Of a stretch of DNA of 64,000 bases, positions 1-64,000 are shown piece by piece. The stretch's first letter is position 1. Every line of letters begins with the position of its first letter. This stretch comes from Candidatus Moanibacter sp. (GTDB lineage: Bacteria > Verrucomicrobiota > Verrucomicrobiia > Opitutales > UBA2987), in contig CBDCEW010000093.1 in the NCBI GenBank assembly GCA_965215885.1, positions 1-64,000 of the forward strand, read 5' to 3'. The notes under the pieces were generated by a model, which did no database searches, was not told where the DNA came from, and worked only from the letters and a program-made list of their open reading frames with translations. Both the position numbers and the translations under genes were made by a program.

Positions 1-3000
1 CCAGAATCTCGAAGGATGCGGTCGTGCTATTGCCGACCCGCCGGCTCTGCACCGCGTCGATCGTATCGAAAGTATCGTCCAACTGCCCGAAAAACGGTGA
101 ACTCAAATTGTTAATGATCTGGAAGGCGGAAGCGCCGCCTTCGGCCTCGTCGAGGTCGAGCCCCTCTTCAAGCGAGACCGCGGCGAAGAAGAGATCTTCG
201 TCGTCCGATCCCAAGACGTTGTTGTCTTCATTCGATTCCGGTATCTCCTCGTCGGAATCCACCACCACACCGATAAAGAGAAATCGGCCGATGGGCGTGT
301 CCTCCTGAATCTGAATGGTGCTGACGAACGATTGGGTCTGCCCCACGGAGACGCCACCGGTGAACTCGACGCTGGTGAGTTCAAAATCTGTGTTACTGCC
401 AAAGACACGGTCGTCCGAGAGCACGACCGTTACTTTGAAAGGATCGACGGCGCGCTCCAGCCCATCGTTGGTTACGGCAAAATCGAGGGTGAGAGTATCG
501 CCAAAGAGGAAAAAGCCCGGATCGTGATTCAATTCTGTGACCCTCAAATCGGGCCTTGCCTCGATCGTAACATCCGGGAACTCGGAGATGAAGATGTTAT
601 TGCCCTCATCGAATTCAACCACGATATTGGTAGCGTCGACCTCGACGACGACGTGGTAATCGCCCGAGGCGAGAGTGGTCGGCAAATCGATAACCCCTTC
701 GAAGATGAAGCTGGCATTCTCGTCGAGGTCGCGCAGCATGAGCAGCTCACCAACGAGGGGATCGTCGGCGACATCGAAAGAGGAATTCACGGAGAGGTAT
801 ACCTTGACGGAAAAATCATCCGGCAGACCCTGAATATCGGCCGCCGAACCCTGGTTGCTGCCGAGCACGGTCAGTTCGAGATCGTCCAACTGGAGCACAA
901 ATGTGCCGGGCTCGAAGAAGATGTCTTCTACGATGAGGTCCGGTAGCGGCGGGACAGCCAACAGGAAGAAAGTGACGGAGTCCACCCAACCGGCGTCTTC
1001 GCCCTGGCTCACCGTGCCGTCCTTACGGTAGGTAAAACGAAAGGTGTAGGGTCCGGGACTGAGTTCCTCTCTGACCTCGACAAAGTCGCCTCCCAGACCG
1101 GATATCGATTCAATTTCCTCGCCGTTGATGCTGAAGCTCAGGAAATCAAACCCCGGTTCTGAATCGACCTTCCAATAGAAACTGATCTCGAAATCATCAA
1201 CGAAGTTGACATCGAACTCGAAGAATGTCTCCCCGTTATCGTCGATTTCGCCGCTCTGGCCGGCCTCCGTGCTGTCAACCGGGCCGGGAACATTCCCGGT
1301 AACCATCGCGGTCTGCCCGAACCAGGAGGAATCACCACCGAGGCGCACTTCGAAATTCTGCTTCTCTTCGAACGGTGACGGGTTTCCTCCGGGAGGATCC
1401 GGCAGATGTTCCTCGAGCGAATCCGCCAGATCGGCCCCTAAAATTTCGACATCCGCATTGGCGGTGAAGAAGATGTTGTTGGAATCATCCGCTTCCGTGA
1501 TGAGATTGTCGAAGTCGACTTGAATACCGACGAAGTAGTCACCGGCTGCAGTGTTGTCGGGAACGGTAGTGGAGACGGATGAAAAATCCGTAATTACCTC
1601 CGCCTCGCGAGCGATGAGTATATTTGCTACCTCGAGTGATTCGAAGAGGACGGTGTCATCGAGGTCACCACGCACTTTGTTCTTGGAGATAAAGACCTTG
1701 ATAAAAGTGGTTTCTTCGAGATCGAATTCCTCGGTGTTCTCGACCGTTATGGAATCGATATCTACGTTCGCTCCGCGCATGTAGGATGCCACTGGAACGT
1801 TGGCCGCGGATACCTCGAGATCGGCAAAGAGATCGAGGGGATCGAGGAAGAATCTATTGTTCCCCTGAGTGGAAGCGATCTCCCCAACTTCATTAACCGC
1901 GTCCACAAACGCGACCGGGAAGTAGGTGCCGGCTGGAAAATCCGCGTTGGCACCGCCCGGATCGATAGCCGGGACGAGATAGGTCTTGGTATCGAGAAAC
2001 GCTTCATCGGAATCGAGGTTGCCGACGTGCTGAATCTTACCCTGACTTCCCAGTCCGAGGGTGATATCATCGTCATTCCCGATTATGGTATCCTGCGTAA
2101 CGATGATATCCACGACAACGGGAGGATTCCCATTGGCGACATATTCTCCGCCCTGGTTAAGGACACCCACCTTGAAGCCGATTTCGCTATTCCTGGTGAA
2201 GCTGGTATCGGTAAAGTCGAAGGTAGTTACAAGAAGATCGGGAAAAATGGAGAATTCGGTCTGCACAATGAAAGAGTTATCGTCTAGCGTGATCTCGGCC
2301 GGACCACTCACAATAACGACCTCAAACCCCACAAAAAAGATATTGCTCGGCAAGTTGCTGGGGAGGTCAAAGGGAAAATCGGAATCCGTAAAGTCCCTCG
2401 CCTCACTAAATGAGAAGCCGTCCGAGATGGGTATTGTCCCAATTACCTCGTCACCGCCATCGACTACCTGGTCGGTCGTAAGAACGATATTCAGTTCAAT
2501 CTGCGCGTCGTTATCTTCGAACTGGGAGCCGGAGTTGAAGAGACTGACAGAATAATCAAGGGCATCTCCCGGGCGAAGCGAGGCATTGATTACGCTGGCC
2601 GTCGGAATCGCCAGGTCTGGAAGAAAGTCAAATACCTGCGCGTTATCCAGAAAAGTATTGTTCGCGAAGTCGAGTTCGAGGATGACGTCACCCGGATTAA
2701 CGATAAAGGCGAAGAAGTAATCCTCTGTGGGAATGACGGTAGGCAGAGTGAGCGACTCCAGGAGCTGCACTGTTTCACCGAAAGCGATACCGGCATCCAG
2801 AAGTATCGTACCCACGTCGAGATCGTCGCCATCCCCGGTAACTTCATTGGTTGTGAGTATTATATCAATCGGTATCGGTGGTGCGTCCACCGGGTGATCG
2901 CCCGCGCCCGCCGTGAGGTTACCGATCGAGAACGTGAATTGCACCTGTTCACCCGGTCTTTTCTCGGTGGCAAGCGGCCCCGCCGAAATGATTGAGAAAT

Positions 3001-3112
3001 CGGGCGATCGTAAAATGGAGTATTGATTGGGAGAGACTGTCACATTGTTCGTCTCGTCTTCCTCGATGACGACCCCGTTAGCATCCGCTGTATACCTGAC
3101 GGAAAGGTCTCC
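1..3112 (-). CDS. C-terminal continuation (runs off the window start) of a giant secreted CARDB-repeat protein, separated from its RCC1 N-terminus by a frameshift near 3110
   Basis: Manual minus-strand translation is open from ~3110 to 1 (..DLSVRYTADANGVVIEEDETNN..PDLIVEDIFFEPG..VDSDEEIPESNEDNN..). It has repeated PDL...VD...E.NE.NN CARDB motifs and FYWKVDSE..FDFL..KDG..G.DAGWVD beta-sandwich modules. Absent from the ORF track because there is no stop in the window. Confidence 0.85.
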
Positions 3113-4632
3113 TCCGGTATGCCCAGACCAACAAAGATGTTGCCCGCCAGGGTCACCCGGTCGCCCCCGGAAAGTCCCGTGCCGAAAGTCACCGGTGCGA
3201 GGACAAAGGGACCGCTCGCAGCGTTGAACAACTCCACACTGATCTCAATCTCGGGGATCGCTTGAGTAGGTATGAAGTTCGCCCCATTGTTCACCAGATC
3301 GAAAGTGTAACCGATATTCTGCCCCAGGGAGAACTGGAGTGAAACGTTATCGATATCTATGTTCTCGATAAGAAAATCCGGCCGTGGATCGCCTGGATCA
3401 CTGTCATCAAAAACTACCTGCAGGAAGGCATCCGATTCCGTAACGAGAGGGCTTCCCAATTGGCCCCGGCCGTTGTCACCCGCCGCGAATACTTCATCCA
3501 GACCATTGGCAGCAAGAGAATGCTTCCGCCCCGCGGATACCGCCACCCAGTTCGCTGCGGCGCCGATCTGTACCGGATTGCGCTGGTTGAGACCGCTCTG
3601 GTCTCCCAGCTGTCCATCCGAATTGAGGCCCCATGACCAAAGCGTGTTCCCGGTTTTCAGGCCGAGCGAATGTTTCGAACCGGCCGACACTTCATCCCAA
3701 TCGGTGTCGCTACCCACCCGCACGAACTCCGACTGGTCGCTAAGCAGGGGACCGGTGCCGAGCTGACCCTCAATATTGCGTCCCGCCGCCCAAAGCTCTC
3801 CAATTGTCTTAACCGCCAGGGTATGGTTTCCGCCACCCGAGACGGTGTCCCAATTCGAGGCGGAATCTGCCAGGGTCGGCACCGTAAAAAAGGGACTCGG
3901 TGAACCAAGGCCGAGCTTTCCATGGAGATTATCACCCCATGTGTAAAGTAGCCCACTGCTCTGCACGGCGGCGGAATGAAAATCACCCGCCCCGATATCT
4001 TTGAAGGTTAAACTCGGCTCAATCGCTATGAGATCGAAGGATGTCTCAAACGGGTTTCCATCTCCGCCAACATCGCCGTTGCCCAATTGGCCGCTGCTGT
4101 CGCTTCCAAAAGCCCAGAGCGAACCGGTGTCTTTCAAAGCCAGGGTATGGAACCCCCCGGCACAGACCGCCAGCCAATCGGTGTCCGCGCCGATCTGCGT
4201 GGGGACGTTTACGGAAGCCACGCCGGCGCCAAGTCCCAATTGTCCCTGCGCGTTACTCCCGATACCCCAGAGGGTTCGGCTGCCGGCTCCATCATCGCGT
4301 ATCGCGACGGTGTGGTCCTTGCCGGCCGAAACCTGCACCCAATTTGGAGCAACATCACTGATTTCAATCGCCTCAGAGAAATCGACGTCGTTCCCTGTGC
4401 CCAACTGCCCATCCCGATTTATTCCCCAAGTCCACAACGATCCCGGATTGCTTGCCGCCAGTAGATCGATGCCTCGCACGGAGTGCTGATCGCCCGCTGC
4501 GATAGGTCCTCCGTCCCCAAAAGAGGAATAATGAGCTAGAGTTGTCGAGATGAGGAGCCAAAGCCCCAATGTCGGCGCATAAGAAAATGCGCCTTTACTA
4601 AAACGTGATGATTTCATGATTAAGCCTTTCAA
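3040..4632 (-). CDS. Signal peptide plus RCC1/BLIP-II-like beta-propeller (N-terminal part of the giant CARDB protein)
   Basis: About 7 repeats of W.WG.N..GQLG.G...W..VSAG..H..A and a hydrophobic N-terminus. The frame breaks at CCG GAG GAG ACC, where one more G would restore P-E-G-D-L-S-V-R-Y. Confidence 0.85.
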   Translation of the reverse strand: MKGLIMKSSRFSKGAFSYAPTLGLWLLISTTLAHYSSFGDGGPIAAGDQHSVRGIDLLAASNPGSLWTWGINRDGQLGTGNDVDFSEAIEISDVAPNWVQVSAGKDHTVAIRDDGAGSRTLWGIGSNAQGQLGLGAGVASVNVPTQIGADTDWLAVCAGGFHTLALKDTGSLWAFGSDSSGQLGNGDVGGDGNPFETSFDLIAIEPSLTFKDIGAGDFHSAAVQSSGLLYTWGDNLHGKLGLGSPSPFFTVPTLADSASNWDTVSGGGNHTLAVKTIGELWAAGRNIEGQLGTGPLLSDQSEFVRVGSDTDWDEVSAGSKHSLGLKTGNTLWSWGLNSDGQLGDQSGLNQRNPVQIGAAANWVAVSAGRKHSLAANGLDEVFAAGDNGRGQLGSPLVTESDAFLQVVFDDSDPGDPRPDFLIENIDIDNVSLQFSLGQNIGYTFDLVNNGANFIPTQAIPEIEISVELFNAASGPFVLAPVTFGTGLSGGDRVTLAGNIFVGLGIPEETFPSGIQRMLTGSSSRKTRRTM

Positions 4633-4669
4633 TAATTGGTATGATATACGGTAAGTGCTGTAATCATGA

Positions 4670-7600
4670 TTAGTCCTCTAGTACTCTTAACCGCATAAAT
4701 CGTTGATCCTGATCATCCGCATCTACGGGAATATTGTCGCGCACCGTAATTCGTGCAGTATAGCCACGCTCGGCGATACTGAGCACGAGGGTATCGGAGT
4801 GCAGACCGGCATTTCCGTTTAGACTGCCGGATCCGGTGGGTGCCAGGAACGGCGGTTCAATGGTCAATATTGGAGTAAAATTGATCATGTCTGAAGAGAC
4901 TTCGACAAAATAGAGCAAATCATCGGCAAAGATATTCAGATCGAAGGTCAGACTGAGAAATTCCTCATTTTCAAAGAGCGTAATACCGAAGCTCATGTCT
5001 GAAGAGACTTCGACAAAATAGAGCAAATCAAGATTCCGTTTCCATTTGTATCGGCAACCTGTGGGCTGGAATCGATGGCGTATTCCTCCAGATTCGTCAG
5101 CCCGTCGCCATCAGGATCAAGGTCCGGATCCACCGGATTGAGTTCGCTGCGGGCCGCCCAGGCGGCGAAGTCTTCCGAACCATTCGGCAGGAAGAAGATC
5201 GGTATGGCAAATACGGGCAGGAACTGATTGCGTTCGTCGGACTCCGGAACCGCATTCGCGGAATCGATATCGATGGTAAAAAAATAGCGTTCGAATTCAA
5301 TATCGGGCAGATCCCCAGGGAGGGCGTCCTGAATCTCGGCCAAGGTCGGAAGGATGAGTTCCGCGACAACGCGGATTCGGCCACCCTGCGGGTTGAACTC
5401 GTCGACGCCGGGCAGGAACGCATTCTCCGGAAAGTCCGAAAGGATATCGATCGAAGCGGCTATGCCCGTGAAATCGTTGATGCGCAATGGATCGTTTAAT
5501 ATCTGGCCCGCGAAATTGTCTAATAGAGACGAGTTCTCGAAGATAGAGAAGAGAGTTATCCGCTGGTTAAAGATGGCGGCACCGTTGGTCGCTTCCAGAC
5601 CCCGATTTCGGATATCAAAACTGATCGTTACAGATCCCTCCGGATAATAAATCTTCGTGTTGTCGACCGTGAAGTTTTCCACCACGAGATTGGGTAAACG
5701 CTGCACCGTGACGTCGCGGTTCGACGTGATGGCAAAGTTATTATCCGTCGGGGTAAACGGAATGAAGTCCGCCCCTTCGAATTCGTCGATGCGATCGTTA
5801 AAATCGATAAATGCGGCAACAAAGTAATCTCCCGCGGCTGCGAAATCCGGAATCAAGACATCTCCCTCAAACACAATTTGCAGACCGGAATCGCCCTGTG
5901 TCTGCTGCACAACCGCGACCTGGCCGAGGGAGATGTCGTCATCATTACCCCAAACGCTATCCGCCGTCAACCGCAGTTCGATATCGGAAGCGCCGAATGC
6001 AAAGGTGGCAGGGATATCGGTTCCCCGGTTCTCGGCAACCACCCTGATCGGCACCTTATCCCCATCGATATCATCGAGCCGATCCAGGATGTAGGTTCCC
6101 GATTCCACCTCGAGGCTCTTGATAAGCAAGTCCGGTTCGGTCACAGGAGTGAAGCTTATCGCATCGAGCCATGCAGTATCGAGTATGCCCTCTTCTTCAT
6201 CCCCGCTGTTCTTGGTATACGCCCATTGAATCTTCTGTGTTCCGGCCGGCACGAAAAAGGTTTCCTGCGTCCAGTCGATATCCCCCGATATGCGCTTCTC
6301 CTCGATGTCGCTTATGAGGAATCGCAGGAGATTGAAGTTCTGGATTGAGGAGACCTTCCAATAGAAAGTGACCAGCTGGGGTAGGGCCGGATCGGTGAAT
6401 TCGGTCAGTTGCGTTTCGATGATTGTCTCCTCTCCTACTCCAATAGGTGAAGATTGGACCGCATCGCTATTACCTGCTACAGGCGCGAATTCACTATTCT
6501 GACCAAACCAGGTGGAATCCCCTCCCGTCTCCCAGCCAAAAGGCGCCACGAAGTCGAGCGCATCGTCCAAGGAGATATTGGGGTTAATCGGCACGTCCGC
6601 GGATGAGGACAACACCTCGTTATTGGATTCACCAGACTCGAGCACCACATCAAAGAAGTCGAGCCGCGCCATGAGGCGATAATCGTCCGCCACCGCGATA
6701 TTGAGCGGTATCTGTACATTCCGCACCAGTTCAACTACTTCACCTGGATTCAGGCCCAGTCCGTAAGAGAAAGTCTCGAGGATAAAGTCGTTCTTTACCT
6801 GGCTGTCCTCTTCATCATACTGTGGATCGGGCGAAATGCGAATCTGGATGGAGAAAGGCGGCGTAGACCGCACCTCGGCAATACCCGTGTTAGTGAACCG
6901 CAACTGAACCTGCAGCTCCGCGCCACTCGAAAATCCATCCGCCGGCGGCACCGTGAGCAACTGGATGCCGGGGTCGCCTAAGGGATCCGCGGAGTCTGGC
7001 ACCCATTCCAAATCGGGGCTTGAAGTCTGGATTCGGTCCACCCAGCCGGCGTCCCGACCAGATGAAATGGAACCGTCCTTTTGATACTCCCAACGGACGG
7101 TATGAGTTCCTTGCGGCACCTCAAAACTCTCCACCATCCAATCGATATCCGGTTCGCGCCCGAAGATAAATTTTACTATCACCCCGTCGATGAGGAAATT
7201 GAGAGTATCAAATTTCAGGACTTGCTGTTCATCTGAGCCCTGCGTGACGAATGCCCGCTCCGACTCCACCTTCCATGCGAAGCTGATCACCGATGGCCCA
7301 ACCGGATTGTCGATATCGAACTCGAATCCGGATACCTCGTTGTCGATAATATCGACGCTTTGGGCGGCGGCCTCGCCGTCAAAAGTCTCCAGACTTTGGG
7401 CAAAGAAGGGGGCATCGATTCCCGGTAGATCGTTGTTGCGGATATTCGGTGAGAAACCGTTATCGACCGTTCCCACGCCCTGCGCCACGGTAAATTCCGA
7501 GAAGACCTGACTGTTGTCATCGGAACCCACCGTGTTATCGGTTTCACGCGACTCCGTGACATCCGCTTCCGCATCGACCACAAGACCCATGAAAAAGAAG

Positions 7601-8077
7601 TCGCCGATCGGGGTATCGGGAGGTACCTGCCTCGAGAATTGATAATTGCGCGTCTGTCCCACCGGCAGGCCTGTCGTCTCCGTCACGGAGAAGAAGACAA
7701 AATCGCTCCCCTCGCCGAAATCGACATCTTCGGACAAGACTACCTGGATTTTGAAAGGTTTCGTGTTGATCGCCAATCCGTCATTGCGTATGGAGAAAAA
7801 CAGCTGAACCTCGTCACCGAAAAGAATCAATTCGGGCTCCGGGTCCGTCTCCGGATCCGGGAAGGAGGTGATGAAATCAAAAGAAACCGGCACCAGATTC
7901 GGTCGGGGCTCAATAAAAATGCCGTTACTCTCCGTTATGAAGACATTATTGTCCTCGTCACTCTCATCGACGAGATTCGAACTGTCGACTGATACAATAA
8001 GGAAATAATTCCCCGAAGGAATAATAACCAATTCGTTATTGATCACAACCATACTCGGAATGTCGAGGGCGGGCGCG
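4670..8077 (-). pseudogene. Large acidic CARDB-repeat surface protein with a verrucomicrobial-type C-terminal domain; 5' part lost at the IS and frameshifted by a 35-bp insertion near 5030
   Basis: ORF 4993..8103 starts inside the IS end and begins mid-CARDB domain. The C-terminus DPDGDGLTNLEEYA...Y.VE.S.D...ITVRD...QRFMRLRV is completed in ORF 4670..5026. Confidence 0.85.
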
Positions 8078-9971
8078 CAGGGTAAAAGGATTCCAGGAAG
8101 CAACTAGCTGATAAGCAAGAAGATAAAAAAAGAGCTAAACAAACCCGAGGGAATCAGTCATGTTAAGATGGGATGAAAGACAAAAAATCTTACCAACTGA
8201 ATCCTTCGATAGATCGTTTAACTCTGCGTCTGGTCCTGCCCGAAGAGCAGGAGCGATTCAATGATCTATTGAAACAACATCATTATTTACACAGTGCGGG
8301 CAGCGCAGGAGAGACCCTGCGCTATGTGGCGCAGATCGACGGGCAATGGATGGGCCTGCTCTTGTGGGGGGCCGCATCCTACCGGCTGAAGGATCGAGAC
8401 GAATGGATCGGGTGGGACGGGGCGCAACGGCATGCACGATTGAAACTGGTAGTACAGAACCGGCGTTTTCTGATTTTGCCCGGGGTGGATCTTGCAAATT
8501 TGGCCTCCAAGACGTTGGGTATGTGCCTGAGAGTCTTAGCCGATCACTGGCAGGAGGCTTTTGGCTATCGTCCCTTAGTAGCGGAAACGTTCGTGGACCC
8601 ACAGATTCACCGGGGCACTTGCTACGAAGCGAGCGGGTGGACGCCCTTGGGCTTGAGCGCGGGATATGGCCGCCAACGCGAAGATTTCTATCAACGCCAT
8701 GAGCGTCCCAAGCAGATCTGGGTCAAACCCCTCAAGGCTAATGCCCTTGAGCTTTTGCGCGCTTCAGGGCCATTGCCCGCGGCACAGAGCCAGGCGCTCA
8801 ATGAAACCGATAACTCCCATGCGGTCTGCCTCAAAGTGGAACAGATGAGCAGCCTGTGGGAACGCTTCAATCAGATAGAAGACTTCCGTCGTAAAGCGGG
8901 CCTTAGATATCGGCTCGCCACGGTCCTGAGCATGATTGTGCTCGGCACGATGTGCGGCAAACAGACCCTCAAGGGCATCGTGCGCCTGGCCCATCATCTC
9001 AATCAAGCCCAATTGCGCGCCTTACGCTCCTGGAAAAACCCCAAAACAGGCCGCTATAAGGCCCCTTGCTATGATGTCTTCTATCGGGTCTTGCAAAACG
9101 TAAAGGCCGAGCTCTTCGATAAAACCCTCACCGAATTCATCTGCTTACAAGACGGCTGTTTGCCCCGCGATATTGCCGTCGACGGCAAGACCCTCAAAGG
9201 CACAAACACCGAAGAATCAAAGGCTCTGCACCTGGTGGCCGCAGTCGATCACCAAAGCGCTCAAACCTTAGCCCAAGTCGCTACCGCCGATAAATCCAAC
9301 GAGATCACCGCCGCCCAGACTCTCTTGCGAAAGATGCCCATTTTGGACGGCTCCACCTTCACCTTCGACGCCATGCATAATCAAAAAGAAACTGCCCACA
9401 TCGTCGTCGAAGAACTCAGTGCTGACTATGTTATTCAAATTAAAGACAATCAGCCCAACATGCATCAATACGCTCAGAATCTCTTCAGCTCCACCCCCTT
9501 TTTCTCCACCAAACCGTGGACAATGACCATGGGCGACTCGAAATACGTCAAATAGCAACCCATTCTCTAAGCGCTCCCTCTGCCGGCCTGCCCCATGCCC
9601 GCCAGTTCGCCTGTGTGCAACGCACCTTCCATTATCCAAACAAAGCTGAACCTTCCTCTGAACGCTCTTACTACGTAAGCAGTCTCGATCCCGCCGATTT
9701 GAGCCCTCAACAGTTCCTCTCGAAAATTCGCAACCATTGCTCGATCGAAAATAAAAATCATTACCCCAGGGATCGCTTCTTCGATGAAGATCGATGTATG
9801 ATCCGTAATCATAACGCAGCCAGAATTCTTGCTGCATGCAGGCAACTGGTTCTCAGCCTCAAGTCTTCCATGGGCGCTGAATCCACTCCCGCACTCTGTG
9901 ATGATTTCGTCTTTAACTTACATAAGGCCATCAATATCATCACCTAATGCTCCGAGAATCAAAATACCGTG
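8078..9971 (+). mobile_element. ISAs1-like insertion sequence, copy 1 (1894 bp), without target-site duplication
   Basis: Left end CAGGGTAAAAGGATTC, reverse complement of right end CACGGTATTTTGATTC. Near-identical to copies at 22443 and 52494. The flanks GGCGGGCGCG and GGCAAGTATG do not match. Confidence 0.95.
8173..9947 (+). CDS. DUF4338(DruA-like)-fused ISAs1-family DDE transposase, split in two ORFs (8173..9555, 9516..9947) by a -1 frameshift
   Basis: N-terminal HHYL..GETLRY..RDEWIGW..RFLILP..NLAS..ETFVD..GTCY motif, then ISAs1 motifs AVDGKTLKG, KSNEI, DAMH, IKDNQP, HGRLEIR, IRNHCSIEN..H..RD..F.ED. Confidence 0.9.
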
Positions 9972-9990
9972 GGCAAGTATGGCTGCTGCA
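9972..9990 (-). pseudogene. Probable first codons (MQQPYL) of the gene after pilN-like (pilO-like?), cut by the IS
   Basis: ATG 9 bp after the pilN-like stop reads straight into the IS end. Identity is inferred only from gene order. Confidence 0.35.
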
Positions 9991-9999
9991 TCCACAGGG

Positions 10000-10629
10000 C
10001 TATACAGGTTTAAGTTCTATGCGAATCACGCAGTTGAATAGGCCCAATTGAGGATTTCGCACCAGCGATACAAGTTCAATCTTGTTCAGCCGATCTTTCA
10101 GTATCTCCAATTTCTCAATAGTTTTGATATAGTCTGTAACTATCTGTGTGGCGGGGTGTTCCAGGCTCCCGGACACCGAGCCCCGAAAGTTGATCGCCTT
10201 TGACATCACGTTCTTCGATTCCACTACCACCGGCTGGTCCGTATAATTGATCGTCTGTAGGAGAATCTCACGCGGCAGAGTCTCGGAAATGGCCATCATT
10301 AATCTTGAGGGCGCCACCGGAACCGAAAGAAAGTTATTCAACTCCGTATACTGGTTGGAAAGTGTGTCGAATTCGGCGCTCAATTTAAGATTGTTTTCGT
10401 TGAGCGCCGCCTTCGCGCTGATTTTGCTGTTCAAATCAGTGATCTCCCGGCTCAGTGACCGTCCATCAAACTCGTTGTGGGCTACGATAAAGAGCAGGCC
10501 CACTGAAATCGCAACGGCCAAGCCGTTAACAAGAAAATCCGTTCGAATGACCTTGATATCAGGCAGGGCCTCCGAATTGCGAAAATTCGGATGCCAGCCA
10601 GGCTCAACATCTTTCTTAGCTCTTGCCAT
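10000..10629 (-). CDS. PilN/GspL-like type IV pilus or type II secretion assembly protein
   Basis: N-terminal WHPNFRN..LPD motif, one TM helix, a coiled coil, then a ferredoxin-like periplasmic part. Overlaps the upstream PilM-like gene. Confidence 0.6.
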   Translation of the reverse strand: MARAKKDVEPGWHPNFRNSEALPDIKVIRTDFLVNGLAVAISVGLLFIVAHNEFDGRSLSREITDLNSKISAKAALNENNLKLSAEFDTLSNQYTELNNFLSVPVAPSRLMMAISETLPREILLQTINYTDQPVVVESKNVMSKAINFRGSVSGSLEHPATQIVTDYIKTIEKLEILKDRLNKIELVSLVRNPQLGLFNCVIRIELKPV

Positions 10630-11669
10630 TCTCCCCTTCCTCTGGCGTGTAGTCTCCCATTAATCCGAATAGTCCAAGCCATCGACTGTCCAAACCGTCC
10701 AACATAACTCCATCCATCACGGAAATATCCAGGGACTTCAGCCAGCCCGCGTAGTCCAAGTTCAGGACGGCGACTCCCAATGCCTTCGACAATGTGTTGT
10801 GTATCCATCGAAAATTAACCGGCAGAAGGGTAAGGTAAAGCTGGCCAATCGTCTGTCCCGTCTGCACTTCGTAAAATCCGGTCGATGCCTGTAATTCCTT
10901 CAGCATCTTCTTTAGCAGCGAGGGGCCCATCTCCGAAAAATCAAACGTGTTTGAGTAGAAGAGCTTGCGGGCAGATTCTTCATCTTTCAGACCCAACTCA
11001 CTCTGCACAGTTGGAAACATGCTGTTCAATCCGTAGGGAATGGGCCGGCAGATATCAACCTGCGTGCTGCTGAATATAAAGACGTTTGAGTTGGTCGGAG
11101 TAACCTCCAGAACAAGAGTGGGAAATTTTTCCTTCTTAAATTTTGTGTAATTTATCAGACCCGCTACCGCTCGCTATCGACCCCAACTCAAGCGTGTCCG
11201 GATAGATACCATACCCTATGATATCTTCCTGAATTTGATTAAACTCCTCCGTGCTCGCTCCACAGAACATCAGCTCTTTCTGGTTCTGCACCCCCTTCTC
11301 TTCCGAAAATTCGGTTCCGTCCACCGCATTGACTACAGCTACCGAATTCTTCGACGGATCGATTCGAAATTGAGAATTCAGCAGTTCCGCAAAGAAGTTA
11401 GGCTGCTTCGCCTTCGCCGGCGATTCCAGGGTCGTCCGGCGCAAAAAACGGCTCTTTGGGTAAACTCCGCAGCGTCCCTTCATGTAAGTGCCTGCCTTTT
11501 TCCATCTCAATCCATCCATGAATGCTCGCACGCTTTCCGAATCCTCTCCTCCCTGACACTCGTGAAGGCTCTCCACCACAAAAGGGGGTTCCAAACCCGA
11601 GGTAACTGCGGCAAGTATGCTGTATTCACTGAATTCAACAAATAATCCTTTTGATTTCGAAGAAAACAT
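10616..11669 (-). pseudogene. PilM-like cytoplasmic assembly protein, frameshifted near 11170
   Basis: ORF 11136..11669 continues after +1 nt as GLINYTKFKKEKFPTLVLEVTPTNSNVFIF..PIPYGLNSMFP into ORF 10616..11029. Actin-like-fold pattern and position upstream of a PilN-like gene. Confidence 0.65.
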
Positions 11670-12083
11670 TACGACTTCGGTATAACCGCTTAAAGTTTAT
11701 CTAATTATGAAAAGGGACGGATCTACGAGAGCAACATTTTACCTTCCCGACATAGAGCGAAGTTCTAAAATGTATTCATCAATAAGTCTTTACAAGAAAA
11801 AAATACTCCCCCGATATTTTGATAATAGACTATCAATTAGCATTTTAGGTAACGAGGAGAAGGGAGGCAAATTTGAAGACAACCTCTCTCGACCATCCGG
11901 GATAACGTTGGGGCAGGATGGGAAAAAAGAACGGATAAGATTTAGATGTCTCGGCCTTCAAGTAGGGATGCTAACCCCAAGTCCGCTTCTTGTGTCTATT
12001 TGACTTGGAGCGCTTCCTCCTTTTGTGTTTGGCAATTTTACGCGCCCGTTTCTTCCTGAGATTTCCCATAAAAGCGATCCGAA

Positions 12084-12344
12084 TTATCTGACAAGAAAGC
12101 GGGCAAACTCCGACTTATGGCGATTTGCCTTGTTAGGATGAATGATCCGACGTTTGGCGGCCTTATCGAGTGCCGATGCAAACCGCTGGACGGCCGCCCT
12201 GATTTCATCGCCCTTCTCACCATTTGCCACAGCCTCATCGAGGCTCCTACGCACGGTTTTCAGCTCGCTTCGAACCTGCCGGGTGCGAGCCGTGCGTTTT
12301 ATGATGCGCCGTATGTCCTTTACCGATGACTTGAGATTTGCCAT
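12084..12344 (-). CDS. rpsT: 30S ribosomal protein S20
   Basis: [13 protein letters not shown]...RSELKT...[20 protein letters not shown], 86 aa. Confidence 0.97.
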
Positions 12345-12375
12345 GTCTGCCTCTAAACAGCTGCAGAAAACGGGG

Positions 12376-12404
12376 AGAGTGGGATTCCGTATTCCCAATG
12401 TCAA
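12376..12404 (-). promoter_or_regulatory. Putative sigma70 promoter of rpsT
   Basis: TTGACA-17 bp-CACTCT about 30 bp upstream of the ATG. The -10 match is weak. Confidence 0.4.
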
Positions 12405-12431
12405 ACCCGAATTTGTACGGAATAAACCGGC

Positions 12432-12882
12432 TTTCAGGGAGGAGTAAGCCGGATTCTGTTACCCTCGTGAAGAGGGCGCATTTATTTATCTATCGCGCCG
12501 AAGCAGCGATTCCCGACAAATCGGGATGCGACACACCCGAGACCATTGCAGGCGGGCCACCCGGTCTCCTATTTGTCTTGCACCGGGTTGGGTTTGTCGT
12601 GCCCCCTCCGTTACCTTCGGGGCGGTGAGCTCTTACCTCACCTTTTCACCCTTACCCCACTTCGCCATCTGCTTCCTGGGGTGTGCCTGCCTCGCATTAT
12701 CTGGAGGCGGGCGGCGCCCGCCGAAGCCTTGGCGGAAGCGGGGCGGTATATTTTCTGCGACACTTTCCGTCACTCGGCATGTAAACACCGAATGCCCCCG
12801 TTTTCACGGGGAACCCTGCCCTCTGGTGTCCGGACTTTCCTCTCTACTCTCATAGAACAGAACAAATGCACTCTCCCTGAAA
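12432..12882 (-). ncRNA. rnpB: RNase P RNA (type A) with enlarged P12
   Basis: Minus strand has GAGGAAAGTCC, GGAAAGTG..CAGAAAA.A.ACCGCC, GGTAAGGGTGAAA.GGTG.GGTAAGAGC.CACCG and ACAGAA.CCGGCTTA. The P1 arms TTTCAGGGAG / CTCCCTGAAA pair. Confidence 0.97.
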
Positions 12883-12945
12883 AACCGGTAAGAGCACAAC
12901 AAACTAGATTCAATTGGCTGTCTTTATCAAGTTCAAAACTTCTCC

Positions 12946-13650
12946 CTAGTCGTAAAGAATGCGGCCGCAATTATGGCAACGGGTCAACTCCTTGGATTTT
13001 CGCGTCGCCACTTCGATATCGGTTGGAAGCTTGATATGACAACCCGTGCACATGTGTTCTACAATCCGGACAACAAGCGGAAAGCGTTTCGTCTGTTTCT
13101 TAACATAGTGATATATCCTGGACTCACCATCCTGGAGCCGCTTGACGGCCTCTTTCACCGCCATCTCGGCCTCCCCCAGTTCTCCCTCAAATTCCTTTCG
13201 GTGCTCTCCTCGCTGATCGATGTGCCGCCGAAACTCCTCGATTCTCTGTCGTCTCTCGATCTCATCCAATTGAGCGCTCTCCCTCGCCTCGTCGATCTCA
13301 ATCATCAAAGCGATCTCCTCGTCTTCCAGATCACTGATCTTCGACGACATGGTATCGATTTCGTTTTGAAGGGCTTGATACTCCTCGTTCTTTTTAACCA
13401 AAAGCTGCTGATTCTTATATCGGATGATCTGTTCCTCCGCCGCTGCTACCTCGTTATCGAATTCTCTTCTCCGCACTTCCAGATCCATTATTGAGGAGCT
13501 CTTCTGATCGATCGAATGCTCGTCCTTTTTGATCTTCTTCTCATAGTCCTCAATCTCGAGAGGAATACGCCGGAGCTGATCCTTTATTCTGTCACATCTC
13601 GCATCGCATTCCTGAAGGTAGAGGAGTTTCTCGATCGACGGGTCAGACAT
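12946..13650 (-). CDS. Coiled-coil protein with C-terminal C4 zinc ribbon (DUF164/CT398-like)
   Basis: L..LQ..D start, long coiled coil with KNEEYQAL..EI, and C-terminal CTGCH...CHNCGRILY. Start chosen at MSDPSIEK. Confidence 0.9.
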   Translation of the reverse strand: MSDPSIEKLLYLQECDARCDRIKDQLRRIPLEIEDYEKKIKKDEHSIDQKSSSIMDLEVRRREFDNEVAAAEEQIIRYKNQQLLVKKNEEYQALQNEIDTMSSKISDLEDEEIALMIEIDEARESAQLDEIERRQRIEEFRRHIDQRGEHRKEFEGELGEAEMAVKEAVKRLQDGESRIYHYVKKQTKRFPLVVRIVEHMCTGCHIKLPTDIEVATRKSKELTRCHNCGRILYD

Positions 13651-13792
13651 GAGTTTTAGTTCATGGTTGGACCTATTTAAATGGCAACACAAAAGACAGT
13701 TCGACTTTCGCGCCAACCGGTTTATCGTATCCGGTCTCATAGAAGTGCTGCCTCAGTGTAATTTCCTTTAGGTGACACTGTCCTGGGAATTC

Positions 13793-15850
13793 ATGATAAG
13801 CCTGAGAGAGACGATCCACTCCGAACACGAATCCGATCCCACCCTCGATCGGACGGAAGAGATTTTTTGCGAAAGAGGATTGCTCGTCTCCAATCTGAAA
13901 TTGGAACACCGCCCGGAGCAGGAACAAATGGCATTGGCGAGCGCTCAGGCCTTCAAACTCGCTCATCCGCTATTGTTCGAAGGCGGCACCGGAGTTGGGA
14001 AGAGCCTGGCTTACCTGATTCCGGCGATAATAAGCGCGGTCGAGTCAAAACGGCAGTGCCTTGTTTCTACGCACACCATCTCGCTACAGGAACAGATTCA
14101 GGAGAAAGACCTACCCCTTTGCCGCACCCTTTTGAGTTCTACGCCGAGCCTGAACAAATACGCCGGCTTTAGATTCGCTCTCCTCGTAGGTCGGGGTAAT
14201 TACCTCTGCACCACCCGGCTCGCCCGCGCCCTCGAGACGAAACTGGAACTCTTCCATTCCGTCGAACAGGACGAACTCCGACGCATCGCGGATTGGGCCA
14301 ACGACACGAAAACCGGTCTGCTGCACGATCTCAATCCACCACCACCCGGACAGGTCTGGCAATGGGTCAACGCGGATGCGAGAGCCTGTAATCGGCGCAA
14401 CTGCAATCCCACATTCTGTTTCTTCCAGCGCGCGCGCGCGCGATTACGCAAAGCCCATCTCATTGTCCTCAATCACAGTCTCCTCTTCTCTCTCATGAAC
14501 ACCGCCTCCGCCCCGCAAGGCGACACACCGGGACTGCTTTTCCCGAATGATTTTGCTGTTCTCGACGAGGGTCATACCGTTCCCTCAGTCGCCACCGAGC
14601 AATTCGGTCACCGCATCAGTTCCTACGGCATCGACCGTCTCCTAAAACGCCTTTACAACCCCCGAAACAACAAGGGCATATTTACCCTCCACGGATCCGA
14701 GAAGGATTGCCGTGCCGTGGAAAAAGCGATCAGAAAAGCGGAGGAGTTCTTCTCTTCCATACGTCACGAGTTACTGTGCAATCAGGACGTTGCGCGCGTT
14801 TACCGACAAGGGTGGTGCGAACCTATTCTAAACCCCTCCCTAGGCAAACTCGTTACACGCCTCTCCGAAAGCGCCAACAAGATCGAGGATGAGCAGGAGC
14901 GCGAGGAGCTTCTCGATCTGAGGCAGCAGTTGAGCGGCTATCAGCACGGCATTAACGAGTGCATCACTCTCGATCATGAGGGTCAGGTTTATTGGGTTGA
15001 GCGCAGTGGTCGTCAAGGCAGGAACGTCACTCTTCGCACTGCCCCGATAGATGTGGCGCCTCACCTTCGCGAGCGCCTCTTTCTTCGCAAAACCGCCGTC
15101 CTGGTGACCAGCGCGACTCTGGCCGAAGGTCCCCGATTCGACGGCTTCTCAGAGAGAATCGGCGCAACCGGCTTTCCCGCCGAACAGGTCCGTTCCCCCT
15201 TTGATTTTGCAAATCAGATGCGAGTATTCTGCGCCGGCGATGCGCCCCCTCCCACCCGTGAAAACTCGTCACTCCACCTCGAATACCTCTCCGAGATGAT
15301 CACATTCTGCTCCCTGCGCGTGCGCGGAGGCAGCCTCGTGCTTTTCACCAGCTATACGGATATGCACGGTGTGGCGCGCCTCGTGGAAAACGCCCTCACC
15401 ACCGCTGGCAGGACCTTACTTATGCAGGGGCGGGATGGCTCGCGCACCCGCATAGCGACCCGGTTCGCTTCCCTCGGGAATGCTGCACTCTTTGGTACGG
15501 ACAGCTTCTGGGCCGGCGTCGATGTGCCCGGCCCCGCCCTCTCCCAGGTCATAATAACACGGCTTCCTTTCGAGAATCCCAATCACCCTATCGTGGAGGC
15601 GAGAGGGGAATGGATAAGGTCACACGGAGGTAACCCCTTTACCGAAATGACTCTGCCCGACGCCGTCCTGAAATTGCGACAAGGTGTGGGCAGGCTCATT
15701 CGCAAAATCTCAGATAAAGGAAACATTACAATCCTCGACTCACGTATCTTAACACGCGAATACGGTCGCCGTTTTCTCGATATGCTGCCAGTGAGAGAGT
15801 TCACACGATTCAGCCGGTCAGATCGATCAACACACTTCCTTCCCCTTTAG
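13793..15850 (+). CDS. DinG/YoaA-family ATP-dependent DNA helicase
   Basis: R.EQEQM Q-motif, EGGTGVGKSLAY, GRGNYLC Fe-S cysteines, DEGH, TSATL, LFTSY, FWAGVDVPG, QGVGRLIR. Confidence 0.93.
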   Translation: MISLRETIHSEHESDPTLDRTEEIFCERGLLVSNLKLEHRPEQEQMALASAQAFKLAHPLLFEGGTGVGKSLAYLIPAIISAVESKRQCLVSTHTISLQEQIQEKDLPLCRTLLSSTPSLNKYAGFRFALLVGRGNYLCTTRLARALETKLELFHSVEQDELRRIADWANDTKTGLLHDLNPPPPGQVWQWVNADARACNRRNCNPTFCFFQRARARLRKAHLIVLNHSLLFSLMNTASAPQGDTPGLLFPNDFAVLDEGHTVPSVATEQFGHRISSYGIDRLLKRLYNPRNNKGIFTLHGSEKDCRAVEKAIRKAEEFFSSIRHELLCNQDVARVYRQGWCEPILNPSLGKLVTRLSESANKIEDEQEREELLDLRQQLSGYQHGINECITLDHEGQVYWVERSGRQGRNVTLRTAPIDVAPHLRERLFLRKTAVLVTSATLAEGPRFDGFSERIGATGFPAEQVRSPFDFANQMRVFCAGDAPPPTRENSSLHLEYLSEMITFCSLRVRGGSLVLFTSYTDMHGVARLVENALTTAGRTLLMQGRDGSRTRIATRFASLGNAALFGTDSFWAGVDVPGPALSQVIITRLPFENPNHPIVEARGEWIRSHGGNPFTEMTLPDAVLKLRQGVGRLIRKISDKGNITILDSRILTREYGRRFLDMLPVREFTRFSRSDRSTHFLPL

Positions 15851-16132
15851 GATTGAGGTTTGTTAAGAATACCTTATTGTGAATCAGAAAGAATGGTGAT
15901 GGCACCCTGAATTCGGGTTCTCCATCCTAAGAAACATGCTACTTACCTCCAGGACTCTGTCGGGGCAGATCGTCAATATAGGGCAGTGTCTCCGCAAATC
16001 ATACGAATTCCGCTTTCAAAGAGGCCTACTTTCAGTTTATTCGTAAGGGCGCTTATGCAGGAAGAAGGGCAGATAGAAGGTTCGGAATTGGATGCGGGTA
16101 GAGGCAGCTTCACCTCTCCCTCCACCATTGCC

Positions 16133-16846
16133 ATGAATATTTCGACCTGCGGCCTAACAGATAGAGGCATAGTTAGACAGATTAACGAGGATATGCTTCT
16201 CGTCAATGATGAGCGTCAGATCTATGCCGTGGCCGACGGATTGGGAGGCCTTCCCGAGGGCGCCCTGGCCAGCAATCTCGCCATTTCCCATCTCGAAGAG
16301 GCGATCTCGGATAATCATCACGTTGCGCAGCTCGACTACGAGAGGCTGTTTAATTATCTTAATCACATTGTTTACGAAGAAGGCAGGAAAGTGAGCCAGG
16401 AGATCGGCATTGGATCAACCCTCACCGTCCTTCATCTCAATGGCGACACTGCCACTATCGGGCACGTCGGCGACTGTGCTGTATATCTTTTCCGAGACGG
16501 ACAATCCGAGAAATTGACTACCGATCACACCATGGCGGCAGAGATGCGTTCCCGCCTGGGGCCAAACGAGGCTGTTTACATACCCGAATATTTTTCTCAT
16601 ACCCTCACGCGGTGTTTGGGACAGCAGGGAACTATTGAAGTCGACGTTTACGAATGCAAGTTGCTCAACGGAGATCGGATTCTCATCTGTAGCGACGGCG
16701 TCACAAAAACTCAGTCCGAAGAGGAGCTTCTCGAAGAGGCCTCCAAAGCCGAAACTCCAGAAGCATGCACACGGCAAATTATCGATCTCTCGAATGAACG
16801 AGGGGGGCCCGACAATTCGACCGCGATCGCGATTTTCGTCGACTAG
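16133..16846 (+). CDS. PP2C-family Ser/Thr protein phosphatase
   Basis: TDRG.VR..NED, VADGLGG, GSTLT, HVGD, LTRCLG, CSDG, GGPDN. Confidence 0.93.
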   Translation: MNISTCGLTDRGIVRQINEDMLLVNDERQIYAVADGLGGLPEGALASNLAISHLEEAISDNHHVAQLDYERLFNYLNHIVYEEGRKVSQEIGIGSTLTVLHLNGDTATIGHVGDCAVYLFRDGQSEKLTTDHTMAAEMRSRLGPNEAVYIPEYFSHTLTRCLGQQGTIEVDVYECKLLNGDRILICSDGVTKTQSEEELLEEASKAETPEACTRQIIDLSNERGGPDNSTAIAIFVD

Positions 16847-16941
16847 GAATTTGTCGGGCGAGCTTTCAAAACATCCCTGAGGTACGGATTCTTGGGCGAG
16901 GGATCGAGATTCCGACGGAGTTGGGACCGACAGTTTCCTAG
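16843..16941. mobile_element. ~98-bp MITE-like element (family S), copy 1
   Basis: CTAG-GAATTTGTCGG...CCGACAGTTTC-CTAG fills the gap between two convergent TAG stops. Homologues at 22078 and 50458. Confidence 0.7.
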
Positions 16942-17879
16942 CGCCAGAGGTATTCCGGATACAGCCTCTTCCTGACTTCCTCGTTGATGTGCGCTTTGAC
17001 TTCTTCGACATCGTCACGGTATGTAATTCCCCGCCATTTCTCCGTCGTGATCAGAACCCGGGTGCGTGCCAGACCGCGGCGCACAGCCTCATCCACAGCA
17101 GTGGGGAGAAAGAATTCCGCTTCTTCATCGTCTCGGAATTCATTCAAAAAGGCAATGAATAGGCCCTCCAGAATATTGAGCACCTCCGGCCCGAAACCGA
17201 AAAGATTCATCGACACTGTCTCATCCCCATTTAAAGAATGGGAAGTTCCGTCGGTGTCTTCCCATTCCACGCCACTGCCGTCCGTCCTCCGTATTTTTTC
17301 TCGTTCCTTTATGTTCAGCAGAAATCCGTCGCTATCGACTTCACATATCCCCCGGGAAACGGGACCATGATCGGAAAGGGTGTTGTTCAAATCATAGCCC
17401 AGGAGGCTCCAATGAGGAATTGAATTCTCTGTCAACCGGCTGAGATTTTCGCCCAGAATCGAAAATGCGCTCGGTCCATAATAGTCGTCCGCATTTATTA
17501 CGGCAAAAGGACCCGCCAGAGCCGGCTGCGCCACCCACACGGCGTGCCCCGTCCCCCACGGCTTTGTGCGCGAGCTATCGAGGGTAAATCCGGAAGGTAA
17601 TGTATTTAACTCCTGCCGCACGAAGCGAACTTCGATTCTCTCCTCCAGTTTCGAAGTCAACCTACTTCGGATTTCCTCTTCAATGGCGCTCCCAACAATA
17701 AATACTACCTTCCCGAAGCCCGCCTGTATCGCATCATACACTGAATACTCCAGAATCGTCTCTCCCGAGGGGCCGACCTCCTTCAATTGTTTGTAGCCGC
17801 CATACCTTTTACCCACCCCACCTGCCAGAACAACCAACGCCGGTCTCATATTGCTCTTCAGATAGTCGCTCCCCGCCAT
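16938..17879 (-). CDS. Sugar-phosphate nucleotidyltransferase (NTP_transferase family)
   Basis: LAGG.G.RYGG.KQ, RTKPWGTGHA, INADDYYG, VSMN, EFFLP, W.GITY..D. Confidence 0.92.
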   Translation of the reverse strand: MAGSDYLKSNMRPALVVLAGGVGKRYGGYKQLKEVGPSGETILEYSVYDAIQAGFGKVVFIVGSAIEEEIRSRLTSKLEERIEVRFVRQELNTLPSGFTLDSSRTKPWGTGHAVWVAQPALAGPFAVINADDYYGPSAFSILGENLSRLTENSIPHWSLLGYDLNNTLSDHGPVSRGICEVDSDGFLLNIKEREKIRRTDGSGVEWEDTDGTSHSLNGDETVSMNLFGFGPEVLNILEGLFIAFLNEFRDDEEAEFFLPTAVDEAVRRGLARTRVLITTEKWRGITYRDDVEEVKAHINEEVRKRLYPEYLWR

Positions 17880-18127
17880 ATGGCAATCTTATCCAGAATT
17901 TCTGAATAAAATACTTGCACTATGTCACGGATTAACCACTCTTACCCTTTGTCGGTGTTTTGCATATTGGGGAAAGGCGTCGTGGCCGATTCGGTCGTGG
18001 CGCCTTTCTGCTTACGCAACTCTCGTAGAAAGTTTCGCTCGGGCTTCTCCTGTTTTCAAGTACTCCTGCCCAAACAGCGCAATACTCCATTTTCCCGGCG
18101 ACCGCTCTCTACTGGATAAGTAGGGTC

Positions 18128-18808
18128 TTGATCGTTGGAAAACACACAAAGGCACAATTCGACTATGACAGCATCCCTGCTGGTTACTACGACAGGATTT
18201 TCGGAAAAAACAGGGGTATCCGAAGTAAGTGGCATCACCTGGAATTCAATCTCATTCTAGAATCTTTCGGTGACCTGTCACCTATTCTCGATATCGGCTG
18301 CGGTCCCGGCTCGATGCTTGGAATGGTGGATGGTCGGCTAAGGTGCTTTGGCGTCGATACGTCGATATCTCAGATTGAGTACGCCACAAGCACCTACGGA
18401 AGTGCCCAGCGGACCTTTCAAAAGATTGACGGTCCTACGCTCCCATTTGACGATGCAACGTTTGCCGTTGCCTCGCTGGTCGAAGTAATTGAACACCTAA
18501 CCCCTGAACAGGCACATGAACTCCTCGAGGAAGCGAAACGAGTCCTTCGTCCGCGTGGAAAACTCCTGATTACTACACCCAATTATCGCAGCTTATGGCT
18601 ATTCCTCGAGTTTCTCGTCAATCGAGTCAGCGAAGTCACCTATGAGGAGCAACACATCCTCTACTTTACCCGTGATAAGCTTTTCGCGTTCCTGGCGGCG
18701 GAGGGTTTCTCCTCGGTCTCCGTTGAATCGTTCATGTTCACAGCTCCTTTTCTTGCCTGTTTGAGCTGGAAACTATCCGACGCGTGCAACCAGTGGGAAC
18801 GCAGATGA
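18128..18808 (+). CDS. Class I SAM-dependent methyltransferase (possibly a premature TGA; frame continues to 18868)
   Basis: LDIGCGPG, LPFDDATF, EVIEHL, RVLRPRG.LLITTPN. Confidence 0.85.
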   Translation: MIVGKHTKAQFDYDSIPAGYYDRIFGKNRGIRSKWHHLEFNLILESFGDLSPILDIGCGPGSMLGMVDGRLRCFGVDTSISQIEYATSTYGSAQRTFQKIDGPTLPFDDATFAVASLVEVIEHLTPEQAHELLEEAKRVLRPRGKLLITTPNYRSLWLFLEFLVNRVSEVTYEEQHILYFTRDKLFAFLAAEGFSSVSVESFMFTAPFLACLSWKLSDACNQWERR

Positions 18809-19608
18809 ATACCGAAACGCTGGGGATTTCTCCTATTCGCTAAGGCACAGCGTCCGGATGACTCTTGAAACCCCGATTGGTGTCCTGAGTTTCTATCAAG
18901 CGAGGATTCTTCGAGTCGACTCGAGGGAATCCGTCGAACTTGCTTGATCGAATGGAGGCAATTCGAAATCGTTCGATATTAATCATACCAACCTTCAATG
19001 AGGCGAGTAGTCTCGAGATTCTGTTAAAGGAAGTCTTTAGCTTACCACTCGTTGATTTAGACGTCATTGTAATTGATGATAATTCACCGGACGGGACCGC
19101 CGAAGTGGTATTGAGACATAAAGAATACAGGAGCAGGCTTTTTCTCATATCAAGGATCAGAAAATCAGGATACGCCAGCGCCGTAAAAGAGGGTATTCTC
19201 TGGGGTTTGGATAAGGGATATGACGGTTTTGTGCAGATGGATGCTGATCGTTCTCACGACCCGCAGGATATCGGAGCCCTTTTATCCTGCCTCAAGGATA
19301 ACGCCGATTCTGTCGTTGGGTCGCGCTATCTCGGTGGTATCAGAGTGATTAACTGGCCCTTTTATCGTCTCCTTTTAAGTATTGGCGCGGGGATTTATAC
19401 TCGCCTGCTCACCGGTATGCCTTTATCGGATCCGACCAGCGGATTTCGGGCCTTCAAGAGAATAGTATTGGAGGAACTTGATTGGACTCGTATTGAAAGC
19501 GATGGATACGGTTTTATTATCGAAACCAATTTCTACGCATATCTTGCAGGGTTCTGTTTTCAGGAGATACCGATCGTCTTTACCGATAGAGTAGGCGGTA
19601 AATCCAAG

Positions 19609-21985
19609 CTCAGAACTCGCTATCATGCGGGTTGGCGGGCAGGGGGCAATCGCAGATACAATTCCCGGCTTTTAAGAGCTAAAGAAAACGGTAGGCTTCA
19701 TCTTCGAACCATCAAATTCGAAGAAAAATGGAGAAACCTACCGTCAAAGAAGAGACCTTCTTACAGTGCATCCTTGGAGTGGACAAGGGTAATCCCTCGA
19801 TCACGGTCTATCGGGATCTGAGCGAAGGCAAACTGCACGTCTATTACGGGCATGAGCTTTTTGAAGTCGTAGAGGACGATCGGGAGCAAGTTGAATTCAA
19901 GCTATTGGTGGGGCGCCTCTACAATGCGGGGTTGAAGAAAGGGCGCTTAGAGAAGCAATTTGAGGTTGACCCCAAAACGATGAAGCGGTGGGGGGAGGCG
20001 CTTCAAAGCGGAGATGCCGAGACCTTAGCGCGAGTGCTGGCGGGACGCAGCGCTCATCGCAAATTGACGAGGGAAATCCGGAGTTTTGGGCGGGTGCGCT
20101 TCGGGCAGATCTATGGGGAGAGTCGGTATGGCTACAGCAAGAAGATACGGGGGGAGATCGAGGAGGTGTTCGGAGTTAACCTCAGTGGGGAAACTTTGCG
20201 CCCTGTCTTTAAGGAGCTTAAAGAGGCCCGGGCAAAGGAGGCCGAAGCCGAGAGGGCGCAAAATCGGGAGACTCCCTGGGATTGCCCGGAGGACTCGGGG
20301 AGGGACGAACAGGAGCAAGAAGCAGAAAATAGCCCCGAAAGCGAAGGGGACAATCGCAAGGAGTCTCCCGATTTTTCGAGGGAGAGCTCCGAAGCGGTGC
20401 AATGGTATCGGCACCTGGGAGTACTTCTGTTCAGTGCCGCGCTCAGAGAAGTCGCTCAGATTGATCGCGAAGAGGGCTGGCTTTTGAAACAATGGGTGGC
20501 TTGCGGGTTGTTGGCCGCGGTCAATATCGAGCAGAGCAAACTGCTCGATCTCGAAGACCTGCAAAAACTCATCGGGCGAGTCCTGTATACCCCCTATCTG
20601 CAACGCCAAAGCCTTAGCGCCCTGGCCGATGAAGGGCTTTTAAGAGAGATCCTCAGAGTGAACGCGAGGGGCCTGAATGCTTCGGATGAAGAGAGCTTTT
20701 ATTATGATCCGCACACCAAACATTACACCGGAATGAGCAAGGTGCTGGCGGGATGGTGTCCGGGTATCCGTCTGGCCGACAAAGCGCTCCACAGCGATTT
20801 TATTCATACCCTCAAGGGCTATCCGATCTATTTTGCGAGTACCGACAACTATGAGGATATAAGGGAACGGTTCATCCCCAACTGCGAAGCGATGCTCGAG
20901 CTGGTGCAGTTGCCGGCTGATAAGAAGGTGAGCATTTACGTGGACCGGGCGATCGCCGCGGAGTGGTTTTACGAAGCCATCGTGGAGCATCCTCAACTCG
21001 AAATCATTACCTGGGAAAAAGGTTACAAGGCCAGCGCCCAGCCCCTCCAACGGATCGACGGGCAGTTGCGCCTGCAGCGCGCGCGCAACCATGCCGAAGA
21101 TCTCCAGGAGTATCATCTTCGCTATCAGCGGGGCCCCTGGAAGAAAAATCCTCAACTGGTGCAGTGGATCGTGGAGGCGACCAATCCAAAAAATCGAACC
21201 ATTACCGTGAGCATCCTGGCGACCGATCAGCAGGCCCGAAATGAAGAGGTAATCAAAGGGATGTTCAGTCGCTGGATTCAGGAGAATGACTTCAAATACC
21301 TCGATAAGCACTTTGGGATTAATCAGATCACCTCTTATCGCACCGTCCACTACAAGCGATTAGCCCAACACCTTGAGGACAAGCAGGAGAAAAGCGGTGC
21401 CGCCAAAGCCCTCCTGAAGCAAAAACAGCAATGCACCGAAGAATTGAAAAGACTGCTCCTGGCCGAGCATGCCCACCCGGGCAAAAGCGCCTCAAGGGGC
21501 GAAAAGATCCGTCGACTCGATCAGGCCCTCAAAGCCCTCCAACTCGAACTGGAGCAAATCGACACCGAATGCTCGAGGCTGCAGCGCCTCATTGATGAAA
21601 ACTATGTCCGCCTGGACACCGCTAACAAGTCCCTCATGGATGCCTTGAAAATCTTCGCCCGTAACAGCTTCTACAAGCAGCTCGAACCCTTTAAAGCTCG
21701 CTACAACAACTATCGTGACGACCACGATCTGTTTCGCAATTTGACTCACAGTGACGGCGTTCTTATAGAGAGGGGCTGTGCGGTCGAAGCGCATTTATTC
21801 CCCACCGCAACTTATCCCCCTCGGGTGCAGGCGGTGGTGCTTGAGTATCTGCAAACTCTCAATGAGAAGCCCTTACTGATGCCCGACGGTTCAGGCCGAA
21901 GAATCATCTTCCGACTGGGCAAAAAATCGGGATTTAAACTTGCGATTGCATAGTGCCTTTAGAGGGGCAATATAGTGAGGTCTGA
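19609..21985 (+). mobile_element. 2377-bp insertion sequence of unclear family with 3-bp target duplication (AGC)
   Basis: Imperfect terminal inverted repeats TCAGAACTCGCTATCATGC vs TCAGACCTCACTATATTGC (15/19). AGC at 19606-19608 and 21986-21988. Excision restores the host frame. Confidence 0.9.
19728..21953 (+). CDS. Large (741 aa) putative DDE transposase
   Basis: Only long ORF within the inverted repeats. N-terminal HTH-like region, YYDPH, VDR and RW.QEN.FKY motifs, and a C-terminal coiled coil. Confidence 0.85.
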   Translation: MEKPTVKEETFLQCILGVDKGNPSITVYRDLSEGKLHVYYGHELFEVVEDDREQVEFKLLVGRLYNAGLKKGRLEKQFEVDPKTMKRWGEALQSGDAETLARVLAGRSAHRKLTREIRSFGRVRFGQIYGESRYGYSKKIRGEIEEVFGVNLSGETLRPVFKELKEARAKEAEAERAQNRETPWDCPEDSGRDEQEQEAENSPESEGDNRKESPDFSRESSEAVQWYRHLGVLLFSAALREVAQIDREEGWLLKQWVACGLLAAVNIEQSKLLDLEDLQKLIGRVLYTPYLQRQSLSALADEGLLREILRVNARGLNASDEESFYYDPHTKHYTGMSKVLAGWCPGIRLADKALHSDFIHTLKGYPIYFASTDNYEDIRERFIPNCEAMLELVQLPADKKVSIYVDRAIAAEWFYEAIVEHPQLEIITWEKGYKASAQPLQRIDGQLRLQRARNHAEDLQEYHLRYQRGPWKKNPQLVQWIVEATNPKNRTITVSILATDQQARNEEVIKGMFSRWIQENDFKYLDKHFGINQITSYRTVHYKRLAQHLEDKQEKSGAAKALLKQKQQCTEELKRLLLAEHAHPGKSASRGEKIRRLDQALKALQLELEQIDTECSRLQRLIDENYVRLDTANKSLMDALKIFARNSFYKQLEPFKARYNNYRDDHDLFRNLTHSDGVLIERGCAVEAHLFPTATYPPRVQAVVLEYLQTLNEKPLLMPDGSGRRIIFRLGKKSGFKLAIA

Positions 21986-22077
21986 AGCTCTCTCTCGCGA
22001 TCGCCCTTGAGTCAGCTCTCAGGGTTCCTCAGTTATTCTTCGTTCGCCTTTTTCGAAGAAGAAAAAAGAGGAGGGTG

Positions 22078-22177
22078 TAGGAAGATGTCGGTGGTGGAAT
22101 CGGCCGCGAACCACGAATGCACCCAAAAAAAACCGCGCACTCCGAAAAATCGCAAAGCGAAATCCGACAGATTCCTA
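22078..22177. mobile_element. ~98-bp MITE-like element (family S), copy 2
   Basis: TAG-GAAGATGTCGG...CCGACAGATTC-CTAG. Starts on the GT2 stop codon. Confidence 0.7.
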
Positions 22178-22442
22178 GGCTCTTACCGTCTCATAAAATC
22201 GCAGTGGTCCCGGCACTTCTTCACAACCTCCTTGAGATGATCAGATTTAAAAGGTTTGCCTACATAACGGAAGGCTCCGAAAGCCCGTGCCTTACTGATC
22301 GTCTCCTGCGCTGGATAAGCCGTTATGATTATTACTTCAGTGAAAGGAGAGATTTCTTTTAGCTCCTTAAGCACCTCAACACCCAACATACCTTCCATCA
22401 TCATATCGATCAATGCTATCGTAAACGGTTCTTTCCTGGAAA

Positions 22443-24336
22443 CAGGGTAAAAGGATTCCAGGAAGCAACTAGCTGATAAGCAAGAAGATAAAAAAAGAGC
22501 TAGACAAACCCGAGGGAATCAGTCATGTTAAGATGGGATGAAAGACAAAAAATCTTACCAACTGAATCCTTCGATAGATCGTTTAACTCTGCGTCTGGTC
22601 CTGCCCGAAGAGCAGGAGCGATTCAATGATCTATTGAAACAACATCATTATTTACACAGTGCGGGCAGCGCAGGAGAGACCCTGCGCTATGTGGCGCAGA
22701 TCGACGGGCAATGGATGGGCCTGCTCTTGTGGGGGGCCGCATCCTACCGGCTGAAGGATCGAGACGAATGGATCGGGTGGGACGGGGCGCAACGGCATGC
22801 ACGATTGAAACTGGTAGTACAGAACCGGCGTTTTCTGATTTTGCCCGGGGTGGATCTTGCAAATTTGGCCTCCAAGACGTTGGGTATGTGCCTGAGAGTC
22901 TTAGCCGATCACTGGCAGGAGGCTTTTGGCTATCGTCCCTTAGTAGCGGAAACGTTCGTGGACCCACAGATTCACCGGGGCACTTGCTACGAAGCGAGCG
23001 GGTGGACGCCCTTGGGCTTGAGCGCGGGATATGGCCGCCAACGCGAAGATTTCTATCAACGCCATGAGCGTCCCAAGCAGATCTGGGTCAAACCCCTCAA
23101 GGCTAATGCCCTTGAGCTTTTGCGCGCTTCAGGGCCATTGCCCGCGGCACAGAGCCAGGCGCTCAATGAAACCGATAACTCCCATGCGGTCTGCCTCAAA
23201 GTGGAACAGATGAGCAGCCTGTGGGAACGCTTCAATCAGATAGAAGACTTCCGTCGTAAAGCGGGCCTTAGATATCGGCTCGCCACGGTCCTGAGCATGA
23301 TTGTGCTCGGCACGATGTGCGGCAAACAGACCCTCAAGGGCATCGTGCGCCTGGCCCATCATCTCAATCAAGCCCAATTGCGCGCCTTACGCTCCTGGAA
23401 AAACCCCAAAACAGGCCGCTATAAGGCCCCTTGCTATGATGTCTTCTATCGGGTCTTGCAAAACGTAAAGGCCGAGCTCTTCGATAAAACCCTCACCGAA
23501 TTCATCTGCTTACAAGACGGCTGTTTGCCCCGCGATATTGCCGTCGACGGCAAGACCCTCAAAGGCACAAACACCGAAGAATCAAAGGCTCTGCACCTGG
23601 TGGCCGCAGTCGATCACCAAAGCGCTCAAACCTTAGCCCAAGTCGCTACCGCCGATAAATCCAACGAGATCACCGCCGCCCAGACTCTCTTGCGAAAGAT
23701 GCCCATTTTGGACGGCTCCACCTTCACCTTCGACGCCATGCATAATCAAAAAGAAACTGCCCACATCGTCGTCGAAGAACTCAGTGCTGACTATGTTATT
23801 CAAATTAAAGACAATCAGCCCAACATGCATCAATACGCTCAGAATCTCTTCAGCTCCACCCCCTTTTTCTCCACCAAACCGTGGACAATGACCATGGGCG
23901 ACTCGAAATACGTCAAATAGCAACCCATTCTCTAAGCGCTCCCTCTGCCGGCCTGCCCCATGCCCGCCAGTTCGCCTGTGTGCAACGCACCTTCCATTAT
24001 CCAAACAAAGCTGAACCTTCCTCTGAACGCTCTTACTACGTAAGCAGTCTCGATCCCGCCGATTTGAGCCCTCAACAGTTCCTCTCGAAAATTCGCAACC
24101 ATTGCTCGATCGAAAATAAAAATCATTACCCCAGGGATCGCTTCTTCGATGAAGATCGATGTATGATCCGTAATCATAACGCAGCCAGAATTCTTGCTGC
24201 ATGCAGGCAACTGGTTCTCAGCCTCAAGTCTTCCATGGGCGCTGAATCCACTCCCGCACTCTGTGATGATTTCGTCTTTAACTTACATAAGGCCATCAAT
24301 ATCATCACCTAATGCTCCGAGAATCAAAATACCGTG
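22443..24336 (+). mobile_element. ISAs1-like insertion sequence, copy 2, 10-bp target duplication TTCCTGGAAA
   Basis: Duplication at 22433-22442 and 24337-24346. Same 1894-bp body as copy 1. Confidence 0.97.
22538..24312 (+). CDS. DUF4338-fused ISAs1-family transposase (two ORFs, -1 frameshift)
   Basis: Translation identical to copy 1 (ORFs 22538..23920 and 23881..24312). Confidence 0.9.
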
Positions 24337-24601
24337 TTCCTGGAAAGGGCGATAGCTTCCTCTCCGGTCGAACATACTTCGATCTCATATTGGTCCTGAA
24401 ACAGTGCCTTCAGCGACTCCCTCATTGCCTCCTCATCATCGACAATAAGTAAGCGATTATTCGGTTGGTCGGGTTTAGACTCCATTGCTACAATGACAAC
24501 CCATGATTGAATCCCTGGCAAGGGCAATTGGCGTACTTCGCCAGCCCTCATATCTCAACTCAGACGAAGGATGGTACACCAACCGTAGCCTTGGCGAAGG
24601 A

Positions 24602-24674
24602 TGGAGCCGATCGGGATCGAACCGACGACTTCCACAATGCCATTGTGGCGCTCTTCCAACTGAGCTACGGCCCC
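24602..24674 (-). tRNA. tRNA-Ala(GGC), CCA not encoded
   Basis: GGGGCCGTAGCTCAGTTGGAAGAGCGCCACAATGGCATTGTGGAAGTCGTCGGTTCGATCCCGATCGGCTCCA. Anticodon arm CCACA-ATGGCAT-TGTGG and a G3:U70 pair. Confidence 0.97.
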
Positions 24675-24922
24675 AATCTTGATACGTGTTTAGCGTGATG
24701 GTTACTGCATTAATTCGATGTTTCGAGGAAGGGGTCAAGCCTTAGAAGTGGATTCCGCTGACCCCCCCCCCCACGTTCTTGTCCCGCTCGGCGGGGACGG
24801 CTACTGTGCATCGTAAGTCTTAGATATATGTAGCCGCGCTCGCAAGAGAATGGAGAATATCCTAAAGGCCACCCTGCCTGGCGGCTGGTATGTGTTTAGC
24901 GTGCCTTTGATTGCTGGCTGCC

Positions 24923-25105
24923 CTAGCCCGCATATTTCACACACTTCGTCGCGAGACAGCGGAGGTTGCTGCGGATCAAGGGCTTACCAAAGTCCGGCGG
25001 ATGACGGTGTGTTGGAACACGTGGAAGTCGGCGGACGAGGCAAGTCCTTGAGGTGTCCCGGCGCGCCGGGATCGTAGCAGATGGCTTGTGAAATTTGCGG
25101 GCTAG
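24923..25105. mobile_element. ~183-bp palindromic MITE-like element (family L), copy 1
   Basis: CTAG-CCCGCATATTTCACA...TGTGAAATTTGCGGG-CTAG. Homologues at 38517 and 42438. Confidence 0.8.
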
Positions 25106-25109
25106 CGGG

Positions 25110-26285
25110 CTATTCATCAAAAGTATTCAGAAGCTCGACGGTACCGATATTTTCGGCGACGCGGGCGTAGTCGACGGCGGTGCGTCCTTCCTTGTCTTTC
25201 AGATCTCGCTTTGCCCCGTGCTCGAGCAATTTTCGCACAATCTTGGTGTCCCCGTAATGGGAAGCTACCATGAGCGGAGTGATTCCACCGTTGTCCGCCA
25301 AATTCGGATCGGCATCCGCATTCAGCAAGTAGACAACCCTATTAAATTCCCGCTCTTGCGTCTGGTCCATAAGGGTAGTGGCGCCATCGGCGTCCCGGGC
25401 GTTGACATCCGCCCCCCCATCAAGGAGAAGCCGCACCACGGTAAGGCTGTTCCCGTATGCTGCCACCATGAGTGGGGTAATTCCCTCGAGATCCGGGGTG
25501 TTCGGATCCGCCTCATGCTCGAGGAGCAGGGCGATAATTGCAAAATTTGCTCCCTGCACCGCCGCCATAAGGACTGTGTTTCCCTCTTCATCGCGCGCAT
25601 TCCGATCCGGGTCGCCTTCGAGCACCTTGAAAAAGATCTCCGGATTTCCGCTTCGGGCCGCCGCATGGGCCACCGACCAGCCGCTCTTATCTTTATCCTT
25701 GGGATTTCCCCCGGCTTCAAGAACGTCGTCAAATATCCTGGCATTGCCACCCGAGGCCGCCGCCATCAGAACACTGTAATTTGAATTGTCGCGAACGGTA
25801 AGACTCAAACCCTTCCTCCGGGTATGGTTGAAAATCTCCTCGTTTCCGCCAATAGCCGCGGCCATCGTCAGAGTATATCCTTCGCTGTCTACGAGATTGC
25901 CATAGCCTGACGCTTTAAACACTTCCTCGTATATTTTCTTATTCCCACCGGTGGCAGCAGCCATGAGCGCGGTGAATCCGTCGTGGTCCATGGCGCGAGG
26001 ACTGCCGCCCTTTTTCACAAGCGTCTTGAATGTGGCCCCGTCTCCGTTCGACGCCGCTTCCATCAACACAGTCCACCCTTCCACAGACACGGCATTCGGG
26101 TCCGCTCCTTTCTGAATTAACACTCCCACGCGGCCCGCCCTTTTCGCTCGGACGGCATCCCAAAGCTCCGCGTTTAATTCATACAGTCTGGCCGATATCC
26201 GGCCTGGACCGCGGGCGCCCAACAACGCTACGGAAAACAGCATCATTGAGCCGGCGATGATACAAGCGAATCCTCCTCTTTTCAT
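25110..26285 (-). CDS. Secreted ankyrin-repeat protein
   Basis: Signal-peptide-like N-terminus and about ten G.T.LM.AA..G...LL..GAD.N repeats. Confidence 0.92.
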   Translation of the reverse strand: MKRGGFACIIAGSMMLFSVALLGARGPGRISARLYELNAELWDAVRAKRAGRVGVLIQKGADPNAVSVEGWTVLMEAASNGDGATFKTLVKKGGSPRAMDHDGFTALMAAATGGNKKIYEEVFKASGYGNLVDSEGYTLTMAAAIGGNEEIFNHTRRKGLSLTVRDNSNYSVLMAAASGGNARIFDDVLEAGGNPKDKDKSGWSVAHAAARSGNPEIFFKVLEGDPDRNARDEEGNTVLMAAVQGANFAIIALLLEHEADPNTPDLEGITPLMVAAYGNSLTVVRLLLDGGADVNARDADGATTLMDQTQEREFNRVVYLLNADADPNLADNGGITPLMVASHYGDTKIVRKLLEHGAKRDLKDKEGRTAVDYARVAENIGTVELLNTFDE

Positions 26286-26308
26286 CCTGTGAATCTGTCC
26301 GACTTTCC

Positions 26309-27925
26309 TTACAAGTCCGAAAGCTCAACGGAATTCCCTGAATCTCGCAAGGCAAAGAGAACGGGACCATTCGCAATCGCAACACGATCAACATCCTGTC
26401 TGAAGCTGGAATCAAAAGCGATTTGACGTTTCGGCATCGGAAACTCGAGACACACATCATCGCCGTCTGTCCATTTTCGGCGGATTGATAGGTAGCCTCT
26501 CTCTTCAGGAATGGTCTCTTCGCATCCTCTTACTTTCACCTTCACCGTTTCGCTGCAAGTCTCCCGAAAGCGATAGAGACTGCCCGGAATAGGCCGGGCT
26601 CTCGTCCAACCCGGAACACGCAGAGCAAGGGTGAGGCAAACCGGTCTCTGCATTTCCAGGCGAACCGTGATTACTCCGTTCTTCGGGTAAGAAGTCGTCT
26701 GAGTAACCACGATCCGGTGACTCTCCCAACGAAGACTCGCTCTACTATCAAAATAGAGGTTCACATAAAGAACCCCATCCGCAAACTCATAGACCTGGCT
26801 GGGAAGAGAGGCGAGATATCTGAAACTGTCCATTGATACAGCGGCGGGTCCTTCTTCGCCATCATTGCGCTCTGGGCGCACCGCCGCACTGGGGAGGATA
26901 CTGTTCAATAAGAGCCACTCCAAAACATCCGCTCCTCCGCTGTCATGACTCAGAAGGGACATTTCCTGACACCAGGTAGCGATCGACACGGACGCATCGA
27001 GCTCAGTCGGGCGAAGCGTGATGGGCAAATCCGAAGCCTCGGAAAACTTTCCTCCCCGCATCGAGGGTGCTCCTGTCACATTGATCTTGGAACTAACAAA
27101 GTCACTCCAGATGCGTTCTATGGTTCGCCTGAGGTCGGAATCACCGGAAAGAGAGGCCTGTTCAGCCATCGCGGCATACATATAGCCACCCCGCTGCACA
27201 AGACCAACAGCATCTCTCTGCTCGAGCAGCGCTCTATTGTCCCGATACAGTTCGCCATGGGAGCGGCGCCCTTTAAACCGGCCATGTTCACCCAGAAAAA
27301 AACGGCACTGTTCGAGATACTTCACTTCTCCAGTCAACCGGTAAAGCTTCAGGAGCCCAATTTCGATTTCCTGGTGACCGGGAACTCCGGGTTTACCGGA
27401 TGGCCCGTAAACGGATGTCACCAGGTCCGCGTTGCGGATAGCAACTTCCAGGAGATCACTCTTGCCCGTAGCAACGAATCGTGCCACCGCCGCTTCGTAG
27501 AGGTAGCCGTAAATACCCAGCTCGTGTTTGAATTCCGGGTCGCCCCATGGATTTTCTCCTGCCCATCGAATCGGAAGTGAGAGCCCGGCATGCTTATTGA
27601 CCGGAATATAACCGTCACTCTCCTGCACTGCCGCAACTTCCCTTACCAGGTAATCCATCAGATCCGGACTTATAAATTCTCCTCCCTGCCAGGCTATCCA
27701 GGAAGCTCCCTCCATAAACTTGAAAACGTCGCGGAGATCCCGCTCCAGGAGGTCTTTCAGGGAGCGCCTCAGCATCTCAATGTGATCGAGTCCACCGTCT
27801 TCTTCCTCGTTCAATTCACCTTTTCGTATCCCGGATAAGACAGCTTTGAAAAATGGGTCCAGCTTCGATTCGAAAGCGGAATCTTCCATTCTTGCCTTGA
27901 GCAATGCGCTTCTTTCTCGCTTCAT
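26309..27925 (-). CDS. GH127 (beta-L-arabinofuranosidase-like) protein with a degenerate active site
   Basis: DGY, HEL...GYLYEAAVA...TGK..LL, GHQEIE.GL.KLYR.TG, LYVNLY, T.YP..G, LRVPGW, GP.LFA. The catalytic Cys motifs are absent. Confidence 0.8.
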   Translation of the reverse strand: MKRERSALLKARMEDSAFESKLDPFFKAVLSGIRKGELNEEEDGGLDHIEMLRRSLKDLLERDLRDVFKFMEGASWIAWQGGEFISPDLMDYLVREVAAVQESDGYIPVNKHAGLSLPIRWAGENPWGDPEFKHELGIYGYLYEAAVARFVATGKSDLLEVAIRNADLVTSVYGPSGKPGVPGHQEIEIGLLKLYRLTGEVKYLEQCRFFLGEHGRFKGRRSHGELYRDNRALLEQRDAVGLVQRGGYMYAAMAEQASLSGDSDLRRTIERIWSDFVSSKINVTGAPSMRGGKFSEASDLPITLRPTELDASVSIATWCQEMSLLSHDSGGADVLEWLLLNSILPSAAVRPERNDGEEGPAAVSMDSFRYLASLPSQVYEFADGVLYVNLYFDSRASLRWESHRIVVTQTTSYPKNGVITVRLEMQRPVCLTLALRVPGWTRARPIPGSLYRFRETCSETVKVKVRGCEETIPEERGYLSIRRKWTDGDDVCLEFPMPKRQIAFDSSFRQDVDRVAIANGPVLFALRDSGNSVELSDL

Positions 27926-27987
27926 GAATTCAAATTCACAAATGAAACACTAGGCCCACCTCAACCTATAGTCATCATGGAACTGTT

Positions 27988-29469
27988 ATGAAAGCAATCA
28001 TGGTAATGTTCGATTCGCTCAACCGGCACATGCTTCCGCCTTATGGCTGTGGCTGGACCCATGCCGCCAATTTTCAACGCCTCGCGGATCGGTGCACAAC
28101 GTTCGACAACAGCTATATCGGCTCTATGCCCTGTATGCCGGCGAGGCGCGAGCTGCATACCGGTCGTCCCAATTTCCTCCACCGCTCCTGGGGCCCGCTC
28201 GAACCGTTTGACGACTCCATGCCACGCATCCTGCACGAAAGCGGGATCAGCAGCCATCTCATCAGCGATCACTATCACTATTGGGAATCCGGAGGTGCTA
28301 CTTACCATACCCAATACAGCACCTGGCAATTTCATCGTGGCCAGGAGGGCGATCTATGGATGGGCCAGGTCGCCGACCCTCCTGAAATCGACGCCATCGG
28401 ACAAAACGCTTTGACGGATCACTGGCACCGTCAGGATCAAGTGAACCGGCAGTTCATGCGGCAGATTTCCGATCAGCCTCAAGCCAGAACATTCGCCGCC
28501 GGCCTCGATTTTCTCCGCCGCAATTGCAGGGAAGATGGATGGTTTCTCCAAATCGAGACTTTCGACCCCCATGAACCGTTTTTCAGTCAGAAGATTTTCC
28601 AGGATCTCTACCCGGAACTCTTGACGGACGCCAATGCTCCCCTTTTTGACTGGCCTTTTTATGGGGAAGTTGAGGAACCCCAGGATTTCATAGATCAGTG
28701 CCGCGGCCACTACGCCGCCCTACTCAGTATGTGTGACTCCCACCTCGGCAGAGTCCTTGACCTCATGGATGAACATGAGCTCTGGGACGACACCCTCCTC
28801 ATTGTCTGGACGGATCATGGGTTTCTTTTGAGCGAACACGGTTGGTGGGGAAAAGGCAGGATGCCCTGGTTCAACCACCTCGCCAATATCCCATTCTTCG
28901 TCTGGGATCCACGGTCCGGAGTGGCCGGTCAACGGCGCCAAAGCCTCGTCCAGCCGGCCATCGATTTGGGACCTACCCTACTCAATTTCTTCAATCTCAA
29001 TACGACTCCCGACATGCGCGGAAGCGACCTTTGCGAAACAATAGCCCAGGACCAGCCGGTTCGTCAGGAGGCGCTCTTCGGCACTCACGGTGGACATGTA
29101 AATATCACCGACGGGCGCTACGTCTATATGCGTGCCGCAGCCAATCCTGATAACACTCCCCTCAATAATTATACTCTAATGCCGTCGGGCATGCGCGCTA
29201 TGTTTCATCCCAATGACCTCCAACATGCGCAGCTCGATGACCCTCTACCCTTTTCAAAAGGCTGTCCCGTCCTGCGAATTCCCTCGCAAGGTTTCAGCTC
29301 GTGGAACCAACACCTATTCGGTAACCGCCTCTACGATCTACAATCCGACCCCGAACAGGGCAAAACCATTGAAGATGGGCAAGTCGAAGATGCAATGATC
29401 GAAAAGATGAAAGATCTAATGCGCCACTACGATGCTCCCCAGGAGCAGTTTGAACGACTCGGAATCTGA
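27988..29469 (+). CDS. Formylglycine-dependent (Cys-type) sulfatase
   Basis: FDSLN, CMPARRELHTGR, FDPHEPF, TDHG..L.EHGWWGK, LYDL..DP.Q. Confidence 0.95.
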   Translation: MKAIMVMFDSLNRHMLPPYGCGWTHAANFQRLADRCTTFDNSYIGSMPCMPARRELHTGRPNFLHRSWGPLEPFDDSMPRILHESGISSHLISDHYHYWESGGATYHTQYSTWQFHRGQEGDLWMGQVADPPEIDAIGQNALTDHWHRQDQVNRQFMRQISDQPQARTFAAGLDFLRRNCREDGWFLQIETFDPHEPFFSQKIFQDLYPELLTDANAPLFDWPFYGEVEEPQDFIDQCRGHYAALLSMCDSHLGRVLDLMDEHELWDDTLLIVWTDHGFLLSEHGWWGKGRMPWFNHLANIPFFVWDPRSGVAGQRRQSLVQPAIDLGPTLLNFFNLNTTPDMRGSDLCETIAQDQPVRQEALFGTHGGHVNITDGRYVYMRAAANPDNTPLNNYTLMPSGMRAMFHPNDLQHAQLDDPLPFSKGCPVLRIPSQGFSSWNQHLFGNRLYDLQSDPEQGKTIEDGQVEDAMIEKMKDLMRHYDAPQEQFERLGI

Positions 29470-29651
29470 CACGAATGGCGCTAAGATAACGGGCATAAAC
29501 GGTAAGTCCGACTGCGTTCGGTTTCGGCCGCAAGCGGCCTTCCTACAACAATTCTTACAACTCGTAGGAAGCTCGCTTGTCGAAGAACCTGATCCTGCCG
29601 ATGGGCGAGCGATAGTCCAGTTATCTTAGCGCCCTTCCACTCTCCTACTCT

Positions 29652-31166
29652 TTACTCGGGCGACAGTTTCATGTGGTAGAGGACACTTCCCTGAACATTG
29701 TTGAATGTGACGGTCAGGTATCCTCTTTCATTTATCAGCGCAGCGCCGAAGTTCATCCACTTCTTCGCTTCCTCGTAAGTTTTTACCGAATCTATTGTCT
29801 CAGGACCGTAGAAGAATAGACTCTCCGTCCCTAAGCTGGTATCATATTCGCGATTTGGATACAGCCCCGCACTCAAAGGACCGGAGACAAACTCGTATAT
29901 TTGAAAGTCGGTTTCTTCTTCAAATGGCGTGTAGCGAAATGCAGCCGCGAAATGAACGTCAGTCGTAATAAATATCACGTTTCGCACCCCGTTTTCCCGA
30001 ACAGAGCCTAGAATATCCAGGAGTTCGTTTTCATACCCGGTATCCTGATCAAAGTTGGCCCAACCGTCCCGGCCGTCTTCGGGAGGCCAACCCGTTGGGA
30101 TGGAAATGGGAACGCTGGATACGACAAATTTCCAGGTAGCATGCGACTTCTTGAGACTCTCCTTTAACCACTCTCGCTGAGGTTTTCCCAGCATCGTTTT
30201 CATTCTATCGGGATTATCGGTCCCACTCTTCGGATCCCGGTACTGCCGATTATCGAGAATAAAAACCTCAAGATGCCTTCCCCACCGAATCGTTCTGTGG
30301 AGCCGGTTAAGGAAATTCGGGATTTCTCGAACAGGATTGTAATCGAGAAAGGCCCGGCGACCGAGGGGCATCAAGTGCTGTTCCTTATTGTAGGGGGCAA
30401 CATCTCGCCGGTCTTCGTATGGCCCGAAGTCGTTGACCACTTCGTGGTCATCCCAAATAGCATAGTAGGGCATCCTCGCCAGAATCTTGCGGTATCCATC
30501 ATCCTCGCGATTGTACTTCCAGTGCGCCCAGAAGTCATTCATCGAAGCGGATTTTTCAAAATCTCCGGGCACCTGCCTGTTTCCAAACTTTCCAAGTGCT
30601 TCACATGTGCCGTCCGCGTATATCATGTCACCGAGACCGATAAAGAAATCCAGATCGAATCGCTCGATCGCTCCAAAGATAGGAAACCCCTCCTCGACAT
30701 CGCGACATACATTTTGCCCAGCCAGGTCCCCTCCCCAGGCAAACACGACGCTTTTTTCGGCGGCCGCCAGCGGGGCTGTGCGGAATTCCCCTTCCGCCGT
30801 CGGCCGCCCTCTGCGAGTGGCAGACTCCGTTTCGCTGAACCATACCTTGTAGGTGTAGCGTGTTTCCGCCTTCAGATCCACCACTTCGATTTTTCCCGTA
30901 AAGTCATGCTCGGCATCGACCGTCGCGGTTCGGTGAATCGCCCGATTGCTCCCCTCCCCAACCAGTAGCACGTTCATAACGGCTGCTCGATCCGTGCGCG
31001 ACCACAACACTGCGCTATTCTCTGATACATCGCCCACCGCTACCCCGTGCGTGGCGTGGATCTTTTCGCTCTCCGCTGCCGCAACTGTTCTTTCCCCAAT
31101 AAGCAATGCCACAAGAATGACACTAATTCTTAATCCGACGACCGGCATCTGATGCAATTTCCTCAT
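29652..31166 (-). CDS. phoD: Alkaline phosphatase D family protein
   Basis: HGVA.GDV....VLW.R, LGD.IYAD, IWDDHEV.ND, LD.RQYR, MLG..Q..WL, DGW, T.DVH. Confidence 0.9.
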   Translation of the reverse strand: MRKLHQMPVVGLRISVILVALLIGERTVAAAESEKIHATHGVAVGDVSENSAVLWSRTDRAAVMNVLLVGEGSNRAIHRTATVDAEHDFTGKIEVVDLKAETRYTYKVWFSETESATRRGRPTAEGEFRTAPLAAAEKSVVFAWGGDLAGQNVCRDVEEGFPIFGAIERFDLDFFIGLGDMIYADGTCEALGKFGNRQVPGDFEKSASMNDFWAHWKYNREDDGYRKILARMPYYAIWDDHEVVNDFGPYEDRRDVAPYNKEQHLMPLGRRAFLDYNPVREIPNFLNRLHRTIRWGRHLEVFILDNRQYRDPKSGTDNPDRMKTMLGKPQREWLKESLKKSHATWKFVVSSVPISIPTGWPPEDGRDGWANFDQDTGYENELLDILGSVRENGVRNVIFITTDVHFAAAFRYTPFEEETDFQIYEFVSGPLSAGLYPNREYDTSLGTESLFFYGPETIDSVKTYEEAKKWMNFGAALINERGYLTVTFNNVQGSVLYHMKLSPE

Positions 31167-31216
31167 TTCTCTGTTTCCTTCTGTTCAAACCTCTTCTCCA
31201 CGGACGGACCTCCCAT

Positions 31217-31408
31217 CTAAAGATCTCGAATCAAATAATATAGGCCCCAGATATAGAGTAGGTAGACAAGTAGTATTATCAATGTTACAAAATGGTCCTT
31301 GAACGTTTTTCCAGCAAATTTATGGACACTTCGTGGATGTAAAAATCGCGCAAAGTAGATGAAATACATTATTCCGAGGAAAAGAACTTTCAGGAAGAGA
31401 ATCACCAT
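31217..31408 (-). CDS. Small (63 aa) two-TM hypothetical membrane protein
   Basis: AT-rich ORF MVILFLKVLFLGIMYFIYF...LIILLVYLLYIWGLYYL, co-oriented upstream of phoD. The longer upstream extension overlaps the next gene. Confidence 0.5.
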   Translation of the reverse strand: MVILFLKVLFLGIMYFIYFARFLHPRSVHKFAGKTFKDHFVTLIILLVYLLYIWGLYYLIRDL

Positions 31409-31537
31409 GCGAACTATCCACTTTTCTGGATTGCTGGAATGTAGGCCGTTGCTCTCGAAGCGTAAGCGGAGACCCTCCCAAGCCTTGGCGAAGGAGGGCA
31501 CCATTCCAATCTTCCAATCTACCAGCCTGATACACCA

Positions 31538-33298
31538 ATGAAAAGCAATTTTCGAATCACCAAGGCCTACAGGCACCTGCTCGACCTCATCGAGAAGGAA
31601 CAATGTGTTATCATGAATGGAGGGGTTGCCACCGAACTGGGACGCCTCGCACTCGATGGATACACCGTGGGTGACGATTCGCAATGGGGCACGTGGGCAT
31701 TATTCCATGCTCCGGATGCGGTATTTGAAGTCCACAAACGCTATGTAACCACCGGATGTGATCTGATTTCAACCGCCACCTGGGGCATTTTAAACACCCG
31801 CGAATTCGAATCCGGCAGTATCACGGGAAACTCCCAATTGAGCCACTGGTTTGATTGCGCTCGCCTGGGTGTGCGATTGGCCAGAAAGGCCGTGGCAGAG
31901 GAAGGCAGGGAAGCAGACTGCTCCGTCGCCTTTTGCGTCAGCGGCGAGGTAACGTCATCCGAGCAGCTCGAACGCTTCCGCCTCTTACCACGCGTTATCG
32001 CGGAAGACCCACCCGATCTTATCTTGATGGAAACGATATCTCTGTTCCGCGATCAATTGACCATTCCAGCCATCGAGGCGATGTTGGAAACTGGGGTTCC
32101 GGTATGGCTCAGTTTCCGTCGAAGTCTCGAGGGAGTCTGTGGGATCTATGGGCAACACTGGGGTGGCCCCGAAGGCGACCTCTTCGGTCGCGTCGCCGCA
32201 AGATTTGAATCTATGGGAATAGGCGCTCTCATGATCAACAGCATACCCATCAGGCACATTCGTGGGATGCTGCCCTGGCTACGGGATTTCACCGACTTGC
32301 CTCTGGGTGTATACCCGAACCTCGGCCATTACCTCGACCCCGGTTGGAAGTTCGACGATACAACGGGACCAGAGGAGTACGCCGACCTCGCGCTACAGTG
32401 GCGCGAAGAAGGCGCCCAGATCGTAGGCGGCTGCAACGGGGTTTCGCCCGAACACATCGCTGCCCTGAAGAGACGCGTGGCGAATACGAAACCGGGTCGA
32501 TGTAAAGACATCGCCTCCCTGGACCCATTGAAATCCATTTCGACACTGACGAATATCCCTGAGCTTTCCAGCGAACCTTCCCGCTGGCGCGACAAGAGAG
32601 ACCGATCCCTCTACCCTTTGGCTTTCCCAACCATAGAAGTGGATCCTAATGTATTTCGGCCCACCCAGGGAAGTTTCCTGATTTGGAAATTCCTCTTCCA
32701 GTCGGGCCTCGGGGAGGGGAAAGAATGTCTTGATGTCGGCTGTGGGACTGGAATCCTAACCGTGCAGCTGGCTCTAAACGGCGCCCGAAATGTCGATGCC
32801 ACCGATATCCAGGAGGAAGCCATTGCCAACACCATGGCAAACGCTTTTCGCAACGACGTTGCCGCACGCGTAACGGGAAAAGTAATCGATCTTTATACCC
32901 AGCTTCCGGACAAGAAATACGACATCATCGTGGCCAGCCTTTATCAACTGCCGGTAGATCCTATGAGTGAGCCATCGACCCATCGTCCAGCCGATTTTTG
33001 GGGCAGAAATATGGTTGATCACCTCGTTTCTCTGCTCCCAGACCTTCTCAAGAAGAGTGGTGTCGCCTACATCATGCAGGTTTCGGTTTTGAGTGAGAAG
33101 AGAACCACAAATCTTCTTAATGCAGTAGGATTTGACGCCTCTGTGATCGACTTCGGCCTCTTCCACTTTCCTCCTGAATTTCACGAAAATGTCGAGCAGA
33201 TCGAAACCGTTGAAGAAATCTCAGATGCTTACCATTTAAACTTCAGCGAAGACCGCGTCCTCGTCATGTATCTTCTAGAAGTCACTTGGAGCAAGTAA
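31538..33298 (+). CDS. Homocysteine S-methyltransferase-family domain fused to a HemK/MTS-like class I methyltransferase
   Basis: N-terminal NGGVATEL, VHKRY..G.D.I.T.T, MET, GVYPN, GA.IVGGC.G..PEHI. C-terminal VF.P, LDVGCGTG, TDI, DL, YDIIV. Confidence 0.85.
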   Translation: MKSNFRITKAYRHLLDLIEKEQCVIMNGGVATELGRLALDGYTVGDDSQWGTWALFHAPDAVFEVHKRYVTTGCDLISTATWGILNTREFESGSITGNSQLSHWFDCARLGVRLARKAVAEEGREADCSVAFCVSGEVTSSEQLERFRLLPRVIAEDPPDLILMETISLFRDQLTIPAIEAMLETGVPVWLSFRRSLEGVCGIYGQHWGGPEGDLFGRVAARFESMGIGALMINSIPIRHIRGMLPWLRDFTDLPLGVYPNLGHYLDPGWKFDDTTGPEEYADLALQWREEGAQIVGGCNGVSPEHIAALKRRVANTKPGRCKDIASLDPLKSISTLTNIPELSSEPSRWRDKRDRSLYPLAFPTIEVDPNVFRPTQGSFLIWKFLFQSGLGEGKECLDVGCGTGILTVQLALNGARNVDATDIQEEAIANTMANAFRNDVAARVTGKVIDLYTQLPDKKYDIIVASLYQLPVDPMSEPSTHRPADFWGRNMVDHLVSLLPDLLKKSGVAYIMQVSVLSEKRTTNLLNAVGFDASVIDFGLFHFPPEFHENVEQIETVEEISDAYHLNFSEDRVLVMYLLEVTWSK

Positions 33299-33365
33299 TC
33301 AGAGAATTGAATAGTGACGCCGATGCTATCAAGGAGAGAAATGTTCACACAAATCGAATCGGATT

Positions 33366-33389
33366 GTAGCGGAAAGCGGAAGCTTTTCG
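33366..33389. repeat. GTAG-type REP-like unit GTAGCGGAAAGCGGAAGCTTTTCG
   Basis: Further copies at 44921-44944, 49718-49741, 49769-49792 and 50393-50416, in both orientations and all intergenic. Confidence 0.7.
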
Positions 33390-33404
33390 TCTTCGTGGAC
33401 GGGT

Positions 33405-33503
33405 CTAGCCCGCTTTTCTTAAGCGGGTCGGCGTTACAAACTGCTGGCAGCCGCGATCCAGCCCAGACGCTTCTCTAGACTTCGTGCGAGAAAAGCGGGT
33501 TTA
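33405..33503. repeat. ~99-bp element with terminal inverted repeats CCCGCTTTTCT
   Basis: CTAG-CCCGCTTTTCT...AGAAAAGCGGG-TTTA. The right end covers the tonB-like stop. Single copy in the window. Confidence 0.5.
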
Positions 33504-34238
33504 ATCGATCATTCGAAACATCAACCTCAACGTATAACTCCGACCGTTGGGCGTCGGCCCGATCGAGACCGCATCCGTAAACGCTGCTCGCACGGAGGCG
33601 TCGAAAATAACGTTACCCGAGGGATCGATCAACTCGACAGAACCAATCTTACCGACTCCGTCGACACTAAACCGCACGTTCGCCTCCAATCGCCTTCCCG
33701 ACAAGCTTGCCGGTTTCATCCATGCTAGATTGATACTTTCTCGAAGCCGGTCGATATATAACCGAAGACCCAATTGCAAAGATTCGGATGCGGACTCTGC
33801 ACGGGTCTCATCTTCGCTTTCGGAAACGATACCCGCCATTTTGGCTATTAATCGATCGATATCAATTTCTTCAACTTCAACTTTCCGCTCTTTCGGGATT
33901 CTCGGATGCGCCGTCTTCGGTCTTCCGTGCATTTTTGCGAAATCCTCGTAGGAAATTCTCTTCACTGGTGGGGGCGGTTCCACAGGTTCGCTTTCAGGCT
34001 GCCGCCCTGAAGGGGACAGCTCGTCTCTCCCCTCCACCCTGTCTTCCACTCTTGGCACCGGAGCTGCAATTAGAGTAAAAACGTGCGGATCCCGCTCTCG
34101 TCTGAACGCTTCTACCAATGTACCCAGCAGCAACAGAAAGAAGAATCCTCCGTGAAGCAGAGCCGAAATTATGAAGGCGCGCTGCGAAGCGGTCTCTTTT
34201 CCATACCGCGCATCTGCATCATTTGCTCGCAAATTCAC
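33501..34238 (-). CDS. TonB/TolA-like energy transducer
   Basis: TM with S..LH motif, Pro/Glu-rich linker, C-terminal Y...I...W..P...SGN..FD.SV..A domain. Downstream of exbD/exbB-like genes. Confidence 0.85.
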   Translation of the reverse strand: MNLRANDADARYGKETASQRAFIISALLHGGFFFLLLLGTLVEAFRRERDPHVFTLIAAPVPRVEDRVEGRDELSPSGRQPESEPVEPPPPVKRISYEDFAKMHGRPKTAHPRIPKERKVEVEEIDIDRLIAKMAGIVSESEDETRAESASESLQLGLRLYIDRLRESINLAWMKPASLSGRRLEANVRFSVDGVGKIGSVELIDPSGNVIFDASVRAAFTDAVSIGPTPNGRSYTLRLMFRMID

Positions 34239-34272
34239 CCCATTGTTTCAAAAATTCGAGAAATGATGGAGT

Positions 34273-34689
34273 TCATTCAATTCGCGTGTCGAGGCTGATC
34301 CGGGAAAGTCCGCTCTGCTTCACAAGGTCAATCACGTTGATGACTCGCTGGTACGGAATACTCCGGTCAGCGCGTATATTGATCACCGGAAGATCCGGAG
34401 CCGTCGCCATACTTTCCAGATACTCCGCCAGCTTCTCTTCATCGACCGCCGTGTCGCCCCAGTAGATCTGCCCATCCACCGTGATCGAGATCGTCTGAAA
34501 TCTGTATTCTCCAGTTGTTTCCTGGACGCTCTGCGATTCCTCCGGCAATTCCAGCGCAATCGATTGCTCGAGAAGAGGCGCCGTGATCATGAATATGATG
34601 AGCAGTGCAAAGGCCAGATCGATCAGGGGGGTGACATTGATCTCCGACATCGCCCCCAGACTCTCTCTCCTATGAAATGTCCTCGCCAT
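34273..34689 (-). CDS. exbD: Biopolymer transport protein ExbD/TolR
   Basis: EINVTPLIDL...LLIIFMITAP, IRAD...Y..V..V.D. Confidence 0.9.
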   Translation of the reverse strand: MARTFHRRESLGAMSEINVTPLIDLAFALLIIFMITAPLLEQSIALELPEESQSVQETTGEYRFQTISITVDGQIYWGDTAVDEEKLAEYLESMATAPDLPVINIRADRSIPYQRVINVIDLVKQSGLSRISLDTRIE

Positions 34690-34864
34690 GCTTAAACGCT
34701 ACTCCACACTTTTCACTCCTTCTCTCTCATCTCCGTTCTCTTTCCTGCCCTGAGCCTCGTCGAAGGGGTTTCCTTCTGTAAAATCATCTTCTGTTCAACT
34801 CTCCAACTCTGAACCTTTTACACTGTTCACTGCTGAGCGCAGCGAAGTCCCGGCTTGCCGGGGA

Positions 34865-35554
34865 TCACTCTCCACTTCTTACTTCCTCCCTTGCCTCCAG
34901 TTCAATTCGGTCTGCCAGCGCGCTCGCGAAATTCTCCAATTCCGTGATCATAATTTTCGTCTGAGTGAGGAGGAAATTATAACCGAAAACCGAAGGTATC
35001 GCTACGAGTAGACCGGCCACGGTGGTAAGTAGTGCCCCCGAAACCCCAGGGGCAAGCATCTGTATGCTCGCTGTGCTCTTCAGCGCAATGGAACCGAATG
35101 CATCCATAACTCCCCACACCGTACCCAGGAGGCCGAGAAACGGAGCTCCCGTCACAATCGATCCCAATAGCACCATCTTGCTTTCATACTGTATCGTCGC
35201 CTCCGCTACGCCCCGCTGCAAAGCGTTCTCCACATGACCTATCCGCGACGGTGTCGAAGACGCGCCACCACCGGATCGCCCATACGCCTCCAACGCCGAT
35301 CGCATGAGATCAGCGTACGGTCCAAGCCCCCAACTCCGCATAGTAGATCCGAATTCGAGGAGCGAACCCTCTGCTTTGATTCTCCTGTCTAAATGATGAT
35401 TCAGCTCCCTCAACCGCGCCAGGTCGATATACTTACCGATCATTACCGTCCAGGCCAGAAGACTAAATGCCACCAGGAACAACACGATGATCTTGCCCGC
35501 CAAATTTGACTGACTGAAATAGGTCATGACGTTAGCAAGGATTACTTGCTTCAT
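34865..35554 (-). CDS. exbB: MotA/TolQ/ExbB proton channel protein
   Basis: APFLGLLGTVWGVM.AF, APGVS.AL.TT.AGL.VAIP. Start may be 35584. Confidence 0.88.
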   Translation of the reverse strand: MKQVILANVMTYFSQSNLAGKIIVLFLVAFSLLAWTVMIGKYIDLARLRELNHHLDRRIKAEGSLLEFGSTMRSWGLGPYADLMRSALEAYGRSGGGASSTPSRIGHVENALQRGVAEATIQYESKMVLLGSIVTGAPFLGLLGTVWGVMDAFGSIALKSTASIQMLAPGVSGALLTTVAGLLVAIPSVFGYNFLLTQTKIMITELENFASALADRIELEAREEVRSGE

Positions 35555-35711
35555 TCCGAACTCTGTGATGCTTTCCCAGGCCATATCGAAGTCGACTCCC
35601 TCTCTCTTACATTATCGCGCTATAATCAAGGCACTATCCGGAAAATCATCCAGAAATAAAATTGTTGTCTGTCCTCTGTCTCCTTTCATATTATCCCGTT
35701 TCAGGGTAGGG

Positions 35712-36827
35712 ATGGATTACAAAAGCAAAACTCTCGAGGAACTTGAGAAAAAAGGAAGCTCCGTAAGCTCGAAGAACGCGTTCGTGGGCTTTGACGGATT
35801 CGTCGACAAGATTGTCGCGGCGGTAGACAAACGTTCCGGGCAGGGTGAGAATTATACCCCCATTGATACGATTGACGATTTTGGAACACGTATTCTGGGG
35901 GCGTCAGGCAAGAGTACAGCCATTGAACTCTACCCGCGATTGGAAAAGCTTGGCGGGAACGGCCCCATCATGGCAAATGCGCTTCTAAGCGCCGGCCTCA
36001 GTGTCAAGTATGTAGGAGCTATCGGTAACGCCAGTCCACACTCCGTCTTCGAGTCGTTCGCGCAAAGGGCCAACGCCACTGCCATCTGCGACCCCGGGGT
36101 CACCCACGCCCTCGAATTTAACGATGGCAAAATCATGTTTCCCACCACCGCCAGCCTCGATGACATTACCTATCAGAGAATTGTCGATGTGATGGGCGAA
36201 GGGGCGCTATTTGACGCCATATCCCGGGCCGATCTCATCGCCCTCGTAAATTGGACCATGATCCCGAATATGACGGCAATCTTCACAGCTCTCCTGGAGA
36301 AGGTGTTTCCTAATCTTGGCCCAAAGGCCGATGGGCGCTATTTCTTTTTCGACCTTTCCGATCCTGAGAAGAGGTCGGAGGGAGATATCGCTTCTGTTTT
36401 ATCGACTATTTCCCGTTTCCGCTCACACGGTCTGGTCACTCTCGGACTAAACCTGAAGGAGGCGCAATCGGTAAATAAAGTCCTCGGCAACGCCGAAATC
36501 GATCCCGATCCTGACGGCCTCAGGAAAATGGCCACCCGCATAAGGCAAAGCCTCGACATCTCCTGCGTGGTCATTCATCCGACCGATTCAGCCGCTTGCG
36601 CAACCAAAGATGACACCTGGTGGGTGAAGGGTCCGCACACCGACAGCCCGCTGGTCTCAACAGGAGCGGGAGATCATTTTAACGCGGGATTTAGTACCGC
36701 CCAATTGTTGGGGCTCACCCCCCTCGCCTGCCTCACTGTCGCGGTCTGCTGTTCGGGATCATACGTGCGTTCGGCAAAAAGTCCCTCTCTTCTCGATATC
36801 AACGCCTTTATTCGAAATTGCGAGTGA
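35712..36827 (+). CDS. PfkB/ribokinase-family carbohydrate kinase
   Basis: GFDGFVD, KLGGNGPIMANA, LN.KEA, STGAGDHFNAGF. Start taken at MDYKSK. Confidence 0.85.
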   Translation: MDYKSKTLEELEKKGSSVSSKNAFVGFDGFVDKIVAAVDKRSGQGENYTPIDTIDDFGTRILGASGKSTAIELYPRLEKLGGNGPIMANALLSAGLSVKYVGAIGNASPHSVFESFAQRANATAICDPGVTHALEFNDGKIMFPTTASLDDITYQRIVDVMGEGALFDAISRADLIALVNWTMIPNMTAIFTALLEKVFPNLGPKADGRYFFFDLSDPEKRSEGDIASVLSTISRFRSHGLVTLGLNLKEAQSVNKVLGNAEIDPDPDGLRKMATRIRQSLDISCVVIHPTDSAACATKDDTWWVKGPHTDSPLVSTGAGDHFNAGFSTAQLLGLTPLACLTVAVCCSGSYVRSAKSPSLLDINAFIRNCE

Positions 36828-36854
36828 TTTAAACGACCGACTTCTCAGCTAACC

Positions 36855-37607
36855 ATGGTAACGAACAATAATAGACCAAAGACTTCCGCCAAAGTGTCCC
36901 CACCCGCGCGCTCCAGGCGTAAGAGAGCCATGAGCACGCCGAAATCGCGCTCAAAAACTGTCAAAGGGCGAAATAAGCGAGGATTGCTCATTACTTTTGA
37001 GGGTCCTCAAGGGAGCGGCAAGACTGCCCAAATAAGCAGGATTTCGGCCCGCTTTGAGGATGCGGGCTACAACGTGGTCGTGACCCGTGAACCTGGCGGC
37101 ACTGAAATTGGCGAGGAAATTCGCCACCTCCTTAAACACGGCACCTCGAACCGCAACATGACGCCCGAAACCGAGCTTCTTCTCTTTGCCGCCAGCCGGG
37201 CGCAGCTCGTTCGCGAGATCTTTATTCCCTCTTTAAAAAAAGGAAAAATCATCCTCTGCGACCGCTTTCTCGACTCCACTACGGTCTACCAGGGGGTCGG
37301 TCGCCGGATTTCCGCGGAACCGGTCCATATCATCAACACTTTTGCGGTGGGAAATCTGATTCCGGATATTACGGTCGTGCTGGATGTACCGGCGGAGGTG
37401 GGCTTTTCCAGAATCCGGCACCGCGCCACCGATTTGTCCGAACGTATGGAGGAGGAGACAATCGACTTTTACCGCAAAGTGCGCGAGGGCTATCTCATGC
37501 TGGCCAAGGCTTTGTCCGAGCGCTTTATCGTGGTCGATGGGACAAAAGAACGGAAATCCGTAGAAGAGAAGATCTGGCATGAGCTTAACCAGCGTATTGT
37601 CGGATAA
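36855..37607 (+). CDS. tmk: Thymidylate kinase (operonic with holB)
   Basis: ITFEG..GSGK, TREPGGT..GE.IR, ELLLFAASRAQ, CDRF.DST.VYQG. Confidence 0.93.
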   Translation: MVTNNNRPKTSAKVSPPARSRRKRAMSTPKSRSKTVKGRNKRGLLITFEGPQGSGKTAQISRISARFEDAGYNVVVTREPGGTEIGEEIRHLLKHGTSNRNMTPETELLLFAASRAQLVREIFIPSLKKGKIILCDRFLDSTTVYQGVGRRISAEPVHIINTFAVGNLIPDITVVLDVPAEVGFSRIRHRATDLSERMEEETIDFYRKVREGYLMLAKALSERFIVVDGTKERKSVEEKIWHELNQRIVG

Positions 37608-38520
37608 TCTGCGCTCCAGCCGCCCCGTCAAAGTCCTCGAACGTTCAATCGAAAAAGGTCGACTTGCCCACGGCATCCTTCTTCACGGCGAAAACCTATC
37701 CGCTCTCGAGGAAGTGGCGCTCGCTCTCAGTGGAGCGCTCCTCTCCTCTTCCCGCCATATCGTAACGCACCCGGATCTCTTTACCCTGCGCCCATCCCAT
37801 AAAGCGCGCCATATCCGCATCGGCGAAACCCGCCGTCTCATAAGGGATATTCAGCACTCGCCATACGAGGCTGATCGCAAAGTCGCGCTCATTTACGAAG
37901 CGGATCGCATGAATAATGCGGCTTCCAACGCCTTCCTCAAAACGCTTGAGGAGCCACCCCATAATACTACCATCTTCCTCCTCTCGACCCGACCTTATGA
38001 TCTCCTTTCCACTATCCGTAGCCGCTGTTTCAATTTTCGGCTGCCCTCCGAGTATACTTCCCTCGACCATGCCGAATGGCAGGCCTGGTTGCGGGATTAC
38101 CGTAGCTGGCTGAGTTTTCTTTCGCAACGTCCCGCAAACGCCAGGGAACGGGCCGAAGCCGTTATTTCTCTCTACGGCCTCATCTCGCGTTTCCAATCCC
38201 TCCTCACGGAATTCAGCAAGACCTCCTGGGAGAGCGAAAAAACTACTCTTCCCGAAGGCATCACGGATGAAGAGAAAGATGCCATCACCAGCGGATTGCG
38301 TAAAGGCAGCCGTCAGCAGATGCTCTGCGAAATTGAACTACACACCCGCGCCTTCACCTTCGAATCGGAGGGTGTTGAAATCGATTGGCCCTTCCACCAA
38401 TTGACTCGCGCGATCACGGATCTCGAACATAACGTCCGCCTCCTCGAAGTAAACCTTAACGAAAACGCTGCTCTCGAGAATTTCTTCCTCAACTCACTGC
38501 GAATCTGGAGCCGGCCCTAG
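37579..38520 (+). CDS. holB: DNA polymerase III delta-prime subunit
   Basis: RLAHG.L, HPD, KVALI.EADRMN..ASNAFLKTLEEPP, LL.TIRSRC. Overlaps tmk. Confidence 0.9.
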   Translation: MSLTSVLSDNLRSSRPVKVLERSIEKGRLAHGILLHGENLSALEEVALALSGALLSSSRHIVTHPDLFTLRPSHKARHIRIGETRRLIRDIQHSPYEADRKVALIYEADRMNNAASNAFLKTLEEPPHNTTIFLLSTRPYDLLSTIRSRCFNFRLPSEYTSLDHAEWQAWLRDYRSWLSFLSQRPANARERAEAVISLYGLISRFQSLLTEFSKTSWESEKTTLPEGITDEEKDAITSGLRKGSRQQMLCEIELHTRAFTFESEGVEIDWPFHQLTRAITDLEHNVRLLEVNLNENAALENFFLNSLRIWSRP

Positions 38521-38702
38521 CCCGGACATTTCACACACATCGTAGCGAGATCCCGGCGTGCCGGGACTGCGGATCAAGGTCTTTTCGCAGTCCGGCGGGC
38601 GACAGTGTGTTGGAACTCTCTGAAGTCGCCGGACAAGAGAAGGCCTTGAGGCGCAGTGACATCCGTGGTCGCAGCAGATGGTTTGTGAAATTTTCGGGCT
38701 AG
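38517..38702. mobile_element. Palindromic MITE-like element (family L), copy 2
   Basis: CTAG-CCCGGACATTTCACA...TGTGAAATTTTCGGG-CTAG. The left CTAG contains the holB stop. Confidence 0.8.
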
Positions 38703-38821
38703 CCCGCCGGATTTTTCCCAGTCGGGTAGCCGCCCTGCCGTACGGCAGGGTGGACCGGAGGAAGTCTTCCACGCTAAGCGAATTCGAGAGCGAAATTAAC
38801 GCTTGCGACCTCTCTTTTTAC

Positions 38822-38976
38822 ATTTTTCCCACGGTGGGCTTCGCCCCATACCACAGTGCTTGTCAGTGACCCTCGCTACCCTGATCGAATAAAGACTGGG
38901 TTGAGCTTTCGTCCTTCATCCGTCGGTAACCGTAAGGAACAGTGGTATGGCTACTGCATCAGTGGGCTAACTCTTT
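38822..38976. repeat. ~155-bp intergenic repeat (family B)
   Basis: CCCACGGTGGGCTTCGCCCCAT.CCACAGTGCTTGT...AACAGTGG.ATGGCTACTGCATCAG.GGGCTAACTCTTT. Second copy at 42327..42659, interrupted by a family L element. Confidence 0.75.
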
Positions 38977-39159
38977 ACGAATCCTTTTCTTCCTTGCGGC
39001 TTCCCAATCGTACCATCGCCCGCACCTAACTCAGTTTGTAGCGGAATTCGGAAGAATTTCGTCGAATCGGCCAAAAAGGACCATATGCAGCGGATCAAAA
39101 GGCGACGGATGAGGAGAAGTAGAAAACCTGAAACTGTCCACTGTTCACTGGATACTCTT

Positions 39160-39870
39160 TCACTCTGAACTCTGAACACTGAACTCCGAACTCTGAACCG
39201 CCTCCCACACCTCCTCCGCAATCGCCTCTTCCTCCCGCATTCTTCCATCTTCGGAGAGGCACTCGATCCGCATCCACCGGGAAGGCAGATGTCGATCTAT
39301 AAGATATTCATATACCTCAAGGCACCGCCTCAGATAATCCTCATTTTCTTCGTGAATATCCCTCTCCTTGTCGGTGTACTCCCGTTCGCCCTTCCTTGAA
39401 ACAAGACTCATCGATACGTCCGTCGCGACGGAGAAAAAAATGTTCAGATCCGGTCGGGGGAGCCCATAGACTTCATGTTCAATGCCCACCAGCCAACTCA
39501 AAAAGGGCCCCCTTTCTTCTTCCGTCTGGCGCGCCCCCTGATAGGCGAGATTGGACGCTGTATAGCGATCCAATATTAGGAGGTCTTTTTCCTTAATCGC
39601 CCTCGTGATCAACTCCAGACTTTCAAACCGGTCACCCGCATAGAGCAGTGCGGGAAAGTACGGGGTGACCCTCTCGAGCTCCCCAAACCCTCCGTTCAGA
39701 TATTCGCCAATTCTCTTCCCGAATCGGGTGTCCCCGTATCGCGGAAAAGAGAGTATCTCAGCCGTCCCTCCCGCCCCTTCCACTCGCGCTTTGAGATGCC
39801 GCGCCTGCGTCCTCTTCCCCGACCCATCCAATCCTTCCAAAGCCACTACCATCCTACGCTCCATTAACAA
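39160..39870 (-). CDS. tmk: Second thymidylate kinase (Mycobacterium-like motif set)
   Basis: LEGLDGSGKRTQ, FPRYG, LYAGDR, LDRY..SN.AYQ.AR, E....LP.PD, DIHE. Confidence 0.85.
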   Translation of the reverse strand: MLMERRMVVALEGLDGSGKRTQARHLKARVEGAGGTAEILSFPRYGDTRFGKRIGEYLNGGFGELERVTPYFPALLYAGDRFESLELITRAIKEKDLLILDRYTASNLAYQGARQTEEERGPFLSWLVGIEHEVYGLPRPDLNIFFSVATDVSMSLVSRKGEREYTDKERDIHEENEDYLRRCLEVYEYLIDRHLPSRWMRIECLSEDGRMREEEAIAEEVWEAVQSSEFSVQSSE

Positions 39871-39874
39871 TTCT

Positions 39875-40200
39875 TAGAGCAGCGTAGCCACGATCCCGCT
39901 GAGCGGGACGCGAAGAGGAAGAGAAACCACGGATTTCACGGATGGACACGGATAAGAAAAACCATCCGAAGTATTGGCAATGTTTCGCCAAAGCCATGTG
40001 TCGGCAAAACTCTAAAAAAGAAGGCATCGAGTCGAAGGTTCGCACGTTTCTACAGCCGCCCTTTCCCACAATCTAAATTCCCATCCGTGTCCATCCGTGA
40101 AATCCGTGGTTTCTCTTCTATTGAGTTTAGCATCAATGTCTTATGGATGTCCATGGGCAAAAACTTGCTAGAAAAACAAGATTCTGACGGATTGTAGCAC
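39875..40200 (+). repeat. Non-coding cassette with asymmetric conserved ends and an internal 36-bp inverted repeat
   Basis: GAAGAGAAACCACGGATTTCACGGATGGACACGGAT (39918-39953) is inverted at 40083-40118. The ends are shared with 49792..50022 on the opposite strand. Confidence 0.6.
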
Positions 40201-40375
40201 AAATTCAACAGTTCAATGATTAATTATCACCATTCTTCCCTGATGCAGCCCACCGCCGCCTTGCTCCCGCTCAGCGGGTCAAGGCTTACTCTATCCACTC
40301 CGCAAGATTGGCCCGGCCACATCATTATACATTTTTGAAAAATGTTAAATAACACCGAAATCTCAATTCTAACTA

Positions 40376-42292
40376 GACCCCATTCGAAAAGCCTTTCGAG
40401 CGGACGGTTTAAGGTTCTCCGCCACGGGCGGACCAGCCTATGGCTGGCAGGTTTCGGGTTTTAGGCTGCCGGCGCTGCCGATGAGCAGGTATTGAGCGGC
40501 CATCGGCGTGGCTTGCTGCACAATACGTATATTTGCCGCTGTCTGGAGGCATACTCATCCCGTGGTGCTTTTTTCTCCGAGCTGCAAAGCGGTCAGATTC
40601 AGGCCGCCTGTTCCAGTTCCTCCCCTCGGCGTTTCTTCATCAGTATGATGCGGCAGAAGTTGTAGGCCAGAACCTTCTCGAGCAGTTCATCGCCTACCGC
40701 ATCGATGCCGCGGCGGCCGAGTTCGCCAAAGGCAAATCCATCTTTAATCGTGAACATCAGCGACTCCACTGCGGAGCGATCGCGGCGTGCCTCGCGATAC
40801 GCCTCGCTCTCCCAGTCCTCGGGGGTGGTCAACTTCTTGCCCTTCGCCCCACTGATACTGATCTGCTTTACCCCCATGCTCAGCACCTCCTTGCGTCCCT
40901 TCGCCGAAGCATATCCGTCATCGGTGCTGACCAGTTCAGCAATGACACCGGTGCGCTTGATCGAATCGCCGATGGCCGGCGCCAGCTCAATGGAGTCTGC
41001 CGCATTGCCTTGCGGTACGATCAGGCTGGTGACAAAACCGTTTTCGCTGCGAACCAGTTGTGGCTTGTACCCGATCACTGGATTGCGGCTGCCCTTCTTG
41101 ATGTAGGCCGCCGATCCGTCCGAGAGGCTCAGGACCTTCTGTGTGGACGGTAGCTTCTTTTCGTGAAACACCCGATCATGAGCATACTCAACAACCCGCT
41201 TGGCGTCGGCAATATCGCCCCTGATCTGGCTCAATGCCCGCTCCAGAAGCTCCCGGCGAGTGGGAGGCAGTGAATCCATCGACAGGCCCTCTTCAAGATG
41301 GCTCAGTTCCCCCGTTAGTGAGTCGGCCGCCTTGCGGCCCCGCTTGAGCAACCGCCGGTAGTGTTTCTTCAGCTTGCCCTTCGACTTCGGTTTGCCCGCG
41401 GCCAGACAAATCTGAAACTCCAGCTTGTCCATTTCCTCCAGCCAACGCCCAACCCATCCCTTGCGAAAATCCTCCAGCCCGAAGACATGCAACTTCTGAC
41501 CCAAACGATTGGCCCGCATCAAAAGACCGCTCAGAATCTTCCCATCGGTGGGCCAGCAGCTGTTTGCTTTCACCGAGGTGCTGTCGATCGTCAGCTTCCC
41601 GAAATCGTCCCATTGCTCCTGGAGGATAAACCCAATCTGTTTATCAAAGATCAACTCGCGGGTCGTATGGCTGACCAGGTTCACGTTCTCCAGAATCGTC
41701 GTCACCGCCGGCATTCTCAGTCCCCCGCTCTGCAAAAATCCGTACAAGCTCATCGACTCGCGCACAAACCGCCGTGCCGGTTTCGTGGTCAACGAACCCA
41801 GAAACCCTCGAATCATCACGAACACGTATACCGCATAAGCCGGCATCCGCGGCCGGCCTGCCCCAAGATTCAATTCAGCAGCCAGAATATTCTCCTCCTC
41901 GATGTCCAGCTCCGGCAGCTCCGCTGTGCGCCCTTCAAAGAACCTGCGATCTTCCAATCGAAGTTTCTTCTTCTCACGCGCATGGGCGTCCAGATCCTTC
42001 TCGATCGCCTCGATGATTTGCGCCGCGAACCCGGCCAATTCTTCGACTTCATCCAGAAAATCACGGAAATCCGTGTCTGGAACCGGCAGAATGAGGTTGC
42101 TAAGGGGCGTCTTATCGCTTTTGTTCTCCTCTGTCGCACATGTTGGCATGTTTAACTCCTTTCTTAATCTTAGGTTGTTAAACACTAGCATGTTGCGACA
42201 CTTTTTATCAAGCCAAAAAATGATTTTTCTCAAGTTTTTCTTGCGCCTTTTGCGCCTCTTTGCGGCCAATCAGTAGCTTTTCGGATAAGGTC
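40376..42292 (-). mobile_element. IS5-like/ISNCY insertion sequence (~1.9 kb)
   Basis: Inverted ends GACCCCATTCGAAAAGC vs GACCTTATCCGAAAAGC. TCTAACTAGA is present at both junctions (40368-40377, 42291-42300), so the duplication is TAACTA or AACT depending on where the ends are placed. Confidence 0.9.
40599..42149 (-). CDS. DDE transposase (IS5-like/ISNCY)
   Basis: GRP, IDST.V.AN..WPTD..L, KV.SL.D..A.YIKKG, GN.AD, D.GY, RSAVESL...K. Confidence 0.9.
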   Translation of the reverse strand: MPTCATEENKSDKTPLSNLILPVPDTDFRDFLDEVEELAGFAAQIIEAIEKDLDAHAREKKKLRLEDRRFFEGRTAELPELDIEEENILAAELNLGAGRPRMPAYAVYVFVMIRGFLGSLTTKPARRFVRESMSLYGFLQSGGLRMPAVTTILENVNLVSHTTRELIFDKQIGFILQEQWDDFGKLTIDSTSVKANSCWPTDGKILSGLLMRANRLGQKLHVFGLEDFRKGWVGRWLEEMDKLEFQICLAAGKPKSKGKLKKHYRRLLKRGRKAADSLTGELSHLEEGLSMDSLPPTRRELLERALSQIRGDIADAKRVVEYAHDRVFHEKKLPSTQKVLSLSDGSAAYIKKGSRNPVIGYKPQLVRSENGFVTSLIVPQGNAADSIELAPAIGDSIKRTGVIAELVSTDDGYASAKGRKEVLSMGVKQISISGAKGKKLTTPEDWESEAYREARRDRSAVESLMFTIKDGFAFGELGRRGIDAVGDELLEKVLAYNFCRIILMKKRRGEELEQAA

Positions 42293-42437
42293 TAACTAGA
42301 GTTATCGATGAGGACCTTTTGTTCAGATTTTACCCACGGTGGGCTTCGCCCCATCCCACAGTGCTTGTAAGTGCCCCTTTCTCCACGAATCGAAAACAGA
42401 CTCGATTGAGCACTCCTCCTTCATCGATTGATCACCG

Positions 42438-42619
42438 CTAGCCCACATATTTCACACACTTCGTCGCGAGACAGCGGAGGTTGTGGTGGATCAAGGGCTT
42501 ACCAAAGTCCGGCGGGTGACGGCGTGTTGGAACACGTGGAAGTCGGCGGACGAGGGAAGTCCTTGAGGCGCCGTAAGATCCGCTGTCGTAGCAGATGGCT
42601 TGTGAAATGTCCGGGCTAG
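42438..42619. mobile_element. Palindromic MITE-like element (family L), copy 3, nested in repeat family B
   Basis: CTAG-CCCACATATTTCACA...TGTGAAATGTCCGGG-CTAG splits ACCG / CAACAGTGGGATGG of the host repeat. Confidence 0.85.
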
Positions 42620-43150
42620 CAACAGTGGGATGGCTACTGCATCAGCGGGCTAACTCTTTCCCTTCCCATCCGTGGCCCTTCATTTTCCGACCTGCCGGGC
42701 TTGCTTCTTCTCTCTTCCCTATCCGTGGTACTGCTGAGTCCCGGCTCGCCGGGATGGGCAGCCTCTTCCAGTACAACTGTCCCAAATGATTCCCCTCCTT
42801 CCTTTGCGTCCCTGCTGTACAGCAGAGTCTTCGTCCCTGCGACTTCTCGACAGGGCGTAGTCCCGCTTGCGGGTCGAAGACCGTTGCGTGAGAATTTTTC
42901 TCCCCTTTCGCGTATTTCGCGGCCCAATACCTTCTAGCTTGCCGGCCTAACGTCACGAACAATCATGACTTCCTTCCCCCTTTGCGTCCCTGCTGTTCAC
43001 CAGGCCCTTCGACTTTGCGACTTCGCGTGACAAATCTTTCCCCTCCCCATCCGTTGCTCTTCTTTCATCCGTTGCAAAACCTCTCCCTCTCCCCATCCGT
43101 GGTACTGCAGAGCCATCCGTGGGCAAACTCTCTTCCTCAATCAGCCTCCA

Positions 43151-44761
43151 CTATTCACTATCATCCAGCGAGCGGCCCTCCTCAAGCCCCCGGAGCTTTT
43201 CCTCGATGAGCTCAAGCCTTTGGACAAAGTCCCGATTTTCTTCCCTGAGTTTGGCGATCTCGGATTCTCTCTCGTCCAGCAACCGCAGGAGGGCCTGGAT
43301 GGAGGCGAGAGCGACCCCTGCTGTATCCACAGTTGTGATCGCTTTATCACTGCCACCGAGGCCAAACGCCTCGAAGAAATCCTGCGCCATCGGCCCGAGG
43401 TGCCGCACGCTGCCGTCCTCCTTCTTGTAATTCCAGGTCTCGATTGGGAGCGCGGCGAGCTTCTCGAGCAGTTCCCGGTAATCGATTTCCTCAAAATTCT
43501 CCTTCAGGTTCACATCGGAAGCATTCGTCCATGCCCCGCCCGGGGTGACGTGAGCACCGCTCGCCATCTCGAGAGGTTGGTCTGGAGTAGTGATGCCAAT
43601 GCCCACATCCCCGTCATTCGCCACGAACAGTGCGTCGCTCACACTGCCGTTGGCCGAATCGAGGGAATGGCCGTCCGGGATATCACCGGGATCGATCGCC
43701 GTGCTCTGCAGGGTGCCGTCGGGGAAGCGGAAGCCGAGCCTTTTAGAATGGACGGTACCGTCTGTCTCCAGGGTGCCGTTTTCATGAAGGGTGAGGGCGA
43801 GCCCGGGTTCGGCATCCTGCATATAAGTCTGAAACCAGAGATCGGAATCTGCCGATATATTACTCCGCCCATTCGGATAGGCGTCACCGCTCGATTGGTA
43901 GCGGCCATCCCATTCGTTTCCCGGGCCAACGAGCTGGAATGTGTAAACGAGGCCCGATGTTAGGAAAGGCGCCTCCTCAAAGTCCAAGTCGAGCAATTGC
44001 TCTTCTCCATTTATGATATTGAAAGTCACAGTATCCGAAAAGAGGAGGGGGCCTGTGGTTCCCTCGCCGAAATAGACGCGAATGTTGGTCAAGAGAAATT
44101 GGAGAGTCTCCACCGGGAATAGCTCGATACCAGTTAGTTTCCCATTCTGGCCGGCCGTAAAGGATTGCCAGACATTAGACATGTCGGTATCGGCGTCATC
44201 GGTCATCTGCGACTGATCGACAAATGCCTGACCGGCCAGTATCCTGGACGGCACAAATATTTCGAGTTCGGTGCTATCGGTCGTAACCGCGTTCAACGTG
44301 ATCTCCTCCGCTACGTTCTCGGCGATCATGGCGTAACCCACCGCCCCGATGCGCTGGTCGGGGGAAAGTTGCAAGAGCCCGTTGCTCGTCCCGTCATCGA
44401 ACCAGACGCGGATCGATACGTTATCGTTCTCCGTAAAGACCGATGCGGGGATGGAAGTCATATTCAGGATCGATTCATCGCCCAGGAAGACGGAAAACAG
44501 CCCGTTCAACACCTCTGATTGCACCGCATTCGCCGGGATTGCCTGCCCCACATCCGTCCCGTCGTTATGCCAGAGAACCGCTTCCGTGCCCAGGGTTACA
44601 TCCTTGACGAGCGAGAATCGAAACTCGCCCACACCGCCAAAATTCTCCCCGTCCACCACTACCCGGCCCTGGTAGGTGATGAGACTGGGAACCTGCGCCT
44701 CAACCGCAATCGGCCAGAGTAGAACCGATAAGCAGAAAGAGAAATAGACAGAGTATTTCAT
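43151..44761 (-). CDS. Fibre 1: secreted tail-fibre-like protein with YQGR N-domain and C-terminal peptidase S74-type intramolecular chaperone
   Basis: Signal peptide ending AQVP, then LITYQGR..F.F..LW..GLFSV.LG..RVWF..LSPDQRI, G.VGIG.T.P, and SD.NLKEN..LPI.TWNYK..HLGPMAQDF...F.L plus a coiled coil. Confidence 0.88.
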   Translation of the reverse strand: MKYSVYFSFCLSVLLWPIAVEAQVPSLITYQGRVVVDGENFGGVGEFRFSLVKDVTLGTEAVLWHNDGTDVGQAIPANAVQSEVLNGLFSVFLGDESILNMTSIPASVFTENDNVSIRVWFDDGTSNGLLQLSPDQRIGAVGYAMIAENVAEEITLNAVTTDSTELEIFVPSRILAGQAFVDQSQMTDDADTDMSNVWQSFTAGQNGKLTGIELFPVETLQFLLTNIRVYFGEGTTGPLLFSDTVTFNIINGEEQLLDLDFEEAPFLTSGLVYTFQLVGPGNEWDGRYQSSGDAYPNGRSNISADSDLWFQTYMQDAEPGLALTLHENGTLETDGTVHSKRLGFRFPDGTLQSTAIDPGDIPDGHSLDSANGSVSDALFVANDGDVGIGITTPDQPLEMASGAHVTPGGAWTNASDVNLKENFEEIDYRELLEKLAALPIETWNYKKEDGSVRHLGPMAQDFFEAFGLGGSDKAITTVDTAGVALASIQALLRLLDERESEIAKLREENRDFVQRLELIEEKLRGLEEGRSLDDSE

Positions 44762-45227
44762 ATGAGAGACCGCTCATCCTGTCAGATTGTGCCTCTCCCG
44801 TCAGCAGAAATTTTCGCCTTCTAACGGGGTTTACAACTTCCCACGTAGCCGAGCCAGCAACGGCGCGGAAAATGCAACTCGTTCAATCCGCCTCTTATAC
44901 AGAGTTGGCTACCTCCATACCGAAAAGCTCCCTCTTTCCGCTACAGATAGTGCTGCGAAAGAAAACACCCCACACAATGCTTGTCATTGCGAGGAAGAAT
45001 GACGAAGCAATCCAGGTACTCGACCTTCCGTAGTCCTTCCGCCAACCTGGATTGCGTAACCGCACCGGCAACGGCGCGGAAACCCCTCGCCCATTCTCCG
45101 TTTCGCCGTCTCTCCGTTTCTTCCTCTTCCCCCATCCATTGCTCTCTCCGCCTCTTGTGCAGAGGCGGCTACTAATCCCTATGAAAGACGACCTGGCACA
45201 CTTCGATTCAGGCGGAAACCAGAGACG

Positions 45228-48200
45228 CTAAACGCTACTAAAAGATCCATCACTGAGAGGATCAAAGTTCTCATCGAAACAACCCACAAGTTTTCCCGTG
45301 CCAAAGCCTGCATCATGTGTGCCGTCCAATAAGGTCGTTGCTATATTGGCGCCGCCGCTCGAATCCACAAATATTGAATTGCTGCTCCCCTTGATGCGAC
45401 TGCCGAAGATATTCGCGTTTCCACCATCACAGTTTACGCCCGTTCCATTCGTATCGGAAACAACGATATCACTATCAGTAATGGTGGCCGCACCGGACGA
45501 AATGAGGACACCGTTATTTGCGCTACCGCCATTCGATACCGTGATAAAAACATCTTTAAGGACCACGAGACCCGTATTATTCAGGATAACCCCAGTCGCC
45601 GGGTTTGAGCCGCCCCCATCACCTTGTGCGTCTATATCGGAGTCCTGAAACGTGGCCGTCGCACCATCAATCTCTACGGCTGTGGGTCCATCGCCACTGG
45701 CGCTGACCGTGACTTTACAAAAGACCGGATTAGCGCCGCTTTCATTGGCTTGAACGCTCACAGCGACGGGAGTACCGTTTGCGAGGTCGGAGAATATCTC
45801 TACTTTATATATCGAAGGGGAGGTCGAATCGATTATCAAGGCTCTACCACCTCCGGTATTGGATACGGTCAAGAAGCGTAACTCTGAGTTCGATGCCCCA
45901 GTATTCAATATCGTGGTACCCGTGCCGGTATTACTGCCGGTGATAATCGTAATCCCAATCCCCGACCCCTCGATATCGACATAGTTTTTCATGCTCAAGG
46001 TGCTTGTTCCCAGGTCAAAAATTCCCGGCTCTATCTTCAGGAGATAGGGAGTCGAGCTGCCGGCCGAAATGCCGGCCAGCGCCGCGAGCAAGGCCGTCCC
46101 GTTTGCCGTATTGCTTCCAACCGGGCTGACCACGACCGTCTGCACCAAGTGAGCCGAGCTATCCCCGTCATGAACGGAGACATCAACTCCGTCGACCAAT
46201 CCCACCGGCCCGATATCGCCATTGCCGTCGATGACGATATTGTCGGCATCAATCGAGAAATCGCCGTTACCCGAGTCCACATCGATCGCAAAATTTCCAC
46301 CGCTCGTAAGGGAGCCGTCGGCCAGGACTGTTGATGCCGAGCCCGCCGTAAAGCTTTTCGCCGTGACGTCGCCGCTATTATTCACGACGAATTTGGCAGT
46401 CCCCGCGACTTCCAACTCCATGAGATTAGGCGAACTCCCGCTAGTCTCGTTTAAATGCGCCAAGGGCGTTGCGGCGGTCGAAATACTCTGAGCCGATCCC
46501 GGCACGACCTGGACATAGTCGCTAAGCCCGCCTCCCCCGGTCGCGTCCGCATGATCGTGGGTGGCGCTGGTAAAGTCCGCGATCGTTGGCTTGCCCAAGG
46601 TCTTGTTTGTCAAGGTCTGCGAATCGCTCGTGCCGACGAAGTTGCCGGTCACACCGTGCACACCGGAGCCGGCACCGGCACCGGCATGAGCGGACACATC
46701 GACCCCGTCCACCGTGCCGGCCAAAGTTAGGCTTCCCGCCAGATTGACAGAGAAATTGTTCGCCACGACCACAAAATCCTCAATTGAGGCATCGCCCCCC
46801 GCCACATCGATGGTAAATGCGGAGCTGTTCGATTTGGTGATGCCGTTTGCATCAAACGTCGTGGAGGAAAAACCTGCCGTATAACTGGTAGCGATCACAT
46901 TCCCGTCATTTTCAACGACAAATCTGTTTGATGGACCAACTTCCAGCTGGATCAGGTTGGGCGTGTTGCCTCCGTCATTCTCTCTGATATGAATCAAAGA
47001 TGTGGCGGCGCTGTTGATATTCTACACTGCACCCGGAACGATCTCCACGAATTCGCTGCCGGAATTGAGAGATACCCCACCGACATTCGTTAAGTTGAAT
47101 CCGTTCAGATCCAAATCGCCGCTGAAACTTCCAGTGCCGTTTACTGATAACCCGTCTGAATATACTATGCCACCGACTTCGAGATCGCCATCCGGGCTCA
47201 AAAGAGTCATACGTCGACGCAAAATTCCAGCGTTGTCTCTTACCCAGAAGGTCAGTGTTGAGGCCTCAAGATCTGGGTCCACTTATCGTGGCGACGGACG
47301 AAATCCGCCCAATGTCTTCAATCACACCATTGCTGTCCTCCACCTGAAAGAGGATACCGGTGCCGATCTGATCTTCTCCGTTACCTCCGGCGATTGTGTG
47401 GGTTACTGTGACCACGTCCGTGTTATCGCCCGACATCGAATCTTCCTCAGTAACACCTAACGTTCCCGAAACCGTCGTGTTTGCGTTGGCATTTATTGTC
47501 GAATCGGAGCTGTTCAGGTTAATGTCACCGTTAAGAGCATTGAGGTTCACATCCCGGTCCGAGTTGAGCGCAAGGTCACTGGATCCCCCCGTCGCCGAAA
47601 CGCTTACGGGTCCGTTACCCGTAATATTGCTTCCGACTCCGGTAATGTCGTTTCCCCCCAAATTGAGATCCCCACTCATCGTGTCGCCATCCAGATTGGC
47701 ATAGCGGTCATCGACGTCGACGGTATCGAGGTCGCCCTGATCGACCGTCCCCGTCCTTGATATTGTCGCTCAGGATCGTCTCCGAGGCGATCTTGTCGCC
47801 CGTGACGGCATCATCCGCGAGTTGATCGGTATCGACGGACCCGTCGGCAAGAAAGTCCGCCCCGAAGGCACCTATCGCGTCCAGGTTCTCATCGATACAA
47901 CTGTGGCACGGAAAAAGCGCTCCCACCGAGAGGGCCTTCAAACTGCGAGTTGATCCCCACAACATTTGCAGTGTTGTTGATTGAATTCATGTCGCCCACC
48001 ATGCGGCTGTTTCGAATGGTCGCGGTGCCATTGTTCACAACTTCGATACCGACAGATTTTGTGCCCATAGCAACCGCCTCTACCTGATCGACGAAAATAG
48101 AGGCGTCATTAATCCAGATACCAAAAATTCTATTAACTGTATTATCGCCCGACACCTCGATACTGATTCCAAAGAGGTCCGCCGTGGCAGAATTCGTGAG

Positions 48201-49172
48201 AATTACCCCAAAGGCATCGTTTCCTAAGTCAGCTTCTAAGTCTATAGCTACATCAGTAAGGTCAAACCTTCCTCCATTAGATGAAAATCCAGCAGGAGAA
48301 ACTCCGTCCACAACTTCGACGTTAACATGAAGCGCGAAAACTTCCTGTCCTGAAGCGGTGCGGAATCCGTTAAGGCCGCCCGCATTGACAACCTTCAGAC
48401 TTCGGAAGGCACAATTATCTACTGCCTGGGTTTCGGTCGTCTTTCCTATAACATAGATCCCCCGCCCTACGATTCTGGTAAGATCTCTTCCGGAGCCCTC
48501 AATATGAACATGTGACTTCAATGGTATGTGCCCATTTACTCCCAAATCGAATGTTCCCGGCTCCAGCTTCACCAGATAGGGCTTTGAAGAACTATTGTCC
48601 GTAATTCCATTCAACGCCGCGACAAGGGCGTCACCATTTTGCTCTACCGAGCCGCCCTCCACAGGTCCGACGAAGATCGTCGTAATACCCGGATTCAGGA
48701 CCTCCTGTGCCACCATCGCGAAGCCCACCGATGTGATGCGCTGGTCCGGCGATAGTTGCTCGAAGGCATTGGCCTGATCGCGGAACCAGACGCGCAAATC
48801 GACCTCGCTGTTATCGACAAAGATGCCGGGGGAAATGGGGACCATGAAGTGCGGCGAACTGCTATCGCCGAGGCCCACCGAGTAGAGGCCGTTTGTCACG
48901 GCAAGCGATACAAAACCATTGGGTTCGCCGTTTGTCCCCGAACTGTTCCCATTGTGGCTCCAGAGGACAGCTCCAGTACCATCTACGAGCACGAACTTAA
49001 AATCGCCGCTCCCGTCGAAGTTGACGCCGTTCTTAACGACACGTCCCTGGACGTTGATAATTTCCGGGACAGCCGCTCGGGCCGTGGAGCCCAAAGCGAA
49101 AGCGACAAGAATGAGAGAGATGAATCCACTCTTACGATATTTCATCATTAACTTTCCTTTTCTGTTTATCAA
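45228..49172 (-). pseudogene. Fibre 2: YQGR N-domain, beta-helix, shared stalk, second beta-helix (~1310 codons), broken by three frameshifts and one in-frame TAG
   Basis: ORFs 47889..49172, 47708..47965, 47266..47679, 47022..47282 and 45228..46997 are collinear with the paralogs. Breaks near 47910, 47750 and 47280. TAG at 47022-47024 where the paralog has CAG. Confidence 0.85.
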
Positions 49173-49335
49173 TATGCGAAACGCATGGTGCGAAGAGTCA
49201 ATGTGTTCTCCAACACCCAGATAGTGAGATCAGATCTGACCTATACACGGGCGAGATGCCTGGAGCAATTCAAAACGTAGTGGGTTACTGCGTAGCCGCG
49301 TCAGCAACGGCGCGGAACAGGGCCACTCAGGTAAG

Positions 49336-49551
49336 ACGCTCCAAGCCCGGAGATTCATAGAAAAGCCAGCCACAAAGAGGCACAAAAACCGCAAAAAAGA
49401 AAGCGAGATGATTCCTCATACACCAACTCTTTCATTACTAACCATTTATCACCCGCCCTTAAGAAGCCGTCTGAAATGATGGGGTTTTAAGCTCTTGATC
49501 ACCGCGAAGGAACAGTGGGATGGCTACGGCATCAGCGGGCAAATTCTTTGC
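49336..49551. repeat. ~215-bp direct repeat (family C), copy 1
   Basis: Shares CCAACTCTTTCATTACTAACCATTTATCACCCGCCCTTAAGAAGCCGT and its flanks with 63589..63800. The 3' end equals the family B end. Confidence 0.8.
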
Positions 49552-50457
49552 ATTTTCTTATCCAGGGTGGGCTTCCTAATCGTCCTCCGCTGATCGGAGC
49601 TTCACTTTTGCTTTCCTCACTGGATGCTGGGCTCTGATTGCTAAACGCTCAGGCCCTCCCTTCGATCCTGCCGAGCGGGACAAGGACAAGACGGACACCG
49701 TCATCTTATCCGCCTTTCGAAAAGCTTCCGCTTTCCGCTACTGATAGGGCGCAGATTTCTCAATAATCGTAGCGGAAAGCGGAAGCTTTTCGTATTACTA
49801 TCCGTCAGAACTTAGTTTTTTGAACACGTCTATTCTGTCAGTGAAGTATAAGAGGCTGGTAATCAAAGTATTGCGATCGACCCGTCGCCGCGTAGATCTG
49901 CCGAGGCGAGCAAGGGTCGTGACGAGGTTACCCAAGGGAAGTAGGAGTTTCCTTCTTCATTCGCGTTAATTTGCGGTTCTCTTCTTTTTCCCGCTCAGCG
50001 GGATTGCGGCTATGCTGTGCTAGGCTTTCTGCAATCCATTCATTGAGAGCGGTCTGCGAGCGATCCGTATCTGTCTGGCGATTCTCCTATTTCGAGCCCG
50101 TTCCATCGGGGGATAAACCCGCTTCCTGGCCTGAGCCTGCCGAAGGCCTACAATCCCTCGCGGGGTGGTCGTTCTGAATTCCTTAATACCGCCAGGCTGT
50201 AGGAGAGGCTTCATGCCTCGATCCGTATCCCCTTTTTTCATTGCTGAAGGATGGAGGAAAATTGAACGTGCGCCGGAGCGCCCAGCCTGCCTCGGCGAAT
50301 CACGCAGTGCGAAGACGGGTCCCACCCTGCCGTACGGCAAGGTTGTCAGCGGTGGACCGGGCCCTCCGGGCACGGTGGTCTCACGCCCGATTCGAAAAGC
50401 TCCCGCTTTCCGCTACATACGTCTATTCGCCCTAGGAAAATTCGTAGCGGAAAGCGG

Positions 50458-50557
50458 CCCAGGAGATGTCGGTGGTGCAATCCCCCCGCATGCCACGAAA
50501 GCCCCCGGATGGCTATTTTTTCGGCGAATTCGAAGGGCAAAACCCGACAGATTCCTA
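50458..50557. mobile_element. ~98-bp MITE-like element (family S), copy 3
   Basis: AGGAGATGTCGGTGGTG...CCGACAGATTCCTA. The terminal CTA is the stop codon of fibre 3. Confidence 0.7.
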
Positions 50558-52493
50558 AGGGTTCTCCGCCGAAAGTGAATCATCTTCAAATTCCAGAGTC
50601 ACTGAGACATCCTCGACGACAGATTGCGCGCAATTGCCACAGTCGATCTCGATATCGAGACGTTGCCCGCTGAGGCAGAAGAAGGAGTTGGTAGTATCAG
50701 AGCCATCGTTAACTCCCGCACCAAGTGTAACCGTCATATTGGTATCGCTTCCATTGAGTCTGGCAATTATGTCTGCCGATTCCGAAAAGCCGGGCGGCGT
50801 TTCTGCATGGACGTACATCTTCGTTACTTCGAGATCAGAATTGCAAACCATGAAGTGAAGTTCGCTGAATTCTGGAAATTGTATTCCCGGACCCGCAAAG
50901 ATAGAGGACCCTGCTTCCGCCTGTCCATCCAACACAAAGCTCTCGGTAAAGACGGCCTTATGAAAATGCTGATCGAGGTTGATGCCGTCGACCAATCCCA
51001 CCGGACTGATGTCGCCGTTGCCGTCGATACCGATATTCATGGCATTTACCGTAAAATCATTATTACCGGATCCCGCATCGACTGAGAAATTCCCGCCGCT
51101 CGTGAGGGAGCCATCGGCAAAGACAGTTGTGGCACTTCCCGCTGTAAAACTGTTCGCCATGACGTTGCCCTGATTATCGACTGCGAACTTATCCGTCCCC
51201 CCAACTTCCAACTCCATTAGATTAGGCGTACTTCCGCTCGTTTCGTTTAAATGCCCCAGGGTCGTTGCCGCGCTCGCAATCGTCTGGGCCGATCCGGGTA
51301 CGACGAGGACCAAACCGCTGAGTACGCCCCCGCCCGAGTTGCCCGTATGACTGTGCGTGGCATTGGAGAAGTCCCCGATCGTTGGCGTCGTCAGGGTCTT
51401 GTTGGTCAGGGTCTGGGAATCGCTGTTACCGACAACGCTGCCGGTGACTCCGTGCACTCCGGAACCGGCGGCGGCGTGGTCCGATAGGTTCACTCCGTCC
51501 ACAGTGCTCACGTTGATGATCTTGTTGGTTCCCACGTCGAAGTTGCCGCTCATTGCGTCTGAACCGTCCCGTTCGAGATACTGGAGGTGGTCGTCGTCAG
51601 CGTTGCCGGTGAGCCCGCCGTGATCGACCGGTGTCCCACCCAGGCCGCCACCGTGGTCATGTCCCTCTATGTCCACCCCATCGACCAATCCCACCGGACT
51701 GATATCGCCGTTGCCGTCGATGCTGATATTCATCGCATCAATCGTAAATTCACCGTTCCCCGAATCGACATCGACTGCCAGATCCCCGCTCGTCGACAGC
51801 GAGCCGTCGGCCAGAACGGTCGATGCGAAACCCGCCGTAAAACTCGTCGCGGTGACACCCCCGGCATTTTTGACCACGAACTTATCGATACCCCCGACTT
51901 CCACTTCGATGAAGTTCGGCGAACTTGGGCTGTTCTCGTTCAAATAAATAACGGAAGTTGCCGCGCTCGTAATGTCCTGGGCTGATCCGGGTACGATCCG
52001 CACGGAACCGCCACCGCTCATGTTGTCGGTATGACTGTGGGTAGCGTTCGAGAAGTCCGCGATCGTCGGCGCCGTCAGGGTCTTGTTTTTCAGGGTCTGG
52101 CTCCCGTCCGTTCCGACGAAGCTTCCCGCCACAAAGTGCACACCGGAACCGGCGGCAGCGTGGGCCGACACGTTCACACCGTCCACCGTGCCCACGTTGG
52201 TCACATTGTTGTCTTTCAGGTCCAGGTCGCCGTCAAACGTCGCCTCTCCGGCGCTCAATGTGCCGCTGATGGTTACGTTCCCTGATGCATCGATCTCGAA
52301 ATTGTCAGCCGTGACGATCAAGTCTTCTCCCACCGCGTCGCCCCCGGCCACATCGATCGTAAAGGCCGAACTGGTCGATTTTGTTATGCCGTCTTCCCCG
52401 AAGAAGGTCGTTGAGGAAAATCCTGCCGTGTAGCTCGTCGCCACGACATCACCGTCATTGTCAACGATAAACCGGGCCGATGGCCCCACTTCA

Positions 52494-54387
52494 CAGGGTA
52501 AAAGGATTCCAGGAAGCAACTAGCTGATAAGCAAGAAGATAAAAAAAGAGCTAAACAAACCCGAGGGAATCAGTCATGTTAAGATGGGATGAAAGACAAA
52601 AAATCTTACCAACTGAATCCTTCGATAGATCGTTTAACTCTGCGTCTGGTCCTGCCCGAAGAGCAGGAGCGATTCAATGATCTATTGAAACAACATCATT
52701 ATTTACACAGTGCGGGCAGCGCAGGAGAGACCCTGCGCTATGTGGCGCAGATCGACGGGCAATGGATGGGCCTGCTCTTGTGGGGGGCCGCATCCTACCG
52801 GCTGAAGGATCGAGACGAATGGATCGGGTGGGACGGGGCGCAACGGCATGCACGATTGAAACTGGTAGTACAGAACCGGCGTTTTCTGATTTTGCCCGGG
52901 GTGGATCTTGCAAATTTGGCCTCCAAGACGTTGGGTATGTGCCTGAGAGTCTTAGCCGATCACTGGCAGGAGGCTTTTGGCTATCGTCCCTTAGTAGCGG
53001 AAACGTTCGTGGACCCACAGATTCACCGGGGCACTTGCTACGAAGCGAGCGGGTGGACGCCCTTGGGCTTGAGCGCGGGATATGGCCGCCAACGCGAAGA
53101 TTTCTATCAACGCCATGAGCGTCCCAAGCAGATCTGGGTCAAACCCCTCAAGGCTAATGCCCTTGAGCTTTTGCGCGCTTCAGGGCCATTGCCCGCGGCA
53201 CAGAGCCAGGCGCTCAATGAAACCGATAACTCCCATGCGGTCTGCCTCAAAGTGGAACAGATGAGCAGCCTGTGGGAACGCTTCAATCAGATAGAAGACT
53301 TCCGTCGTAAAGCGGGCCTTAGATATCGGCTCGCCACGGTCCTGAGCATGATTGTGCTCGGCACGATGTGCGGCAAACAGACCCTCAAGGGCATCGTGCG
53401 CCTGGCCCATCATCTCAATCAAGCCCAATTGCGCGCCTTACGCTCCTGGAAAAACCCCAAAACAGGCCGCTATAAGGCCCCTTGCTATGATGTCTTCTAT
53501 CGGGTCTTGCAAAACGTAAAGGCCGAGCTCTTCGATAAAACCCTCACCGAATTCATCTGCTTACAAGACGGCTGTTTGCCCCGCGATATTGCCGTCGACG
53601 GCAAGACCCTCAAAGGCACAAACACCGAAGAATCAAAGGCTCTGCACCTGGTGGCCGCAGTCGATCACCAAAGCGCTCAAACCTTAGCCCAAGTCGCTAC
53701 CGCCGATAAATCCAACGAGATCACCGCCGCCCAGACTCTCTTGCGAAAGATGCCCATTTTGGACGGCTCCACCTTCACCTTCGACGCCATGCATAATCAA
53801 AAAGAAACTGCCCACATCGTCGTCGAAGAACTCAGTGCTGACTATGTTATTCAAATTAAAGACAATCAGCCCAACATGCATCAATACGCTCAGAATCTCT
53901 TCAGCTCCACCCCCTTTTTCTCCACCAACCCGTGGACAATGACCATGGGCGACTCGAAATACGTCAAATAGCAACCCATTCTCTAAGCGCTCCCTCTGCC
54001 GGCCTGCCCCATGCCCGCCAGTTCGCCTGTGTGCAACGCACCTTCCATTATCCAAACAAAGCTGAACCTTCCTCTGAACGCTCTTACTACGTAAGCAGTC
54101 TCGATCCCGCCGATTTGAGCCCTCAACAGTTCCTCTCGAAAATTCGCAACCATTGCTCGATCGAAAATAAAAATCATTACCCCAGGGATCGCTTCTTCGA
54201 TGAAGATCGATGTATGATCCGTAATCATAACGCAGCCAGAATTCTTGCTGCATGCAGGCAACTGGTTCTCAGCCTCAAGTCTTCCATGGGCGCTGAATCC
54301 ACTCCCGCACTCTGTGATGATTTCGTCTTTAACTTACATAAGGCCATCAATATCATCACCTAATGCTCCGAGAATCAAAATACCGTG
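52494..54387 (+). mobile_element. ISAs1-like insertion sequence, copy 3, 10-bp target duplication CCCCACTTCA
   Basis: Duplication at 52484-52493 and 54388-54397. 1894-bp body. Confidence 0.97.
52589..54363 (+). CDS. DUF4338-fused ISAs1-family transposase (two ORFs, -1 frameshift)
   Basis: Same as copies 1 and 2 except one substitution just after the slippery run (STKP to STNP in ORF1). Confidence 0.9.
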
Positions 54388-55779
54388 CCCCACTTCAAGC
54401 TCGATCAGTTTGGGCGCGTTGCCCCCGTCATTCTCTCTGAGGTGAATCAGGGAAGTTGCGGCGCTGCTGATACTCTGCACCCCACCGGGAACGAGTTTCG
54501 CGAATTCACCCCCCGCGTTCTGGCTCAGGCCGCCCACATCCGTCAAATTGAACCCGTTCAGATCCACGTTGCCCCCGAAATCTCCGCCCCCTGAAACTTC
54601 CAGCCCTCCGCTCACAAACAGATCTCCTTCCGGGCCCGAAAGTGTCATCCGCCGACGCAGAATTCCACCGTTGTCTCTTACAAGGAATTCGATCTCGGAT
54701 CCCTCCAGATTCGGTTCATTCCCTAAACCAATTGTCCCTACGGCTCCGACATCTTCAATTACACCATTCCCGTCCTCCACTTGAAAGAGGATGCCCGATC
54801 CAATCAGATCTCCTCCCGTATTCCCGGAGATCGTGTGAGTCAGGGTAAGCACGTTGGTCGTATCGCCCAACAGCGTATCCTCCACCGTAACACCCAATGT
54901 TCCCGTAATTCGAGTGTTTGCCTTGGCCATTATCGTCGAATCCGAGGCGTTGAGATTGATATCGCCGTTGAGTGCATTCAGGTTGATATCCCGGTCCGAA
55001 TTTAGATCGAGGTCATTGGTTCCACCTTCCGCCGATACGCTCAATGGACCATCCGCCGCGATACCGGGACCGACACTGTTGATATTGTATCCCCCCATAT
55101 CGATGGGACCAGCCATCGTGTCCCCATCCCGATTGACATATCGAGTATCGACATCGCCTGAATCGAGCTCGTCGAGATCGACGGATCCGTTCACGATGTT
55201 GTTGCCCGTGATCGTCTCAGAGCCGATCTTGTCGCCCGTTACGGCTCCATCCACTAATTGAGCGGTATCTACCGACCCGTCGGCCAGGTTATCCACCTCC
55301 CTCGCCACAAGCACCCGGGCAGAAGGAGCGATGCGCTGATCGGGAGAGAGTTGCTGGCTGTTGAACCAGAAACGGAGATAGCGGATCTCGTGATCCAACA
55401 GGACGGAGTCCGGTATCGGGTCCATGTTCGTGAGGCCCGTATCGCCCAGCAGAACCGAGACCAGTCCGTTGCTAACCTGGCAGGATATACCCATGTCCGG
55501 CACGTCCGCATTGAGCATTGAATTGCTCCAGAGAATCTGGCTGCTGTCGTCGATGATGGCGAAGCGGCAGTCGCCCGGGCCGTCCACGTTCACACCGTTG
55601 ACTACTACCCGAGCCTGGTAGTTGAAGACGTTATCGCCCGGTGACGATGCCTCTCCTATGCCCGTAAATAACAGCACCGCCATCGCGCTTATGAACAGCG
55701 CACCGATCGAATTCGGTCGGGTTCGATTCTTAATTATTCGGCTTCTCATACTCGAAGTGTCAAAGTGCTGTTCCGTTAG

Positions 55780-58700
55780 TTACAGCGCCACGAGATTTTC
55801 CGCCGCGCCGGATTCGAATTCAAAATCCAAAGTCACGGAAATATTATCTGCACTTTCGGCCACGGGGTCCAATAATAGCCTGATACCGATTCGATCCCCC
55901 GCCGAGACCGAAAACGATGTACTATCGCTGAAAACCACCCCTTGTGCGGTAACGTTCACAGTCATCAGAGTGGGACTTCCGTTCTTCATGACGGTCACGT
56001 TCAATCCAGATGATCCATCTAGCGTTGCCGATTCTACGTAAACAGACATCTTCTTAACAGAACCGGCCGAAAGGCATATCATGTAGTGTTCCTCGCTTCG
56101 GTTTTCCGTCTGAATTCCGGGCCCCACGAAACTGGGGATGTTTCCACTTAAGGATCCCTCAACCACGAAACTCTCGGTAGAGCGGGACTTGTGAACATGT
56201 TGATCGACGTCGATCCCGTCGACCAATCCCACTGGACTGATGTCACCGTTGCCGTCGATCCCGATGTTCATGGCATTGACCGTAAACGTGTTGTTTCCTG
56301 AACCCGCATCGACTGAGAAATTTCCACCGCTCATGAGGGAACCGTCCGCGAAGACGGTTGTTGCATTACCCTCTATGAAACTGGTCGCCATGACATTGCC
56401 CTGATTGTCGACTACGAACTGATCCGTCCCCCCAACTTCCAGTTCCATAAGATTGGGGGCATTTCCGCTCGTCTCGTTCAGATGCACCAGGGTCGTTGCG
56501 GCGGTCGAAACTGTCTGGGCAGAACCGGGCACGATCCGGACCAAACCGCTGAGTACGCCGCCGCCTGCGTTATTCGTATGACCGTGCGTGGCGTTGGAGA
56601 AGTCCGCGATCGTCGGGGTCGTCAAGTTCTTGTTCGTCAGGGTCTGTGAGTCGCTTGTGCCGACGACGCTGCCGGTGACCCCATGCACATCGGAGCCGGC
56701 GGCGGTATGAGCGGGCACATCGACTCCGTCCACCGTGCCCACGTTGATGATCTTGTTGGTTCCAACATCGAAGTTGCCGCTCATTGCGTCTGACCCGTCA
56801 CGTTCGAGATACTGCATGTGATCGTCGTCACCGTTGCCGGAGAGCTCGCCGTGATCGACCTGTGACCCATTGCCGCCGCCGCCGTGGTCATGTCCCGATA
56901 CGTCCACCCCATCAACCGATCCCACCGGGCTGATATCGCCGTTGCCGTCGATGCCGATATTCATCGCATCAATCGTAAATTCGCCGTTCCCCGAATCCAC
57001 ATCGATTACCAGATCCCCGCTCGATGCAAGCGAGCCGTCGGCCAGTACAGTCGATGCGAATCCAGCCGTAAAACTTGTCGCGGTGACACCCCCGGCATTA
57101 TCGACCACGAATTTAGCGGTCCCCCCGACTTCCACCTCGATGAGGTTCGGCGAACTTCCGCTGTTCTCGTTCAGATGAACAACGGAAGTTGCAGCGCTCG
57201 TAATGTCCTGGGCCGATCCGGGTACGACACCCACAAAACCGCTAAGGCCAAGCGCGCCCCCGCTCGGGTTGTCGGTATGACTGTGGGTAGCGTTCGAGAA
57301 GTCCGTCATCTTCGGCTTCGTAAGGGTCTTGTCGGTTAGGGTCTGGCTGCCTTCAGTGCCGACGATGCTTCCCGTGACCCCGTGCACACCGGAGCCGGCG
57401 GAAGCGTGAAGGAACACATCCACACCGTCAACCGTGCCCACGTTGGTCACGTTGTTGTTTCTCAGGTTTAAGTCTCCGTTAAACGTCGCCTCTCCGGCGC
57501 TCAATGTGCCGCTGATGTTTACGTTCCCTGATCCATCGATCGAAATGTTGTCCGCCATCACGATCAAGTCCTCTCCGGCCGCATTGCCCCCGGCCACATC
57601 GATCGTAAAGGCCGAACTGGTTGATTTCGTTATGCCCTCTTCCCCGAAGGTCGTTGAAGAAAATCCCGCCGTGTAGCTCGTCGCCACGACATCCCCGTCA
57701 TTATCGACGATAAACCGGTCCGATGGCCCTACTTCAAGCTCGATCAGGTTGGGGGTGTTGGCCCCGTCATTCTCTCTGAGGTGAATCAGGGAAGTTGCCG
57801 CGCTGTTGATATTCTGTACGGCGCCGGGAACCAGTATTACAAAATCACCTCCCGCACTGAGGCTGAGGACGCCCACTTCCGTCAAATTGAACCCGTTCAG
57901 ATCCACGTCGCCCCCGAAATCTCCGTCGCGTGATACATCCAGCTGTCCACTCACAAACAGATCTCCTTCCGGACCCGAAAGTGTCATCCGCCGACGCAGA
58001 ATTCCATCATTGTCTCTTACAAGGAATTCCATCTCGGAATCATCCAGATTCGGTTCATTCCCAATACCGATTGTCCCAATTGCTCCCACATCTTCAATTA
58101 CACCGTTCCCGTCCTCGACTTGAAAGAGGATGCCCGATCCAATCAGATTTCCTCCCGTATTCCCGGAGATCGTGTGTGTCAGCGTCAGCACATCGGTCGT
58201 ATCGCCCAACAGCGTATCCTCCACCGTAACACCCAATGTTCCCGAAATCTGAGTGTTGGCGTTGGCCACGATCGTCGAATCCGAGGCGTTGAGATTGATA
58301 TCGCCGTTGAGTGCATTCAGGTTGATATCCCGGTCCGAGTTCAGAGCGAGGTCATTGGTTGCACCCTCGGCCGATACGCTCAATGGACCCTCCGCCGAAA
58401 TATTGGGGCCGACACCGTTGATATTGTTTCCGCCCATATCGATGGGGCCGCCCATCGTGTCCCCATCCCGATTGACATATTGAGTATCGACATCGCCCGT
58501 ATCGAGGTCGTCCAGATCGACCGAGCCGTCCACGATATTGTTGCCTGTGATCGTTTCCATGGCGATCTTGTCGCCTGTAACCGCGCCGTCAGCGAGTTGA
58601 TCGGTGTCTATCGACCCATCCCGCCAGGTTCTCCACCTCCCTCGCCACCAGCGCCCGGGCAGTTGGAGCGATGCGTTGATCAGGGGTGAGTTGAGCGTTG

Positions 58701-59117
58701 CCGCCCCCCCACATCATCGTCGAACCAGACCCGCAGAAAGAGAATCTCCTCGCCATTGAAAGTGCCGTCCGGAATCACGCCCATGTTTGCGATGCCAGTG
58801 TCTCCAAGCAGCACGGAGAACAGTCCCTTCGTCACAGTCAGACTTACCGGGTCCGTCGGGATGCTGCTGACATCAAGCCCGGAATTGCTCCATAGCACAG
58901 CACCCGGTTCATTGTGGATGGCGAACCGAAAGAGTCCCTGCCCGTCGAAGTTCACTCCGTTGACCGCTACGCGGCCCTGGTAATTGAGGACGTTACTGCC
59001 CGCCTGCGGTGACGCTGCCTCTCCTATGCACGTGAACAGCAGCGCCGCCATCGCGCTTATGAACAGCGCACCGATCGAATTCGATTGGGTTCGATTTTTG
59101 ATTATCCAGCTCCTCAT
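55780..59117 (-). pseudogene. Fibre 4: YQGR N-domain, stalk, jelly-roll-like head (1111 aa when restored), with two +1 G frameshifts
   Basis: G7 at 58704-58710 vs G6 in fibre 5 (62191-62196), and an extra G near 58621. ORFs 58680..59117 and 55780..58560 are otherwise collinear with fibre 5. Confidence 0.85.
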
Positions 59118-59147
59118 ACTCGAAGTGTCAAAGTGCTGTTCTGTTCG

Positions 59148-62100
59148 TTACTGCGATACGATATTTTCCGCCGGGCCGGATTCGAATTGAAATTCCAAAG
59201 TCACGGAAATATCATTGACGAAAATTCCGAAGTTGGACTTGGAAAATTGGATGCTGATTCGATCACCCGCATCCACGGAAAATGATGAGGTAGAGGTGAA
59301 AACGGTCGGAGCCGACGAGACCGAAACAGCCATTGGAGTGTTTCCACCCATCTTATTTACGGTCACGCTCACGAAATCGCCTTCCCCAAAGCTTCCCCCC
59401 TCTGCTCGAACCTTCATCTTCTTAACGGTACCGGCCGAAGTGCATATCATGAAGTGTTCCTCGATAGCATTTTCAAACTGAATCCCCGGCCCTGCGTAAC
59501 CATCGTCCACGGTGCCCTCAACCACGAAGCTCTCGGTAGAGGTGGATCCGTGAAAATGCTGATCGACGTCGATGCTGTCGACCAGTCCCACTGGACTGAT
59601 GTCGCCGTTTCCGTCGACCGCGATATTCATGGCATTGACCGTAAACCCGTTACTGCCTGAGTTCGCATCGACTGCAAAATTTCCGCCGCTCGTAAGGGAA
59701 CCGTCGGCCAGGACGGTAGTAGCATTACCCGCTATAAAACTCGTCGCCATGACATTGCCCTGATTGTCGACCACGAATTGATTCGTACCTCCAACTTCCA
59801 GCTCCATCAGATTGGGCGTATTTCCGCTCGTCTCGTTTAAATGCACCAGGGTCGTGCCGGCAGTCGAAACGGTCTGGGCCGATCCGGGCACGATCTGGAC
59901 GTAATCGCTGAGCGATCCCCCGCTTGCGTTATTCGTATGACCATGGGTAGCGCCGGAGAAGTCCCCGATCGTCGGCGTGGTCAAGGTCTTGTTCGTCAGC
60001 GTCTGGGAATCGCTGTTACCGACGACGCTGCCGGTCACCCCATGCACACCGGAGCCGGCGGGGATTTGAGCGGACACGTCGACTCCGTCCACCGTGTCCA
60101 CATTATTGATACTATTGCCTCCAACATCGAAATTACCGCTCATCATGTCCGAGCCGTCCCGTTCCAGATACTGGGTGTGGTCGTCGTCAGCGTTGCCGGA
60201 GAGCCCGCCGTGATCGATCTGCGACCCACTACCGCCGCCGTGATCATGTCCCGATAGGTCCACCTCATCAACCAATCCCACCGGACTGATATCGCCGTTG
60301 CCGTCGATGCCGATATTCATCGCATCAATCGTAAATTCGCCGTTCCCCGAATTCGCATCGATAGCAAGATCCCCGCTCGTCGACAGCGAGCCGTCGGCCA
60401 GTACAGTCGATGCGAAACCCGCCCTAAAACTCGTCGCGGTGACACCACCGGCATTGTCGACCACGAATTTATCGCTACCCCCGACCTCCACTTCAATGAG
60501 TTTCGGTGAACTTTGGCTGTTCTCGTTCAGATGAATAACGGAAGTCGCCTTTTCGAATGGGGCGCTCGTGACACCACCGGCATTGTCGACCACGAATTTA
60601 TCGCTACCCCCGACCTCCACTTCAATGAGTTTCGGTGAACTTTGGCTGTTCTCGTTCAGATGAATAACGGAAGTCGCCGCGCTCGTAATGTCCTGGGCCG
60701 ATCCGGGTACCACACTCACGAAATTCCCAGAGCTAAGCGCCCCCCCGCTCATGTTGTCGGTATGACTGTGGGTAGCTCTCGAGAAGTCCGTGATCGTCGG
60801 CGTCGTCAGGGTCTTGTTTTTCAGGTTCTGGCTGCCGTCGGTGCTGACGATGCTTCCCGTCGTCACTCCATGCACACCCGAGCTGGCAATGGCGTGAAGG
60901 AACACATTCACACCGTCCACCGTTCCCACGTTGGTCACATTGTTGTTTTTCAGGTCCAGGTTGCCGTCAAACGTCGCCTCTCCGGCGCTCAATGTGCCGC
61001 TGATGTTTAGGTTCCCTGATGCATCGATCTCAAAATTGTCCGCCATGACGATCAAGTCCTCTCCTGCCATGTCGCCCCCGGCCACATCGATCGTAAAGGC
61101 CGTACTGGTCGATTTTGTTATGCCGTCTTCCCCGAAGGTCGTTGAGGAAAATCCTGCCGTGTAGCTCGTCGCCACGACATCCCCGTCATTTTCTACTATA
61201 ACCCGGTCCGATGACCCCACTTCAAGCTCGATCAGATTGGGCGTGTTGCCCCCGTCATTCTCACTGAGGTGAATCAGGGATGTTGCCGCACTGCTGATAC
61301 TCTGCACCCCACCGGGAACGAGCTTCGCGAATTCTCCTCCCGCGTTCAGGCTCAGGCCGCCCACTCCCGTCAAATTGAACCCGTTCAGACCCACGTTGCC
61401 CCCGAAACCTCCGCCGCCTGAAACATCCAGCCGCCCGCTCACAGACAGATCTCCTTCCAGGCCCGAAAGTGTCATCCGCCGACGCAGAATCCCACTACTG
61501 TCTCTTACAAGGAATTCCATCTCGGAATTATCCAGATCCGGTTCATTCCCTGCACCGATCGTCCCTATGGCCCCAACATCTTTAATTGCTCCGTTCCCGT
61601 CCTCCACTTGAAAGAGGATGCCCGATCCAATCAGATCTCCTCCCATATTCCCGGAGATCGTGTGGGTCAGCGTCAGCACATTGGTCGTATCGCCCAATAG
61701 CGTATCCTCCACCGCAACGCCCAATGTTCCAGCAATCTGAGTGTTTGCCTTGGCCAATATCGTCGAATCCGAGGCGTTGAGATTGATATCGCCGTTGAGT
61801 GCATTCAGATTGATATCTCGGTCCGAGTTTAGAGCGAGGTCATTGGATCCACCTTCGGCCGATATGCTCAATGGACCCTCCGCCGAAATCTCGGGGCCGA
61901 CACCGTTAATATTGTATCCCCCCATATCGATGGGGCCGGCCATGGTGTCGCCATCCTGATTGACATAGCGGTCATCGACATCAACGGTATCGAGGTCGCC
62001 CTGATCGACCGAGCCGTCCACAATGTTGTTGCCCGTGATCGTTTCCATCGCGATCTTGTCGCCTGTAACTGCGCCGTCAGCGAGTTGATCGGTGCCCACC

Positions 62101-62603
62101 GAACCCTCCGCCAGGTTCTCCACCTCCCTCGCCACCAGCGCCCGGGCAGCTGGTGCGATGCGCTGATCGGGTCCGAGTTGAGCGTTGCCGCCCCCCACAT
62201 TATCGTCGAACCAGACCCGCAGAAAGAGAATCTCCTCGCCATTGAAAGCGCCGTCCGGGATCGCGCCCATGTTCGTGATGCCCGTGTCTCCAAGCAAAAC
62301 TGAGAACAGGCCCTTCGTCACAGTCAGGCTGACCGGATCCGTCGGGAAGGTGCCTCCATCGAACCCGGAATTGCTCCAGAGCACAACACCCGGTTCATTG
62401 AGGATGGCGAATCGGAAGAGTCCTTGTCCCTCGAAGTTGCTCCCGTCACTACTGACGGCGCGCCCCCGGTAGGCGACGACGTTCGCCGGGTCCGGTTGCG
62501 GCATCAATTCCTGCACCGTCACAATGGACGCAATCAAGGTGCTTAGCAGAACTGCGCCTGGAATCGTTCGGCGAGTTCGATCTTTCCTAACTAAGCTTCT
62601 CAT
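59148..62603 (-). CDS. Fibre 5: intact 1151-aa secreted tail-fibre-like protein
   Basis: Signal region, AYRGR N-domain, LADGAVTGDKI repeats, RYVN.DGDTM.G, TLTNKTL repeats, four HxH motifs, DDDH.QYL, and a variable C-terminal head. Confidence 0.88.
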   Translation of the reverse strand: MRSLVRKDRTRRTIPGAVLLSTLIASIVTVQELMPQPDPANVVAYRGRAVSSDGSNFEGQGLFRFAILNEPGVVLWSNSGFDGGTFPTDPVSLTVTKGLFSVLLGDTGITNMGAIPDGAFNGEEILFLRVWFDDNVGGGNAQLGPDQRIAPAARALVAREVENLAEGSVGTDQLADGAVTGDKIAMETITGNNIVDGSVDQGDLDTVDVDDRYVNQDGDTMAGPIDMGGYNINGVGPEISAEGPLSISAEGGSNDLALNSDRDINLNALNGDINLNASDSTILAKANTQIAGTLGVAVEDTLLGDTTNVLTLTHTISGNMGGDLIGSGILFQVEDGNGAIKDVGAIGTIGAGNEPDLDNSEMEFLVRDSSGILRRRMTLSGLEGDLSVSGRLDVSGGGGFGGNVGLNGFNLTGVGGLSLNAGGEFAKLVPGGVQSISSAATSLIHLSENDGGNTPNLIELEVGSSDRVIVENDGDVVATSYTAGFSSTTFGEDGITKSTSTAFTIDVAGGDMAGEDLIVMADNFEIDASGNLNISGTLSAGEATFDGNLDLKNNNVTNVGTVDGVNVFLHAIASSGVHGVTTGSIVSTDGSQNLKNKTLTTPTITDFSRATHSHTDNMSGGALSSGNFVSVVPGSAQDITSAATSVIHLNENSQSSPKLIEVEVGGSDKFVVDNAGGVTSAPFEKATSVIHLNENSQSSPKLIEVEVGGSDKFVVDNAGGVTATSFRAGFASTVLADGSLSTSGDLAIDANSGNGEFTIDAMNIGIDGNGDISPVGLVDEVDLSGHDHGGGSGSQIDHGGLSGNADDDHTQYLERDGSDMMSGNFDVGGNSINNVDTVDGVDVSAQIPAGSGVHGVTGSVVGNSDSQTLTNKTLTTPTIGDFSGATHGHTNNASGGSLSDYVQIVPGSAQTVSTAGTTLVHLNETSGNTPNLMELEVGGTNQFVVDNQGNVMATSFIAGNATTVLADGSLTSGGNFAVDANSGSNGFTVNAMNIAVDGNGDISPVGLVDSIDVDQHFHGSTSTESFVVEGTVDDGYAGPGIQFENAIEEHFMICTSAGTVKKMKVRAEGGSFGEGDFVSVTVNKMGGNTPMAVSVSSAPTVFTSTSSFSVDAGDRISIQFSKSNFGIFVNDISVTLEFQFESGPAENIVSQ
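60439..60686. repeat. In-frame tandem duplication (period 129 bp) inside fibre 5
   Basis: ATSVIHLNENSQSSPKLIEVEVGGSDKFVVDNAGGVT occurs twice with identical DNA. It is single-copy in the paralogs. Confidence 0.95.
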
Positions 62604-62905
62604 CCTCGTAACGTGAAAGTGCCGTTGTTTCAGAATCAGGTCAGGTATCTGCCGGATCTCGGGACCGGCGAATTAGCGAAGAAATAGTTATCCTGCTATT
62701 TCAATTAATCGATTCTACTAGCCCACTCCGGTAGGTAGCGCAACATCAAAGCAGTGAGAATGGATTCTCATCCGGGCCTTTGCAGACCCGACACCATCGA
62801 GAAGATTTTCCCCACTATTCAATCCTGAGAAGAGTAGGTCGCAAAGAGGCACAAAAATCGCAGAAAATGTCGTATCGTAACGAAGAGGCGAATTAAGATA
62901 GTTCA

Positions 62906-63139
62906 ATGCCAATAGTATTTCAGAAGGACGGTTACAGGTTCTTCTTCTACAGCAACGAACACAGGCCGATTCACGTTCACGTACGCTACGGCGGTGGAGA
63001 AGCCGTTTTCTACGTCGAAAGTGCCGTGGAGTTACGGGAATCCCATGGCCTAAAACTCAAGGAGCTATCAAGAGCCCAAAGGCTTGCAAAAGAGCACCAA
63101 CAGCTTATTATTCAAAAGTGGCATGAACACATTGATTGA
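62906..63139 (+). CDS. DUF4160 family protein (putative toxin-antitoxin component)
   Basis: MP......GYRFFFYSNEH.P.HVHV...W..H, 77 aa. Confidence 0.88.
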   Translation: MPIVFQKDGYRFFFYSNEHRPIHVHVRYGGGEAVFYVESAVELRESHGLKLKELSRAQRLAKEHQQLIIQKWHEHID

Positions 63140-63377
63140 CACTGCACGCACTGCCTCAGTCCGCGATGGGCAGGTAATCATCTCTATGTGCAGCGGGGCT
63201 GAACTTCGGTTTCCAGTGGCGGAGAATCCCCGTCTGGCAAAGGGAACGCCCAAGCAGTTGAACAATCTCGAGCTTTCACCGTTCGGAATTCATTGGCCTG
63301 ATCTCGATGAGGATCTCTCATTTCGAGGGATAGCTAACGGAGACTACGGGCAACGGAGAGGCCAACGTTCCGACTAG
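63123..63377 (+). CDS. DUF2442 family protein (putative toxin-antitoxin partner)
   Basis: PRL...T..QL.N.ELS..GIHWPDLDEDLS. Overlaps the DUF4160 gene. Confidence 0.88.
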   Translation: MNTLIDTARTASVRDGQVIISMCSGAELRFPVAENPRLAKGTPKQLNNLELSPFGIHWPDLDEDLSFRGIANGDYGQRRGQRSD

Positions 63378-63588
63378 ATGAGCCCACCTGACGTGCCGAG
63401 TTAAGCCTCTGTTTGAAAGTCCGAATCAGTGCACCCCTTTTGTTCCGCATTGTCAGAGGTGGACCGGGACGGCTCTTTCGAAAAGCCCGGATGTTCATAG
63501 AAGTGCCAGCCGTCTTGGCCCCGCCGTACAGCTTCCCTCTTCGTTCCGCTAAAAGCGCAACACAAAGTCGGAATGTGCTACTCAGCCA

Positions 63589-63800
63589 ACGCTCCAAGCC
63601 CATTTCATGAGTGCCAGCCACAAAAAGGCACAAAAAGCGCAAAAAAGGAATGTGAAATCATTCCTGAACGCCAACTCTTTCATTACTAACCATTTATCAC
63701 CCGCCCTTAAGAAGCCGTTTGAAATGATAGGGGTTTTAAACTCCTGATCACCGCCAAGGAACAGTGGGATGGCTACCGCATCAGCCGGCTAATTCTTTGC
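63589..63800. repeat. ~212-bp direct repeat (family C), copy 2
   Basis: Homologous to 49336..49551. Confidence 0.8.
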
Positions 63801-64000
63801 GATTCCTTTACCACCGGGGGCTTCCCCATCGTCTCGCGCTGAGCGGGACTTCCGCCTTCCTCAGCATCTTGCGGCTTCCTCCCCCATCCGTTACCCTTCT
63901 TTAATCCGTAGCCAGAATCCTCCCGTCCCATCGTCACGAACAATCCTGGCTTCCTCTCTTCTCTTTGCGTCTTTGCGACTTTGCGTGAGAAATCTTTCAC

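Follow-up and report, generated by a model that had tools for sequence, protein, structure and literature searches.

The window analysed here, a stretch of 64,000 nucleotides, holds five co-oriented fibre genes (A to E), all on the minus strand. Fibre A (62603-59148; 1151 aa) is intact and consists of a base domain, a stalk with HxH motifs and DDDHTQYL, and a TNF/C1q-like tip; a 129-bp stretch inside it is duplicated in tandem, a duplication missing from one short-read contig. Its paralogue fibre B (59117-55780) amounts to 1111 aa once two single-base insertions (58704 and 58620) are read through. Fibre C (55749-50555), a paralogue of both, has 1096 aa and no other stops once an IS is removed. 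Fibre D (49145-45228; 1304 aa) is read through breaks near 47915, 47749 and 47275 and a stop at 47024, and fibre E (44761-43151; 536 aa) is intact, with a base, a short body, a beta-helix cap and an S74 chaperone/peptidase carrying SDxxxK. The array is larger than the window, comprising six tandem fibre genes and a partner gene, P. A non-coding stretch upstream of A (62604..64000, minus strand) runs to the window's end; beyond it on the contig, the numbering of which continues that of the window, come an IS and fibre F (69913 to about 66520; ~1131 aa through one break near 66620-66632), which has a base, a beta-rich stalk and a cement-protein-like tip. P (71633-70566; 355 aa) has a signal-like N-terminus, a 60-aa 'GG' motif, a middle region that is Ig-like by eye, a TSP3-like repeat and a shared C-terminal domain. 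The five co-oriented genes with signal-like N-termini and a common N-terminal domain described in an earlier note are confirmed and extended to six, but its inventory missed F and P, which lie just past the window. The rest of the genome, which is 90% complete, yielded no further base, stalk or tip. The host is a verrucomicrobium, as had been supposed.

Among the fibre genes only A and E are intact as assembled: B, D and F have single-base breaks, and C is interrupted by an ISAs1-like IS (52493..54386, plus strand; transposase 52589-53971) flanked by a 10-bp target duplication (52483-52492 and 54387-54396). The genome is IS-rich, with two IS families of 46 and 105 near-full copies, the former being that of the element in C. 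Protein P0074 of another assembly ends at the same IS junction as gene C. The IS in C, the flood of IS copies, the IS or frame breaks also seen in the fibre loci of genomes G005 and G006, and two runs that span 58704 without showing a gap would all suit a decaying remnant, most fibres of which are no longer made. Against this, short-read contigs (depths 2.5-5, one study) lack the extra base at 47275, 47749, 58620 and, in one run, 58704, and have a sense codon at 47024; 20 indels in 85 kb of IS copies is a rate that predicts about as many breaks as are seen; C has no second lesion, and P, A and E are unbroken. Assembly errors look like the source of most frameshifts, and decay of the array is quite improbable. 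At the break near 47915 in D the read tables hold no indel, though the site may lack coverage. RNA runs contain 0.05-0.09 of the sequence words, about what the IS part alone would yield.

The stalks carry HxH in A to D and DDDH.QYL in A, B and C, as claimed before, but exact TLTNKTL occurs only once each in A, C and D, B having variants only. Three kinds of C-terminus do exist in the window, but A, B and C are paralogues (67-75% identical) that share one of them; across the six fibres there are four tip kinds, S74, beta-helix-like, TNF/C1q-like (in A, B and C) and cement-like. The stalks of the three paralogues match PHROG tail-fibre families (E 1e-8 to 2e-6). For the predicted fold of their tip the top match is the phage 7-7-1 tail fibre (Z 10.3, rmsd 3.4, 113 aligned), and C1q, TNF and BclA domains fill the Foldseek list. 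The C1q/TNF-like heads of gC1q, 4-1BBL and the BclA C-terminal domain resemble this predicted fold at Z 8-10, but at a sequence identity of 6-16%, and a shared fold gives no ligand. Fibre E is the sole S74 member of the six (PF13884, E 3.7e-12), and its best PDB match is the MAT (mosaic adhesive trimer) protein Bd2133 (8OND, E 1.6e-4). Fibre D runs from the base through a beta-helix-like domain and the stalk to a second beta-helix-like domain, its tip, the beta-helix call being made from the sequence pattern with no Pfam or PDB match behind it; a PDB sequence search was empty for D's distal part and for fibre A. The order of D is intact in protein P0115 of G006, where the D-type base and helices are joined to an A-type tip. 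An intact orthologue of F, P0075, aligns to the end at 66% and weakly matches PF09956 (E 0.0024, under the cut-off).

PHROG tail-fibre matches and an S74 domain are also what the tail-fibre module of a prophage, tailocin or contractile injection system would show. The signal-like N-termini speak against such a module, as do the flanks, which are housekeeping genes (mutS, esterase, holB, tmk, exbB) and of which one or both recur in five other genomes of the family. No sheath, baseplate, capsid or lysis genes adjoin the array, and no sheath or baseplate-J gene was found in the 90% complete genome in a search whose controls were positive in 3 of 14. A prophage origin is excluded by the setting of the locus, which has housekeeping genes around it and keeps its synteny within the family; the fibres are chromosomal and non-phage as first proposed, and the tail-module explanation as a whole is exceedingly unlikely. 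T5 pb1, the K1F endosialidase and the phage 7-7-1 fibre tip (9RKV) share with the array S74 with SDxxxK, PHROG-matching stalk motifs and a jelly-roll tip. Unlike phage fibres, those described here are chromosomal, have signal-like N-termini and no virion genes, and carry an Ig-like base in place of the tail-attachment domain.

In all six fibres the signal-like N-terminus is followed by a base domain of ~125 aa. A hydrophobic N-terminal stretch is present in A to E (13-residue Kyte-Doolittle mean 2.1-2.6), hydropathy being the sole signal criterion. The bases of the other window fibres are 35-47% identical to that of E. Nor is the base invariant across A, B and C, its first 100 columns being 37-65% identical as against 77-90% for the stalk and 35-61% for the tip. 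PDQRI is indeed common to all five window fibres, but the exact YQGR occurs only in E and B (YRGR in A, YQAR in C, VQGR in D). The base model of E (pLDDT 87) has seven main strands; it gave nothing at E 0.001 in Foldseek and only generic Ig-like fold matches (best Z 6.7), which do not show a new fold. The domain has no Pfam family, neither it nor the P motif has a PDB relative by sequence, and an Atlas search returned unnamed clusters only. The base domain makes up 4,626 clusters at 50% identity and extends to several phyla.

The NCBIfam model NF053851 (Bdello_MAT_N) is weakly matched by three of the six fibres, E, D and F (E 1e-4 to 4e-4, under the cut-off), and by 37 of the 42 base homologues scanned out of 69 submitted, the best at E 4.6e-10 over model positions 5-148 of 162. 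The curated 60-bit cut-off is reached by no protein (local best 22 bits, best homologue 39.5 bits). The base domain is distantly homologous to the N-domain of the prey-binding MAT fibres of Bdellovibrio, as captured in this model. The homology is drawn from the NCBIfam model, since a published bd2133 primer had no exact match in the genome collection, and no Bdellovibrio protein is among the named ones in the best 120 of 2,374 divergent-base profile matches. The layout of the MAT N-domain, a signal followed directly by a beta-rich domain of ~130 aa, is found here, going by hydropathy for the signal. YQG, part of the motif YQGR ascribed earlier to Bdellovibrio MATs, does not occur in the MAT paper (PMC10769870) as far as its main text and readable supplement go. 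The remote homology, the Bd2133 match of E and the A/B/C tip, TNF/C1q-like as are the tips of Bd2439 and Bd2734, bear out the earlier view of the proteins as MAT-like. As in Bdellovibrio, S74 and non-S74 members and TNF-like tips occur, tips are swapped on shared stalks, and there are several copies per genome. Unlike the Bdellovibrio MATs, the array falls below the family cut-off and forms a cluster at a single fixed site, together with a partner gene dedicated to it; there is no evidence of predation in this organism, and no result points to prey binding in particular. The MAT paper (Caulton et al. 2024; PMC10769870) does not identify the element of the cell surface to which the N-domain binds, and its Table S3 lists MATs outside Bdellovibrio, one PVC organism among them.

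A partner gene recurs at fibre loci across genomes. A P homologue lies directly upstream in 7/7 fibre-type loci fetched from the family. The 60-aa motif of P consists of three pseudo-repeats about 19-20 residues apart, a modest signal (the fraction of 2000 column shuffles reaching it being 0.0055 and 0.055). At 78 loci unused in the profile there were 38 motif matches, all on the same strand as the fibre, and 0 in shuffled ORFs; at the 45 independent loci with full flanks the motif is present in 33, with no partner near the other 12. In four of six genomes found by the motif alone a divergent base-domain gene adjoins. A partner profile was positive in 20 of 250 phylum genomes and in 14 of the 17 that are base-positive, a survey that is partly circular because its seeds came from those genomes, so that the independent loci and the genomes found by the motif alone are preferred. 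The motif match at L073 is an internal chance match, that at L069 has no base-domain neighbour, and the gene adjoining the base gene at L015 encodes a PEP-CTERM-like protein and not a clear partner. One natural fusion, P0070, joins one motif to three base domains, and P0071 and P0073 carry three base domains in tandem. A literature search (subscription papers outside its coverage) found no paper describing the fibre-plus-partner pairing or a MAT anchor, and nothing relevant on a verrucomicrobial C-terminal sorting domain or on S74 fibres in Verrucomicrobia.

One copy of the P motif is predicted to dock three base domains of fibre A (62115..62489, minus strand), the only base docked, with scores of 0.83, 0.81 and 0.83 versus 0.01 for the best control; the mark used is reached by 116 of 157 solved pairs and 2 of 215 mismatched pairs and is only roughly applicable here. 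Docking runs agree in at least 90% of contacts. The predicted contact strands are YRGR, LRVWF and QLGPDQRI, which correspond to the YQGR, R.WF and PDQRI strands of the family; conservation at the predicted interface columns does not significantly exceed that of the other columns (p 0.11). The pLDDT of the partner is 71-74 in the docking model and 30 with an unrelated protein, and the motif appears to fold only on binding. The tips are folds known as trimeric, and three bases assemble around the partner in the model. The base looks like a socket for a separate tether and not like the anchor itself, one role suggested for it earlier; P may be the anchor holding such fibres on the cell.

The last domain of P occurs only at C-termini, in other secreted proteins of this genome too: its profile finds 10 ORFs, 10/10 of them no more than 7 residues from the stop and none a fibre. 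Trimeric autotransporter adhesins of the YadA type are trimeric surface fibres, and type IX cargo are secreted proteins with C-terminal sorting domains. Unlike the former, the fibres have no YadA anchor domain in Pfam scans, and no fibre ORF gave a Pfam or NCBIfam match to the YadA-type C-terminal beta-barrel anchor. Unlike type IX cargo, the sorting-like domain is on the separate partner and not on the fibre, and the PorV family has no match in the 90% complete genome, with a positive control. SprA had no match in the same 90% complete genome, but its control gave none either.

The most probable reading, held with moderate confidence, is that the locus encodes MAT-like trimeric adhesins moored via P as a single tether. 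The gene anatomy, the synteny, the remote MAT homology, the pairing across genomes and the predicted folds are direct results; the 1:3 docking is a prediction only, and trimers in the cell, export, surface display, mooring and ligands we infer. The six genes would yield secreted homotrimeric fibres of the MAT kind, each starting with a Sec-type signal and an Ig-like base, continuing in a beta-rich modular stalk that holds His-x-His metal sites, and ending in a variable tip for binding. The fibres would lack a sorting or membrane-anchor domain of their own, and P would supply one. Its motif would fold on binding and fit into the three-fold base of a single trimer, with each segment taking one subunit, while its C-terminal domain would route or moor the complex at the surface. 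A single tether for six fibres would offer varied adhesive tips for a surface the cell lives on. It is considerably less probable that P has only a passing contact with the base trimer, serving as trimerisation template or export carrier, and that the fibres are then released or held by other means. A motif folding only on binding, one P for six fibres and the foldase-like genes often present in these cassettes would fit such a role, and the docking model cannot separate lasting from transient binding; yet partners span ~150 to >1200 aa, and in many of them long spacer domains part the motif from the C-terminal domain, which suits a displayed tether, and E carries its own S74 chaperone.

Base homologues also carry Kelch, FGE-sulfatase, SGNH, matrixin and DsbA domains. 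In six fetched loci of the family the base is fused to a DsbA-like thioredoxin, all without a partner, and G002 and G004 have only this DsbA-type fusion and no motif match; for this reason the base is not always a fibre socket. This range of domains, with local tips that have no known ligand, would accord with a base that clips any passenger to the tether, many passengers being enzymes, phage or predator decoys or matrix spacers and not adhesins. Such a reading is improbable for the array, since all six tips here have non-catalytic folds of kinds that occur in binding tips, and since tips diverge faster than stalks. Beyond the favoured tethering of adhesins, there is about an even chance of a widespread and so far undescribed plug-and-socket display in which a pseudo-threefold single-chain tether grips any passenger with a MAT-type base and lends it its own sorting signal; the same socket may hold the MATs of Bdellovibrio.

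The element that holds MAT fibres is open in the MAT paper, and for it the locus names a candidate, a stoichiometry (one 60-residue motif to three base domains) and contact strands, so that the question becomes testable with two small recombinant domains. As the base domain is widespread and lacks a Pfam family, confirmation of the tether would account for many gene pairs now labelled 'hypothetical'. If the proposal is true, fibres and some enzymes would be exported and moored in trans, and with one tether for six competing fibres the adhesive coat could change without a change of anchor. If it is confirmed, verrucomicrobia without sign of predation would keep a repertoire of phage-like binding tips.

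The fibre genes lie on the minus strand of contig C93 (126.8 kb, the window being its first 64 kb) in a genome of 6.36 Mb that is 90% complete. Reading along that strand, the order is partner gene P (C93 71633-70566), fibre F (C93 69913 to about 66520), an insertion sequence (IS) and then fibres A (62603-59148), B (59117-55780), C (55749-50555), D (49145-45228) and E (44761-43151). The five-gene array described in the earlier note is thus confirmed and extended by a sixth fibre and a partner, both past the window end. The gaps between A, B and C measure 30 bp each, with a leader that is nearly identical, and the remaining intergenic gaps span 467 to 3,917 bp. A search of this assembly found six copies of the base, a domain of ~125 residues following the signal-like N-terminus, all of them in the array, together with a single copy of the partner motif; no stalk or tip copies were found outside the array. 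The host is a verrucomicrobium, as indicated by one protein named Candidatus Moanabacter tarae in a genome of the same family (G002) and another named Kiritimatiellae in a genome of the same phylum.

One side of the array borders mutS and an esterase; the opposite side borders tmk, holB, a sugar kinase and exbB. The cassette occupies the same position in G001 and G006, where both flanks are seen, and in G005, G007 and G008, where one flank is seen; these syntenic cassettes hold one or two fibre genes versus six here. No sheath or baseplate-J genes were found in the genome (90% complete). A prophage origin was rejected on the strength of the housekeeping flanks, the synteny within the family and this absence.

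Read through their frame breaks, the fibres measure 1131 (F), 1151 (A), 1111 (B), 1096 (C), 1304 (D) and 536 (E) residues. The breaks were compared with short-read contigs from four runs of a single study, covering no more than three samples with the source perhaps among them, at a depth of only 2.5-5. An extra base at 47275, 47749 and 58620 is absent from these contigs, and position 47024 lies in a sense codon there; at 58704 the base is absent in one run, while two runs span the site without showing the gap. Reads do not resolve a break near 47915, across which an intact G006 protein (P0115) aligns at 50%, and the end of F is backed by an intact orthologue (P0075). The 46 copies of one IS carry 20 indels among them in 85 kb, a rate that would predict about six breaks across the array. 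Because of the short-read contigs, the intact orthologues and this indel rate, we infer that most frame breaks are assembly errors. The IS within C is probably real, since a 10-bp target duplication flanks it, no further lesion is present in C, and P0074 of another assembly ends at the same junction. A 129-bp tandem duplication in A (60438-60568), skipped by one short-read contig, is either an artefact or a strain variant.

Two IS families are present genome-wide in 46 and 105 near-full copies, a load that may reflect a host-restricted life. The window has an ISAs1-like element three times (8173-9555, 22538-23920 and 52589-53971), with a DruA-like domain (PF14236) at the start of its transposase, and two further IS types at 40599-42269 and 19728-21953. 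Elsewhere in the window are large secreted proteins with CARDB and RCC1 repeats (1-8103, minus strand), including a CARDB gene (4993-8103) that adjoins an IS copy and has apparently lost its start, a secreted ankyrin-repeat protein (25110-26285), and two unannotated minus-strand ORFs (10000-11669) that by eye look like pilus-assembly genes of the PilM/PilN type, with no Pfam match.

The base is predicted to fold as an Ig-like beta-sandwich (pLDDT 87); neither sequence nor fold searches gave it a specific match in the PDB. E, D and F match the NCBIfam model of the Bdellovibrio mosaic adhesive trimer (MAT) N-domain, Bdello_MAT_N, scoring 20-22 bits where the cut-off is 60. Of 69 homologues found, 42 were scanned, and 37 of these match the model (best E 4.6e-10, model positions 5-148). 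On sequence comparison the base is therefore a remote homologue of Bdello_MAT_N and not a member of that model, and the interpretation in the earlier note is partly supported. SDxxxK is present in the S74 domain at the C-terminus of E, a protein whose best PDB match is Bd2133. The tip of A, B and C is a predicted TNF/C1q-type jelly roll (pLDDT 78) whose best fold match is the phage 7-7-1 tail fibre (Z 10.3), followed by 4-1BBL and BclA. D has two helix-like domains, assigned by sequence pattern only, and the F tip is weakly cement-like. A, B and C are mutually 77-90% identical in the stalk, 35-61% in the tip and 37-65% in the first 100 columns. Mosaicism is clearest between genomes, with P0115 carrying an A-type tip on a D-type base and helices, and P0220 combining stalk blocks of the F-like and B-like types. 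A to F are very probably MAT-like secreted fibres.

The base family comprises 4,626 representatives at E 0.001 and is present in 8/8 genomes of the same family and 17/250 of the phylum, with a divergent form in Chloroflexota and Acidobacteriota. In six fetched family loci (L005:7639-8679, L008:7380-8408, L010:7503-8627, L011, L012 and L014) the base is fused to a DsbA-like thioredoxin, with a MauE/DoxX gene next in at least two. No partner was found near these six, the PDQRI strand is degenerate in the fused bases, and the fusion was not found in the source genome. G002 and G004 have the base solely as this fusion, and the motif search gave no match in them. This speaks against the base being a fibre socket in every case.

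A homologue of P lies directly upstream in all seven fetched fibre-type loci of the family. Across the phylum the constant part of the partner is only a Gly-rich motif of ~60 residues immediately after the signal. It contains an internal repeat of 19-20 residues (SGGPYEI, SSGGPYTI and DGTPIYTV in P), of modest statistics. The 78 loci outside the profile gave 38 motif matches, all on the same strand as the fibre, and shuffled ORFs gave none. Flanks of 700 bases or more at each end are available for 45 loci, of which 33 have the motif (within 400 bases in 21, one gene away in most others) and 12 lack it. Conversely, searching by the motif alone led to six genomes, four of which have a divergent base gene adjacent to it. 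Nine loci (L081, L083, L085, L113, L125, L132, L149, L152 and L154) have a conserved secreted protein of ~300 residues that follows the fibre and immediately precedes the partner; by eye it resembles a SurA/PrsA N-terminal foldase, and one tested copy had no NCBIfam match. L052 has a true PrsA-like isomerase after the fibre.

The C-terminal domain of P, which matched nothing in Pfam or NCBIfam, is read from sequence as a putative sorting or mooring domain. A profile built from the partner C-termini of other genomes finds it in 10 ORFs of the source genome, all ending at most 7 residues from the stop, with P ranked first and no fibre matched. The other nine, among them C72:6273-7259, C79:51108-57239, C41:22222-24081, C85:56047-58512 and C97:105634-106854, end in this domain of ~70 residues, possibly a sorting signal of verrucomicrobia.

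In P0070 one motif and three bases are naturally fused, and a tandem of three bases is present in P0071 and in P0073; a 1:3 complex was therefore suggested and then tested by docking. One P motif and three A bases, the base of A being the one covered, scored 0.83, 0.81 and 0.83, with the best control at 0.01. The docking mark is reached by 116/157 solved complexes and 2/215 mismatched pairs, counts roughly applicable to a 1:3 job. The runs share at least 90% of contacts, with a partner pLDDT of 71-74. The single partner chain is predicted to contact the same face of each of the three bases (residues 5-14, 90-96 and 103-115), which corresponds to the YQGR, R.WF and L.PDQRI motifs of the earlier note. 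Conservation in the interface columns does not significantly exceed that of the rest, a point against the model. P probably binds the base. In P0071, P0073 and P0225 the tandem triple base is C-terminal, behind a passenger (a 1,580-residue repeat region in P0073, a matrixin-like peptidase in P0225), and these proteins are possible single-chain pseudo-trimers on the same tether.

The S74 domain is a chaperone for trimerisation. The fibres and P would enter the periplasm through Sec, where the fibres would trimerise, E by means of its S74 chaperone. One P motif would then grip the three-fold base, as modelled, and the C-terminal domain of P would deliver or moor the complex. By analogy with Bd2439, the targets of the tips may be glycans or proteins of a host or a particle; no signs of predation were seen. 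This chain as a whole is favoured with some reserve. In the available text of Caulton et al. 2024, MATs are defined by an N-domain of ~130 residues, other phyla are also listed as having them, and the element that this domain binds on the cell surface still awaits identification (PMC10769870). The available text of a 2026 review names no anchor for MATs (PMC13689555), and our literature searches found no paper on a MAT partner or anchor. The locus would encode MAT-like fibres with a candidate tether.
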